Source: an uncultured Alphaproteobacteria bacterium
GTDB lineage: Bacteria; Pseudomonadota; Alphaproteobacteria; Rhizobiales; Xanthobacteraceae
Assembly: GCA_963786045.1 (NCBI GenBank)
Contig: CAWAXR010000029.1
Coordinates: 622-64,621 of the forward strand
Reading direction: 5' to 3'
Length of the DNA: 64,000 bases
Part shown: positions 1 through 64,000 of the stretch, in pieces
How positions within the stretch are numbered: position 1 is the first letter of the stretch
Layout of the letters: the number at the start of each line of letters is the position of its first letter
Translations under genes and position numbers: made by a program
Notes under the pieces: model-generated
Told to the model about the DNA's origin: nothing
Database searches by the model: none
What the model saw: the letters and a program-made list of their open reading frames with translations, nothing else

Positions 1-494
1 AGCCCAAGCCAACGCCCGGAAGCCGTGACGATTTCCTGGTGGGGTACCGGTTGAGGATTGAGAAGTCGTTCGCGTTTCAGAAAACCGATGGCGGCAGCTG
101 GCGCTGCAATTCATCCGCGCTGCAGCCGGTAGAGGTCGGGGTCGCGACAAGCGGTCCCTGACGGTCAGGAGCGACGCGGAATGACTTGATTATTCCACCG
201 CGCGGCAAGTTCCTCGGATTCTTGGGGCGCGCGCCACGCGATCCGTTTGCGCGCTCGCCAGTTCGGCCAAATCGGACCGTTTGCGATGTTGCACCGCATC
301 AGAATGCGCACCGCATTTCGTTTGACGGAAAAAATAATGGCACAAGTTTTTCTTTTTTGTGCCGTTCCAGATCAAACGTCATTGCGTTGAGATGCACGCA
401 CGCCTGCCTTGTTTTCGTGTTGACGCTTTCGGATTTCGGGAAGATTGTCGACGCAGCGTCAGAGAATAGACGCGCATACATTGGGAGGGAACGG

Positions 495-2162
495 ATGATA
501 CGCATCGCGCTTGCTGCAAGCCTTGCTATACTCGCTCCATATGGTGCGAGTGCCCAGACCGCCGATCAATTGGTCAAGGGCGCGACTGACACCTCGAACG
601 TCCTCAACTACGGCATGGGATATAACCTGCAGCGGTTCAGTCCGCTCACGCAGATCAACAAGGACAATGCCAAAAATCTGGTTCCGGTGTGGAACTACAG
701 CCTTGCCGATGACCGCAGCGAAGAGTCGCAGCCGATCGTCTACAAAGGCGTCATTTATGTCACCACCCACGCCGCCACGATGGCGGTCGACGCCAAGACC
801 GGCAAGCAGATATGGAAGACCAAAGTCGAGTATCCCGCCGAAACTCCCAGGATCGTATGCTGCGGCATTATCAATCGGGGTGCGGCGATCTATGACGGCA
901 AGCTGTTCCGCACCACGCTCGACGCCAATGTGATCGCGCTCGATGCCGCGACAGGCAAGGAACTCTGGCGTCAGAAGGCCGCCGACATCAAAGAGGGCTA
1001 TTCGATGACGGTGGCGCCGCTCGTCGCTGACGGAGTCGTCCTGACCGGCATCTCCGGAGCCGAGTTCGGCACCCGCGGTTTCATCGACGGGTGGGATCCG
1101 GCGACCGGCAAGCATCTGTGGCGCACCCACACCATACCCACGCCCGACGAGCCCGGCGGCGACACCTGGAAGGGCGACACCTGGAAGCTGGGTGGCGGAT
1201 CGACGTGGATCACCGGCTCTTATGACCCTGAGCTGAACACGGTCTATTGGGGCATCGGCAACCCGGGACCGTTCAATTCGGCGGTGCGCCCGGGCGACAA
1301 TCTCTACACCTGCTCCGTCCTCGCCCTCGAGCCGAAGACCGGCAAGATCAAGTGGCACTACCAGTTCTCGCCGAACAATCCATTCGACTATGATTCCGTC
1401 GCCGAGATGGTGCTCGCCGATCTCAATGTCGGCGGTAAGCCGACCAAGGTGCTGATGGATGCCAACCGTAATGGCTTCTTCTATGTCCTGGATCGCACCA
1501 ACGGGAAGCTGCTCGCGGCAAATCCCTATGTGAAGGTCAATTGGGCTTCCGGCATCGACATGAAGACGGGCCGTCCGATCGAGACGGACGTCACCAAGGA
1601 CGCCCGAGACGGCAAGAAAGTTACCGTCTATCCGTCGATCCTCGGCGGCAAGAATTGGGAGCCGATGTCGTTCAACCCGCAGACCGGCCTTGCCTATGCC
1701 AATACGCTCGCCTTCGGCGGCCACTACAAGACCGAGCCGGCGACTTACAAGGCCGGCGAGTGGTATCTCGGCATGGACCTGACGGATTTGTGGGACTGGC
1801 CTGAAGGACCGCGCGGCCACCTCAAGGCTATCGATCCCTTGACCGGGAAGACAAAGTGGGAAGCGCCGAGCGACATTCCGCGTTTCTCCGGAGTGCTGTC
1901 GACGGCCGGTGGCGTAGTCTTCTCCGGCCAGTTGACCGGCGAGTTCGAAGCGTTCGACGCCAATGACGGCAAGAAGCTATGGCAGTTCCAGACCGGCTCG
2001 GGCATCGAAGGGCAGCCAGTCACATGGCAGCAGGACGGTATCCAGTATGTCGCGGTGACCAGCGGATATGGTGGAGTCTATTCACTGTTCGCCGGAGACG
2101 AGCGGCTGGCCAAGGTGCCGGCCGGCGGTTCACTCTGGGTGTTCGCGGTAAAGCCTCAATAG
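495..2162 (+). CDS. PQQ-dependent alcohol dehydrogenase family quinoprotein, with a lanthanide-type DxD motif
   Basis: ATG at 495 after GGGAGGGA; signal peptide MIRIALAASLAILAPYGASAQ; vicinal CC (RIVCCGIINRG), GAEFGTRG, WKLGGGSTW, PFDYDSVAE, ANRNGFFYVLDR, Trp-docking repeats. The 186 start in the ORF track is probably an over-extension. Confidence 0.9.
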   Translation: MIRIALAASLAILAPYGASAQTADQLVKGATDTSNVLNYGMGYNLQRFSPLTQINKDNAKNLVPVWNYSLADDRSEESQPIVYKGVIYVTTHAATMAVDAKTGKQIWKTKVEYPAETPRIVCCGIINRGAAIYDGKLFRTTLDANVIALDAATGKELWRQKAADIKEGYSMTVAPLVADGVVLTGISGAEFGTRGFIDGWDPATGKHLWRTHTIPTPDEPGGDTWKGDTWKLGGGSTWITGSYDPELNTVYWGIGNPGPFNSAVRPGDNLYTCSVLALEPKTGKIKWHYQFSPNNPFDYDSVAEMVLADLNVGGKPTKVLMDANRNGFFYVLDRTNGKLLAANPYVKVNWASGIDMKTGRPIETDVTKDARDGKKVTVYPSILGGKNWEPMSFNPQTGLAYANTLAFGGHYKTEPATYKAGEWYLGMDLTDLWDWPEGPRGHLKAIDPLTGKTKWEAPSDIPRFSGVLSTAGGVVFSGQLTGEFEAFDANDGKKLWQFQTGSGIEGQPVTWQQDGIQYVAVTSGYGGVYSLFAGDERLAKVPAGGSLWVFAVKPQ

Positions 2163-2172
2163 GCAATCGCAA

Positions 2173-2532
2173 GTGATCTGGAGACCCTTCATCTGGGCGG
2201 CGGCATATCTCGCCGCCGCCACGATGGCGGCAAGCGCGCAGACCACGCCTGCCGTCGTACCGCAACAACAACAAAATGCCAGTGCTGATCAGGTAGAGAT
2301 CGATCAAGGCAAGACAACCTTTGCGCAGAGATGCTCGCACTGCCATGGCTTCAATATGGTCAATGCCGGCACGATCGCGCCCGACCTGCGCAAGTTTCCC
2401 GACGACAGGGAACGCTTCTTTACCACGGTGAAGTTGGGCAAGAACGGCAGGATGCCGCCTTGGGGCGACATCTTGAACGATGACCAGATAGCCTGCCTTT
2501 GGGCCTATATATCGAGCCGGAGAGATCGATGA
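2173..2532 (+). CDS. Periplasmic monoheme cytochrome c, likely electron acceptor of the PQQ enzyme
   Basis: Signal peptide, CSHCH heme motif, distal Met in GRMPPW; 10 bp after the dehydrogenase stop. Confidence 0.85.
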   Translation: MIWRPFIWAAAYLAAATMAASAQTTPAVVPQQQQNASADQVEIDQGKTTFAQRCSHCHGFNMVNAGTIAPDLRKFPDDRERFFTTVKLGKNGRMPPWGDILNDDQIACLWAYISSRRDR

Positions 2533-3473
2533 GGACCTGGCTGGCGACATCTTGGGCAACCCTGTTTGTGGCACTGGCCACGATGACGGCAACCCGAGCT
2601 GACGAAATTTTGAAAATCTGTCTCGACGAGGATCTGCCTCCGCTTTCCGCTCATCATCGCGGCAAGCCCGATACCGGGTTCGACGTCGCGCTCGCGAAAG
2701 CCGTCGCCGACCGGCTTGGCCGGCCACTCAAGATCCAATGGTTCGAAAGCAAGCTCGACGAAGATTCGAGCCCTGCCCTCGAAGCCAATGCCCTGCTCTC
2801 CGACGGCCGCTGCTCGCTCGTCGGCAGCTATGCCTTGACGAAGGATTCGCTGGTGGCGCCGGGCGTCAAGACCGCAAAGCTGCCCGATTTCGAGGGCGCC
2901 ACGCGCGACGATCGCAGGCGCCGCGTGCCGCTCGGCGCGCTCGCGCCAAGTCAGGCCTACCTCTATTCGCCGTTGACAATCGTGCTTGGCCCCAAGGCGC
3001 CCGAAAAGGCGCCCGACCGTCGCATCGCCGGTATCGGCGACCTCGCCGGGCTCCGTATCGGCATCGAGAGCGGGACCCTCGCCGACGCGATCCTGATGAC
3101 GTTCGACAGCGGACGGCTGATCGACAACATCACGCATCTGGTCCCGGGTCGCGACGATCTGCTCGGCGCGCTCGATCGTGGCGATCTCGACGTAACGCTG
3201 CTCGACTTGCGGCGGCTCGATGCCTACCGCGCCGTCCATCCTGACACCAAGCTCGTTGCTTCCGGATATTATTATCCGATCGGCGCCAATCGCGGCTATG
3301 TCGGCCTCGCCGGCGATCCCGACCTGCTGGCTGCGGTCAACAAGGTGCTGACCGGCTTGCAGGCCGACGGAACCATCGCAGACCTCGGCCGGGCGGCCGG
3401 CCTCACCTATCTGCCGCCCCGCGAGCCGGCGATACTCGGCGACGTGTGGCTGCAGATACTTCAGAAGCGATGA
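2529..3473 (+). CDS. Family-3-type periplasmic substrate-binding protein (MxaJ/XoxJ-like position)
   Basis: ATGA overlap with the cytochrome stop; signal peptide; LKICLDEDLPPLS and GFDVALAKAVADRLG match the SBP_bac_3/MxaJ-like pattern. Confidence 0.7.
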   Translation: MRTWLATSWATLFVALATMTATRADEILKICLDEDLPPLSAHHRGKPDTGFDVALAKAVADRLGRPLKIQWFESKLDEDSSPALEANALLSDGRCSLVGSYALTKDSLVAPGVKTAKLPDFEGATRDDRRRRVPLGALAPSQAYLYSPLTIVLGPKAPEKAPDRRIAGIGDLAGLRIGIESGTLADAILMTFDSGRLIDNITHLVPGRDDLLGALDRGDLDVTLLDLRRLDAYRAVHPDTKLVASGYYYPIGANRGYVGLAGDPDLLAAVNKVLTGLQADGTIADLGRAAGLTYLPPREPAILGDVWLQILQKR

Positions 3474-3610
3474 GGGGTCCTTCGCCTCGGAGCAAGCAAT
3501 GTCGGCGAATTGCGCGTATTGGCGGAATTTGCGATCGCCGATTCACCGCGCCGAAATAGTTTTTAGTCCATGGTTCGCAGCGGCTCGCAAACCTGGATTG
3601 TCCCGACATC

Positions 3611-4363
3611 ATGAAGCCCGATCAGTCCGCCCTGCAGGTGCGAGGGTTAACAAAGCGTTTTGACCGCCTCGCGGTCGACGCGCTCGATCTCACCATCCAT
3701 GCCGGCGAATTCTATGCCCTGCTCGGCCCGAACGGCGCCGGCAAAACGACGACCTTGCGCATGGTGGCCGGGCTGCTGCGGCCGGACGCCGGCTCCGTCT
3801 CGGTGCTCGGCATCGATGCGCTCAACGACCCGGTCGCGGCAAAGCAGATCACGGCATGGGTGTCGGACGAGCCGATGATCTACGACAAATTGACCCCGCT
3901 GGAATACCTCGAATTCGTCGCCGGCCTCTGGGGCATCGAGCCCTCGGTCGCGGAATCATCCGCGCGCGATTTGCTCGCCTCGCTTGGGCTGGAGCCAAAC
4001 ATGCACAAACGCTGCGAGGGATTTTCCAAGGGCATGCGCCAGAAGGTCGCGCTGGCGGGAGCGCTGGTGCACAATCCCCGCCTGATCATCCTCGATGAAC
4101 CGCTTACCGGCCTCGACGCCGTGTCAGCGCGTCACGTCAAGGGATTGCTCGGTGAACGCGTGCGCGCCGGCTGCACCGTCATCATGACCACGCATATCCT
4201 GGAAGTGGCCGAACGCATGGCCGACCGCATCGGCGTCATCGCCTCGGGCCGGCTTGTCGCCGAAGGCACGCTCTCGGAGCTGCGTCAGCAGAACGGAAAA
4301 AACGATACCAGCCTCGAAGACATGTTCATCGCGCTGGTCGATACCGAGGCCTCGGCCGCATGA
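3611..4363 (+). CDS. ABC transporter ATP-binding protein (ABC-2/exporter type)
   Basis: Walker A GPNGAGKTT, signature FSKGMRQ, Walker B IILDEP, H-loop TTH. Confidence 0.92.
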   Translation: MKPDQSALQVRGLTKRFDRLAVDALDLTIHAGEFYALLGPNGAGKTTTLRMVAGLLRPDAGSVSVLGIDALNDPVAAKQITAWVSDEPMIYDKLTPLEYLEFVAGLWGIEPSVAESSARDLLASLGLEPNMHKRCEGFSKGMRQKVALAGALVHNPRLIILDEPLTGLDAVSARHVKGLLGERVRAGCTVIMTTHILEVAERMADRIGVIASGRLVAEGTLSELRQQNGKNDTSLEDMFIALVDTEASAA

Positions 4364-5883
4364 TGCCGACCGCGCTGACCTGGTTTGCCCGGCACGAAAT
4401 CCGGCTGGCATGGCGGGAATGGCTCGCGATGATGACGGCCGGCCGGCGCGGCCGCAAACGCGCCGCGATCGTCGGCCTCCTGATCCTGGCCGCGCTGATG
4501 CATCTGCCGGCCTACGCCGTGATCGGAAGATATGCCGACCTGCAGGCGCCGCTCGACAAATCCGCGCTCATTGTCATCACGGCGACCATATTCCTGGCCT
4601 GGGCCCTGATGCTGTCACAGGCGATCGAATCGGTGACCCGGGTGTTCTACGCCCGCGCCGATCTCGATCTGATCATGTCCTCGCCGGTCCGGTTGACCGA
4701 GGTGTTTTCGGTGCGCCTTGCCGCGATCGCGCTGTCGGTGACAGCTATGGCGATGCTGTTTTCGACGCCGTTCATCGACGTTCTGGTGCTTGGCGGCGGC
4801 TTCAGATGGCTCGCGGCCTACGGTGTCGTAACCGCCATTGGCCTGACCGCAGCGGCGGTCGCGGTCGCGGTGACCATCGTGCTGTTCCGGACGATCGGCC
4901 CGAGTCGGACCCGGCTGATCGCCCAAATTCTCGCGGCGATCATCGGCGCCGGTTTCGTCATTGCGCTGCAGGTCGCCGCGATCCTGTCTTATGGCACGCT
5001 GTCGCGGTTCGCGGTTCTGACCTCCGACGCGGCCGCGGCGTATGCGCCCAACGCCGACAGCATCATCTGGTGGCCGGCGCGCGCCGCGCTTGGCGATGGC
5101 GAGGCGCTTTCGCTCTTGCTGGCTTTTGGCCTGATGCTGCTTGGCGCGGTGATGGCGACCTTCTCGGCGGGATTTGCCGACACTGCGGTCCGTGCTTCGG
5201 CAAATGCCGCGCCGGCCCATCACGCCTTCCGGGCGCGGGCGTTTCGCTCGGGCACGCGGCAACACGCGTTGCGCTGGAAGGAATTCACGCTGCTGCGGCG
5301 CGATCCCTGGCTGGTGTCGCAGAGCCTGATGCAATTGCTCTATCTGGTGCCGCCGGCGCTGATGCTGTGGCGAAGCTTCAGCGACAGTTCGGTTGCCATC
5401 GTGCTGATCACGCCCGTGGTCGTGATGGCGGCCGGCCAGCTCGCCGGCGGCCTTGGGTGGCTCACGATATCGGGTGAAGACGCTCCCGATCTCGTGGCAA
5501 CTGCGCCGCTGCCATCCTTGCGTGTGATCCGCGCCAAGATCGAAGTGGTGCTGATCGCGATCGGCGTTTTGTTCGCGCCGCTGGTCATGGCTTTGGTCTT
5601 CGCCTCGCCGATGCAGGCGGTGGTTACCGCGGCCGGCGTTGCCGTTGCCGCGGTTTCCGCGACAGCCATCCAGCTCTGGTTTCGGGTGCAGGCCCGCCGC
5701 AGCCAGTTTCGCCGCCGCCAGACCTCGTCGCGGCTGGCGACGTTCGCGGAAGCCTTTTCCTCAATCGGCTGGGCGGCAACCGCGGCACTCGCACTGTCGA
5801 TTCCCATAGCCGCGCTCGTCAGCGGGTTCATGACCGCTTGCATCGTGGCCGCAACCTGGAAAATCAGCCCGCGGCGCGCGTAG
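4360..5883 (+). CDS. Putative ABC-2 type permease (multi-pass membrane protein)
   Basis: ATGA overlap with the ATPase; many hydrophobic segments in two halves; KEFTLLRRDP motif. Confidence 0.75.
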   Translation: MMPTALTWFARHEIRLAWREWLAMMTAGRRGRKRAAIVGLLILAALMHLPAYAVIGRYADLQAPLDKSALIVITATIFLAWALMLSQAIESVTRVFYARADLDLIMSSPVRLTEVFSVRLAAIALSVTAMAMLFSTPFIDVLVLGGGFRWLAAYGVVTAIGLTAAAVAVAVTIVLFRTIGPSRTRLIAQILAAIIGAGFVIALQVAAILSYGTLSRFAVLTSDAAAAYAPNADSIIWWPARAALGDGEALSLLLAFGLMLLGAVMATFSAGFADTAVRASANAAPAHHAFRARAFRSGTRQHALRWKEFTLLRRDPWLVSQSLMQLLYLVPPALMLWRSFSDSSVAIVLITPVVVMAAGQLAGGLGWLTISGEDAPDLVATAPLPSLRVIRAKIEVVLIAIGVLFAPLVMALVFASPMQAVVTAAGVAVAAVSATAIQLWFRVQARRSQFRRRQTSSRLATFAEAFSSIGWAATAALALSIPIAALVSGFMTACIVAATWKISPRRA

Positions 5884-6146
5884 GCGGCCTAACTCTTTCG
5901 TTCCAACGCCTTTATCAACTCCATCACCGCGCCCGCGAACCGCCCGGACCACCTCGCATCCGACAGCGAAACCCGGACTTTGAGGCGATCCGGCGAATTC
6001 CAAATGGAAATTCCCGGGAGCGGTCATTCAAATCATCCGGCTGCTACTGGAGAGGCGTCACCACAGACATACGTGATCGCCACCATGACGCAGGCATCAT
6101 TGCGCGTTACAGTACCCTTCCGGACGTCACCTGAAGCGGGCCCGCC

Positions 6147-6965
6147 ATGTTGCGATTCCTTGCTGCTGTCTTTGGTCTGCTGGGCCTTCCGATCGCGCCG
6201 GCGGCCGCCCAGGATGCTCCGCATGCCAGCGAGTGTCTTGCAATGTCGCAGGCCCAGCCCCTCGCCACCCCGGTCGGCCTCCGCCGGCTGGCAGCGAAGG
6301 CGGACGAAGTCGCGATCACCTATGCCGGCCATTCGACCTATTATATCGACACACCGGGCGGCGTGCGGATCGCCACCGACTATAGCGGCGCCTACACCGC
6401 GGGTCGCCTGCCCGACGTCGTCACCATGAACCGGGCACACAGCACCCACTATACGTTGTTCCCCGATCGGCGCATTCCCCATGTGCTGCACGGCTGGGGC
6501 GATGACGGCAAGCCTGCACAAATCGCCGAGCGGATCGGCGATGTCTTCATCCGCAACGTGACGACCGACATTCGCCGCTATTTCAGCGACGATTCGAGTG
6601 GGGAGATGATCAGGGATGGCAACTCCATCTTCATCTTCGAGGTCGCTGGCCTCTGTATCGGGCATCTCGGCCATCTGCATCATAAGCTCGACGACAGCCA
6701 TTTTGCGGCGATCGGCCGGCTCGATATCGTGATGGTGCCGATCGATGGCACCTATACGATGTCGCTTGACGGCATCTCGGACATCACGCGACGGCTGCGC
6801 GCGTCCGTCGTTTTGCCGATGCATCGCTTCATGACGCCGCTCGACGAATTCATGCGCAGGATCGGTCAACAGTTCGAGATCGACATGCGGACCGAACGGA
6901 CATTGACGATCTCGCGGGATTCGCTGCCGGGAACGCCGACCGTCATTATTCTCCGCGGCGTTTGA
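6147..6965 (+). CDS. Exported MBL-fold metallo-hydrolase
   Basis: Signal peptide; ITYAGHSTYYI, VTMNRAHSTH, HLGHLHH, DIVMVPIDG and PMH motifs. Confidence 0.75.
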   Translation: MLRFLAAVFGLLGLPIAPAAAQDAPHASECLAMSQAQPLATPVGLRRLAAKADEVAITYAGHSTYYIDTPGGVRIATDYSGAYTAGRLPDVVTMNRAHSTHYTLFPDRRIPHVLHGWGDDGKPAQIAERIGDVFIRNVTTDIRRYFSDDSSGEMIRDGNSIFIFEVAGLCIGHLGHLHHKLDDSHFAAIGRLDIVMVPIDGTYTMSLDGISDITRRLRASVVLPMHRFMTPLDEFMRRIGQQFEIDMRTERTLTISRDSLPGTPTVIILRGV

Positions 6966-7016
6966 ACCGCCGATCCGAAAACAGCTGCAAAAAAGTGAAA
7001 AAGGGAGTGACGATCC

Positions 7017-8069
7017 ATGGTCTCCGGCAATCCGCCCGCCTCGAGAAGCGGTCTCTACGCCGATCCGCGGCCAGACTGGCTCGCCCAGCGCAGGGAGGCG
7101 GTTCTCGATCCCGAGCGCCCGATCGTCGATCCCCACCATCATTTGTGGGATCGGGACGGTCAGCGCTACCTGATCGAGGAGATCGCCGAAGACGTTGCTT
7201 CCGGCCACAACATCATTGCGACGGTTTATATTGAGGCTCGCTCGATGTACCGCGCCCACGGGCCGGAATCGTTTCGTCCCCTGGGCGAAGTTGAATTCGC
7301 CAACGGCGCCGCGGCGATGAGCGCGAGCGGCGGCTACGGTCCCGCCGCCGTCTGCGCCGGCATCGTCGGCCACGTCAATTTGCTGCTGGGCGATGGCGCG
7401 CGGCCCGTGCTCGAAGCGGAAATCGCCGCCGGCCAGGGCCGCTTCCGCGGCATCCGGCATTCTTCCGCCTGGGACGCCGATGCCGACGTCGCCGGCATGT
7501 ACGCCACGCGGCCGAAAAGTCTGCTGCTCGATTCCACTTTTCGCAAGGGCTTTGCCTGCCTCGCGCCGCTGGGCTTGAGTTTCGATGCCTGGCTGTTTCA
7601 TCCGCAGATCGGCGAACTCACCGATCTTGCCCGCGCCTTTCCCGACACCCAGATCGTGCTCGATCATTGCGGCGGTCCGGTCGGCACCGGCAGCTACGCC
7701 AACCGGCGCGAGGAAATCTTCGCAGCCTGGAAAGCCTCGATCCAGGAAATCGCAAGATGTCCCAACGTCGTCGTGAAACTCGGCGGACTCGCCATGCGGC
7801 TGCTCGGCTATGACTTTCACGAACGCCCGCTGCCGCCGTCGTCGGAGGAACTGGCGGCGGCGTGGCGGCCCTATATCGAGACCTGCATCGAGGCTTTCGG
7901 TCCAGCGCGGGCGATGTTCGAGAGCAATTTTCCGCCTGATAAAGGCCAGTGCAGCTATCAGGTGGTCTTCAACGCCTTCAAGCGCATCGCCGCGCCGTAC
8001 AGCGAAATCGAGAAGACGGCGTTGTTTTCGAAGACCGCTACCGATTTTTACAGGCTGAAGCCTGGCTGA
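7017..8069 (+). CDS. Amidohydrolase family 2 protein
   Basis: IVDPHHHLW, FRGIRH, IVLDHCGGP, VVVKLGG and RAMFESNFPPD motifs. Confidence 0.87.
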   Translation: MVSGNPPASRSGLYADPRPDWLAQRREAVLDPERPIVDPHHHLWDRDGQRYLIEEIAEDVASGHNIIATVYIEARSMYRAHGPESFRPLGEVEFANGAAAMSASGGYGPAAVCAGIVGHVNLLLGDGARPVLEAEIAAGQGRFRGIRHSSAWDADADVAGMYATRPKSLLLDSTFRKGFACLAPLGLSFDAWLFHPQIGELTDLARAFPDTQIVLDHCGGPVGTGSYANRREEIFAAWKASIQEIARCPNVVVKLGGLAMRLLGYDFHERPLPPSSEELAAAWRPYIETCIEAFGPARAMFESNFPPDKGQCSYQVVFNAFKRIAAPYSEIEKTALFSKTATDFYRLKPG

Positions 8070-8217
8070 GGGACCTGTTCACGCCGCTACCGATGCTGAT
8101 CAGGAAAGGCCGCGCCCATCACAGCGAGATGCGGCGCGAAGCGACCCGGCTGATTGAGCCGGCAAGGTCATACCCCGGCATCGGTGCCGGCTTTTGGGCT
8201 GGCTTCGACCTGCCCTT

Positions 8218-8673
8218 TCAGGCCGAGCCAACCAGGCTCGCGGATTGGCGCGTGCCGGATGGCAGCAGGGTTCGCTTGATCTTGTTGATCGCCCGCAGCG
8301 CGAGGCCGATCAGAAACGGCTGGGTCGTCCGGCAGAACGCCAGCTTCCGGACATGGCCCTCGACATGCCATTTGGCATGCGCGCCGCGCCTGAAGAAGAT
8401 GACATCGCCGGGGCCGTAGCGGGTTGGTGGCATCGTATCGTTTTCAAGAACGATCGATCCCTCGAGGATCAGGATCGTCTCGTCAAAATCATAGTACCAG
8501 TTGAATTTGCCTTCGCTGCACTGCCAGACGATGCTCGTCGCCATCCCGTCCGCACTTGTTGACAGATCGGATGCCTGCGCGAGCGGATTGCCCTCAATGA
8601 TCCAGGACGGCTCGATCGGTCTCGGCGTCAGCTTCACGGCGACGTTGGCAGTCTCAATCAGGGCGCGCGGCAT
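8218..8673 (-). CDS. Cupin domain protein (DUF861/EutQ-like)
   Basis: WQCSEGKFNWYYDFDETILILEG and YGPGDVIFF; GAGG RBS before the ATG at 8673. Confidence 0.8.
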   Translation of the reverse strand: MPRALIETANVAVKLTPRPIEPSWIIEGNPLAQASDLSTSADGMATSIVWQCSEGKFNWYYDFDETILILEGSIVLENDTMPPTRYGPGDVIFFRRGAHAKWHVEGHVRKLAFCRTTQPFLIGLALRAINKIKRTLLPSGTRQSASLVGSA

Positions 8674-8815
8674 CACGGACCTCAAACGGATAAATTAAAA
8701 ACCGGCTTAAGATGCAGAAGGCTGCAGCTTGGCGAAATTCAGCGCCAAGCTAATAATTACCCTTTAAGCTTTCGTTACGGTTTTCAATTCAATCAGCGCC
8801 GAAAATCGCTCCGGG

Positions 8816-10072
8816 TCAGGCCCACTCACCCTGCCGGAACACGGGCACCCGCCGGCCGTCGGCATAAAGACCGTCGATGTCGATCTTGCCCGAGCCGATC
8901 ATCCAATCGATATGGATGAGGCTCTTGTTGCCGCCCTGCGCGGCGATCTGCTCGGGAGTAAGCTTGGCGCCGTCGACGAAACATTTCGAATAACACTGGC
9001 CGAGCGCGATATGGCAGGCGGCGTTCTCATCGAACAGCGTATTGAAGAATAGCAGCCCGCTTTTTGAAATCGGCGAGGAATGCGGCACCAGCGCCACTTC
9101 GCCGAGCCGGCGCGCGCCCTCGTCGGTATCGAGGACCTTGTTCAGGACTTCCTCGCCGCGGGTGGCCTTCGCCTCAACGATGCGCCCCTCCTCGAAGCGT
9201 ACCGCGATGTCCTCGATCAGCGAGCCCTGGTAAGATAGCGGCTTGGTACTGACGACGTGGCCAAAGACCCGCCTTGCGTGTGGCGTGGTGAAAACCTCCT
9301 CCGTCGGGATATTCGCGTTGCAGGTGATCCCGTTTTTTGCCGTGGAGGCGCCGCCTTGCCATTCGTGGCCGTGGGCAAGCCCGATCGTCAGATCCGTACC
9401 CGGGCCGGAGTAGTGCAAGGCATCGAACCGCTGCCCGTTCAACCATTCGGTCCGGCTGCGCAACGCGGCATTGTGTTTCTGCCACGCCGCGATGGCGTCG
9501 TCACTATCCACCCGTGAGGCCGAAAAGATCGCGTCCGCAAGCTTTGCGACGGCGACATTTTCTTCGTCTTCGGGAAAGACCAGCTTTGCCCAGGACGGTG
9601 ACGGATAGGCGATAATATTCCAGTTGATGTCGAAATTGACGATACGTTCGAGCGCCGGCTTGTAAGCAATGGAATTGGCCTTGCTGGCGCGCGCGACCCT
9701 GGCTGGATCCTCGCCGGACAGCAGCATCGGATTGTCGCCGACGATGGCAAGCCGCGCGGTATTGCCGGCGAAGGCCTTCGACATCCCCTCATAAAGCCAG
9801 TCGGCGGCACGGTCGAAGCCGTCGCCCTGCCCAAACCGGTAGCGCGACAGCGTGACGGCCTCATCGGACAGGATCGGAGTAACGAGGCCCGCCCCCGCTT
9901 TGTAGGCATGTTCGGCGATCTTGCGCACCAACGGCAGCGCCACGGTCGGCGCGGTCACCAGCAGGTCCTGTCCGGGCTTGAGCTGAAGTCCGACCTTGAT
10001 GGCGACTTCCGCAAGACGGTCGAGTTTAACGGGATCAATCGGTGCCGGGATATTGGGTTCGCGAGCGTTCAT
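8816..10072 (-). CDS. Aminopeptidase, M29 (AmpS/PepS) family
   Basis: NIPTEEVFTTP, LGEVALV, NTLFDENAACHIALG and IHIDWMIG metal-binding motifs. Confidence 0.9.
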   Translation of the reverse strand: MNAREPNIPAPIDPVKLDRLAEVAIKVGLQLKPGQDLLVTAPTVALPLVRKIAEHAYKAGAGLVTPILSDEAVTLSRYRFGQGDGFDRAADWLYEGMSKAFAGNTARLAIVGDNPMLLSGEDPARVARASKANSIAYKPALERIVNFDINWNIIAYPSPSWAKLVFPEDEENVAVAKLADAIFSASRVDSDDAIAAWQKHNAALRSRTEWLNGQRFDALHYSGPGTDLTIGLAHGHEWQGGASTAKNGITCNANIPTEEVFTTPHARRVFGHVVSTKPLSYQGSLIEDIAVRFEEGRIVEAKATRGEEVLNKVLDTDEGARRLGEVALVPHSSPISKSGLLFFNTLFDENAACHIALGQCYSKCFVDGAKLTPEQIAAQGGNKSLIHIDWMIGSGKIDIDGLYADGRRVPVFRQGEWA

Positions 10073-10223
10073 GGGTGGACGGCCTGTCGTTGATGAATTT
10101 CCATTATACTTTTTTGGCGAGCGGCATTCCGCATTTAACACCGCAAACCACAATGCAAATGGTGAGCCGCGTCGAATTTATCAACGGGCGTCTCCGCGTG
10201 ACAATCGGGCGAGCAGCCTGATA

Positions 10224-11705
10224 TCAGCGAGCAATCTGCTCCAGACGCAGGTTGCGCGTCTCGATCATCCGGGTCGCAGCCAGCAGTCCCACCACGGCAA
10301 CGCCTGCAAACATCAGAAACACCGAATCGACGCCGCCCCTGCCGAGCATAAATCCGATCAGCGTCGGCCCGATCGCCGAAGCGATCCGGAGCCATGAGGT
10401 AGCAACGCCCGTCCCGATCGCGCGCATCCGGGTCGGGTAGATCTCAGGCGTGTACAGATAGACGACGGCGGCGACGGAGCCGATGAGCCCATAGCTGAGT
10501 GTGCTGAAAACGATGACCCACGAGACGTCCTGCGTGCCGCCGAACGCCAGCACGCCGAGCATCACCGCACCGAGGCCGAAGGCACCCATCATCCAGTATT
10601 TGCGGCCGGTCCGATCGATCACCATGGCGCATACCAGTACCAACAGCACCTGGGCGACGTTGGTCATCGAGGCGGCCCGCAGCGCCTGGGGAAGGCCGAG
10701 ATGATAGACGGTGGTGTAGAGCGTGGGCATCCAGTTGTTGAGGCTGTTGGCAATCAGAAACGCGCAAGCCCACAGCACCCATGCGATCAGCGTTCGGCCA
10801 CGATAGGCCGGAGACAGCAATTCGCTCCACCTGCCGCGCTCCCGCTGCGGGACGGGAACCTGTGCCGGCAGGGCCATGGCCGGCAACGCTTCCCTCGTCG
10901 GCGCGCCGGCCTTATCGGAGGCTGCCTCCAGCCGCATGACGACCGCCTCGGCCTCAGCCAATCGTCCCTTGCCGATCAGCCAGCGCGGCAATTCCGGCAG
11001 TCGCAGCAGCATCAGAGCGATCGCCAGTCCTGGAATGCCGCCAATCAGGAACATGATCTGCCAGCCGAGCAACGGCACCAGCAGCGCGCCGACCTGGCCG
11101 GTCACCATCAGACCGATGGGAAAGATCATCTCGTACAGCAGGAAAAACCGGCCGCGGCCGCGGGCTTTGGAAAGCTCGCTGATATAGGTGGCGGCGACAG
11201 GCATCTCGCCGCCGACGCCGATGCCCTGAATGAACCGGAAAATCAGCAGAACGCTGAAGCTCCACGCTCCGGCGCAGGCGAGACTCATCAGCGCGTAAAT
11301 GGCGGTTGCCGCCGCCGCACACGGAACCCGGCCGTAACGTTCGGCCGCCCAGCTGAATGCGAGCGCGCCTATAATCTGGCCGACATAGCTGGCGCCGATC
11401 ATGATGCCGACTTCCGGTGCTGTAATGTGCCAGAGCGGCACCAGAATCGGCAGAACAAAGGCGACCGACAGCGCGTTGAACGCGTCGAAGAATGTCGCGC
11501 TCCCCATCACGACGCGGGCACGGACAAACCAGCGCGACGTCGGCACCTGCTCCATGCGTGTAATAAGAGCGGCGGCGGCATCCTCGGAGGCGATTGGCGG
11601 CGCTGGCGACGGAACGGCAGGAACCTCGGACCACGGCTCCGCGCTGGCGCTTGTCAAAGGCTCTCTCCCGCTCTTTTGTTTTTCGGCCCGCTCATCGGCC
11701 TGCAT
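10224..11705 (-). CDS. MFS transporter (aromatic acid/organic anion symporter-like)
   Basis: About 12 TM segments; FFDAFN, AERYGR motif A, RFIQGIGVGGE, IDRTGRK, YTPEIYPTRMR. Confidence 0.9.
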   Translation of the reverse strand: MQADERAEKQKSGREPLTSASAEPWSEVPAVPSPAPPIASEDAAAALITRMEQVPTSRWFVRARVVMGSATFFDAFNALSVAFVLPILVPLWHITAPEVGIMIGASYVGQIIGALAFSWAAERYGRVPCAAAATAIYALMSLACAGAWSFSVLLIFRFIQGIGVGGEMPVAATYISELSKARGRGRFFLLYEMIFPIGLMVTGQVGALLVPLLGWQIMFLIGGIPGLAIALMLLRLPELPRWLIGKGRLAEAEAVVMRLEAASDKAGAPTREALPAMALPAQVPVPQRERGRWSELLSPAYRGRTLIAWVLWACAFLIANSLNNWMPTLYTTVYHLGLPQALRAASMTNVAQVLLVLVCAMVIDRTGRKYWMMGAFGLGAVMLGVLAFGGTQDVSWVIVFSTLSYGLIGSVAAVVYLYTPEIYPTRMRAIGTGVATSWLRIASAIGPTLIGFMLGRGGVDSVFLMFAGVAVVGLLAATRMIETRNLRLEQIAR

Positions 11706-11844
11706 GAATAACACGCAAGCCGGCCCGAGGGCAGGCTGATCGGCTGGATCAGATGTCGCCCGCCCGTTCGATCAGCGCCAGACTTCTCTCAGCGATCACC
11801 GCCAGCCATGGTGAAGCTTTCCCCGGAAGACATCCCGGAGCTGC

Positions 11845-13014
11845 TCATGCCGCGGCCGACTTTTGGGACGAACCCGGTGTCGGCGCCGGCTCGTCCAGCG
11901 AGACGTTCCAGGCATCGTAGCCATAGAGCCAACCCGGATCGTCATTGCCGCCACTCATCCAGGTGTTGGCACTGGAGATCTCCTGGATCTTGGAGGTACG
12001 CGGCTTGCGATGAGCCTCGAAGCGCCTGAAAGCCGCCTCGATTCCTTCGACCGGCACGTCCTTCAGGCAGCGTGCCAGCACGGCGGCGTCCTCGATCGAT
12101 GTCGCCGCGCCCTGCGCCATATAAGGCGTCATCGGGTGGCAGGCATCGCCGATCAGGACGATCCGGCCCTGGCTCCAGGTTGGCAGCGGGTCGCGCTCCA
12201 GGATCGCCCATTTGTGGCAATCGGGGCAGGCATCGAGGACCATCCGCACCTCGGGATGGAAACCGGCATAGGCGGCGCGCAATTCCTTTACATCGCCTTT
12301 GGCCGACCACGACTCCTTCGTCATCCAGTCCGCCGGCTCCGGCACGCTCGTCACGAAGTAGAGCTGGCTGCGGTCCCTGGTCGTGTAATAGATCACGATG
12401 TGGCGATCCTCGCCCCACCATTTGGTACGCGAGCGGGAGATTTCCCTTGGCATCCGGTTGGAATTGAACACCGAGCGGTACGCGATGCGGCCGCGATGCA
12501 GCGGCTTGTCGGGCCCGATGATGATGTCGCGCACCACCGAGTGGACGCCATCGGCGCCGATGACGGCGTCCGCCTTGACCGTGGTCCCGTCGGCAAAGGA
12601 CAGCGTCACCGGTCCGCCGTTCTGCTCCAGTCCGACCAGTTTCTTGTTCAGGTGGACGATCTCGTTCGGCACGATGGAGGTCAGCGCCTCGTGCAGGTCC
12701 GCGCGATGCATGCAAAGGAAAGGCGCCCCATAAAGATCCTCCGGCATCGGCAGCTCGCGCTTGAGCTCGCCGGTGTCGCCGACGCGGTTGAGGTGGGAGT
12801 ACGGCGCGAAGGCGCGCTCGCGCAAGCCCGCCTCGACACCGATGCCGCGCAGAACCTTCATCGAGTTCGGCAGCATCTGGATGCCCGCGCCGATGCGGCC
12901 GAATTGATGCGCCTGTTCATATATCTCGACGTCGACACCCGCCTGTCGAAGCGTGCCGGCCGCGGCCATGCCGCCCATCCCGGCGCCGACGATTGCAATT
13001 TTGGGTGACGCCAT
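11845..13014 (-). CDS. Class A FAD-dependent monooxygenase, 6-hydroxynicotinate 3-monooxygenase (NicC)/salicylate hydroxylase-like
   Basis: GAGMGG Rossmann motif, DAVIGADG, GDACHPMTPYMAQG; KWWGEDRHIVIYYT resembles NicC. Confidence 0.85.
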   Translation of the reverse strand: MASPKIAIVGAGMGGMAAAGTLRQAGVDVEIYEQAHQFGRIGAGIQMLPNSMKVLRGIGVEAGLRERAFAPYSHLNRVGDTGELKRELPMPEDLYGAPFLCMHRADLHEALTSIVPNEIVHLNKKLVGLEQNGGPVTLSFADGTTVKADAVIGADGVHSVVRDIIIGPDKPLHRGRIAYRSVFNSNRMPREISRSRTKWWGEDRHIVIYYTTRDRSQLYFVTSVPEPADWMTKESWSAKGDVKELRAAYAGFHPEVRMVLDACPDCHKWAILERDPLPTWSQGRIVLIGDACHPMTPYMAQGAATSIEDAAVLARCLKDVPVEGIEAAFRRFEAHRKPRTSKIQEISSANTWMSGGNDDPGWLYGYDAWNVSLDEPAPTPGSSQKSAAA

Positions 13015-13244
13015 GATTGCGCTGCTCCTTACCCTGAAAACAAAGGAGACCTTTGCAGGTCTCCGGCCGCGACCAACGTCGGCGCGTTTGTTAAGTATGC
13101 GAGATATATCTTTTATGTCCGGGGCAGGACAAGGATCTCACTGCTGCGTGGGGCGTGCACGCATTCCAGGAGAATTGTCGCCTGCCCGAAGCCCTCTTGC
13201 CGGCACACCGCCACCGAGGCCACCGTAAGGGTGGGCAACATCAT

Positions 13245-13276
13245 TTGACAAATTGACAATGTTTGTCAAAATTGTC
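13245..13276. promoter_or_regulatory. Palindromic operator with TTGACA hexamers just upstream of tetR
   Basis: TTGACAA-TGT-TTGTCAA (13253-13269) with imperfect outer arms; ends 2 nt before the tetR ATG, with no Shine-Dalgarno. Confidence 0.7.
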
Positions 13277-13278
13277 GA

Positions 13279-13893
13279 ATGGGCTCGTCGGATCGCATCT
13301 TGTCGGCTGCGGAAAACGTCTTCGCCCGCTTCGGCTATCGGCGCGCGTCGATGAGCCAGATCGCCGGGGAAGCCGGCCTGACCCGGCAGGCGCTTTATCA
13401 TCACTACCCGAGCAAGGAGGCCCTGTTCCGGGCGGTCGTCGAGCAGTTGCAAGAATGCGCCTACGAGGCCGAAGCCGCGGCCGGCCTCGATCAGGAGGGG
13501 GCCGGCGGGGGCCTTGCGGATATTCTCGCCGCGCAGATCGGCGCGCGCTTTCGTTACCTGCTTGAATGCGTCGAGGAGTCGCCGCAGGCCGAAGAGCTAT
13601 TGTCGGAGCATCAGCTTCAGACCCGCGATCTCTATCAGAGTTTCATCGAGCATAACGCCGACCTGCGCGCCGAAACCATCGATCGTGTATGCGCGAAGCA
13701 GAATCTGGCCCTGCAGAACGGCATGACAGCCCGCGATCTCGCCAGGTGTATCCAGATCGCTATCCGCGGATTCAACGATCTGCGGCTGGACGCCAGTGTT
13801 CTGACTGAACTTGACCGGATCGTCCGTCTGCTTGTGGCCGGCGCTATCGCGCCCGCCGCGCCCCTATCCCGCACCAAGAGGAGATCGCGATGA
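13279..13893 (+). CDS. TetR/AcrR family transcriptional regulator
   Basis: N-terminal HTH RILSAAENVFARFGYRRASMSQIAGEAGLTRQALYHHYPSKEALF. Confidence 0.92.
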   Translation: MGSSDRILSAAENVFARFGYRRASMSQIAGEAGLTRQALYHHYPSKEALFRAVVEQLQECAYEAEAAAGLDQEGAGGGLADILAAQIGARFRYLLECVEESPQAEELLSEHQLQTRDLYQSFIEHNADLRAETIDRVCAKQNLALQNGMTARDLARCIQIAIRGFNDLRLDASVLTELDRIVRLLVAGAIAPAAPLSRTKRRSR

Positions 13894-16580
13894 GCACAGT
13901 GACGATCAATGGTCGCATTGAAACTTTGCCTGACGATCCCGAAGCGCTCCTGATCGATATCATCCGCGACACGGTAAATCTGACCGGAACCAAGCTCGTC
14001 TGCGGGGCGGGTGTCTGCGGCGCCTGCACCGTATTGCTCGATGGCGTGCCGGTCGTGAGCTGCCTGATGCCCGCGAAGACCGTCGCCGGCAGGACGATCA
14101 CCACCGTCGAGGGAGTTGGCGATCCAAAGCTGCATCCGATACAGAAGGCGTTCATGGCGCTCGACGCCTTGCAATGTGGCTTCTGTACGCCAGGTTTCGT
14201 CGTCGAGGCGGTTGCCTTTCACGACGAGTGGCGCAGGGCGAAGGGTACCGCCGTTCCCTCGCGGGAGGAGATCGGTGCGGCGCTGTCGGGCCACCTCTGC
14301 CGATGCGGCGCCTACGACAATATATTGCGAGCGGTGGCCGATGCCTGCAGCGGCCGCTTCGACGGCGACGAAACCGTCCCGCCGCGGGTCGAGGCGCGCG
14401 ACAAGGTGACGGGGGCCGCGAAATATACCGTCGACATCCACCACGACGGTCAACTCGAGGGCCTGATCGTCCGTTCGCATGTCGCCCACGGGCGGATCGT
14501 CGAGCTCGACCTGGCGCCCGCGCGCGCGACGCCGGGCGTCATGGCGGCTATCTCGCTACTCGGAGACGACCGCACCGTCCGCTATGTCGGCGACCCGATC
14601 GCCGCGATCGCCGCGAAGGATCGCAAGACCGCGCGCAAGGCGGCGGCCGCCATCAGGATCAAATGCGAGCAACTGCCATCGGTCGCAGGACTGGACGCGG
14701 CGCGCAAACCAGGCGCGCCGGTGGTTTTCGATAAATCAAACCGCAAGAAGGCCGGCAACGTATCGGAGGGCTCACCGGCGCCGGCCGCGTGGAAGCAGAA
14801 TGTGCGAGGCCCGTCCGCGGCGTTTTCACACAAGACCAGGAAAGTGCGGAGCGCGATCGCGTCGGCGGCCGAAACGCACGACCCGCTGCTGGTCGAGGGT
14901 ATCTTCCGGACCGCGGGCCAGTCGCATACCTGCCTCGAGCCGCATGCCACCGTGGCCCGCTTCGATGGCGATCGCCTGACCCTTCACGTTTCGACGCAAG
15001 CGGTGTTTCATTTGATGGAACTTGTTGCGAAACGATACAAGCTCGACCGTGACAAGGTACGCGTGATCGCCGACCACGTCGGCGGCGGATTTGGCTCGAA
15101 GGCCAGCCTCGGTATCGACACCATCGCCGCGATCGAACTCGCGCGCGAGACGAAGGCACCCGTTCGCGTCGCCCTCGACAGGCACGACGAGTTGACTGTC
15201 ACGGGTCATCGTCCCGCCACGGAGATCAAGATCGCGTTGTTGCCGTCGCGCGAAGGCAACCTCAAGGCGCTGTCCCTGACGGCCTATTCCGACAATGGCG
15301 CGGCCATCAATTCGACGATCGCTGCATTGGCGCGCCTGATCTATCCCGCCGAGGCGAAGGAACTGATCGACTTCGACGTCATCAGCAATCTGCCGCCAGG
15401 CGCGCCCTTTCGCGGGCCCGGTGGACCACCGATGGCGTTTGCGCTGGAACAGGCGGTCGACGAGGCCGCCCTGCGGATGCAAGTCGATCCGATCGAACTC
15501 CGCAAGCGATGGGACACCGACCCCAATCGTCAGCGTCTCTATGACTGGGCGGCGGGACTCGAAGTCTGGCGCAATGCCAAAGCAGCGCCGGCGCAGAACG
15601 GACGCTATCGCCGCGGCGTCGGCGTTGCCACAGGGTACTGGCTTTATCTGTGGCAGCCGGGCTCGAAGGTCGAATTGTCGGTCAAGGGCGGGCGCCTGGT
15701 TGCGAGCACCGCGATCCAGGACATTGGCACCGGCAGTCGAACGGTAATCGCCAACACGGTAGCGCATGAATTCGGACTGGAGCCGCACGAGGTCGAAGTC
15801 AGGATCGGGGATTCCAGCCTCATTGAAGGCCCCGGCTCGGGCGGCAGCCGGACCACCGCCTCGGTCGTGCCGCCGGCACTGCTCGCGATCCAGAAGCTCA
15901 AGGACGCTATCGAGAAAAATGCGAAACGAAGACCAGCCCCGGGTTCCAATGCGCCATGGCGCGAACTGATCGCGGCATCTCCCGATATCAGCGTTTCTGC
16001 AACGCGCCCGGAGGATAGCAGGCCGACGTTCCCCGGCGTTCGTTCGCCGCTGAAGGAAGCGGGCTTCATGGGAACTATCTTCGGCTGGATGATGCGCCGG
16101 TTCTCGAATCTCGCCATCGGCGCCGGCGTGCCGAGTTCGGTGCAGGTGGTCGAAGTGGAGGTCGATACCTGGCTTGGCCACGTGCGGGTCCTGAGCGTTC
16201 ACACCGGCATCGCGGTCGGCAGGCTCGCCGCACCGGCGCTGGCGCGGAGCCAGGCGGCAGGCTCGGTCATCCAGGGCATCGGATACGCGCTGTACGAGGG
16301 ACGTGAGGTCGATGCCGCGCGCGGCGATATTCTCACCGCCGGGCTTGAGGATTATCGCATTCCCGGCATCGCGGACACACCCGACATCGACGTGCATTTT
16401 GATGAAGCGGGCTTCGATCACGTGCTCGGCGGCAGCGTCGGCATCGGCGAGGTTGCGACCGTGCCGACATCGCCGGCGATTGCGAACGCCATCCGCGACG
16501 CGATCGGCGTGCGCGCCTGCGAGCTTCCGATCAGACCCGGCCGGATCATCGCTATCCTGAACGAGAGGAGCGCGGCATGA
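13890..16580 (+). CDS. Xanthine dehydrogenase-family oxidoreductase: 2x[2Fe-2S] domain fused to the molybdopterin-binding subunit
   Basis: CGAGVCGAC..C and QCGFC...CRC Fe-S motifs; VGGGFGSK, FRGPG, QDIGTG, GIGE (catalytic Glu); ATGA overlap with tetR. Confidence 0.9.
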   Translation: MSTVTINGRIETLPDDPEALLIDIIRDTVNLTGTKLVCGAGVCGACTVLLDGVPVVSCLMPAKTVAGRTITTVEGVGDPKLHPIQKAFMALDALQCGFCTPGFVVEAVAFHDEWRRAKGTAVPSREEIGAALSGHLCRCGAYDNILRAVADACSGRFDGDETVPPRVEARDKVTGAAKYTVDIHHDGQLEGLIVRSHVAHGRIVELDLAPARATPGVMAAISLLGDDRTVRYVGDPIAAIAAKDRKTARKAAAAIRIKCEQLPSVAGLDAARKPGAPVVFDKSNRKKAGNVSEGSPAPAAWKQNVRGPSAAFSHKTRKVRSAIASAAETHDPLLVEGIFRTAGQSHTCLEPHATVARFDGDRLTLHVSTQAVFHLMELVAKRYKLDRDKVRVIADHVGGGFGSKASLGIDTIAAIELARETKAPVRVALDRHDELTVTGHRPATEIKIALLPSREGNLKALSLTAYSDNGAAINSTIAALARLIYPAEAKELIDFDVISNLPPGAPFRGPGGPPMAFALEQAVDEAALRMQVDPIELRKRWDTDPNRQRLYDWAAGLEVWRNAKAAPAQNGRYRRGVGVATGYWLYLWQPGSKVELSVKGGRLVASTAIQDIGTGSRTVIANTVAHEFGLEPHEVEVRIGDSSLIEGPGSGGSRTTASVVPPALLAIQKLKDAIEKNAKRRPAPGSNAPWRELIAASPDISVSATRPEDSRPTFPGVRSPLKEAGFMGTIFGWMMRRFSNLAIGAGVPSSVQVVEVEVDTWLGHVRVLSVHTGIAVGRLAAPALARSQAAGSVIQGIGYALYEGREVDAARGDILTAGLEDYRIPGIADTPDIDVHFDEAGFDHVLGGSVGIGEVATVPTSPAIANAIRDAIGVRACELPIRPGRIIAILNERSAA

Positions 16581-17500
16581 ACGGCTCAGCACCGGCCGAC
16601 GCGCAGCGGCCAGAATTCCGCGCCGCCGGCACCGATCTCTCGGAGCGGCGGCGCAGCGGCGTATCGCGCGGACCGCTACTCGATCTGGTGCGCCCGTCCG
16701 GCACGCCTGACATCGCGTGGGATACGAGTGGCGCGGCCCGGATCAGCGCGTTCGCCAGCATCGCCGCGATCGCAACCGATCCGAAACTGGGCGCGGCCTA
16801 TCCGGGTCTGACGGCGGCGGCCGCCAGCCTTGCGACGCCACAGATACGACACGTTGCGACGCTCGGGGGCAATCTCGCGCAGCGCTCGCGCTGCTGGTAC
16901 TATCGCGACCCGAAAATTGCCTGTCTCAAGAAGGGCGGCACTATTTGTCCGGCTCGCGAGGGCAATCATCTCTACGGCGTCGCCTTTGATCTCGGCCCCT
17001 GCGTCGCACCGCATCCGTCCACGCTGGCCGCAGCCCTTATGGCCTATGATGCGGCGATCACGACGAATCTTCGCCAGCGCCTCACCATGGACCAGATGCT
17101 CGGTGACGGGTCGAACGGCACCATCGACCACGCCCTGTTACCCGGCGAAATCATCGAGAGCATCGAACTTGGCATTCCCGTCGCGAACGAGCGGGCCCTT
17201 TATCGGCGAGCGATCAGCCGGAGCTATGCGGAGTGGCCACTTGTGGAAGTCGTCGTTCGTGCCGTCATCGCGGATGGGACATTCAAGTTCGTTCGTATCG
17301 TATCCGGAGCCGTTGCCCCGGTACCGATTCGGCATCTCGCTGCCGAATCCGCGGCGCAAGGCGCGGCGGTGAACGCGGCGACCATCGCCAAGGCGGTTGC
17401 GCAATCCACGCTTGGCGCAAAGCCGCTCGCCATGACCGGTTACAAGCTCGATCTGCTGAGAGGGCTTGTGCGGGACCTGCTCGAAGGAGTTTCCGCATAG
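16577..17500 (+). CDS. FAD-binding subunit (PaoB/YagS-like) with a [4Fe-4S]-type Cys insert
   Basis: AGTDL, TPQIRHVATLGGNLAQRSRCWYY, and four Cys in RCWYY...CLKKGGTICPA...CVAPHPS; ATGA overlap. Confidence 0.88.
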   Translation: MNGSAPADAQRPEFRAAGTDLSERRRSGVSRGPLLDLVRPSGTPDIAWDTSGAARISAFASIAAIATDPKLGAAYPGLTAAAASLATPQIRHVATLGGNLAQRSRCWYYRDPKIACLKKGGTICPAREGNHLYGVAFDLGPCVAPHPSTLAAALMAYDAAITTNLRQRLTMDQMLGDGSNGTIDHALLPGEIIESIELGIPVANERALYRRAISRSYAEWPLVEVVVRAVIADGTFKFVRIVSGAVAPVPIRHLAAESAAQGAAVNAATIAKAVAQSTLGAKPLAMTGYKLDLLRGLVRDLLEGVSA

Positions 17501-17596
17501 AGCGTCCCGAGCGCAAGCCTGTCCCGGACCCGGCGCGTAATGCCGACTTGATGGCCGGCAAGCGCGACGGCAAAGGGTGCCGAAAATCCCAACTTG

Positions 17597-18160
17597 TCAC
17601 AGCGTGATCGTTTCATGGCGGCGGCGCTCGGAGGCTTTCGACACGGCCTCGGTCCTGGTGCGCGCACCCAGTTTCCGGAACACGGATTCGACGTGGAATT
17701 TCACGGTGTGCAGCGAGATGTCCAATCGGCGCGCAATCGCCTTGTTGGTCATACCTTCCGCGAGCGCCGCAAGCACTTCGAGTTCGCGCGGCGTCAGGAG
17801 CGCGTGAGCTTCGGTCTCGCGCATCGCACCAAAGCCACCGTCCCTCGCCCCTTGCACGCGGACGATCAGGCCGGCCGCAACCGCCCGTATGGCAGCATCG
17901 ATCTGGCTTGCATCCGCATCGCGGGGCAACACGCCCGGCAAGTCGTCGTCCGCACCACCGAGCATGACGACCGGGCGGGCTTCGCCCGGCGGGCAGTCGC
18001 CGTCGGCCAAGACAACGTCGGCGGCATCCCGCGCGCCGGCGACCATATGCCCGGCTTCGACGACCACCCTCTCAAGCGCGGCACGGCGCCCTTCATCCAC
18101 CGCGTGGACCGCCACATGCAGTCGTTCCTTTGGCACCCGTCTGCTTGCCGCTTCCCTCAT
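17597..18160 (-). CDS. LuxR-type HTH regulator with a degenerate receiver-like N-terminus
   Basis: [44 protein letters not shown]; start overlaps the stop of the upstream PDZ gene. Confidence 0.88.
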
Positions 18161-19059
18161 GCGGCTTGCCGTTCCGCGATGGTGATCTGCACCGTCATCA
18201 CTGCGCCGCTCCTGATGACGCGAAGTTCAGCCTTGCGCCCGATGCTGTCGGCGCCGAAATGCCTGGCGATTTTCCGGAAGCGATGAGCCGATGTCCCGTC
18301 GACGCTCAGGATGATGTCGCCTGCTACAATTCCCGCCTGCGCCGCCGGTCCGTTCTCGACGACCGACATCACCATCAATCCACTGGACTGATCGGCGCGC
18401 TCGCGCAGGGCGTCGGGCACCGCGACGGCTTGCAAGGCGACACCAAGCCATCCGCGCGCAATGCGTCCGTCCTTGGCGAGGAGCGGCACGATGCGTTCGA
18501 TGGTCGCCGTCGGAATGGCAATGACCTGGCCGCGCGGTCCGAAGGTCGACATCCCCAGACAAGCGCCGGCGGCGTCGAAGACGGGCCCGCCCTCCTCGCG
18601 AAGGGCCAATCTGACATCGAGCACGATGCGCCGGTCAATGAGGCCGCCGCGGCTGGAATGCCATTCGCCGCCAGCGAGATTGACGAGCCCAAGCCGCGCG
18701 CTGGCTCCGCCCGTTCCGTCAGCCCCGATCGCAAGCACAACTGCGCCGGTACGTGCCTCGCCCGCAACGATCGCCGGCGAGGCGAGCTGTTCCGCCGGCT
18801 TCAGAACGGCGATATTCGTGGAAGGATCGCGTCCGGCAATCCTGGCCGTCAGGACCGAGCCGCCCGGCGCAATAAGTTCAAAATCATCCTTGCGCGGCAA
18901 TGCCTGCTCGGAAGTGACGACAATCCCGGGACGCCACAGAATGCCCGTCACATGTCGCTCATGGGAGAGGCGGATGGCAACGACAAGGCTTTTCGCGGCT
19001 TCCGCGCGCACAGCCAAGGCGTTCGAGAATGCGCCTAACGGATCGATTGGATCGGACAT
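18157..19059 (-). CDS. Trypsin-like (S1C) plus PDZ protein lacking the catalytic triad
   Basis: HtrA-like segments [27 protein letters not shown]; C-terminal PDZ ([25 protein letters not shown]); AGGAG RBS. Confidence 0.82.
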
Positions 19060-19188
19060 GGACAACTCCTATCGGCTGAAGATAGGAACAAATCTGGGTG
19101 TTTCAGCACGCCCGGTCTATCGGCCGGACGGCCGGGTTCGCCCCAGCCATTTGACCGGGTAACAACGCCGCAGCTTGCGGAAGGCACA

Positions 19189-20871
19189 TCAATTCGTATT
19201 CCCGCTCCGCCAGATCCCGAATCTGCGAGCCGCCAGCCTTTCGACCTCGGCCAGTTCGTGAATGCCAAAGATTCGAAGGCAAACCAGATATATGCCGATC
19301 CCGACACCGCACAGCGCCGTGGCGCGTGTGACTATTTCGACAAGATGAACACCAGGCAGCCAACTGAGAAGGAGTATTCGCACACCCCACCCCGCGCCGA
19401 TCGCGATACATGCCGCAGCCGCCATCTGCAGTGCGGCTCCCAGCATGCCGGGCGTATCCTTCAACGTGGCGTCTCTCGCTTTAGCCTCCCGCTCGAAGCG
19501 ACGAAATTGCAGCCACCCCAGCAGCAACACGTAAGTGAGAATTGCCACGGAGCTTGCAATCGCGAGGCCGATCGCGCCCCCATGCTGGCGCAGCACGACG
19601 TAGAGCGGCACAAACCCAAATGCGACGATCGTGCCGACGATCGTCGGAAGCCAGGTACTACCCAACGCGTAAAAGCCGCGACTGATGACGGTCTGCGCCG
19701 CCCATCCTGCCAGACCAAGGCAGAGAAACCCGAGAACCGTCGCGGTGGAATCGGCGTCGGCGAGCGTGAAGCGGTTACTGAATGCTGCCCAGATCAGGTA
19801 AGCCGCCTCGAAGCCGGCCAGCGTCATGCAAATCTGGGCGGCGAAAATCGCGATCAGCATGGATCGCACGGCGCGACACAGCACCGCATAGGCTTCCACG
19901 ATATTGCCGTCCGCGACCATGCGGCTCAGCGTCGGATAGGAAGCCACGCCGGCTGCCATGCCGAACACGCCGATCGGCACCTTCATCAGCGTCCTGCCGT
20001 ATTGCAGATGCGACAGCGCGCCTTCGGCCAGATATGAAGCCTGATTTTTCACGATCCATTCGTCCACTACCACGATGGAGAAGCCGATCATGATCGGAAA
20101 GGACAGCCAGAGATACCGCCTGAGGTCGCGGTTATAAAATGAAAAGCTTGGGGACCAGCGTAGGCCCGTTCGAAGGCACCCATACAACGGCAGCCCGAAT
20201 GGCCCTAAAATGGATCCCGCCAATACGCCCCAGGCGAAGCCTTCCGCTCCCAATCCTGCCTGCTCGGCGCCGGCCAGGCCGCCGGCCATGATGCAAGCCG
20301 AGTATACGAGCGGCGCCATTGCCGGCAGAAGGTGGCGGTCCCGCGCCTGCAGCGCGGCCGACAGCAGGCCTCCGATGACGTGAAAGATCTGCGCCGGCAG
20401 GATAATGCGCATGAGCCGCACGAGCGTGTCCACCGCGGCCGGATCGGTGAACCCCGGCGCGACAACGGCCGCCAAAGGTCGCGCGAACACCATGAGCAGC
20501 GCAATCCCGATGGCCCCTGCCACAAGTATGAAGTTTGCAATGACGCTGAATGCCTCCCAGCCCCCCTCCTTGTCCCCGCGCTCGAGATACTCGACGAACA
20601 TCGGAATGAATACGATCGACAATGCCCCCGCGGCGAGCAGATAGTTCAGAAAATCCGGCAACGTAAAACTGGCGAAATAGATATCGGCTTCACGACTGGC
20701 GCCGAGCGTGCGGCCGATAATCTGCTCGCGAACAAGGCCCATGATACGGCTGAGAAAAATCGAAACCGCCCAGATCACGGAGGCAATCACGATCTTGTGC
20801 GTTTCAGTCGAACTGTGCTCGCGTTCGGGCTTCAAATTCGTCGGTCCCGCCCGGCCGATCTGCAACAGCAT
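19189..20871 (-). CDS. murJ: Lipid II flippase MurJ/MviN family protein
   Basis: SRIMGLVRE...ADIYFASFTLPDFL; many TM segments; VISRGFYALG; start uncertain. Confidence 0.85.
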   Translation of the reverse strand: MLLQIGRAGPTNLKPEREHSSTETHKIVIASVIWAVSIFLSRIMGLVREQIIGRTLGASREADIYFASFTLPDFLNYLLAAGALSIVFIPMFVEYLERGDKEGGWEAFSVIANFILVAGAIGIALLMVFARPLAAVVAPGFTDPAAVDTLVRLMRIILPAQIFHVIGGLLSAALQARDRHLLPAMAPLVYSACIMAGGLAGAEQAGLGAEGFAWGVLAGSILGPFGLPLYGCLRTGLRWSPSFSFYNRDLRRYLWLSFPIMIGFSIVVVDEWIVKNQASYLAEGALSHLQYGRTLMKVPIGVFGMAAGVASYPTLSRMVADGNIVEAYAVLCRAVRSMLIAIFAAQICMTLAGFEAAYLIWAAFSNRFTLADADSTATVLGFLCLGLAGWAAQTVISRGFYALGSTWLPTIVGTIVAFGFVPLYVVLRQHGGAIGLAIASSVAILTYVLLLGWLQFRRFEREAKARDATLKDTPGMLGAALQMAAAACIAIGAGWGVRILLLSWLPGVHLVEIVTRATALCGVGIGIYLVCLRIFGIHELAEVERLAARRFGIWRSGNTN

Positions 20872-20922
20872 TGTCGCACGGCATACGCCGTGTCTGGCCT
20901 TGCCGTTCGAGATGCAGACAAT

Positions 20923-21394
20923 CTATTTCTCCTGGATTTGGCTGAGATAATCGACAATAGCCGAAATTCGCTCCCGAATGCGGGTCTCGGAATCACAGGA
21001 AAGGTCGAGCAACGAATCGAGAGGTCTCGGTTTTTCCACTTTTCGCTTCAGATCTGGCGGGCTCCCCCGCCTGCATCCCCAGATCGGCATCGCGCTGCCC
21101 GGGCGCGATCCGACGCCATACCGTCCGTCAATTTTCCGGTAGATCTCGTTTGCCAGAAACACGCCGTTGTTCCTCTTGGCAAGGATTGTCAGATCGGCAG
21201 GCTTTATCTTGAGCTTGCTGCTCATCGGACCTTTCCCCTTACCGTCGGCGCCGTGGCATTCCGCGCATTTCGACAGAAATTCGGTCCTCCCTGTCTCGAA
21301 CGTTGCGCGCGCCTTCGTCGGCAATTGAAATGCCAGGCATCGACAGCGCGAGCGCTGCTCCGGCAATACCCGACCGGGCATTCCGCCAAATCAT
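20923..21394 (-). CDS. Periplasmic monoheme cytochrome c (one frameshift near 21310)
   Basis: Signal peptide MIWRNARSGIAGAALALSMPG lies in one frame; CAECH, PADLTILAKRNNGVF and AMPIWG lie in another; the shift falls in a GC dinucleotide run. Confidence 0.78.
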
Positions 21395-21447
21395 TTCGCG
21401 CGAACATTGACCAGGCATCGAATACCCCGTCTCCGGCATGCAGGATC

Positions 21448-23892
21448 CTATCTCGCCATTGCTTCCCGGAGTTGCTGGATAAGCGTCGTCAGATTACGGT
21501 CATCCGGCATGATAGCGGCCAGCCGCTCCGCATAGACGAGTGCAGAACCGTTATCCCCGGCCGCCCGATTGAACGCAATCAGCGCTGACAGAATATCGCG
21601 ATCGCCGGGATGACGCGCCAGGCCCTCTTTCAACACCGCCATGGCCTGATCGCCTTGACCGCTGGAGTTCAGCGCGACTGCATAGACATAGGCATATCGC
21701 GCACCGTCCGGCTCCAGCTCGGCCGCGCGCCGAAACTCGGAAACCGCAGCTTCCGGCTTCTTGAGCCTGGTAAGCGTCAATCCGAGCGCATGGTGCGCCG
21801 CGGCGTCACGCGGCGAAGCCGCGATCGCGGCGCGGAGTACGGCCTCCCCTTCGCTGTCCCGGCCGAGTTGCCGATATAGGTCAGCCAGATTGATGGACGC
21901 CGCGACGTATTGCGGGCTGAGTTGCAGCGCCGCCTTGTATTCAGTCTCCGCGCCGACTTGCTGTCCGCGCCGGCTGAGAAAATTCCCGAGCGTAGTGCGG
22001 GCTTCGGGGCGGTCGGCGTTGGCGCGTTGCGCGGCGATAAACTCGGCCGCGGCACGCTCAAAACGCTCACGATCGGGTGGAGGCTGACTCGCGGTCGGAA
22101 CGGCGGCGAGCAGCGAAGCTGCTCTGATCCTGACGCCGCGCACCGGATCGGACAAGACTGGAGATACAAATGGCCAGATCCGGCCGGCCGGTACATTTTC
22201 GAGCATGTCGAGCGCGCCTATCCGTACCATTGGATCGGGATCAGCGAGCGCGCTTCGAGCCGTGCTGATGTTTGCGGGAGAGACATGAGGCGCAAGTTCG
22301 GCAAGCGCGCTTGCGCGCGCAATGGCTGGCGTACTGCCATCCGCCGCGATGGCGGCAAGACGTGCGACAGCATCAGCCTGGTCCGTGCGCGAAGCATGGA
22401 AGGCCGCCCCATAAGTCTGAAAACCTTTGCGGTCAGGACCGAACCAGTCTTCGACGGCGGCGGCAGCCCATTGTGGTGTCTTGTCGCGGTGGCAATCGTT
22501 GCAGGCATTCGGGGTGCCGAACTCGACAGAAAGATCGGGCCTCGGGATACGAAAACTGTGATCGTGGCGCGGATCGACCACCATGTAGGTGCGGACCGGC
22601 ATGTGGCAGGACACGCACGAAGTCGGCGGGTCGACCGCGGCATGGTGGCGATGGCTGACATCGGCGTACTTGTCGGACGCATGGCATTGCAGGCAGACAC
22701 CTTCGCCCGCGACCCGAAGCTTCGCGCTGTGCGGCTCGTGGCAATCGCCGCAGCTGACGCCCGCGGCAAACATCCTGCTCTGTTTGAACGGGGCATAATT
22801 ATATGCCTCTTCCACGTCACGGGTCTGCCCGTCGGCATGATAGGTGTTGCGCGTCAGCGGTTCGACGACGTGGGTTTGCGATAGCCACTGGCCTGGGATC
22901 CAATCCTCGTGGAACCCGGCGCGGCGCGCGTGGCACAATCCGCAGGTCTCGACCTCCTTGCGAAGCGTGACCGGTGCGGCTCTGCGCCGTGCGTTTCCGG
23001 TCCGTGGATCGATCGGCCAGGTCACGTCACGACGCTCATCGAAACGGACCAGCAATCCCTTGTTCAAATCCTCTCGCTTGCCAAACGGCCACCAGCTCAG
23101 TTGATCGCGTGCCCAGGCAGCGTGAGACGACCCCTGTCCATGGCACGCCTCGCAACCCACGCTGATCTCCGCCCAACCCGTGGCGAAGTGATCTGTTCCA
23201 GCGTCATAGTTCTTGCGCAGGCCGGTCGAGTGACACTCCGCACACATGAAATTCCAATTCTGGTTCAGCTTCGTCCAGTGCAGGATGTCATCGTGATTGA
23301 TCTCCTCGTTCGGATAGATATGAAACCAGCGCTGGCCACCTTTTTCTTTCGGCCTGGCGTCCCATGCGATCGACAGCGCCTGAATACGGCCGTCGGGAAA
23401 TTCGATGAGGTATTGCTGCAATGGATCGACGCCGAAAGTGTATTTCACCTCGAACACGGCAAGCTTGCCGTCAGGCCCATCGGTCTCGACCAGGAATTTT
23501 CCACCGCTGCGGAAGAAGCGCGAATGCACGCCGTAATAATCGAAGCTTGCGTCGTTGAAATTACCGAGCACGGTCTTGTCGGTCGCGTGCTGCATCGAAG
23601 CCTTGTGCTGTGAGGCATTCCACAATTTTGTTTCCGTTTGGTGGCAGCCTGCGCATGTCTCGCTCCCGACGAAACTTGCCGGCGGCGAAATTCCACCGCG
23701 CAGGTGAAAACCAAAGCCGGCGGCAACGACGATCGTCACCGCGGCCGCCGCAACCCAGATCAGGGGCCCGGAAAATACGGCTTTGGATTTGCCCGGAACG
23801 GCCTCTTGCGACGAGACAGCCTGCGCCGGTTCTCCGACAGGCCTCTTGCTCGATCCATCTGCTTGGCCGGATTTGCGTCGCTTGCGTGCCAA
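21448..23892 (-). CDS. Membrane-anchored octaheme cytochrome c domain + HEAT repeats + TPR repeats
   Basis: N-terminal TM; eight CxxCH motifs (CAGCH, CAECH, CEACH, CGLCH, CGDCH, CLQCH, CVSCH, CNDCH); DPDPMVRIGAL HEAT-like repeats; C-terminal TPRs. Confidence 0.88.
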   Translation of the reverse strand: MARKRRKSGQADGSSKRPVGEPAQAVSSQEAVPGKSKAVFSGPLIWVAAAAVTIVVAAGFGFHLRGGISPPASFVGSETCAGCHQTETKLWNASQHKASMQHATDKTVLGNFNDASFDYYGVHSRFFRSGGKFLVETDGPDGKLAVFEVKYTFGVDPLQQYLIEFPDGRIQALSIAWDARPKEKGGQRWFHIYPNEEINHDDILHWTKLNQNWNFMCAECHSTGLRKNYDAGTDHFATGWAEISVGCEACHGQGSSHAAWARDQLSWWPFGKREDLNKGLLVRFDERRDVTWPIDPRTGNARRRAAPVTLRKEVETCGLCHARRAGFHEDWIPGQWLSQTHVVEPLTRNTYHADGQTRDVEEAYNYAPFKQSRMFAAGVSCGDCHEPHSAKLRVAGEGVCLQCHASDKYADVSHRHHAAVDPPTSCVSCHMPVRTYMVVDPRHDHSFRIPRPDLSVEFGTPNACNDCHRDKTPQWAAAAVEDWFGPDRKGFQTYGAAFHASRTDQADAVARLAAIAADGSTPAIARASALAELAPHVSPANISTARSALADPDPMVRIGALDMLENVPAGRIWPFVSPVLSDPVRGVRIRAASLLAAVPTASQPPPDRERFERAAAEFIAAQRANADRPEARTTLGNFLSRRGQQVGAETEYKAALQLSPQYVAASINLADLYRQLGRDSEGEAVLRAAIAASPRDAAAHHALGLTLTRLKKPEAAVSEFRRAAELEPDGARYAYVYAVALNSSGQGDQAMAVLKEGLARHPGDRDILSALIAFNRAAGDNGSALVYAERLAAIMPDDRNLTTLIQQLREAMAR

Positions 23893-24019
23893 CCGCCTGG
23901 CCCCTCAGTGCCGGGATCGCGAGAAGCGATCGCGCAATCCCTCATCAGGACTACGATCCATCATTGACCGACCTCCCAGCAAGTCAAGTGGGAGGCTTGC
24001 CGATCACAGGGCAAGCGCG

Positions 24020-24430
24020 TCAATTCGGGCAGCGCGAATATTTCATTGCGAGTTCGTCCCCCATTCCGGGAAAAATCCGCATGATGGTATTGTCGTCGAT
24101 GACTCTTGCGCTGAACTGAATGTTCGACGCCATGATGTCGCTTGCGCACGCGGCAATGAAATTGATGGTGTTTCCATCTTCTTTTCGTGCCTTGATGATG
24201 CAGGTCTGCAGCTGGCCGCGGACCTTGTTTCCTTCCACGATGAAGCCGCCGCCATATTGGTCGGAATCCCGGACGAACGATATCGTGCCGCCGTTCTTTA
24301 CAAAGACCTTGGCGCATACCGCGGCATCCGTAGCCCACGAACCATTCAAATCAGTCGCAAGCGCGGGGCCCCAGAAGGCGACCCAACTTGCAGCGCATAT
24401 CGCAATCAACATCGGCAATTTGATTTTCAT
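24020..24430 (-). CDS. Exported hypothetical protein
   Basis: Signal peptide ending PALA, DLNGSWATD..C start, four Cys in the mature part. Confidence 0.7.
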   Translation of the reverse strand: MKIKLPMLIAICAASWVAFWGPALATDLNGSWATDAAVCAKVFVKNGGTISFVRDSDQYGGGFIVEGNKVRGQLQTCIIKARKEDGNTINFIAACASDIMASNIQFSARVIDDNTIMRIFPGMGDELAMKYSRCPN

Positions 24431-24618
24431 CGTCTTTTCCCGTTCCCGAAATTATCAAAATTGAAAAGATTTCCTCGCACACGAGGTCGCGGAAGCGGTT
24501 GATCTCAGTCAAGTCTTTCCAACCAAACTCTGAGATTGATCCGCGATCGGCATAAACGGTCAGCGATGCTGACATAAAGAGTGCCGATCGGTTGACTTAA
24601 GGTTTCAAGAATGGATGG

Positions 24619-25389
24619 ATGACAGCGATGAGTCCATTGCAGACGTCCCTGGTGGCCTTCGCCTGCATTTTTGGCGGCACGTTTTTGGGCATATTCGTTC
24701 GCAACAAAATGCCCCATCGACATCTAAGTGGAGACACCAAGGATATCGTGAGGCAAGGCACCGGGCTGATCGCCACGCTTGCCTCTCTCGTCCTCGGGTT
24801 GTTAATTGCTTCAGCCAATGGAAAGTTCGAGACCGAAAGCAGTCAGATCAAGCAACTGACAGCCAATATTGTTTTGCTGGATAACACTTTGGATCTGTAT
24901 GGGCAGGACGCTGCGCCGGTTCGCGCCGTGCTGCGGCGAGAGATTGGCGTGCTGGCCGATCGAATTTGGGGAGAGAACCGCCCGGGCTTTGGCAAGCCGA
25001 AGCCTTTTGAGGCCTCCGTTCTTGGATTATCTATCTATACCGAAATTCTCAAACTCGCGCCGAAGACTGATGCGCAGCGCTTTCTTCAAGGGCGAGCCAT
25101 CGACACCCTTATCGACATAGGAAAGACGCGTCTGCTCTTGTTCACCAACGCAGGCGACTCGATTCCTGTCCCCTTCCTGATCGTGCTGGTTGGCTGGCTT
25201 GCGCTCATCTTTGCCAGCATCAGCCTTTTTGCCGAAAGCAGCGCAAGAACGATTGCCATACTTTGTGTTTTCTCATTTGCGGCGTCGGCCGCGATCTTCC
25301 TGATTCTGGAGCTTGGTCAGCCTTTTGCGGGACTGATGATGATCTCCGATCAACCCTTGCGCGATGCGCTTGCGACCCCGCCTCGCTAA
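24619..25389 (+). CDS. DUF4239/bestrophin-like membrane protein
   Basis: Two N-terminal and two C-terminal TM segments; GLIATLASLVLGLLIASA and ILELGQPFAG patterns. Confidence 0.72.
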   Translation: MTAMSPLQTSLVAFACIFGGTFLGIFVRNKMPHRHLSGDTKDIVRQGTGLIATLASLVLGLLIASANGKFETESSQIKQLTANIVLLDNTLDLYGQDAAPVRAVLRREIGVLADRIWGENRPGFGKPKPFEASVLGLSIYTEILKLAPKTDAQRFLQGRAIDTLIDIGKTRLLLFTNAGDSIPVPFLIVLVGWLALIFASISLFAESSARTIAILCVFSFAASAAIFLILELGQPFAGLMMISDQPLRDALATPPR

Positions 25390-25557
25390 GGAAAGTCGCG
25401 ACAAATTTTCACCGGATATGTGAGGTGAGCGAATACTGACGTGGTTTAGGCACGAATAGTCAACTTATATTGCTGACTGTTCAATATTGAACACGACTCT
25501 GGAACCGCCAGATCCCATAGTATTCGTCCACTTTTCCCGCCCGCTAGGGAGGCTGGT

Positions 25558-25710
25558 ATGGATAGATACATTCACCAGGAAAACCTGCGCCTGCTCAGGA
25601 AACGCCTCGCCGAAACCCATGACGATGCCAAGCACGAGGTGCTCTTGAAACTTCTGGCGGACGAAGAGGCGAGAGAAGAAGTTCTGCCGAAAGACACGAA
25701 ACCGCATTGA
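25558..25710 (+). CDS. Small helical protein (50 aa) missing from the ORF track
   Basis: AGGGAGG RBS, then MDRYIHQENLRLLRKRLAETHDDAKHEVLLKLLADEEAREEVLPKDTKPH-stop. Confidence 0.7.
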   Translation: MDRYIHQENLRLLRKRLAETHDDAKHEVLLKLLADEEAREEVLPKDTKPH

Positions 25711-25807
25711 TCGGAGAACGGGGCAGCGGCCTGACTTCGCGCGCTCCGTGGCGACGCGCAACGATACCGGCGGTCGCCGCATTTTTTGCTTTTCGCTTGA
25801 GGCCAAG

Positions 25808-25835
25808 AAAAAAGCCCCGGACGCCGCCGGGGCTT
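25808..25835 (-). terminator. Rho-independent terminator
   Basis: Stem AAGCCCCGG/CCGGGGCTT with a 6-nt loop, followed by a U-tract on the minus strand, just after the omp remnant. Confidence 0.8.
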
Positions 25836-25861
25836 GAGTTTCGGGAGACCTCTCAAGAAGC

Positions 25862-26077
25862 TCAATAGCGGGGACCACCGGACCTCCAAACCGATAGTTC
25901 ACGCCCACGGCGACCATAACCGCTGTCAGCGGCGAGATAAAAGCCGCTCCATAGATGGGCGACAGCCACCATCACAGGGCCTTCACACGGGTCGGCGTGG
26001 GCAAGTCAGACGCAAGCGCCTGTGCCGTCACCCCCGAGGACAAAAAGGCTAACCATCCCCAACAAAAGCTTTTTCAT
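25862..26077 (-). pseudogene. Internally deleted outer-membrane protein (Omp31/RopB-like) remnant
   Basis: GGAGGG RBS; MKKLLLGMVSLFVLG(V)TAQALASDLP..VKA..VMVAVAHLWSGFYL joined directly to MVAVGVNYRFGGPVV(A)RY-stop, read across small frameshifts. Confidence 0.8.
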
Positions 26078-26310
26078 GGCAATCCCTCCACTTACGACGT
26101 ATGCCAACTCTTAAAGAGCTAAGCCTTCGTGGTCTGCTGTCGTTGGGATGAAGCAAACAATCAACCGAACAAACAGGCGGCCTCGGTCCCTCTTGACCTG
26201 CATCAACTAAGTAGATCGCCGGCTCGATAGATTTTTGATGTGTGTGTGTGTGCCCAGGCCGCAATTCACCGGCGCCACGCGTTGGGCTTCCGGCATTTGG
26301 AGCCATGTTC

Positions 26311-27636
26311 ATGATCCCGATAAGAATGCCGCTCTGGCTTCGCGTCGTGTCGCTCATTGGTGTGATCATTCTTGTGACCGGTGCGAGTCTCCTTGCCTAC
26401 CGTTGGTATGCCCATCCGGTGACGCTTACGCTGGCCGTCGGCTCGATCGACGGTGAAGGGGCCAAGGCAATGTCCGCGATGGCCAGCCAACTCGTCTCCG
26501 ACGGCGCGTCCGTGCGGCTCAAGGTGATCGACACCGGCACGGCGCTTGAATCGGCCAGACAGTTTGCCGCGGGCGATGTGGATCTCGCCGTCGTGCGAGG
26601 CGACGTCGGCGATTTATCGCAAGCCCAGGCTGTCGTCGTTCTCACCCATGCGACCGTACTCATCATCGCCCCGCCCGGCTCGTCCATAGACAGCATCGAC
26701 AAGCTCAAGGGCCGAACGGTGGGCGTGGTCGGAGGAGAAGTGAACTCCAAGATTGTTGAAGTACTGGACAAGGTGTACGACCTTGCCCGCGCCAAGGTTG
26801 TCTTCAAGAACCTCACTTTGCGGGATGCTCGGCAAGCCGTTCAGTCGAAACAAGTCAGCGCCTTGCTCGTCGTGATCCCTTTGACGGAGAGATATCTGTC
26901 GCTGGTAAAAGGCTTTTTTCAACAAGGCGCGAAAGCGTTGCCGGTCCTGATCCCGATCGACTCAGCCGCAGCAATTGCCGATGCCAATCGCGCCTATGAG
27001 AGTTTTGACGTACCAAAGGGCACTCTGCGAGGGGCTCCTCCGGTGCCTGACGAAGATCTCACGACCTTGAGGACCTCGCTGTATCTGGTCGCGAACAAGA
27101 AGCTCAGCTCCGATGTGGCAACCAATCTCACTCAGACCATCATGAAGGTCCGCAGGGAGCTTCTGGGCGAGCACCCGATCTTCGCACAGATCACCACTCC
27201 GAGCACTGACGCCGATGCCTACCTTCCCGTCCATCCAGGAGCGCTGGCTGTATACAACGGAACGCAGCAGAGCTTCATGGATGAATACGGCAATTACATC
27301 TATTTGGGCCCCATGGTGCTGGGCGGTATCGCTTCCTTTCTCGCTGCGGCCTGGAAGTTTTTAGGCATTGGGCAGCCTGAAGTCAGGGAAGGTCCTCTGG
27401 ATTCCCTTTATGCCTTGGCGCGGCGGATAAGGGGCGTGATTACGGAAACTGAATTGTCAAACATCGAGGAAGACATTGACAGCATTCTCAAGGCTGAGCG
27501 CATCAAGGCCGAGGGCGGCGATGAAAATGCGGTTGATGCAGCTACATTGAACGTGGTCGCCCACCGTTTGGAAAATCTGATTCACGATCGGCGCGTGATT
27601 CTTGCGACAAAAATTCCGGCTGCTTCCATGGCGTAG
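26311..27636 (+). CDS. Membrane-anchored TAXI-family TRAP solute-binding protein with a C-terminal TM and cytoplasmic tail
   Basis: LTLAVGSIDGEG, SIDKLKGRTVGV, PVHPGALAVY, then YLGPMVLGGIASFLAAAW TM. Confidence 0.8.
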   Translation: MIPIRMPLWLRVVSLIGVIILVTGASLLAYRWYAHPVTLTLAVGSIDGEGAKAMSAMASQLVSDGASVRLKVIDTGTALESARQFAAGDVDLAVVRGDVGDLSQAQAVVVLTHATVLIIAPPGSSIDSIDKLKGRTVGVVGGEVNSKIVEVLDKVYDLARAKVVFKNLTLRDARQAVQSKQVSALLVVIPLTERYLSLVKGFFQQGAKALPVLIPIDSAAAIADANRAYESFDVPKGTLRGAPPVPDEDLTTLRTSLYLVANKKLSSDVATNLTQTIMKVRRELLGEHPIFAQITTPSTDADAYLPVHPGALAVYNGTQQSFMDEYGNYIYLGPMVLGGIASFLAAAWKFLGIGQPEVREGPLDSLYALARRIRGVITETELSNIEEDIDSILKAERIKAEGGDENAVDAATLNVVAHRLENLIHDRRVILATKIPAASMA

Positions 27637-27656
27637 GGAGAAACGGCCATCGAGGC

Positions 27657-28511
27657 CTAATAGGTCATATTAAATCTGACTTGCGCCTTTATATTATAGA
27701 CCGGGTAGTCCTTGATGATGGGCACGCCTAGTTCGAATGAGAGTGAGGCATTGTCAGACAAATCGCGTCCGATTTTGGCGTCGAACGGAAGGAACAGCCG
27801 GCCGGCCTGGCCGACGATCGGGTCTCCCAAATTTATCCTGATGTCTGCGCTCGGATAGAGGGTGATGAACCATCCATTCGGAAGGCCAAGGTTGACGGTC
27901 GGCGCAAATTGCAGATTGCTGATATTGTTGTTGGTCGGATCGCCGGCGAAACTGGTGTCGTATCGGATGATCGGCTCGAAATAGCTGGATGAATTGATCT
28001 CCCACAATGCGTAGCGTGCACCGACGATGGGCATGATCTGCCATTTTCCCGAACCGAGCATGTCTCCACCCGTGGGCGTGATCAGCCGGGCGCCGAAGCC
28101 GACCGCCCAGCGCTGAGACAAATTGTGGATGACGGCGGCCTGAACATTGGCATCACCCACACCACGCAGGTAATCGCCATCGGGATTGCTGGACGTAATT
28201 GGATTCTTGGCGAGCATGGGCAGATCGCTGCGTAGCGCCAGAATCCACATCGGCGCCAGCTCCAACGCGTGATCAAAACGCAAATTGAGCATGTCGGTCG
28301 TGACACCGCGAACAGATCCCGGCGCGCTACCGCTTCCGGGGGCGGTTCTATATTGTTGCATCAACTGAAACAGATTCGCCGGAGGCCTGAAGAAGTCATC
28401 GCCAGTATTCGGCTGCTTATCGTTGGAGGACGCTCCTTGTGCGGCCGCGACGGTCGGCCACAAACTCTCCATAACAAGGAAGCAAGCGCAGAGAATTGCG
28501 CGAACAGCCAT
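27657..28511 (-). CDS. Putative outer-membrane beta-barrel (MetA-pathway/transporter-like)
   Basis: Signal peptide; GVGDANVQ, LITPTGGDMLGSGKWQIMP; amphipathic strands; C-terminal aromatic residue (FNMTY). Confidence 0.6.
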   Translation of the reverse strand: MAVRAILCACFLVMESLWPTVAAAQGASSNDKQPNTGDDFFRPPANLFQLMQQYRTAPGSGSAPGSVRGVTTDMLNLRFDHALELAPMWILALRSDLPMLAKNPITSSNPDGDYLRGVGDANVQAAVIHNLSQRWAVGFGARLITPTGGDMLGSGKWQIMPIVGARYALWEINSSSYFEPIIRYDTSFAGDPTNNNISNLQFAPTVNLGLPNGWFITLYPSADIRINLGDPIVGQAGRLFLPFDAKIGRDLSDNASLSFELGVPIIKDYPVYNIKAQVRFNMTY

Positions 28512-28689
28512 CACGGCGGCATCGCGCCCTTCCCATCCAGGAAGAATCCCCGCTCGCATCGGCGACGCTCCGTATGCAAGTCGCATTTAGCCGGGGCCGC
28601 GCCCGTCAAACGCCATCCAACACTTGCTCATTCGTTGCCGCGGCCGACACGGAACATAGACCGCCGCAGATAATTCGCTTCGGAACAGG

Positions 28690-29362
28690 CTACTTCGACC
28701 CTGTTCCCTCCTGCAGCTTCTGCATCACTTCGTCCATGTTGAAGCTGGCCGCCTTTTGTCGCTGCGGAAAATCCTTGAAGGTCATCAGGAACTGACCAAC
28801 ATAGGCCACGCGGTCCGAACTTGGCACGAAACTCGGGGTTCCTGGGATAGTCCGGCAGTTCCGGTTCTTCCTCGGCGTTCAAATGGTAGAGATTGCCGTA
28901 GAACTCGTCGAAGCCGTGGACGGTGGGGAGAAATTCGTTGCGGTCGCCCAGATGGTTCTTGCCGAACTGTCCGGTCGCATAGCCGAGGGGCTTGAGCAGT
29001 TCGGCTATCGTCGGATCTTCCCTCTGAAGTCCGAGCGTGGCGCCGGGTAAGCCGACCTTGGTCATCCCGGTGCGCAGGCCGGACTGTCCGGTGATGAAGG
29101 AAGCGCGGCCGGCGGTGCAGCTCTGCTCGGCATAATAGTCGGTGAACATCACGCCTTCGTTCGCAATCCGGTCGATGTTGGGCGTCTGATAGCCCATCAT
29201 CCCGCGCGAGTAGGCACTGATATTGGATTGGCCGATATCGTCGCCCCAAATAATCACGATATTCGGCTTTCGCGGCTGCTGTGCGCTCGCGGGAAGGCCC
29301 GTCGCGGTCGCGGCAACCAGCGCCGCCAGCGAACCGAGCAGGAAGCTCCTTGTCATCGTCAT
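28690..29362 (-). pseudogene. Arylsulfatase with a large internal deletion
   Basis: [19 protein letters not shown] and FGKNHLG; after KFGPRG the sequence jumps out of frame to a typical C-terminus [27 protein letters not shown]..-stop (28690). Confidence 0.85.
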
Positions 29363-29641
29363 GATCCGTGCTCCCTTGGGTTAGGAAAGCTTCTGTCGGA
29401 GTATTTTCCCTCACAATGAAGAACGTGCGTCCATGGATGCAGATACCTGCAAGCGAGCCGGGTAGCCGTGACCGGGCAGCACCAACCCGCAGCGCACTAT
29501 AAGTCAGTCTGCCAGCGGATTACTCGCCATGCGCTAATTGGCCGCGCCGTTTCAGCTTAAAAGAATACTTTCATTTCGGCGAAACTCGCGTCCTTGCTCC
29601 ATTGAACGCGATCAATAACTCTGAAAATGTCGCAAAGCGGG

Positions 29642-32386
29642 TCAGGCGGCTGCCGGCCGCTGATTGGCGAATAGTGCGACCACCTCCGCTGCGGGTTTGG
29701 CTGGACTGAAAAGGTAGCCCTGCATTTCCGTGCAGCCGAGCGTGCGCAGCAATTCCCGCTGCAGATCCGTTTCAACGCCCTCGGCCGTCGTCGTCATATT
29801 GCGCGCGGCGGCAATATTGACCACGGCCTGAATGATGGCACACGACCCGTCGGATTCGACGATGTCATTGACAAAGGATCGGTCGATCTTGATTTTGTCG
29901 AACGGGAAGCGCTGCAGATAGCTCAGCGACGAATAGCCGGTGCCGAAGTCATCGAGCGCGACCCGCACGCCGAGGGCCCGCAACTGATGCAGGATCGTCA
30001 GCGCCACCTCGGCGTCGCGGATCAGCACCGCTTCGGTAATTTCAAGTTCGAGCCGGCTTGCCGGAAGGCCGGATTCCGCAAGCGTCGAGGCAACCTTCAG
30101 GGCGAAAGCATGATTTTTGAATTGAACCGGCGACACGTTGACCGCCAGTTTGATGTTCCCGGGCCAGGCTGCCGCCTCGGCACAGGCTTTGGTCAGCACC
30201 CATTCCCCGAGCTGGCTGATCAGGCCGCTTTCTTCCGCGACCGGAATGAATTCGGCGGGCGAGATCATGCCGCGCACCGGATGCCGCCAGCGTAGCAGCG
30301 CTTCGCATCCCGAAACCTCGTTGTCCCGGAAACTGACGATCGGCTGGTAATGGATCTCGAATCCGCCCTCGGCGTACCTGCCGTCCGCGGTCAACTGCCG
30401 CAGATCCTGTTCGAGCATGCGGCGCATTTTGATGCGGGTATCCATGTCGCGCTCGAAGAACCGATAGGTCCGGCGCCCGTCGGCCTTGGCGCCGTACATG
30501 GCAAGGTCGGCGTTTTTCAAAAGTTCGTCGAGATCGGTTCCATCCTGGGGCGCCAGTGCAACACCGATACTGGCGTCGGTCGAAAGCTGATGACCGAGAC
30601 ACTCGTAGGGCTCGCGCATGACGGAATAGATCCGGAAGATGAGATCGGTGACGTCTTCCGGTTGCTGCACCGAGCTCTGCACGATCGCGAATTCGTCGCC
30701 GCCCAGGCGCGAAACGAAATCGGCCTCCCCGAGGCAGTGGCGCAACCGCTCCGCCACGCTCTTCAACAATTCATCTCCGACCGGATGGCCCAGCGAGTTG
30801 TTGATGCTCTTGAATTCATCGATGTCGATATACAGCACCGCGAGCTGACCACCCCCCGCAATACGCTCGAGTTCGAGTTCAAGTCGCTCGCGGAACAGCA
30901 CGCGATTGGGCAGATCGGTCAACGTGTCGTAGTGAGCAAGATGAGCGATCTTCTCGTCGGCCTTTCGGCGCTCCGTGATGTCTTCGTGGGTTGCCACCCA
31001 GCCGCCATCGATCGCCTTGTGATGTGTGACCTGGACCGAACGCCCGCCCCCGACGCGAGAGACACGGACTTTCTCCAGCGCAACGTCTTCCAGAACACAT
31101 GAATGATACTCGTCGACGTCGGCCCGCAGCGATCCGGTGTCCCTGTGATGCTGCAGAAGTTCGCGAAGACTGCAGCCTCGCTTCACGATATCCGGCGACA
31201 GGCCGTACATGGCGATGTAACGTTGATTGCAAACGACAAGCCGGTGCTCCGAATCGAAGAGCACCAGCCCCTGCGACATCGCATTGATCGCGGTGTCGAG
31301 ACTGTCTTTTTCCCGGGAAATACGTCGCTCGGAAGCGCGGCGCTGCGACAGCAACCGCTGGACAATCAGGAAGAGGATGGAACCTATCAGGAAGACCGAC
31401 AGGGTAGCGACGCCGATCATCAGCCGGGTTTGTTCACGCCAATCCGCCAGCGCCGCGGAAACCGTCATGGTGGCCAGCATCACAACCGGGAAGCCTTTAA
31501 GCGGGAGCGACGCCCCCAGCCGCTCAATTCCATCGGTCAGTGCCGTGAACTGGGCGGTAGCACGCCCGCCATTGGAGAGGGCACGCCCCATCATCGGGCT
31601 GGAACGGAAATTCTGTCCGATCCTGGATTCCAGATGGGGGTACCGCGCGATCAAGGTCCCCTCCCCAAGCAGGATCGAGATAGCTGCATCCTTTCCAAGT
31701 GTCAGGGATTCGAAAAATCTCTCGAAATCGATCGGCTCCACGGTCCTGCTGAGAACCCCCAGGAATTCGCCGCTTCGTCCCACCAGCCTGCGCGACAGGA
31801 TCGTTATCCAGCGCCCTGACACGCGACTGCGCACGAGATCGACATATCTTTGATCCGGCGAAGCGTTCGATTTCAACGTCTGGAAATAAGCGCGGTCGCC
31901 GAAATTGACTTTCGGAACGGACGAGCTGTGGGACCAATTGATGAGATTTCCCTCGGAATCCAGCAAGGTCAGGGTCCCCAGATAGGAGAAAGCCCCGGTC
32001 CTGCTCTTGAGCAGCTGGTGGACGTCGTCGCCGGACATTTCCCGTTTGAAGTCCTCGGGAGAGGTGATCCTCTGAAGATTGAGCCCGTTAATGATGTCCT
32101 GTTGAACGATGTCGAAATCGCCGAATTGCTGGTCGAAATGACGGGCAAGCAGCAGAACCGTATTTTCCAGCTCGCGCGTACTGCTTTGCAGCGCCCGCTC
32201 GCGAAATCCATAGATCATCATACTGGTGCCGACGGCAATCGCGGAGATCAGAAGCACCCCGCACAGGATCAGCGTACGGATCGGATTGCGTTGAGGCCGG
32301 GAGTCCGTCCGGGTCAGATCGACATTGGCGCCAGTCGCGACGGCGCCATGTCTCGACGTTGTCCACCCTATGGCCTTGGCTCCCAT
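29642..32386 (-). CDS. Cache-type sensor, PAS, GGDEF-EAL diguanylate cyclase/phosphodiesterase
   Basis: Two TMs flanking a periplasmic domain; PAS (NQRYIAMYG); RLGGDEF; CEALLRW; DDFGTGYSSL; intact frame; start uncertain. Confidence 0.9.
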   Translation of the reverse strand: MGAKAIGWTTSRHGAVATGANVDLTRTDSRPQRNPIRTLILCGVLLISAIAVGTSMMIYGFRERALQSSTRELENTVLLLARHFDQQFGDFDIVQQDIINGLNLQRITSPEDFKREMSGDDVHQLLKSRTGAFSYLGTLTLLDSEGNLINWSHSSSVPKVNFGDRAYFQTLKSNASPDQRYVDLVRSRVSGRWITILSRRLVGRSGEFLGVLSRTVEPIDFERFFESLTLGKDAAISILLGEGTLIARYPHLESRIGQNFRSSPMMGRALSNGGRATAQFTALTDGIERLGASLPLKGFPVVMLATMTVSAALADWREQTRLMIGVATLSVFLIGSILFLIVQRLLSQRRASERRISREKDSLDTAINAMSQGLVLFDSEHRLVVCNQRYIAMYGLSPDIVKRGCSLRELLQHHRDTGSLRADVDEYHSCVLEDVALEKVRVSRVGGGRSVQVTHHKAIDGGWVATHEDITERRKADEKIAHLAHYDTLTDLPNRVLFRERLELELERIAGGGQLAVLYIDIDEFKSINNSLGHPVGDELLKSVAERLRHCLGEADFVSRLGGDEFAIVQSSVQQPEDVTDLIFRIYSVMREPYECLGHQLSTDASIGVALAPQDGTDLDELLKNADLAMYGAKADGRRTYRFFERDMDTRIKMRRMLEQDLRQLTADGRYAEGGFEIHYQPIVSFRDNEVSGCEALLRWRHPVRGMISPAEFIPVAEESGLISQLGEWVLTKACAEAAAWPGNIKLAVNVSPVQFKNHAFALKVASTLAESGLPASRLELEITEAVLIRDAEVALTILHQLRALGVRVALDDFGTGYSSLSYLQRFPFDKIKIDRSFVNDIVESDGSCAIIQAVVNIAAARNMTTTAEGVETDLQRELLRTLGCTEMQGYLFSPAKPAAEVVALFANQRPAAA

Positions 32387-32515
32387 GGGATAACGGTTAC
32401 GTGACAACCGTGGAGAGCCCGTTACCAATCTCAGTTACCCAAGGCTTAACCCTGAAGAGGAGCGGCACTTCCCAATGCGCGCGACACATCGCGCCATCTC
32501 TCGATGTAGTTGCTT

Positions 32516-33748
32516 TCAAATCACGAAAAATCCATGGGTTGCGTCGCGCCGGAGCTGTTCGACCAGACCATATTCCCAATCGAGATAGGCCTGCATCGCA
32601 CTCGTTGCGACATCGGTGCCCTCGTAGGGACGCCGGTATCGGCGTGACGGATCGGGCCTGGGAAAATCCGCCGGCGGCCCGACTTCAAGCACGCGATCAT
32701 AGCCGCCGTCGAGAACATAGGTTTCCCACCCCATCTGCGCGAGCCAGGACGCCGTCATGTCGGCGCGAACCGCCATGTTGTCGGTCAGGAGGATGCGCGC
32801 CCCGCGCACCGGCGCCGCCATGTCGATCTCCTGAACGAGCTGCCCTCCCGGATAGTGACGAAAACCTCCGATGTGACCCGCCGTATATTCTTCGATCGAG
32901 CGAACGTCGAAGCGATAGAGCGTGCGGCGGTTCTGCCCCTCGAGCGCCGCCGCTTCTTCCGGGCTGACATGCCGAACGCCGGCGCGATAGGCGACTTCGC
33001 GGGCATTGGCTTTCGCTCCCTCGAAGGGACCGATCCCGCGGCGCCGATCCGCGCCATGCTCGAGATCCTGTCCTGCGAGCGTCCAGCCGATCGTCCCGTT
33101 TCGCAGCGCCATCACCTTGTTCGTGACACCCGCGTTGATGAGCGACTGGGCGCCGATGATCGATCGGGTGCGTCCGGCACAATTCACGATGATGGTCGTT
33201 TCGGGATCCGGCGCGATGCCGCCCGCGCGCAACACCAATTCCGCGCCCGGCACGCTGATAGAGCCGGGGATGTTCATGGTCGCATACTCGTCGAACCGCC
33301 GAACATCGAGAATCCGGATATTGGCCTTGCTCGCGATCAGCGCGGCCACTTCTTCCGCGGGCAGCGAAGGCGTATGCCGGCGCGACTCGACCAGTTCGCC
33401 AAAGGCCTTGGCGTAGGAATTCACATCCTGGAACAGTTCGTAGCCCGCGCTCTTCCAGGCATGCAGCCCGCCCTCGAGCTGGCGAATCTTGGTGTACCCC
33501 ATTGCCGCAAGGAGATCCGCCGCCGCGGAAATGAGGCCTTCGCCGTCATCATAGACAACGATCGGAACATCCTTGCGAGGCAGTCTCGTCCCGGCTTCGA
33601 GCGCGATCCTGTCGGCCGCCATATTGGCGGCAAACAGCGGATGGCCAGTGGCATAGGCGGCCTCGTGCCGCAGATCCAGCAAGGCGATTTCATCGCGCAG
33701 CAAGAGCGCGCGGCGGACTTCTGACGGGGTGACGGAGGGTAATGTCAT
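32516..33748 (-). CDS. Multi-domain rhodanese-related sulfurtransferase
   Basis: Three rhodanese-like units (LLDLRH, ILDVRRFDEY, RFDVRSIEEY); CAGRTRS loop; C-terminal YRRPYEG...AMQAYLDWEYGL. Confidence 0.85.
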   Translation of the reverse strand: MTLPSVTPSEVRRALLLRDEIALLDLRHEAAYATGHPLFAANMAADRIALEAGTRLPRKDVPIVVYDDGEGLISAAADLLAAMGYTKIRQLEGGLHAWKSAGYELFQDVNSYAKAFGELVESRRHTPSLPAEEVAALIASKANIRILDVRRFDEYATMNIPGSISVPGAELVLRAGGIAPDPETTIIVNCAGRTRSIIGAQSLINAGVTNKVMALRNGTIGWTLAGQDLEHGADRRRGIGPFEGAKANAREVAYRAGVRHVSPEEAAALEGQNRRTLYRFDVRSIEEYTAGHIGGFRHYPGGQLVQEIDMAAPVRGARILLTDNMAVRADMTASWLAQMGWETYVLDGGYDRVLEVGPPADFPRPDPSRRYRRPYEGTDVATSAMQAYLDWEYGLVEQLRRDATHGFFVI

Positions 33749-33889
33749 GGGCGGAGGGCTGGGCGGAGGGCTGGAATGAGAATGGGGGTTCACCTTGCAC
33801 CGTTGCGCGGGCCGATTCAACTCACGGCGATCACCAGGCGCAGGCAGCGCTTCATCCTGCGACGCCCGCTTTCGCGGTCGATGACAACT

Positions 33890-34400
33890 GCAGATACAGT
33901 TTCGCGATCTCGCGGCCCGACATGCCCGAGGTTTGCCAGAAAATTCCTTACCCTCCAGTGAGAGGGCGCAGGGAATACCGGGCGCTTGGTGCGCCCGCAG
34001 CCGCGCGTGGTGTGGTAGTAAGCACGCGCGTTAGTCACCACGGTCACACCGGAAACACCCGGCATTCCCCGCGCGATGGTTTTAACGGTTTCCTTCGTGA
34101 TCTCCCTGGTGACCGGGCTTTCTTGCCACCATCGCCTCGCGGATCATCCCGCGAAACTTGACGCCAGCGTCGGGGCGTCAGGACCACACGACTTCGCCGT
34201 CCGCTTCACGCGCCTTTCGTCTTGAAGCGCCAAAGCGTCCACCGCATCCCGCACCCAACGTTCGTGACGACCGCGAAGCGCCCCTCTTATCGAGGCGGGA
34301 CGGCATCGGATGTAAAGGTGATTTGGGTCGAGCGAGAACAGGAATATTTTTGCAGGAGGGGCTGGACAGGCAAATCGTCTGACAGCCCGCCGGGCAAATC
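33890..34400. repeat. Bradyrhizobium-type ~500 bp structured intergenic repeat element
   Basis: Recognised from memory: blocks GAGGGCGCAGGGAAT.CCGGGCG, CACCCGGCATTCCCCGCGC, GGGGCGTCAGGACCACACGACTTCGCCGTCCGC, GGAATATTTTTGC. One copy in the window; boundaries approximate. Confidence 0.65.
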
Positions 34401-34481
34401 ACCTCGGCCCGCGGCAGGGTGCGCGAACAGCCACATCACCGAATGGCGCGCGATTAGGCTTGGCTCCTCTACCAAGGACGC

Positions 34482-37400
34482 TTATCGACTTGACGGCGAA
34501 ACGGTTGCGACGGCGCTGGCGCGAGGCCGCATAATCCCGCCATTCTGCAGGATGGCCGTGATCTCGCTCGCGGGCAGCGGCTTCGAAAAATAATAGCCCT
34601 GAACCGTTTGACATCCCCAGGCCTTGAGCAGCTCCAACTGTGCGGCCGTCTCCACGCCCTCAACAACGACATCAAGTTTGAGTTCGTGCGCGAGGCCGAT
34701 GGCCGCCTTCACGATCACCTTGTTGTCGGAGGATTCCATCATCCCGAAGATAAAATTTTGCGCTATCTTGATGCGATCGACCGGGAAGCGGCGGAGATAG
34801 TCGAGCGACGAATAGCCGGTGCCAAAGTCATCAATGGCAATACGAAATCCCGCCCTGCGCAGTCGCAGGAGCACGTCATTGTGCCCACCCGATGCTTCCA
34901 TGAGGACGCCTTCCGTGAGCTCCAGCTCCACCAGTCTCGACGGCAAGGCTGTTTCTGCCAGGGCGTCCGCGAGGTTCTTTTCCAATTCGAGTGGTGTCTT
35001 GAACTGCAACGCCGACAGGTTGATGGCGATCAGTGACGGGCGGGCGCCGGCATCCATCCATTTCCTGGTCTGCCGGAAAGCCTCACGCATGACCCAATTT
35101 CCGAGAGCGACAATCATTCCAGTCCGCTCGGCGATCGGTATAAATTCCGCCGGCGGAACAAGACCCCGCTCGGGGTGGCGCCAGCGAACCAAAGCTTCAA
35201 GCCCGACAAGGCGGCCGGTATCAACATCGACCTGCGGCTGATACATCAGAAAAAGCTGCTCGGACACGATCGCCTTGCGAAGCTCCGCGCCGAGCACGAC
35301 CCGTGTCCGCACTTCCTCATCCATCGCTTCGGTAAAGAATCGATACGTCCCCCGCCCTTCCGACTTGGCCCGGTACAACGCAACGTCGGCATGCGACAGA
35401 AGCGCTTCAGCGTCCGGCGATTCGGCGCCGTGTACCGCGATCCCGATACTTGCGCTGGTGCGAATTTCGTCGCGACCAATCAGGAACGGAGCACTGACGG
35501 CCTTCAGCACCTTGTCCGCCAGGACGGCAGCGTCCGCAGGTTCATTGATATTGGTATCGATCAGCGCAAACTCGTCGCCGCCGAACCGCGCCACCATATC
35601 CGTCGTACGCGTGATTGCCTGCAGTCTTTCGGACACGGATTGCAGCAGCAGGTCCCCAACCGGATGGCCACGCGTGTCGTTGATATCCTTGAAGTGATCG
35701 AGATCGAGATAAAGCACCGCGAAATTCTTTCCGTCGCGCCCCACCCTGGAAATGTCACGCTCTAATGCCCCGACAAATGCCCGGCGGTTAGCAAGTCCCG
35801 TCAAATGATCGAAGCGTGCCATTTGCGCGATCTTTTCCTCAGCCTGCTTGCGTTCAGAAATATCCTGCATCGTGCCGACTGTCCGCACATGACGCCCTTC
35901 CGCGTCGTAGACGTTCCGGCCGATATCATGAATCCATTTGACGCCGCCGTCGTCCATGACCAGCCTGTACTCGCACTTAAAGTCGCCATGATTGGCGATA
36001 CTGCTGGCAAATGCGCGCTCGAACGTCGCGCGGTCATCCGGATGGATACGCGACAAATACGCCTCGTAGGACCCGTCAAACGTCTTCGGGTCCACGCCAA
36101 GAATGCGATAGCTTTCCCTGGAGTGGGTCGTCAGTATTGGAACGGGAGTCGTAGGTCCAACTGCCGATCCTGGCAACTTCCTGGGCTTCGGCCAGCTCCG
36201 CCTCACTGACTCGCGCTTCTCTTCTTCGATTCGACGTTGCTGATTTACAATTCCGATCCCGATCTTGTCCGCCAGTTGCAGCGCGAACGCAATTTCGTCT
36301 TGCACCCAGCGATGCGGCTTGTCCACGTGTTCGAAACAGAGAAGCCCCAGATTTCGAGCCGCCTACCCGTATAACCGCGTTCAGCACGGACGTGATCCGC
36401 TGCGGCTTCAGGTAGCTCTCGACATATCCGGCGATTCTTGGATCGGCCAGGGCATCGTCGGCGGCGACGTGGGTCGCTTCCTTCAGCGCCTGAAATTCAT
36501 CGAACGATACTCGCTCTCCTGCCGCACCATGCCGGCGGAATGCTCCCCGCTCGAGCGCCTCATAGAGGTCGATGCAAACGAGCATGGTCTCGTCCGCGTC
36601 GAACTGCCACACATTCGCCCTTTCGCAGCCCGTCACCTCGCGCGCTTCCTCGGTGACATGTCGCGCCAGCGTTTCGACATCGCCTGACAAGACAATTCCA
36701 TTTTGCTGAGAGCGCCGATGACGCGTGCATCTGCTCTCGGGCGCGCGCGAGCGTGGCCTGCGCAATCTCGACGGCGCGCCGGCGCTCGGTCACATCGCGG
36801 ACAGAACCAGACGCGGCCCAGGTACCGACCGTCAGCAGCACGCAATGGTAGAGGTGATTTGTTCAAGATATCTTCCATCGGCGGTTTCCACGTCCTCTCG
36901 CGCGGACGGTCGGGATGTCCGATACAGGTGGTAGATGCGCGCCTTGAAATCCTCGGGATTCTTCATCCAGCGGAGGCTGCCACTGCCAACGCGGCGTCAT
37001 CGGTCCCCGCCCGAAGCAAGATCCGGGGGCAACCGCCACAGATCCAGAAAACGCTGGTTGAACATGCTGACCCGCTGATCTGGCATCGACCGCAAGTATG
37101 GCGTCAGGCGATGAGTCTCTTTCAGCGTCGTCAGCAGCGATATTAGCGAACTGTAACTTCTCGGCGGCGAGCCTTGCGTTCGGTGACGTCGACCAGAACA
37201 CCTGCAGACTTCCACCAGTCTGCCAGGCGGCATCCTGCTTGGGCGTGTATCGACTTTCCACCCAATGGCAATTGCCGCTTCGCATCGACAATACGAAATT
37301 CGAGCGCCCCTCCCTTTCCGTTTTCGGCGGTTACGAACGACCTTCGCGCGGCTTCGCGATCGTCGGGATGGATTCGTGCGAGGTACAGCCCGGGATCGGC

Positions 37401-39120
37401 GAGCAAATCGGCCGACGTAGCTCCAAACGTCGCAACATTGTCAGATACATAGATCAGGCGCGGCGGTAACGTGTCTGTCGAGAACCGGTAGACGATCGCC
37501 GGGCTGCCGCGCACAGCGGCGTCGGCGTTGGACAGTTTCTCGAGATGGCTTTCACGTGTGATGGCCGCACCGATCAGATCCGCCAGGACAGTCACGGCTT
37601 CCTTCTCGATGGACGACCATGACCTCTCGGCCCGGCAATCGTCGATCGAAAGCTGGCCGAACAACTCTCCCTCGATCAGGACCGGGGCCTGCAAGATGCG
37701 ATTGAATCCCGAACGCGTCGAACATTTCCCCGGCAGCGCCGGAAACGTCGCGTCGCGAGACCGCCACCACGTTCCCCTCTCGCAATGGCTTCAACCAATC
37801 GGTCACTCCGGGAGGCGGGCTGGTCGGCAATGACGAAAAGAACTCCGGGCGCACTTCAACAGGCGCGCCGGGGCCTTGCCAGGCATTTCGCAACTTCAAA
37901 GGCGGACCAGTCGATTGATTTTGAAGAACAAGGACACGATCGGCGTGAAGCGCCTCGCCCAATCTTTGGAGGATCCTGGGGATCGCCGCGGCGATTGTGC
38001 CCGCGGTAACCAGTTCCGCCGCCGATTTGGTAATCGCGTTCAGCAAGACGTCGCGATACTGCAGCAACTGGTCGCGATCGTGGACCGCTGCAGCCATGTC
38101 GTCGAAGGCCAATGCCAGACGATCGAACTCGGGAATGCCGCTTGTTGCGCCAGCACGAGCCGACCAGTCGCCATCGCGCCAGCGCCCCGCAACGATCAAC
38201 AGGTTCTGGAACGGTCGTGCCAGGATCCGACGAACATAGAGCACGGCGAAGACGGCAGACACCAGAAGGCCTACCAGCACCACCCCTGAACTGATCCAGA
38301 TCGAGCGATTGATATCCGCGAAAGCCCGTGCGCGATCTCGCCCGACAAACACGGCGAGGCCGTTCGACGATCCGGCTTCAACCGGAACATAACCATACAG
38401 ACGGACGACGCCGTCATCGTCAGCCACTTCAGCGACGCCTGTTTTCGGTGCGGCCAGGAACGGTTTCAGATTGCTCGCCAGGGGCCGCCCGGCGAGGCCG
38501 GGATTGGGATGGCGGGCGATCAGGACGCCATTTCGGTCCGTGATGTCGATCGTCGTTTCTTCACCGAGTTTCCACTGGCTGATGGCCGTGTTCAACCAGA
38601 TCAGGTTGATACCGGCATAGACCGCGCCGGTCACCGTGCCGGCAGCATCGACCACCGGAAAGCCTACACGGATCACTTCGTTGCTCGACAAAAGGCCGAC
38701 GCCATAGACCCCCACGGAGAAGCCTGCCGTTGCCACGATCCGATTGACCAGATCGGAATCGGACACCGCTGTGCCGACGAGAGCCGGTCCACTGCTGCTG
38801 CACAGAATAATTCCGCTGCGATCGACCGCGACCAGATGGTCATATTCGAAATCACTGCTCGCGGTCGCCTCAAGGATCGCGCATGCCCGCTCGTCCCAGC
38901 CGTGCGTCGACGGGAGTTTGGCCAACGTCGCCAGGAGTTGGTGTGTCCCTCCGAGAATGCGCACCATGTCGAGCTCCGCGATGCGGGCAAGTTGCATGGA
39001 TTCGAAGCGTAACTCTTCAGATCGCTTTTCGAGCAGTTCCAGTCCATTGAACAACGCGCCGCCGGCGACCAGCGACAGCGTGACCGCGATCAACACAAAG
39101 ATGCGCGTGACGATACTCAC
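34482..39120 (-). CDS. Large Cache-HAMP-GAF-PAS-GAF-PAS-GGDEF-EAL protein, broken by several frameshifts
   Basis: Fragments in order: 37552-39120 (TM-Cache-TM-HAMP-GAF), 37143-37694 (GAF end, PAS), 36997-37233 (PAS-like), 36076-36765 (GAF), 34482-36326 (PAS, RFGGDEF, LEALVRW, DDFGTGYSS). Confidence 0.8.
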
Positions 39121-39151
39121 GCGAAGACCGCTTGCCGGTTCATACCGTGGC

Positions 39152-39616
39152 CTATCCCTTATAGTAACCGACCCCGCACACCACGTCGTTGGTACGGATC
39201 ACGTAAGCCGACTTGTTTTCGATCCTTTTCGTCACCGGGTTCGGCCATTTGAAGTCCACCCAGCCGCGTCCCTCCTCGAACCCTTTCCTGACGATCAGAG
39301 CGTTTGGCTCGATGCCGTCCGGATCCTTGATGTGCAGCAGATTGCGACCGACGAAGGCGGGATTGCCCCCATGCGCCATGTTCAGTCCCTTGCTGTCGTA
39401 GCAAAAGACGTAGAGCTCCCCGTCATGAAACTTGTCGTCACGCCGCGTGAAATCGGCAAAAGCCTGATCTTCACCGACCGCCAGGATGTGGGCTGCGGCG
39501 CGCTCCGAATAGGCCCTGGCTTGCTCGGCGGTCGCGGCTGCGGCCGGACAAACAGTCAGGACAGGGATAATCGGCGCCACCGCGATAAAGATACTTGCCA
39601 GCTTCGTTCGGTCCAT
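39152..39616 (-). CDS. Free-standing single Cache domain periplasmic protein
   Basis: Signal peptide, LYVFCYDSKG..AHG.NPAFVGRNL..KDPDG, GWVDFKWPNP, KSAYV; no TM or output domain. Confidence 0.85.
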   Translation of the reverse strand: MDRTKLASIFIAVAPIIPVLTVCPAAAATAEQARAYSERAAAHILAVGEDQAFADFTRRDDKFHDGELYVFCYDSKGLNMAHGGNPAFVGRNLLHIKDPDGIEPNALIVRKGFEEGRGWVDFKWPNPVTKRIENKSAYVIRTNDVVCGVGYYKG

Positions 39617-39819
39617 GACGCAGGTCCCTTTTTCGGAAACAGTGCGAACAGCAACCAATCCCCGCATCTTTCAGCGATGCCGGCTCAGATCAGTTTCAAC
39701 TCTCCCGGCGCGACGAGGTTGATTTAAGTCAAGTACCCGTCCGGACGTTGTGCCGCGGAGGGCGACTGCACCACCGCCGCCTCGAAGCCGGCATGATCTC
39801 TCCGGAAAACCGTTGACGT

Positions 39820-40776
39820 TCATGCGTCATTCGCCCGCCGCGAAGGCGGCGGGTGCGGCAATTTGATTCCGCAAGCCTGTTCCCAGTCGAGAAGCGTCGT
39901 CCTGTTGACAAACAGGCGCACAAATTCTTCGGTGGTCAAAGCGCCTCGATTCAAAATACCGATGTCGTTGACGTATTTCACGGGAACAGCCGCAACGCCG
40001 GCCTTGATCGCGGCACGGACATTGCGGTGCCCCTTCACGATGATATGCTTGCCCATATAGAACAGCGCCGTGGGCGCTTCGAACGGGGTAACGCCCAGGC
40101 GTTCGATGTTCTCGGCCATGCCCTCGATTTCCAGCGCCTCCGAGGCCTCTGTGACCCGCGACGGAAACAAAATCGAGGGCGAAACGAGTGCTTTTGCGAA
40201 ATGGAGTTTTGAAAGCCAAAGCTTGTAGCCAACGAGGATGTACTCAACAACCTGGGCCGCATCGAGCAATTCCGTATCGATCACATAGTCAAAATTCCTG
40301 AATGACGCGATCTCGACACCGTACGTATTGAAAAACCGTTTTCTCTCGCTTAGCGCACGTGCCTCGACAGCTCTGGTGGCGGCGTTCAGCGAAACGTATC
40401 TTTCCGCTTCGCGGCGGCCGTCGTGGATAATTCGCCGAGCCGCCTCTTCAGCCGACACAATCAGGCAAACCCGAAAGCTGTCCGACAAAAAAAGCCAGGC
40501 CATTCGCAAATCAACGACGATGTGCTCCAGGCCCGCCAGAGATCGGAGGTCGCTGTCGATCGTTTCGTCGATGCCGGGGGCGTTTTCCGCGACAAGGTTG
40601 AGCTGCAGCGTGGTCAGCCCCAGTGACCGGGCGGTCTCCCGCTGGCGGGATCCTGTCGAGTGGTAATGATAGGCGAGTTCAGTCGCCAAGCTCCGGCCAA
40701 CCGTTGTCTTGCCGCTGCCGGCAGACCCCGCGATCGATATTTGAAGACGACGTATCCGGGTGGCTGGAATGTTCAT
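39820..40776 (-). CDS. Cytidylate kinase-like P-loop kinase fused to a C-terminal ParB/Srx-like domain
   Basis: ISIAGSAGSGKTTVG, STGSRQRETA, IDETID, VVDLRMAW, SERKRFFNTYG, FDYVIDT; C-terminal IIVKGHRNVRAAIKAGVAAVPV; likely start MNIPAT at 40776. Confidence 0.75.
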   Translation of the reverse strand: MNIPATRIRRLQISIAGSAGSGKTTVGRSLATELAYHYHSTGSRQRETARSLGLTTLQLNLVAENAPGIDETIDSDLRSLAGLEHIVVDLRMAWLFLSDSFRVCLIVSAEEAARRIIHDGRREAERYVSLNAATRAVEARALSERKRFFNTYGVEIASFRNFDYVIDTELLDAAQVVEYILVGYKLWLSKLHFAKALVSPSILFPSRVTEASEALEIEGMAENIERLGVTPFEAPTALFYMGKHIIVKGHRNVRAAIKAGVAAVPVKYVNDIGILNRGALTTEEFVRLFVNRTTLLDWEQACGIKLPHPPPSRRANDA

Positions 40777-41172
40777 TTCAGCGGGAACGCCTCGCCTGTT
40801 GATGCAGCGAAATTCATAAAACTTCAATCGATCACGATGGCCGCCGCAGACATTGACGCACATCAATGGTTCCATCGTCTTGGCTGCAATTTCAGGCCCA
40901 CCGGACATCCCGCGAAGGAGCCCGGATCGCCGGACCGGAGGCCGATGGGACGATAACGGTTCCAGCCCCCCTCTGTGATCGCTCCGGACGCGACGGCTAT
41001 CGCCACCTTGATCTCGATCAAGGCCGTTTTCACCAATCGGTTTGTAATTACCAACAAGCTTGGGTGCCGCGTGATGCCGGCCGCGTCTGCCGACGCCCAT
41101 AGGATATGATGATGCCAGTTCGGAGGAACAGGACCCGGCTGGAACGACCGAAGGCGTGCTACTGCGCCAGGC

Positions 41173-42204
41173 TTGGCAGCGGGGTGGATCGTGGCTGATT
41201 TGATTGCGCAACTCGTCGCTCTCGCATTCGCCATCTTGCCGGCTGTAGCTGCGGCTGAGCCGATCACGCTCAAATTATCGTTCTTCAGCTCCGACCGTTC
41301 GCATCTCTATCTTTCGGGTGCCAAGCCATTCGTCGATGCGGTCAACGCCGATGGCACAGGGCGCGTGCGCATTGAAGCGTATTTGAGCGGACGGCTCGGC
41401 GGCCTCGAGCAATTATCGCAATTGATCCGCGATGGCACCGTGGACATCGGTTACGTCATCCCGCCCTACGAGCGGTCGGCATTCCCCGACGCTTCCGTGA
41501 TGGAACTTCCAGGCCTTTACAAGGATGCCGCCGAGGCGACGCAGGTCTTCTCGCAGCTCGTCCACGCTGGAATGATCCGCGGCTTCAGCGGCTTTTACGT
41601 GATCGGGACTTTTGCCAGCGAACCGGAAAGCATCCATACTCGCCCGCCGGTTACCTCGCTCGCCGATTTGAAGGGTAAGAGCATTCGCACCAACAATGAG
41701 ACCGAAACCGAGGTTCTCAACAGGCTCGGCGCCAAGCCATCCATAATTCCGATCAACCAGACGGCGCAGGCGATCAGCAGCGGGCAGATCGATGGCGCCC
41801 TGGTGCCGCCGGTTCCGATGATCGAGTTCGGCATCGGCCGCGTCGCGCCATACCACTATCTCCTGCGTACCTCGTGCGTACCGCAGACGTTGCTGATGAA
41901 CCGCGAAAAATTCGACAGCCTTCCTGACGACGTGAAGGCCATCATCCGCAAGTACAGCGGCGTCTGGTTCGTGAACAGTTACATCCGGGTCAACGGAGAC
42001 GCCACCGCCCAGACCATGCGGCAGCTCGAATCCGACCCCAGGAGAAAGGTGACATTTCCGTCGCCGGCCGACATGCAGACGGCGGAGGCCGTTTTCAAAA
42101 CGATCGTCGACGCCTACGCGGCGACAAGTCCCCAGAACGCCGAGCTCGTCCGCGCCGCTCGGGCCACCGTTGCAAACCTTCGCGCCAGCAAGGTGCATCA
42201 ATGA
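41173..42204 (+). CDS. TRAP DctP-family solute-binding protein, copy 1
   Basis: AAAEPITLKLSFF, GTVDIG, MELPGL, DLKGKSIR, AISSGQIDG; start uncertain (possible frameshifted start near 41106). Confidence 0.87.
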   Translation: MAAGWIVADLIAQLVALAFAILPAVAAAEPITLKLSFFSSDRSHLYLSGAKPFVDAVNADGTGRVRIEAYLSGRLGGLEQLSQLIRDGTVDIGYVIPPYERSAFPDASVMELPGLYKDAAEATQVFSQLVHAGMIRGFSGFYVIGTFASEPESIHTRPPVTSLADLKGKSIRTNNETETEVLNRLGAKPSIIPINQTAQAISSGQIDGALVPPVPMIEFGIGRVAPYHYLLRTSCVPQTLLMNREKFDSLPDDVKAIIRKYSGVWFVNSYIRVNGDATAQTMRQLESDPRRKVTFPSPADMQTAEAVFKTIVDAYAATSPQNAELVRAARATVANLRASKVHQ

Positions 42205-43271
42205 TGCGGGCCCAGCGATCTCCGGCGATTGCAATGGCGCGATCAAATCCGCGCCTGAATGCCGTGGCGCGGATTGCGGCGATGATGACAGCACTGCTGT
42301 TCTCATGCGCGGCGGCCGCCGAGCCAATCACGCTGAAGTTGGCGTTCTTCAGCTCGGATCGCTCGCTTCTCTATCTTGTCGCCCCCAAACCATTTGTCGA
42401 TGCGGTCAATGCCGCAGGAAGAGGGCGTGTCGGAATTGAACCGTATTTCAGCGGCCGGCTCGGCGGCCCGGAGCAGATCTCGCAACTCGTCCGCGACGGT
42501 ACCGTGGATATCGGTTTCGTCATTCCGTCCTACGATCGTGCGGCCTTCCCCGATGCTTCCATCATGGAACTCCCCGGCCTGTTCAAGGATGCGACGGAGG
42601 CGACACAGGTCTTATCTCAGCTCGTCGGGGCCGGCGTTCTCCGCGATTTCAGCGATTTTTACCTGATTGGCGCCTATGCCGGCGATCCGGAAGACATCCA
42701 TGCCCGGCCGCCGGTAGTCTCCCTCGCCGATTTGAGAGGCAAACGCTTCCGCGTGAATAACGAGATTGAAGCCGAGATACTCGAGAAGCTCGGCGCCCAC
42801 TCGTTAACTCTCCCGATCAACCAGACGACCCAGGCGATCAGCAGCGGGCAACTCGACGGCGCGTTGGCGGCGCCGGTCCCGCTGATCGAGTTCGGCATCG
42901 GCCGGGTGGCGCCATACCACTATTTCTTGCACACGTCGTTCATACCGCAGGCATTGCTGATGAACCGCGAGAAATTCGACCGCCTGCCAAGCGATGTGCA
43001 AGCCATCATCCGCAAGTACAGCGGCGCCTGGCTTCTGGACAATTTCATTCGGATCAACGCAGACGCCAACGCGCAGATCGTGCGGCAACTTGAATCCGAT
43101 CCCAAAAGAACGGTCACGTTTCCATCGCCAGCCGACCAGCAGACGGCAGACGCCGTTTTCAAATCGATCGTCGATGCCTACGCGGCGAAAGGTCCCCACA
43201 ATGCCGAGCTCGTCGGCGCTGCCCGTGCCGCCGTTGCAAAACTTCGCGGCGACAGTGAGGTGCGTCAATGA
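42201..43271 (+). CDS. TRAP DctP-family solute-binding protein, copy 2
   Basis: Paralog of copy 1; ATGA overlap; DLRGKRFR, AISSGQLDG. Confidence 0.88.
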   Translation: MMRAQRSPAIAMARSNPRLNAVARIAAMMTALLFSCAAAAEPITLKLAFFSSDRSLLYLVAPKPFVDAVNAAGRGRVGIEPYFSGRLGGPEQISQLVRDGTVDIGFVIPSYDRAAFPDASIMELPGLFKDATEATQVLSQLVGAGVLRDFSDFYLIGAYAGDPEDIHARPPVVSLADLRGKRFRVNNEIEAEILEKLGAHSLTLPINQTTQAISSGQLDGALAAPVPLIEFGIGRVAPYHYFLHTSFIPQALLMNREKFDRLPSDVQAIIRKYSGAWLLDNFIRINADANAQIVRQLESDPKRTVTFPSPADQQTADAVFKSIVDAYAAKGPHNAELVGAARAAVAKLRGDSEVRQ

Positions 43272-44328
43272 TGCGGACCCGAAGACGTCCGGCAATCGCG
43301 ATAGCGGGAGTGTATCCAGGCTTGAGCGCCGCGGTGGGCATCCCTGCGATGACGATCGCCCTGCTGCTCTCGTTCGCGGCCGCCGCAGAGCCGATCACGC
43401 TCAAGCTGTCGTTCTTCAGCTCGGATCGCTCGCTTCTCTATCTTGTAGGCCCCAAGCCGTTCGTCGACGCGGTCAATGCCGAAGGCAGAGGTCGTGTCAG
43501 AATCGAACCGTATTTCAGCAACCGGCTCGGCGGCCCGGAGCATCTCTCGCAACTGATCCGCGATGGCACCGTGGATATCGGTTTCGAAGTCCCGTCCTAC
43601 GAACGTGCGGTCTTCCCCGATGTCGGCATCATCGAACTCCCCGGCCTGTATCGGGATGCGGCGGAGGCGACGCAGGTTTTCTCGCAGCTCGTCGAGGCCG
43701 GCGCTCTCCGCGGCTTCAGCGATTTTTACGTGATCGGGGCCTTTGCCGGCGAGCCGGAAAGCATCCATGCGCGCCCGCCGGTCGTCTCGCTCGCCGATCT
43801 GAAAGGCAAACGCATCCGAGTGAACAACGAGATTGAAGCCGAAGATACTCGAGAAGCTCGGCGCCCATTCGTCAATTCTGCTGATCGGCCGGACGACCGA
43901 GGCGATCAGCAGCGGGCAACTCGACGGCGCTTTGTTGCCGCCGGTTCCGATGACGGACTTCGGCATCGGCCGGGTGGCGCCATACCACTATTTTTTGCGG
44001 ACGTCGTGCATACCGCTGACGGTGCTGATGAACCGCGAAGAAATTCGACAGCCTGCCCGGCGACGTGCAGGCGATCATCCGCAAATACAGCGGCATCTGG
44101 TTCGTGAACAGCTACATCCGGCTATACGAGGACGCCAACCTGCAGATCATGCGGCAACTGGAATCCGATCCCAAGAGAAAGGTCACGTTTCCATCGCCAG
44201 CCGACATGCAAACAGCAGACGCCATTTTCAAATCGATCGTCGACGACTACGCGGCGAAAAGTCCACACAACGCCGAGCTCGTTCGCGCCGCTCGGGCGGC
44301 CGTTGCGAAGCTGCGCAGCGCCAAATGA
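43268..44328 (+). CDS. TRAP DctP-family solute-binding protein, copy 3 (two +1 frameshifts)
   Basis: ATGA overlap; an extra A near 43848 (GAAGCCGAAGATACTC vs GAAGCCGAGATACTC in copy 2) and near 44039 (CGCGAAGAAATTC vs CGCGAGAAATTC). Confidence 0.85.
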
Positions 44329-44338
44329 GGTGAAGCCA

Positions 44339-45401
44339 ATGACGCGGATTCCAGGATGTCCGGCTCTCGCGGTAACGAAGTCAAATCCGCGACTGAACGC
44401 CGTGGCGGGGATCTGCGCAACGATGCGCCCTGCTGCTCTCGTTCGCGGCCGCCGCAGAGCCGATCACGCTCAAACTGTCGTTCGTCGGATCCGAGGACAT
44501 CAGCATTTATCGGTATGGGGTCAAGCCGTTCGTCGATGGAATCAACCGCGAGGGAGATGGGCTTCTGAAGATCGATGTCTATCCCAACGGCACTCTCGTC
44601 AAGGCCCTGGCCGAGCAGCCGCAAATGGTCCTCGAAGGACGCGCGGACATCGCCTATGTCGTTCCCGGCCAGACGCCCTATCGATTTCCCGACAACGCGC
44701 TGATCGAGCTCCCCGGTCAGTTTCGCGACGCCCGGGAGGGAACGCTCGCCTATAGCCGCCTGATCGCCGCCAACGCGTTACGCGGGTATCAGGAGTTCTT
44801 CGTGATCGGAGCCTACACGTCCGACCCGGCCACCATCCACAGCCGCAAGCCAATCGACTCGCTTGCCGCCATCGAGGGGCAACGGCTCCGCGCCAACAAT
44901 CAGATCGAGGCGGAGGTCCTGGAGCGCCTGGGCGCCATGTCCACCGTTCTGCCGGCATCGCAACTTGCAAAGGCGATTGGCAGCGGCGCCATCGATGGCG
45001 TCGCCATGGGCCCGACGGCCTTGTTCGATTACGGCATCGGGCCGCTGGCGACGAACCATTACCTCCTGCGTGGCGGCGTAGCGCCAAACCTGCTGGTCAT
45101 GAACCGCAGGACATTCGACGGTTTGCCCGAAGCGGCGCAGGCGCTCATTCGCAAGTTCAGCGGCGAGCGAGCGGCCGCGACCTGGATCGAGTTCTACGCG
45201 CCCTCCGAAACGCAGACCCTCGAGAAGATCAAATCGGATCCCCGGCGCAAGGTGGTCGAACCTTCGCCGTCCGACCTCGAGACCGCGCAGCAAGTCTATC
45301 GATCCCTGATCGACGCCTGGGCGGCCAAAAGCTCCCACAACCGCGAACTCCTGAAAATGATCGGGGCGGAACTCGCGACCATCCGGTCAAACAGTCGGTA
45401 A
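44339..45401 (+). CDS. TRAP DctP-family solute-binding protein, copy 4 (divergent; frameshifted near the N-terminus)
   Basis: GAGGTG RBS; same leader style as the other copies; GRADIAY, IELPGQF, IEGQRLRANN, IGSGAIDG. Confidence 0.83.
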
Positions 45402-45408
45402 GGCGCAC

Positions 45409-47408
45409 ATGGAAACGCTCGAAAATACATCCGTCTGGCGCTACCTGGTATTGCTCGTCGTGGTCCTCGGCCTGTTGGTCGGTGGCACGTGGATCACGGT
45501 CAAGACCACGACCGATCATCTGCTCTATCGGAACGCAACCCGCGCCGCGCAGAACTGGGCGCAATATCTGGCCGGGAATGTCAGCGACCTGGAGCAGATC
45601 GCGGCCGGCGAAACGCCGTCCTCCGCCAGCGTCGCGTTTTTCGAGGCGACGCGCAATGCCGGCGAGGTTTACCGCTATACGATCTTCAATCGCTACGGTT
45701 ATTCGGTGCTGGTCTCCGACCGCAACAAGATCACCCCCGTCGACGTATCCGACTTCAGCGCCGCCGCCGCCAGTTCGATCAAGGAGGACAAGCCCGTCGT
45801 CGATGCCAAAAAAGGCAGCGCGCCCGGCGAGCCGGAGTATTTTTCCGAAGCCTATGTGCCGGTCCTGGTCGGCGAACGTCCGGTCGGCGTCGTCGCCGCC
45901 TATGTCGACCAGACCGCAGAACGTAACGATTTCTACCAGGACCTTTCTGGTGGCGGCGGCTGTCGCTCTGCGCGTTGACCGGATTTTCCTTCGGCCTGCC
46001 GGCCATCGCGTGGTACCGGCGCACCCGGGAGAAGCAGCAGGCCGATCGCCGTATCCGATTTCTCGCCCACCATGACGTGCTGACCGGCCTCCCCAACCGC
46101 GCGCGCGTGATCGAGCGGCTGGAAGGGGCACTTGCGGTGTTACCGTCGACAGACGGCCACGTCGCCGTCCACTTCATAGATGTCGATCACTTCAAGCAGG
46201 TGAACGACACGCTCGGCCATGACGCCGGCGATTTTCTGCTCAGAACTATCGGCGAGCGGTTGAGCGCGATGACCGGATGGAGGACATTGTGGGGCGGCTC
46301 GGCGGCGATGAATTCGTCGTGGTGCAGACTGGCCTCGCGGGCAGGCAGATGGCCGAGGAGCTCGCCAGGCGGATCACCTCGGTCCTGAGCGCGCCGGCCT
46401 ATTTCAGGGAACAGGAAATCCGCCCGACATTTACCATCGGCGTTGCTCTCGCGCCCACCGATGGCGCCACCGCCGAGCGCCTGCTCAAGAGCGCGGACCT
46501 CGCGCTCTACAATGGCAAGGAAGCCGGCCGCGACTGCATTCGCTTCTTCGAACCGGATATGGACGCGGCGATGCAAACGCGCATCAGGCTCGAACGCATC
46601 GTCCGCGATGCGGTGGAGAAAAACCGTTTCGAGGTGTACTATCAGCCGATATTCGAAATGAACAGCAAACACCTGGTCGGGTTCGAGGCGCTGGCGCGCC
46701 TGAAAGCGCCCGATGGAACGTCGATCCCCCCGGACGTCTTCATCCCGATCGCGGAAGAACTCCGCCTCATCGACAGGCTCGGGGCCTGGGTGCTGGCGCG
46801 AGTCCTGCCGGACGGCAATATCGTGGCCGAAAGGGTTGACCATCGCGGTGAATTTGTCGCCGTCGCAATTCGAATCCGGGATGATCGAGAAGACCGTCGC
46901 CACCGCACTGAAGGAAACCGGACTGAAGCCGGACCGGCTTGAACTGGAAATCACCGAGGCGCTGCTGCTGCGCAACAGCGAACCTGTCATGGAGACGCTC
47001 AGGCGAATCAAGGCAACCGGAGTTTCGATTGTCATGGATGATTTTGGGACCGGCTATTCGAGCCTGAGCTATCTCTGGAAGTTTCCGTTCGACAAGATCA
47101 AGATCGACCGCAGCTTCATGCAGAGCTTCGAAAAATCGGGACACGACGTCGAGACGGTGGTGAAAACGATTATTGCGCTCGGGCGCGAACTGAATATGCG
47201 GGTGACTGTGGAAGGCGTCGAAACCGCTGGCCAGGTTGACTTTCTCTACGACGCGGACGCCGACCAGGTGCAGGGCTTCTATTTCGGCCATCCGGAACCG
47301 GCTTCCGGAATTAGCAGCGATATTCTCAAGCAAGCTTCCCAAACCGGCCCGGCCGAAACGCCGGCGGCTGCAGATTTGCACGAGGTCAAGCCACCCGAGG
47401 GCGCGTGA
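45409..47408 (+). CDS. TM-periplasmic (Cache-like)-TM-GGDEF-EAL protein, with frameshifts
   Basis: Fragments 45409-45978, 45975-46388, 46277-46942 and 46713-47408; HDVLTGLPNR, RLGGDEF, FEALARL, DDFGTGYSSLSYL; starts 7 bp after DctP copy 4. Confidence 0.83.
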
Positions 47409-47504
47409 CCCATCAGCCAGGCGAGAATACGCCGGAAGTTATTTCTTACGACGGAGAGGATGGCACCGCCCTCGCAATCGGTACGCTTCGGCAATATGAC
47501 CGCC

Positions 47505-48839
47505 TCACTCCACCAGCGCAGTCGCGCCGCCGCTCCCGATCGGGCTGGTGCCCATGCCGGCGCAATTGTTTGAGAATTGCGCGCCGCCCTGAAAATTGAT
47601 TGTTCCCGCGAGGAGCTGGGTGCAGCCCGATGGATTGGTGATGCCGTTTTGGAAGTTCACTTGCGTGCGGGGAAAATAGATTGCACCGGTGATTGTCATG
47701 TTGGCTCCGCCCGCCGAAAGTGCTGCTGTGGTCGTGGTATAGGGGGCGTTCTTGTCTCCGAAGAAGACAAGGCCCGCCGTTGCGCCAGAGGTCGGGGCGC
47801 TCAGCGTGACCGTGCGCCGTTTCCAATGGTGACCCGTCCATAACTGCTGCCACTGCCGGTGAGGACGATCGTGACGCCCGTGCCGTTCAGATCACGGCGC
47901 CGCCGACATCAAATTTTCCCCTGTTGAGGTAGTAAACGCCGGGATTCAGCTTGATTAGTGCGTCGTTCGTGAACGAGACGCCATTACACCAGTGCCGGGA
48001 CTTAGGGTCTGGAGTCCCGAATTGCTGTGCCCGTAGCTCTTTGTTGCTGCCAAGGTTGCAACTGCTGAGAGGAGGGCTCGGCACCGGTATCGACACGCCA
48101 GCGTAGGGGTCGATATTCGCCGGACATGCCCCCTGGGACGCCTTGCATGTGGGAGCCGAACATTTGGCTACATTATTGATCAGGGCGCCGTTGGTGATCG
48201 AAGCTTTACCGGCGACGGACACCGTTTGTTTGGTCGTCAAATTGCCCGCCGCATCGGTGAGATTTAGATCGTACCGCCACTCATCGACAGCGCCGTATTC
48301 CCCATGGAACACACCTGCATTCCGCATTGCTTGAGAGTGACCGCCGCGCCATTGGCGATGGTGACCCCGGGGTTTTTGTTGGGGAGGAGCTGCGCCGCGC
48401 AGCTTCCTCCCGCTCCCACTATCGCCACCGCCCGCGCGCGACGCTGAACAGACCGCTGCGGAACAGGCTGACCAGGCTCAGCGTCTGCGGCTCGGTGATG
48501 ATCACCTCGACAGCGCTGTTGTCAGCCGCGTGGTCACCACTCAGCGGCGGCCGGTTCACCGCAACCGTCACGCCACCGACGCCGTCGACGAATCCCGAGA
48601 AAACCGGTCGTGCCGCGTGCCTCGACCTCTGGGGCAGGATGGCCTGTTTGAACGGCGGTAGCCCCACCAAACGCTGCCGCATCAGCGGCCGACTGCATCT
48701 GGCGTTGTTTGTACAGCAGGAATGCGATCTCCGAACCCAGCGCGAGCGTTCCGAGCGCGACCGGCAGCGTAATGGCCATGATAATTGCGACGCTACCCCG
48801 CCGGGCCCCCCGAATACGGCGCGTCAATGCTGCGAGCAT
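47505..48839 (-). CDS. TadG-like pilus assembly protein, multiply frameshifted
   Basis: RRGSVAIIMAITLPVALG, QMQSAADAAA, LNPGVYY, C-terminal GAIYFP..CTQLLAGTINFQG..LVE. Confidence 0.75.
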
Positions 48840-49291
48840 CGCTGTGATCCTGTGCGTATGGTCCCGAAACCAATCCGACGGCGGCACTCCTGGCGGATTA
48901 AATGAAGCCAACGCTAACTCGGGCTGACGAGGGACCTTTGTCCTGGATCAAAAAGGGCAAAATACGAGATAACGACCGCGAGAGGAAACCTTCAAATCAC
49001 TGCGGCGTACAACGGCCATCGCTTGGATCGACTTCACCAGAGGTACGGGAAACTTTAGACGTATTCGGGTCAGGCGTCGGACGACATTGACATACGTCAA
49101 TATGCGATCCGCTGTCGGGGCCAAGCATAGCGGTCGCCGTCGGCTAGACGACAAACACAGCAGGAATTGGGCATCAACCGATTGGTCGCAGGCCTTATTG
49201 AGCGGGAACCAGAAGGGCGAGCGAAGATGTTTCAGCTCCATCAAAATTCCAAAGGCAATTCTCTTGGGTCACTCTGGCTAACACTCGCGGC

Positions 49292-49675
49292 GTGGCTGCA
49301 ATCGAATTCGCCATCATGACCTCGCATCTCTTTGTCCCCTTCCTCGGTGGCGTCGAGGTCGGCTACGCGGCCTTCCAGGCGATGCAGGCGCCGAAAAGCG
49401 CGGCGGAAGCAGGGGCGCTCTATGCTTCGAAAAACGGCTTCGACCCGACGGATATCAGCTTGGCGGTTCGGAATGCATCTGCGGCAACGGAGGTGACGGC
49501 GGTTCCCGCGCCGTCAGAATTTTATGGCTGCCCGACAACAGCGGGATTACGCCGCTGGGGACACCGTCCCCCCGCTCCCCCCGCCAAACTGTGCGGACGG
49601 GACTTCGCCGGGGACCTACGTTCAGATCAATGCCGTGACGACGCGCGTGTCGCTGGATTCCGAACTCGTTGCTAG
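49292..49675 (+). CDS. TadE/TadF-like pseudopilin, frameshifted
   Basis: GVAAIEFAI..LFVPFLGGVEVG, AAEAGALYA; the C-terminus (CADGTSPGTYVQI) is in another frame. Confidence 0.7.
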   Translation: MAAIEFAIMTSHLFVPFLGGVEVGYAAFQAMQAPKSAAEAGALYASKNGFDPTDISLAVRNASAATEVTAVPAPSEFYGCPTTAGLRRWGHRPPAPPAKLCGRDFAGDLRSDQCRDDARVAGFRTRC

Positions 49676-49725
49676 GGCTGCCGCCGACGTTCTTGGCGAC
49701 ATCGGTTGTCAGGTTGAGCTAGGCG

Positions 49726-50152
49726 ATGGTACACTCGCCGCGATTGCCATTCATCTTTCACCGACGCGGGTCGACCGCGATCGAGTATGCGATCGTGCTG
49801 CCGGTGCTGTTGATGTTCGTGCTTGGTATCATCGATGCCGGGCGGCTGCTCTGGACCTACGTCACGATTTACCGGGCGACCGAGGCGGCCGCGCGTTGTG
49901 CGGCCATCAAGGCCGCGGCGCCGGACCTGCTCGACTTCGGCCCAAACCCAAAGCTATGCGGTCGACGCGGCGTGGGGGCTCACGATCACGCACTCCGCTT
50001 TCACGGTCAGCAATCCGGCGTGCGGAATGCAGGTCCACGCGAGCTATGATTTCCAGTTCGTCATTCCGTGGTTTCCCCAGTTCGGTGAATCACCGCCTGG
50101 AACGACAAGGCTGGTAGCGACCGTATGTTATCCTTTCACGCCGCCGGCCTGA
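49726..50152 (+). CDS. TadE-like pseudopilin, frameshifted
   Basis: RRGSTAIEYAIVLPVLLMFVLGIIDAG, ATEAAARCAA; continues in the 49823-50152 frame. Confidence 0.78.
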
Positions 50153-50165
50153 ATGGCAATCGGTC

Positions 50166-51111
50166 TCACCGCTTTGACATGACGTCGATCAGCTGCAGCG
50201 CCGCCGGCCCGCCGACGATCAGAAATATGGTCGGCATGATGAACAGCATCATCGGCACGGTCAGAAGGGCCGGAAGCTGATTGGCGCGCTCCTCGAGCTG
50301 GATCAGGGCTTCGTCGCGCATCTGTGCCGAGATCACGCGAAGCGCCTGGGCAAGCGGCGTACCGTAGCGAAGGGTCTGGGCCAACGTCGTGACGACCGAT
50401 CTGATGCTCGGTACGTCGACGCGATCGGCCATTCGCATCAGCGCCTCGTCGCGGCTCGGCAGGATCTGCATGTCCGCCGACGTTATCGCCAGCTCATCTG
50501 CCAAAGCGGGCTGGGATTGCTCGAGTTCGATCACCACGCGCGTCAGCGCATTCTCGAGAGAAAGGCCGGCTTCCACGCATACCACCAGCAGGTCGAGAGC
50601 CTCGGGCATCGAGGCCGCAACTGCCTTTGCCCGTCGTTTGGCGCTCGATTTGATAAGCATGGGGGGCAACAGCCAACCCGCAATGGCGCCGACCGCAAAC
50701 GCCAGCGGCGTCCCAAGGGAATTTTCGACAGAGAGGCGACTTGCCCTACCCCGATCACCGCCAGTCCGCCGAGAACCAGGGCGACGAGAACCCGGCCTGC
50801 GGTAAAGTAGGAAGATGCCCGAGCAGCCGGAATGCCAAGTTTGGACAATCTCCGAATCATCTCCAGCTCTTCCCGTTCCGAGACCCCTTGCCCGCGCGAG
50901 CCGGCCGCACGCTTCTCAAGCGATGGCGACGTGGCTTTAGGCACGACGACAATCTCGGTTTGACCATATCGACGCGCCGCGCGACCGCCTCGCCGCCGAT
51001 GCGGACGCTCGAGGCGATCAATATCGCCCCGCTGATCACAAGCGCCATCGCTCCAAAAATCGCCAGCAAGCTCGGCGTCGAAGCGAAAACGTCCGGCAGG
51101 ATCGACATCAT
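50166..51111 (-). CDS. tadC: TadC type II secretion F-family membrane protein, frameshifted
   Basis: PEALDLLVVCVEAGLSLE, QTLRYGTPLAQALR, EERANQLPALLTVPM. Confidence 0.83.
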
Positions 51112-51127
51112 GATTTGTCTTCCGTGG

Positions 51128-52083
51128 TTAGGCCGCCGTCACCCGGCGCATCAATTTCCGCATTGTCAGGAAAGCGAACGCAAGCAATCCTACGGCAGCA
51201 GCGAGGATATACTTTCCGCGAGGGTCATACATAAGCGGCGCGATATAGGCGGGGTTCGTGACAAGCAGGGCACCGATTGTGAAGATCGGCAATCCACCGA
51301 GCACATAGGCGGAGACCCGCACCTCCGCGGTGGCCGCGATCCCCTTCAGGCGCACGGAGCGGCGGCGCCGTATGATGTCGGAGAGAATCTCGAGCGTGGC
51401 CGCAAGATTGCCTCCGGTCGCGTATTGCAAAGTCACAGCGACCGAGAAAAACCGGAAATCCGGCAGGCCCATCTGCGAGCTGATGGCATCGAGCGCCCGT
51501 TCGAAGGGGACACCGATGTCCACCTGATCGGTGATCATCGCAAATACCGTGTTGACCGGCGGCGGCGACTTCGTCGCCAACGGAACGCACGGCGGTGACG
51601 ATCGGCAGACCGGCCCGCAGCATGCGAATGATCATGTCGATGGCATTGGGAAACAGCTCCATGAACTGATGCTCGGCGCGGTTCTGCTCCCGCTTCAAGA
51701 CCTGTCGTGGAAGGAGGACGAACGCCAGCGCAGCGAGTAGGCCGGCAATCCCTACCGAGTTCCCGAACACGCGATAGCCGAGAGGCCAGGCGACAGCGGC
51801 GGACACCACAGCGATGATCAGCAGCTTGAGCCCGCCGCTTCGCATCCCCCACCGATACGGCACGCCGATGGAAAACAGGCGCCGCGCAGCGTCGTCGATC
51901 CAGGCCGGCTGGCAGGCTGCTGCGGACCTGAGACTGGCTTGTTCGCGCTGACCGGAGGTCGAGCGACCAGATCGACGCGCTGCTCCACCTCCAATCTTGC
52001 CGCCCGGCTCAGCATGAGGGCACCGATCAGAGACCGCCGCTCGCGAGCAAGAACAGGATAACGGCGATCTGGAGCTGGAGCAT
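51128..52083 (-). CDS. tadB: TadB type II secretion F-family membrane protein, frameshifted
   Basis: [40 protein letters not shown]. Confidence 0.83.
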
Positions 52084-52087
52084 GAGA

Positions 52088-53484
52088 TCAGGCCTCGCTG
52101 TTCCCATGCGGACCGAGCGTATCCAGGAACGCATTGGCCAAGCCGAAATATTCGAGCCGCGGCAGAAAGCGCGGCCGCGCGGGCGCGGCTCGAACGTGCC
52201 GCGCAGCGTGCCGTCGGCATTCTCGCCGAGATATTTGAATAGAAACAGGTTTCCGAATGAAATGATCTCTCCTTCGAGCCCGGCCACGTACGCAACCTCG
52301 GTGACCCGGCGCACGCCGTCGCGCATGCGCTCGGTCTGGACGACGAGGTCGATGGCGCTGACGATCTGGCCGCGGATCGCGCGCATCGGCAGGTTGACGT
52401 TCGCCATCAGCATCATGTTCTCGATGCGGGCCAGCGCGTCGCGCGCGGAATTGGCGTGGATCGTCGACATCGAGCCGTTGTGGCCGGTGTTCATCGCCTG
52501 CATCATGTCGAAGGCCTCGGGGCCGCGCACCTCGCCGACGATGATGCGGTCGGGCCGCATGCGCAGCGCAGTTGCGCACCAGATCGCGCTGGGTGATCTG
52601 CGCCGTGCCCTTCGATGTTGGCGGGGCGCGTCTCGAGCTGAATGACGTGCGGCTGCTGCAGTTGCAGCTCGGCCGCGTCCTCGATGGTGATGATGCGCTC
52701 GCTCGGATCGATCATGCGCGACAGCGCGTTGAGCAGCGTCGTCTTGCCGGAGCCGGTGCCGCCCGAGATGATGATGTTCAGCCGGCAGCGCGCGGCGATC
52801 TCGAGCGCCCGGCCGAGCTCGGCGAGACGCGTGCCGAGCTCGACGAATTTCGAGAACTCCATGACGCTGCGCGAGAATTTGCGGATCGAGATGCACGGTC
52901 CCTTCAGGCTGAGCGGCGGAATGATGACGTTGACGCGGCTGCCGTCGGCCAGCCGCGCGTCGAGCATCGGGCTCGACTCGTCGATGCGCCGGCCGACCGA
53001 CGAGGCGATGCGCTGGGCAACGTGCAGCACGTGCGCATCGTTGCGGAACTGGAACTTGGTCAGCTCGAGCTTGCCGCGCCGCTCGACATAGATCATGAAG
53101 CGGCCCGTTGACCAGGATGTCGGCGACCGTGTTGTCGCGCAGCAGCGGCTCGAGCGGTCCGAGCCCGACCATTTCGTCGACGATCTGGCGCGCGAGCACT
53201 TCCTGCTCGCGCTGATTGAGAGGCAGCCTTTGATCGCTCGCGATCTTTGCCACCATCTGCTGGACACGAATTGCCAGTTCGTCACGGGTCAGCAGTACCG
53301 CAACGGCCGGCTCGATCTTCGCCAGCACCTGTTCGTGAATGGAATCGCTGACGGTCATCGAGGCACGACCAAGTTCCGCTTCGGTTCGAAGCGGTACCGG
53401 CGCCCGCGCCGCGATTGTTCGATCGACTGAACCGACTACCTCCGGCTTCCGCTCCTCTCCGCCCTTTTTTCCGAAATCGGACAT
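52088..53484 (-). CDS. cpaF: CpaF/TadA pilus assembly ATPase, frameshifted
   Basis: [66 protein letters not shown]. Confidence 0.9.
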
Positions 53485-53488
53485 GGAT

Positions 53489-54674
53489 TTATCCAAACAG
53501 ACGCTTGAGGAATGAGGGCGCCGAAATATCCGGGTCTCCGGTGAGCTGATTGACCAGCGGATTCAGAGCGGCCTGAAGTCCCGCGCAGCCCTCGATGGCC
53601 TTGATACCGAGAATTGAGGCTTTCCCGACGTCGCGCTGATACGGCACAATGATGTCGGGGGCCTTCCCGACGGCACGACTGAACTCCGCCGGCGGCAGGC
53701 CGCCGACGGCACCGTTCTGGTTCAGGATGTGGATTGTCGTTCGCTCCGGCGTGTTGGGTCCGATTTCCTTTTGCCAGCGAGAAACGTCGCGCGCGCTGAC
53801 CAGGCTTCCGTTGCTGACCAAGACACACAGACTCGGCAGGTGCAGCGCTTTCTTGAGCGTGGGTCCCAGCAGCGCCGGGACGTCGATGAAAACAAACCGG
53901 TACCGGCGCAGAAGAATCTCGATCAGCGAAAGCAGAGCGGCCTCTTCGACAGCCACCTGGCCGTCGAGCGGTTCCAGTGACGCAAGCAGGTCGAGGCGAG
54001 GAGCGACATGGATCACGCCGCGCTCGAGAAACAACTCATCGACCCGTTCCGGGCGCGCGAAGGCTTCGGCCAACGCACCGCTTGGGGACGTGTCGAGCTG
54101 GAGCGCCGCGTCCCCGTTGGCAAGGTCGAGGTCCATCAGCATGACCCAGCGCTTGTGCGCATCCGCCAGCCGCCAGGCCGTGCTGACAGCAATCGTCGTG
54201 GCGCCAACGCCGCCGCGCACACCAAGCACGAAGACCAATCTTCCGGTGCGGGAGTTGGCCCGACTTCTCGACCCCCGTCAGAATGACCTCACACGCATGA
54301 GTAAAGACATTCCTGACGAGTGGCTTGTAAAGATATTCGGAGACACCGGCGTACTTGAGTTGGCGATACAATCTGATGTCATTATCGCGGCCAATGACGA
54401 TCACGCCGGTTCCAGGTTCGCAGACCTGCGCCAGCTCGCCGATGCGCGCTACCGGGTCGTCGACATCGCTGATATCGACGACCAGCAGCCGTGGAGAGGT
54501 TAGCGCGGACATGGCGGCCGTGGCGGTCCTAACGTCACCTGTTGTGAATTTGACATTCGACAGGCCGAGATCGTTGAACGATTGGCGGATGAGGCCCGCG
54601 GAATTCTCATCCGAAACATAGACCAGCGCCGTCGATTCCTTGTCACTTGCAACTGCCGGGGCGACATCACTCAC
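53489..54674 (-). CDS. cpaE: CpaE/TadZ-like protein (receiver-like + MinD/ParA-like), one frameshift
   Basis: LLVVDIS and [16 protein letters not shown]; [10 protein letters not shown]; LMDLDLANG; GTGA overlap with cpaB. Confidence 0.82.
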
Positions 54675-55652
54675 TGCGTAACTCCTTCCGCGCCGACGGA
54701 CGGATTGCCGCTCTTCTGCGGCGCGACGGGGACAACGATGCCTTCTTCCACCGCGGCGGGAGCGCTGAGGATCGCCTCGCGCGGCGGCACGGTGCGGATC
54801 GATTTTTCGATGCTGCTCCCGGTTGTGAAAGGACTTCGCCTTGTTTTGCCGGGATTGTTTGAGGGCCGGCGATACGTCGGAGGCCCAGGTCCCGACGCCT
54901 CTCGCTGACGCCGCCGCCGGAACACCGCCACCTTCCAGGGCTCGAACCGACACTCCGAGCCGGCCGAGCTGGCTGGCGACGAACAGCGTTTCCGCCTGCC
55001 GCGGGCTAACCTCGAGGCTGACTGTCTTGGGAAGCTGCGATTCCAGACTACCGATTCGCCGTTCCGCCGGCGCGGCTCTGGCTGCGGCGCTGAGCGACTG
55101 GTCAACCGCAAGGACGCGCACGTCAACCAGCACCGTCTCGGCCACTTCCTTGCGCGATGGCTCAACGGTATCGCCGAAACTTTGAATCAGGATGACGTCG
55201 ATGCGGTCACCCGGCAGCATCAAGCCGGACAAGCTTTGCGACGCATCCACCGTTATTGAAACAGCCCGGGTCCCCGGCTTCAGGACCGCCGCCAGGAAGC
55301 CCCTTTCGTTGGGTTTGACGAAATCGCTGGCGACCAGGGGTTCGCCCTGGCCGAAATCGCGCCGCGCCACCGCGCCCAGCAATTCGGATTCATGCACCTG
55401 ACCCCGCATCAGGCTTCCGACCGTAACATCGGTTCGCCCGACATCCCGCCAGGCGATATCGTCCGCGCGCAGCAACGCGCCGGTGCGGATCGGCCGCGCA
55501 GCCACCAATATCGCCGGTTGAACAACAGGAGCGGGGGCTTTGGCTTCCGTGACCGCACTACGATCCCTCTGGAAAAACCAGACCGACGAAAGCGCCAATC
55601 CGGCGACCAGCGTGAGGACGCCTAAAGCGAGCAGGAGGTTGCGGACAAGCAT
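54671..55652 (-). CDS. cpaB: CpaB/RcpC Flp pilus assembly protein
   Basis: SAF domain ILVAARPIRTG, LKPGTRAVSI, PGDRIDVIL, VRVLAVDQ; C-terminal frameshift. Confidence 0.87.
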
Positions 55653-56200
55653 TGGATAGCCTCACTGACGATCCGGTAGATGACTCCGGCCAGTACAGCC
55701 AGCGCATACGGCATCGGCTCGCCGGCCGCGATCCGCACCCGCTCGGCAGTAAGCAGATGTCCGAGGTCCCGTAACTTATCGCGAGCATCCCGGGTAGCCG
55801 CCGGACAGAATCGAGGCTCCGGAATTCTTGCCACGATCGCGCGCATGACGAGGTAGGCGACGCCCATCAATCCGCCGGCCACGGCAATGCCCAGTAACAA
55901 GGCTCCGGCGTCGGACAACGGGAAGAGAAGAGATACGGCGGCAATCAGCTTGACGTCGCCGCCGCCGATCCATTGATGGTGAGCAAGAAGGCCCAGCGCG
56001 ACGACAATCGACGCCGCGGCGAGAAGATCGAACAAGATCAGTCCGGGCGCCGACACGAGACGACGACCGACGCCGCACACCGCGATGACGAGCACCAGGC
56101 GATTGGGAACGATCCGGCACCGAAGATCGACCAGCGCGACCGCAAACAGTGCCGCCACGCTGGCAATCAAAAGTATCGCGGACAATATCGCCGCACTCAT
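55622..56200 (-). CDS. cpaA: CpaA/TadV prepilin peptidase (A24)
   Basis: VDLRCRIVPN, IGGGDVKL, MPYALAV. Confidence 0.87.
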   Translation of the reverse strand: MSAAILSAILLIASVAALFAVALVDLRCRIVPNRLVLVIAVCGVGRRLVSAPGLILFDLLAAASIVVALGLLAHHQWIGGGDVKLIAAVSLLFPLSDAGALLLGIAVAGGLMGVAYLVMRAIVARIPEPRFCPAATRDARDKLRDLGHLLTAERVRIAAGEPMPYALAVLAGVIYRIVSEAIQCLSATSCSL

Positions 56201-56229
56201 GAGACTTCCGATGGTTGTGAGCACTCCCA

Positions 56230-56404
56230 GCCAAGCGCGGTTGCAGACTATAGGAAAATTCCGCAGGTTGGTGCCGACGGCTGTGACCGCAACGATGATT
56301 GCGACCGCTATCAGCGACGCGATGAGTCCGTATTCGATGGCGGTGACACCCTTCTCCGAATCAATCGACAAGTATCTGGAAATTTTCCGGGCCAACGTAC
56401 GCAT
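56230..56404 (-). CDS. flp: Flp type IVb pilin (3' end approximate, frameshifted)
   Basis: DSEKG/VTAIEYGLIASLIAVAIIVAVTAVGTNL Flp motif; a frameshift fuses it in silico to cpaA. Confidence 0.85.
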
Positions 56405-56708
56405 GGTACTTCTCCTGGTGAGATGATCCCTTTCCTACATAGGATACCCCCATTGGTTCCATCTTGACCTGCATCAAGAAAAACCTGCAATTTTTGCTGA
56501 TTCCGCTCGCCACGCCCGCTCCCACCGATCCGCGGCGATGGTTGGGCGATGTCTTCCATGATGGGTATCATATCAACGAGGCAGGATAACCTGCCTCGTT
56601 GAACGGCAGGTCGCATTTGAGCGATCGGAACCGCGGGTTCCCGCAATAGGTGAGGCTGACTTACCTGTTTCCCTGCTCGCACAACGCGTTGCAAGCCCTT
56701 AGCCGCTG

Positions 56709-57246
56709 TTACGGCCGCGCCGACGAAACCAGCGAGTTGATCAGCGCGATATTGGCAGTGATGGTGGGATCGCCGGGCTGCCGCGCGTAGGCTTTCATGA
56801 AGTACCTGCGCGCGACGGTGAACTGGCCACGCAGAATATACGAGTAGCCCATGTTATCTGAGGATTTGCGGCGTCTCGCCCGAAAGTCTGATCGCCGTCC
56901 GGTACGCCCGATCGGCGAGATCGAAGCGCCCGATATGGTCATAGCTCCCGGCCAGCCCGATCCAGGCGTCGGCGTTGTTTGGATCCTTTTCGACAACATC
57001 GCGGAAATACCGCTCCGCCAGACCGTAGTTACCACGGCTGAAATGCTGCAGGCCGAAGCGGAACGGCTCGCTGGCTGGAACATAGGCCAGTTCCAGGGAC
57101 TGCGGCACTGTCGAGGTGGTGGCGACATCCTGGACTTCCGCTGCGGCAGGGGCGCCACCGACGGTTTCGCACGCGGCCAGTCCCGTCGCGATCGATGCGG
57201 CCATGAGGCAAAGGACAAGCCGCGAAACATCGAATCCAGGCGTCAT
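56709..57246 (-). CDS. TPR lipoprotein (TadD-like), one frameshift
   Basis: Lipobox LAAC; TPRs GNYGLAERYF, AWIGLAGSYD, NMGYSYILRG. Confidence 0.78.
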
Positions 57247-57326
57247 CCGTTTTTCCCGTTCGCCGGCAACCGGTGCCGTAATCTTGTCCACGTGTAGCCT
57301 CCAGGGCACAGGGCGCCAGCGAATGG

Positions 57327-57751
57327 TCACGGCCCGGTTGTTGTCGTTGTTCCCCCGCCCCGCCCCCGCCTCCCGCACCCGAGGTCGACGGGGCCTGGGA
57401 CTGCACGCCCGTGGTGTTGTAGATCGGCGTAATTGGCGGCGGCGTGAATTGCAGCCTTCCGCGCCGGTAGCGTTCGATCCCGCCGGCCATGCGTTCGCCG
57501 TTCGCCGGGATGCGGCGGTTTCGAACATGACGCGGCCATGGATCGATCATGTGCGTTACCGCGTTGATGTCCCTGGCATTGCCCGCGCTCGCCGTAACGC
57601 CTTCGATCCGCTCCAGATATGGCTCGAAAAATTCGTACCGGAGATCGTCGGCACCAAGGCCGACAAGATCGCCGGCACGGGCCTCAGGGGCCATGATCAA
57701 TGCCGCGAGGGCGATCGATCCAGCGGTCGTCATTCGAGCGAACCTGCGCAT
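57327..57751 (-). CDS. Exported Tad-locus accessory protein; 3' end approximate
   Basis: Signal peptide; YLERIEGVTASAGNA...IDPWPRHVRNRRIPANGERM; located between cpaC and the TPR gene. Confidence 0.6.
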
Positions 57752-57760
57752 GGCGTCACC

Positions 57761-59305
57761 TCATTTCGCATCGACCGGCATGATGTAGCCCGTGGGAAGA
57801 CGATCGCTTCCTCCCGGCGGTCCGACGACGTCGTCGCTCTTCTTCTTGCGCACGTCGGTTTGGCCGAGAAGAAACAGATCGACGTCATTGCTGGGCGCGC
57901 GCGAATCCAGAGGCGATGCGATCTTCTGGCCGGGAACACCGGGCGCCACCAGGTGCGCCGTCACGATCACCACCAGGTCGGTCTCGCTCTGCTGATATGA
58001 CGAGCTGCGGAACAGCGAGCCCAGCACCGGCACCGAACCGAGCCACGGCACTTGCGATATATCTCGCAGACCGTCGCTCTGCAGCAAACCGGCAATGGAG
58101 AAGCTCTGCCCGTCGCGCAACTCGACCGTGGTGCGCGCCTCTCGCAGGGTCAAGGCCGGAATCCGGAATCCGGAAATGACCACGGCATTTGCAAAATCGA
58201 GTTGGCTCACCGAGGGGGTCAGGCGCAGGTTGATAACGCCGTTGGCCAGCACGGTGGGAACGAAGGTGAGTTGAACTCCGAACGGCTTGTATTCCGTTGT
58301 GATCAAAGGAGTAGATCCCGCGGAAGGCTGTACCGACGGTACGGGAATTTGGCCGCCGGCGATGAAGCTCGCGGTGTCGCCGGAGAGCGCGACAAGGTCG
58401 GGCTCCGCCAGCCGGCGTATCAATCCCTTGGTTTCCAGCGCGGAGATCAGGACGTCGATGTTGCCAACGCCACTGTTGAGGACACGGGCAAGCGCAACGC
58501 CGAAAGGCGCCGACGTTGCGGTTCCAGCAAAGGTCCCGAGGCTTTGGAACAAGGGCACGCCGCCAGGACCAGGTCCCGCCTGGGTTATCGGCCCCGGACT
58601 TACGCCTCCCAAGCCAGTGTTGACCCCCCGATTTCCGGCGCTGTTGGAGGCTAACAAATTCACGCCCAGATCGCGTCCCGCGGTGCGGGTCGCTTCGAGA
58701 AAGCGGACCCGCAACATGACCTGCTGCGCCGAAGCGATGCTCATCGCATTGGCGACGGGAAGGTCTTTGCCTGCCATCGACTTGGCCAGCGTCATCGCCT
58801 GGTCGGCGACAAGAGCGTTCTGCACCTGGCCGCTGAGCACGATCTGGCCATTGCTGCTCGAAACCCGGATGCCCCGTGCGCCGGTACTCGACACGATCTT
58901 TTCGCGCAGGCTCTCGGTATCGAGCCTGACATCCACATCGATCACGCTGACAAGTTTCTTGTCCGCGTCAAAAATCGACAGATTGGTCGTACCGACCTTC
59001 TTCCCCTGGATATAGAGCGAATGCTCCGACATCGGCAGCGCCTCGGCAATGTCGGTCGCTCCGACGATTGCCGACGCAAACGGCTTGACGATGCGGATGG
59101 TGCGCGACTTGTTGATGGTCACCACGAGCTGGCGACTGTCCACGCGTTCGTTTTCCCAGACGTGCTCTTGCGCTTGCGCAGGAGGAACTCCCGCCAGAAA
59201 TCCCGGGCCGCTTGCCCATGCAAGCAGCGAAAGGAACGCAGCGACCTGGCGCAGGTCAGTAACGCCCAGCCTTCGCCAGATCTCCGCAAGCACATTCGGC
59301 CACAT
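57761..59305 (-). CDS. cpaC: CpaC/RcpA secretin
   Basis: T2SS-T3SS pilus N-domain, BON-like domain, QQVMLRVRFLE, LAEPDLVALSGDTASFIAGG, VPWLGSVPVLGSLFRS, ETDLVVIVT. Confidence 0.9.
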   Translation of the reverse strand: MWPNVLAEIWRRLGVTDLRQVAAFLSLLAWASGPGFLAGVPPAQAQEHVWENERVDSRQLVVTINKSRTIRIVKPFASAIVGATDIAEALPMSEHSLYIQGKKVGTTNLSIFDADKKLVSVIDVDVRLDTESLREKIVSSTGARGIRVSSSNGQIVLSGQVQNALVADQAMTLAKSMAGKDLPVANAMSIASAQQVMLRVRFLEATRTAGRDLGVNLLASNSAGNRGVNTGLGGVSPGPITQAGPGPGGVPLFQSLGTFAGTATSAPFGVALARVLNSGVGNIDVLISALETKGLIRRLAEPDLVALSGDTASFIAGGQIPVPSVQPSAGSTPLITTEYKPFGVQLTFVPTVLANGVINLRLTPSVSQLDFANAVVISGFRIPALTLREARTTVELRDGQSFSIAGLLQSDGLRDISQVPWLGSVPVLGSLFRSSSYQQSETDLVVIVTAHLVAPGVPGQKIASPLDSRAPSNDVDLFLLGQTDVRKKKSDDVVGPPGGSDRLPTGYIMPVDAK

Positions 59306-60554
59306 CACTTGCGCCCCCCTGCCGCAAGCGCATCGCGGCCTCACGCCGACCTACGTTCGCAAGCATCGCTGTCCATCCCCGATTTCGCGAAGAAGCGGCT
59401 TACCGGCCACACACACGGCCGCGCTGTCATTGCGCCCACAGCGGATGGTCCATCTTTTCATCAACCGGATGCCGCAAACAAGCCGATCCAGTCTCGCCGT
59501 TTTCCAACGATACGACCCCTGAACTATGTTGCCTCTTCGAGAGCAACGGGTTTCTTGTCCTCGACTCTCAGGAGCCATCATCGTCGTCGCTTGCCCGACT
59601 GTCAAACCGGGATACGCCTTCGGCAAGTTACAGGTCAGCCATGCTGACTAAATAAGCACGAGCGGATGAAAAATCCGGCGGCCATAGCAAAACAGCGTAT
59701 TCCCATCGTCGGCATCAAAATCAATATCGGCAACAGTTCCCGCGCCACGAAATGCGCCACGCGCCGGTCAGCAACAGTGTAGCCGATGCGCGTCGATTTT
59801 CGGACGCCGGCCCGCTCAATCGCCGGATCGCCAACCGCCTCGGCAATGCCGCCCAGAAACCTAAACGACTTGATCGGCCTCGGCTTCGCCGTCATCCCCT
59901 CAGGCAAGACCACGCTGTCGCTCGATCCAACCGGGTGGCGAGTGCTTGCGCAAGCATGCACCTGAGTTCATCCCTGTTCTCGGGTGACGAAATTCCTGGG
60001 CACGCGCCGCGACGCCCACGATCGAAACCAGAAACGCAGCATCTGCGGCCGGCGAGGCAACAAAAACTTTCCGCTCAGAAATTTTCTCGAGGACACAAAA
60101 GCAAGGCTCAATTTTGGGCTCAATCTGACCGAGGATGGCAACAATCGCATTTGACGGCTCGATTGGTTGCCAACACTTCGGATCTTTTCGCGAGCCTCGC
60201 TTTATCCGGTGGTGCTGCCAGCTATCCCAACGGCAATAATTCGGCTCAGGAACCATCGACAAGGGAAGCATTACTGACCTTTCCTGGATTTCGACTTTGA
60301 CACGGATCAACGGGAAGTCGCTGCGGCGATATCAACGTGAGTTTCGAAATCGTTCAAACCGCCGTCGAATGCCACAAGGAATGAAGGCAAGATCGGTATC
60401 CAGGCTTTGTCATTGGACAGGACGACGGTGAAATCGATTTCGAAAGTTGGGCGCTGCAAAGACGTTGGTGAGGGCTCCGCCACAACAGGGCTGAGATTTT
60501 GAATACCTGACACTCGTGCACACTTCGGATTGCGGATGCACAGCGGATATCGCG

Positions 60555-63523
60555 ATGACGATGGCCAAGTCGACGGCGCAAGAGAAACCATATCCCGGCA
60601 GCGCCGAGATCGAAGAGTTGGTGCGCGCGGCATTGATCCGACAACTCTACAGCACGCCCCCGTTCGCGCTGCTGAATCCCCTCATCGCGGCGATTGCCGC
60701 GCTGGCGCTGTGGCCTGTCTATCCGAAATGGGTCATCGCGTTCTGGTTCGCGCTGGGGTGCCTGGTCACTGCCGTTCGCTTCGTCGATCGCCGGCGATAC
60801 CTGCGTCGAACTGATCAATTGCACGAAGCCGAAACCTGGGGCCGGCATTTCACGCTTGGTACCATCGCAGCCGGCTGCCTGTGGGGCGTTATGGCCTCGG
60901 CCGTGCTCCTTACGCCGGACACCGAATACCACTTATTCGTGTTCGAATTGCTTGCCGGCCTGGCTGCGACCGCGGTCGGCACAATGGCTGTTCATCTGCC
61001 GGCCATGCTTGGATTCGTGGTCCCGATACTCACGCCACTCCTTGTCGCCACCTTTGCAAGGCCGGGCAACGTCTCGGTCTATCTGGGCTCTGGGGCTGAC
61101 AGCGTTCGCAAGCGTGATCGTCGCGATTGGACGAACCGTCAATCGCCGGGCAGCCGATACGCTGCGGCTTCAGATCGCCGGGCGCTCTCTGGCCGATAAC
61201 CTCGAGACAGCCTCCGCCGATTTGCGGCGGCGCGATGCTATCCTTGGCGCGATGTTGGCCAGCGCGACCAACCTGCTGCGCTCCTTCGATCTCGATCAAT
61301 CCCTGGACGCGGCGCTGAAGCTCGCCGGCGAATCCACCAATGCCAGCCGGGTCCGCATCCTCCAGAACTGGCGAGCTCCCGACGGAAGACTCTTCGCCTC
61401 AGCGCGCTACGAGTGGAGCGCTCCCGGAATCACGCCAGGGTTGGGCAACCCGCCGCATCCTGACGTTCCTGACATTGATTTCAGGGCGATGGGTCTGGAC
61501 GACTGGGAGCGCACGATGGGCAAGGGAGAGGCCAGGACGGCTATCACCCGGCTGCTTGAACGCCCGGCCCGGGAACTTCTCGAACAATACGGAATAAAGT
61601 CGGTCCTCGCGGTGCCGGTGTTCGCCCAGGGCAGTTGGTGGGGCGAAATTAGCCTTGATGATTGCGACACCGAACGGAGCTGGTCCCCGGTTGAAATCGA
61701 CACGCTGAAAACGATCGCGGAACTTGTCGGCGCCGCAATCGGCCACGGGCGGGACCTCGGCGAGCTCGAGACAGCGGCGCGCATCATTGAGAACAGTTCC
61801 ACCATACTCTTCCGGATGCGGCCCGCGCCGCCCTACCAGCTCACCTACGTATCGCGAAATACGGATCGCTACGGCTATGCGAGGGAGCAGTTTCTATCGC
61901 AACCCGCCTTCTACATGGACATCATTCATCCCGAGGACCGCGCGAACGTAGCAGAGCGATGTAATGCGCCTCGCCCAAATGCAAGGCGGCGCCGCAATCG
62001 CCAGGGAGTATCGAATCCGAAAAGCGGACGGCACCTACGTCTGGTTCGAAGGCCGCTTCCGCGGCATCTACGACAAGAGCCTCCGGCTGACGGAAATCGA
62101 AGGCATCCTGATTGATATCAGCGAGCGCAAGACAAGCGAGGCGACGATCACGCGATTCGAGATGACCGATCAACTCACGGGGCTCGCGAGCCGGAAGGGC
62201 TTCATGGAGCAGCTCACGCACACGTTCGTCGCGGCGAGGCGCGGGGCGACCGGGTTTGCGATCCTCTATCTCGACCTCGATCGCTTCAAGGACATAAACG
62301 ACGTGCTTGGCCATACCAAGGGCGACGAATTGCTCATCGTCGTCGCGAACCGCCTCCGGGAGGTTCAACGGGCTACCGATGACGTCGCGCGCTTTGGCGG
62401 CGACGAGTTCGCGGTGCTCCAGAGGGACGCGCCCGATCCGTCCAATGCCGGCGCGCTGGCAAGCAGAATCCTGACGGCGCTGTCCGCGCCTTACGATATC
62501 GGGACCGAGGTCCACATCACCGCCAGTATCGGCATCGCGGTCTACGATGCTGACGTCGCGGGACCGGAGGAACTGATGAAGCGGGCCGATCTCGCGCTCT
62601 ATCGCGCGAAGGACGCGGGTCGAAATCAGTATCATTTCCATTCCGAAGCGCTCGATATCGAGGTGCGCGAGCGCGTGATCCTCGGCGAGGAACTGCGCAC
62701 GGCTCTGGGACGCAATGAGCTGGAAGTGTATTACCAGCCACAGGTCGCGGTACCGTCGGGAAAGATCAATGGAATCGAGGCACTCGTGCGCTGGAACCAC
62801 CCCTCGCGCGGGGTGCTGCTGCCCGGCAGCTTCATTCCCATCGCGGAGAAGGCCGGGACGATCATCCGGCTTGGTCTCTGGGTCTTCGACGACGTCTGTC
62901 GACAGATTGCGCTGTGGCGCGCGGAGCTTCCGACGCTGCCGGTGGTCTCGATCAATTTGTCCGCCGCCCAGCTGGCGCCCGCGCTCGAATTCGATCGTGC
63001 GTTGGCCGCGATTTTCCGCAAGCACGGCATCGACGGCACCGCAATCGAGCTTGAGCTAACCGAATCCGTGCTAATGCAGACGACGCGCGAAAACGGTCAA
63101 ATGATCGAGCGGCTGCGTGCGCTCGGTGCATCGATCGCTATCGACGACTTCGGGACCGGCTACTCCTCGCTGGAATACCTGGGCACCTTTCGGGCCAGCC
63201 ATATCAAGATCGCACAGGAGTTTGTCCGCGATATCGGTTCCGATGCGGGGCATGTCGCGATCGTGCGCGCCACCATCGGTCTCGCGCGCGAGCTGGGAAT
63301 CAAGGTCATTGCCGAAGGCGTCGAAACGGCGCAGCAGCTGGATTTTCTGATCAAGGCTGGATGCGAAAACATTCAGGGTTTCTATTTTAGCCGTCCAGTT
63401 CCCGCCTCGGAAGCCGGCCGAATGTTGCGCGCAGGCCGACTGGACCCGGCTCAACCGGACCGCGGCCAGCCGCCGTCGAGCATTGTGGCTGGCACGGATG
63501 CGCACTCGAGTGATGCGGTTTGA
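60555..63523 (+). CDS. Multi-TM sensor-GAF-PAS-GGDEF-EAL protein (two frameshifts, near 61085 and 61960)
   Basis: About 5-6 TM N-terminus; GAF (SWWGEISLDDCDTERSW); PAS; RATDDVARFGGDEF; IEALVRW; DDFGTGYSSL. Confidence 0.85.
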
Positions 63524-63746
63524 AGTTGCCCGGAAGGCCTGGCATGAGCGCGCATATCGCTCCACGATCATTCTCAAATTGGCAACGCTGCAAATCGTTG
63601 CATCCCGTCTCGCTACTGGGTCGATCCTGCCGACGGGGATTGCCGCTCGCGCCTCGTTCCGGAGCAGTTTGTACCTAGATCTTGATCAAGGCCGCGTTCG
63701 CCAAGTTCGTTCGCCACATACAAACCGGCATAGACCTCGAACTCGA

Positions 63747-64000
63747 TCAAGCCTGTGGAAGCTTGATGAATGGCAATATCGTATCGTCGAGCGCGTAACG
63801 ATTCCGTCCCGCGCGCTTGGCCGCATACATTCGGGAATCGGCCTGAGCGACGAGACGTTCGACGTCCGGTTCGGCATCGGCGTCGGACTGCACCACGCCG
63901 ATGCTTGCGGTCAGCGGCCTGCCGTCTGGCATCGTGCCGATTCCGTTACTCGCAAGCCGCTCGATCACGGCAACGGCGCCCGGCTCGTCGATATCGGTCA
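63747..64000 (-). CDS. C-terminal part of a GGDEF protein (runs off the window)
   Basis: LTASIGVV, LVAQADSRMYAAKRAGRNR. Confidence 0.8.
   Translation of the reverse strand, partial: TDIDEPGAVAVIERLASNGIGTMPDGRPLTASIGVVQSDADAEPDVERLVAQADSRMYAAKRAGRNRYALDDTILPFIKLPQA

Follow-up and report, generated by a model that had tools for sequence, protein, structure and literature searches.

Two described systems, NspS-MbaA of Vibrio cholerae and ScrB-ScrC of V. parahaemolyticus, consist of a transporter-less binding protein encoded beside a membrane GGDEF-EAL enzyme and control c-di-GMP turnover (PMC8050422). A TRAP-type binding protein, DctB of Bacillus subtilis, has been assigned a co-sensor role with the histidine kinase DctS (Graf et al. 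2014, as cited in PMC12718363). Proteins of the DctP family share a conserved carboxylate-binding Arg, the equivalent of Arg147 in SiaP (PMC4646407). Here, we analysed a 64,000-nucleotide stretch of DNA (the window), in which a Pfam search found four DctP-family (PF03480) genes followed on the same plus strand by a gene for a GGDEF and EAL protein, hereafter the sensor. We consider it probable that these genes represent one copy of a signalling module conserved in the Xanthobacteraceae, in which DctPs control a membrane c-di-GMP enzyme; a DctP lineage that is off its transporter and encoded beside such an enzyme is most likely the detachable ligand sensor of that enzyme.

The genes are packed tightly. 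DctP-1 (41173 to 42204) is intact and encodes a secreted protein of 343 aa from one of the distal-type paralogue lineages in the array (PF03480, 122.6 bits, E 2.6e-35). DctP-2 (42201 to 43271), also intact, encodes 356 aa (121.8 bits, E 4.6e-35) and is joined to DctP-1 by an ATGA overlap at 42201; a second ATGA at 43268 joins it to DctP-3 (43268 to 44328). DctP-3 is a tandem duplicate resembling DctP-2 (82% nucleotide identity in the alignment), broken into three frames; its pieces reach 46.6 and 17.4 bits, where the curated cut-off is 23.4, and cover model positions 16-144 and 214-284. After a gap of 10 nt, the ATG of DctP-4 lies at 44339; this gene (44339 to 45401; 99.5 bits, E 2.9e-28 on 44397-45401) has its signal-peptide region out of frame with its body and ends in a TAA at 45399-45401, 7 nt before the sensor ATG at 45409. 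The sensor (45409 to 47408) lies in four frames. In the assembled sequence DctP-1 and DctP-2 alone are open frames, the other three of the five genes being broken by seven small indels in total. The preliminary description of this DNA thus had the order, the families and the overlaps and gaps right, as well as the absence of DctQ and DctM from the window, which a profile search extends to the whole contig; but it presented five open genes, having read through the frame breaks in DctP-3, DctP-4 and the sensor without mentioning them. An Rfam search of the whole window gave no matches, and promoter and terminator scans across the locus stayed at background level.

The DctP proteins are of the ligand-binding type. 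The signal peptide of DctP-1 ends at AAA/EP, and its AlphaFold2 model (pLDDT 94.8) has the two-lobed fold of TRAP binding proteins, with Foldseek matches to TarP, SiaP and DctP7 at TM 0.70-0.87. A carboxylate-binding-type Arg (KxIR) is present, as had been described, in all four DctPs of the window, in the forms KSIR (DctP-1), KRFR, KRIR and QRLR, together with the segment differences (HLY/LLY/LLY and CVP/FIP/CIP) also pointed out then. The same Arg is kept in 97 of 99 members of the clade to which these DctPs belong and in 16/16 of its sisters that are linked to DctQM. We take this residue to correspond to SiaP R147, on the basis of its motif position and the R147/N187 spacing. The nearest structures to DctP-1 are TarP aromatic-acid binding proteins in complex with coumarate, ferulate or caffeate (TM 0.81-0.87); judging from these structures, the ligand is possibly an aromatic or lignin-derived acid, a suggestion made at 24-25% sequence identity to TarP. 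No residue strictly separated sensor-linked from DctQM-linked DctPs at the thresholds used.

The sensor is predicted to hold a periplasmic domain of about 145 aa between two transmembrane segments (aa 12-32 and 178-200), encoded together at 45409 to 46037; this part would be the docking site of the DctPs. In its AlphaFold2 model (pLDDT 89, pTM 0.78) a long helix at the N terminus leads into a PAS-like alpha/beta core, and Foldseek matches it to the WalK extracellular domain (TMt 0.64-0.71), KinD, dCache chemoreceptor domains and DctB. By its model the domain is Cache/PDC-like, a membership assigned by fold, since the N-terminal module has no Pfam match and its profile has no sequence match in the PDB. 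The profile of this module matches contig positions 46030-46563 in genome coordinates on contig C29, which carries the window. Members of this Cache family at greater distance are found with no DctP at all and have other outputs. The catalytic domains (46065 to 47294) comprise GGDEF (about 46065-46534) and EAL (about 46598-47294), and the Pfam search found no HAMP domain between TM2 and GGDEF. In an intact paralogue on contig C33 of the same genome, the GGDEF, RxxD I-site, EAL and DDFGxGYS motifs are intact, and 90-94% of the 109 homologues compared retain them.

The paralogous copy on C33 consists of three DctP genes and a sensor of 665 aa, and the homology block extends from 39813 to 47403 of the window and from 2200 to 8707 of C33. 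DctP-2 has 98.4% nucleotide identity to its C33 copy (dS 0.027), which suggests recent gene conversion. Comparison with this copy locates the frame breaks: a 2-bp deletion near 44425, in the signal peptide of DctP-4, whose body frame has no ATG, GTG or TTG upstream of 44625, and four 1-bp indels in the sensor, at 45933, 45958, 46273 and 46798. Relative to DctP-2, DctP-3 carries two 1-bp insertions, near 43842 and 44038. A divergent minus-strand gene resembling cytidylate kinase (PF13189, 39820 to 41211) lies within the duplicated block; elsewhere, it is not found beside the module (the flanks of loci L013-L015 differ). A repeat is present at 33.9-34.4 kb of the window.

We lean towards the seven indels being errors of consensus or assembly, and give a substantial, though less than even, chance to the alternative that the locus is a genuine decaying pseudogene. 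The latter would mean that a block of about 24 kb, holding the DctP array, the sensor, the Tad genes and a GAF-PAS-GGDEF-EAL gene, was duplicated, and that the redundant copy on C29 is being lost, so that nothing here is functional beyond DctP-1 and DctP-2. Indeed, about 24-27 frame-breaking indels are spread over 43.3-63.5 kb, roughly 20 of them in the Tad block, against a nearly clean C33 copy. They are confined to a region, since the first 23 kb (0-23 kb) of the window contig hold full-length genes, on which ground a uniformly poor contig was rejected as the cause. The indels have no link to homopolymers, and sizes of 2, 4, 5, 7 and 8 are also seen; decayed modules are found in short-read MAGs as well (L075, L047), and the same genome has further broken genes at 34.5-39.1 kb of the window and in a DctM gene on contig C30. 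Against decay, there is no reliable nonsense substitution beside about 24 frameshifts. Four apparent nonsense codons were set aside as unreliable: three of them fall in stop-to-stop extensions at the N terminus, and the fourth faces a reference segment that is out of frame. In corrected frames, the protein is almost identical to the intact C33 copy, and dN/dS between the copies is 0.18-0.19, with 0.19 for the sensor, level with intact genes; by this measure the window copy of the module is under purifying selection, and an old pseudogene was rejected because of the value of 0.19. The indel contexts recur, CG[A]AGA twice (at both DctP-3 insertions) and [T]GCGCCG twice, a pattern suggestive of a systematic error in the consensus, and the same kind of splits appears in many related long-read MAG loci.

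The linkage between DctP and sensor extends far beyond this genome. We sampled 60 loci with the N-terminal module of the sensor, and a reciprocal test was made over 401 genomes of the family Xanthobacteraceae. In 58/60 informative loci, one to four genes of the DctP clade directly adjoin the sensor on the same strand, and DctQM adjoins it in none, which answers the neighbourhood question raised by the preliminary description in favour of the sensor; at just 3 loci is there a DctM within 10 kb. A sensor without adjacent DctP occurs at L045, where the upstream sequence is complete, and at L071, where the sensor is a distant one. Of the 62 genera in the family, 14 carry the module, and its hosts include the cultured Bradyrhizobium sp. 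WSM1743 and B. hipponense aSej3 (L064 and L066), each with a single DctP. A DNA search of 30 relatives returned generic GGDEF/EAL similarity only.

The genes flanking the module vary from locus to locus. In the window, Tad/Flp pilus genes (TadB/C, CpaF, CpaE, CpaB/RcpC, Flp with prepilin peptidase, and secretin; 49677 to 59344, minus strand) begin 2.3 kb downstream, and several of them are frame-broken relative to the C33 copy; they are outside the conserved module. The siting of the array next to a Tad locus, to which attention had been drawn earlier, is real in the window, but at about 60 other loci the 10 kb around the module contain no CpaF, and a functional tie to the pilus was dropped as unsupported by conservation.

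In the tree, a single clade (SH-aLRT 97) unites the 88 DctPs that are sensor-linked or detached. It branches from within a ladder of proteins linked to DctQM, a position among DctPQM-operon binding proteins that indicates a single switch of partner and, for the sensor-linked DctPs, a single origin from transporter-linked ones. In the 401 genomes, all DctP matches of at least 344 bits are within sensor-positive genomes, and the 16 sister DctPs, at 215-335 bits, are all in operons of the form DctP-(DctQ gap)-DctM. Within multi-copy arrays, the proximal copy is a separate lineage, to which DctP-4 belongs (a clade of 25 rows in the tree, support 99), and the distal copies fall into at least three supported clades common to several genomes. 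The proposal that TRAP receptors were repurposed as inputs to a c-di-GMP enzyme is supported by the exclusive sensor linkage, the single clade and the DctQM-linked outgroup; it has to be qualified for the window itself, where not all genes are intact as assembled.

Two other explanations of the linkage need to be weighed. First, the DctPs may be ordinary transport receptors for DctQM encoded elsewhere, the GGDEF-EAL enzyme being merely co-regulated or sensing the same compound through its own Cache domain. We regard this as unlikely. All 27 sensor-positive genomes keep DctM genes (2-49 each), to which the DctPs could deliver in trans; the DctPs retain the transporter-type Arg and the TarP-like fold; some DctPs of the clade are detached, away from the sensor; distant relatives of the Cache module function without DctP; and the Cache domain could bind a ligand alone. 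Yet across about 60 loci and every genome sampled, no clade member adjoins DctQM, as all DctPs of the sister clade do, most DctM genes in the genome of the window have a low-scoring DctP neighbour of their own, and the close packing against the sensor, overlaps included, is conserved. Second, it is very improbable that the adjacency is a passive leftover of a TRAP operon that lost dctQM beside an unrelated GGDEF-EAL gene, without functional coupling: orphan DctP genes do exist elsewhere, such as Bordetella DctP7 (PDB 2pfy), but the linkage is kept across the 14 genera through varied contexts, changes of copy number and tandem pairs of modules (L033 and L057), the boundaries of the DctP clade and the sensor clade match, and both partners are under purifying selection.

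We therefore return to control of the enzyme by its DctPs, for which we propose the following mechanism. One to four secreted DctP genes would be co-transcribed with the TM-Cache/PDC-TM-GGDEF-EAL enzyme. Each DctP would be exported and bind a carboxylate by way of its conserved Arg; the ligand-bound DctP would then dock on the Cache domain, and docking would shift the balance between c-di-GMP synthesis by GGDEF and breakdown by EAL. The likely principle, by analogy with NspS-MbaA, is binding-protein-mediated control of c-di-GMP turnover. Within this scheme we infer the physical binding of DctP to the Cache domain, what the ligand is and whether c-di-GMP rises or falls. The several old DctP paralogue lineages may widen the ligand range read by one enzyme, and the DctPs may be interchangeable inputs to the sensor, as was supposed at the outset. 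More tentatively, the array might be a combinatorial input bank, in which paralogous DctPs, detached copies included, have different specificities, possibly for lignin-derived aromatic acids, and compete for one Cache docking site, with the always-retained proximal lineage as primary or adaptor partner and one enzyme integrating several cues. If so, no earlier system of TRAP-family binding proteins would have been dedicated to signalling by a second messenger.

If DctPs control the enzyme, the activation of receptors by binding proteins would come to include the TRAP/DctP family, with a c-di-GMP enzyme as the target. The module also provides a clean evolutionary case, in which a transporter receptor changed partner once and then diversified into arrays. 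The module may offer a route to the environmental signals, perhaps acids from plants or lignin, by which the abundant soil Xanthobacteraceae decide on biofilm formation and motility, and the two cultured Bradyrhizobium carriers of a single-DctP module make the idea directly testable.

How the module relates to known systems can be stated at several levels. TarPQM, of Rhodopseudomonas palustris and others, provides in TarP the closest solved structure to DctP-1 and has the conserved carboxylate-binding Arg in common with it, but TarP is encoded and works with TarQM, whereas the clade described here is never beside DctQM. The orphan DctP6 and DctP7 of Bordetella are likewise DctP-family proteins encoded without membrane components, and 2pfy is among the structure matches to DctP-1; they differ in not forming arrays beside a c-di-GMP enzyme. 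Neither is known to have been given a signalling partner.

NspS-MbaA and ScrB-ScrC share with the module a transporter-less binding-protein gene beside a GGDEF-EAL gene with a Cache-like periplasmic domain. Their binding proteins are of the SBP_bac_8 or SBP_bac_3 type, instead of DctP/TRAP (PF03480), and each system has one, compared with one to four paralogous proteins here; their periplasmic domain is described as dCache-like, while ours is a single Cache/PDC domain. Unlike NspS-MbaA, moreover, the module, described here from sequence and models, has no HAMP domain after TM2; it is analogous to NspS-MbaA, not homologous. The earlier statement that no DctP-array version has been described holds for two reviews (PMC8050422, PMC9602780), which contain no TRAP/DctP pairing with c-di-GMP; its novelty is tempered by the DctB-DctS co-sensor in PMC12718363. 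As far as that source describes DctB-DctS-DctA, a TRAP-type binding protein there too serves a membrane receptor and feeds no TRAP transporter; that system signals through a histidine kinase, uses one binding protein and involves DctA as a further partner, whereas the output here is a c-di-GMP enzyme.

On the + strand of the window, positions 41173-47408 carry four DctP-family genes (PF03480) and, after them, a gene that Pfam matches to GGDEF and EAL, the sensor, which is a TM-periplasmic Cache/PDC-TM-GGDEF-EAL enzyme. DctP-1 (41173-42204, +) and DctP-2 (42201-43271, +) are open, encoding 343 and 356 aa, and are coupled by an ATGA overlap; the same kind of overlap joins DctP-2 to DctP-3 at 43268. 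Ten nucleotides separate the DctP-3 stop (44326-44328) from the ATG at 44339, and seven separate the DctP-4 stop (45399-45401) from the sensor ATG at 45409. The overlaps and gaps are thus as given in the preliminary description, and the sequence also bears out the Arg of the KxIR motif in all four window DctPs, the small segment differences quoted there, and the absence of DctM, none being found on the window's contig. Its five-gene operon stands as a gene order but not as five open frames, three of the five genes not being open as assembled.

DctP-3 is spread over three frames by 1-bp insertions near 43842 and 44038 (reference, DctP-2). DctP-4 has its signal peptide and body in different frames through a 2-bp deletion near 44425 (reference, the intact copy on C33, another contig of this genome), with no start codon for the body frame before 44625; the sensor is spread over four frames, with 1-bp indels at 45933, 45958, 46273 and 46798. 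Projection on intact frames gives ~24-27 frame-breaking indels in window 43.3-63.5 kb yet no reliable nonsense substitution, and dN/dS between the broken sensor and its intact copy is 0.19, equal to that of the intact DctP-1 and DctP-2. Both observations speak against real recent decay; together with recurring indel contexts (CG[A]AGA twice and [T]GCGCCG twice) and comparable splits in many related long-read MAG loci, they incline us towards assembly or consensus error as the source of the breaks. Decay is nevertheless a serious possibility, as the breaks have a regional distribution (at 0-23 kb of this contig, genes still give full-length single-ORF Pfam matches) and lack homopolymer association, indels of other sizes are also present, the C33 copy is nearly clean apart from its split secretin, and short-read MAGs hold decayed modules too (loci L047 and L075).

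Other genes are also broken. The GAF-PAS-GGDEF-EAL gene (60443-63523, +) lies in four frames, its C33 copy being one open frame of 1031 codons; relative to C33, the CpaF-like Tad ATPase (52027-53496, -) and several neighbouring Tad genes occupy two to four frames each. For the secretin the situation is reversed, the window copy (57761-59344) being intact and the C33 copy lying in two frames. A DctM on contig C30 of the same genome (C30:69537-70765) is in three frames. On the - strand at 34482-39120, two pieces, one dCache-HAMP (37552-39120) and the other PAS-GGDEF-EAL (34482-36326), seem to derive from a single broken sensor gene; a dCache-PAS-GGDEF-EAL paralogue at 29642-32428 is intact. G+C dips to 0.54-0.56, against ~0.61, at 24000-28000, where a 464-aa protein (26242-27636) matches NMT1_3 (PF16868).

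The C33 copy belongs to a ~24-kb block of which the genome holds two versions, 78-98% identical (window 39813-63463 and C33 2200-29138); the block contains a Cmk-like gene, the DctP array, the sensor, Tad/Flp genes and the GAF-PAS-GGDEF-EAL gene; window 39813-47403 corresponds to C33 2200-8707 at ~90% identity, and 49677-63463 to C33 14892-29138 at 78-85%. On C33 the sensor (665 aa) and all three DctP genes are open. The third DctP (C33 5643-6704) is a hybrid in which residues 1-49 equal the window's DctP-3 signal peptide and the remainder is a DctP-4 body, the product expected of unequal crossing-over between tandem paralogues and so evidence that array copy number changes in this way. Divergence between the copies is mosaic, dS being 0.31 for DctP-1 (89.5% identity), 0.027 for DctP-2 (98.4%), 0.08 for DctP-4 and 0.165 for the sensor, which suggests gene conversion between them. 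A ~500-bp repeat with >30 copies across many contigs of the genome (72-98% identity) occurs both in the window (33881-34408) and at the C33 start, which argues that the two contigs come from the same organism. In the window, a 19-nt imperfect inverted repeat (33797-33815, 34404-34422) brackets it.

A profile of the sensor N-terminal module (TM, periplasmic domain, TM), searched against species-representative genomes, recovered 60 loci, mostly from Pseudolabrys or Xanthobacteraceae MAGs, with two Bradyrhizobium isolates. In local profile scans, one to four DctP genes directly adjoin the sensor in the same orientation in 58 of 60 informative sensors, the exceptions being L045 and the distant L071; unbroken arrays hold one (n = 23), two (n = 11), three (n = 6) or four (n = 4) DctPs. 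Across the 60 loci DctM is never adjacent to the module, and only three have one within 10 kb, so the neighbourhood check proposed in the preliminary description favours linkage to GGDEF-EAL over dctQ/dctM. The neighbouring Tad pilus locus to which it drew attention does not recur, since no Tad ATPase lies near the module outside this genome's own two copies. Flanking genes vary between loci, and IS elements are common there. Two loci (L033, L057) have two complete modules in tandem on the same strand, and L094 has the reverse gene order, the DctP following the sensor instead of preceding it.

In an even sample of 401 Xanthobacteraceae genomes, the sensor module occurs in 28 (14 of 62 genera). 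A reciprocal search of these genomes with a DctP-clade profile gave matches of at least 344 bits only in sensor-positive genomes, nearly all adjoining the sensor; 16 sensor-negative genomes had matches at 215-335 bits, every one in a canonical operon in which a DctQ-sized gap separates DctP from DctM. A 105-row tree unites the 88 sensor-linked or detached DctPs in a single clade (SH-aLRT 97) that branches from within a ladder of transporter-linked proteins and so points to one change of partner. Within it, the proximal DctP of multi-copy arrays is a separate lineage, and distal DctPs divide among at least three supported clades common to different genomes; thus, arrays are built from old, maintained paralogue types. 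A few members are detached, with no sensor or DctM nearby. This genome has one (C22:279522-280499, -, 401 bits), which clusters with the array members lying most distally in L053 and L069, and L090, L091 and L092 hold comparable detached DctPs. More distant sensor-module relatives have no DctP link (one with a histidine-kinase output, one beside MotA/B), so the pairing delimits matching sub-clades of both partners. Another such relative, L098, has a divergently oriented Peripla_BP_6 gene immediately upstream, whose product may serve this module as another kind of binding-protein partner.

We consider it likely that the DctPs control the c-di-GMP enzyme: ligand-loaded DctPs would dock onto the sensor's Cache domain and shift its balance between c-di-GMP synthesis and breakdown. 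The modelled periplasmic domain (pLDDT 89) resembles single Cache/PDC domains, namely the WalK and KinD extracellular domains, dCache receptors and DctB. In 90-94% of 109 sensors the GGDEF, RxxD (I-site), EAL and DDFGxGYS motifs are retained, by which both activities are plausibly live. Among 99 clade DctPs, 97 have the carboxylate-binding Arg, the function of which has been established in SiaP (PMC4646407). The structures nearest the DctP-1 model (pLDDT 94.8) are TarP with coumarate, cinnamate, ferulate or caffeate and a marine aromatic-acid TRAP binding protein; at ~25% identity, aromatic acids as its ligand class are only a lead. That the DctPs instead serve a distal DctQM is improbable, for although every carrier genome has DctM genes, the DctP-sensor linkage is exclusive and ancient.

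The only systems listed in reviews in which a binding protein acts on a GGDEF/EAL enzyme are NspS-MbaA and ScrB-ScrC, and the signalling binding proteins given there include no DctP-family member (PMC8050422, PMC9602780). As the preliminary description supposed, literature searches found no published DctP array paired with a c-di-GMP enzyme. B. subtilis DctB, as cited in PMC12718363, is a TRAP-type co-sensor, like the role proposed for these DctPs, but its partner is a kinase. NspS-MbaA is analogous to the DctP-sensor module, not homologous; the pairing of a DctP array with a c-di-GMP enzyme is thus new, while the design in which a binding protein acts on such an enzyme is already known from NspS-MbaA.
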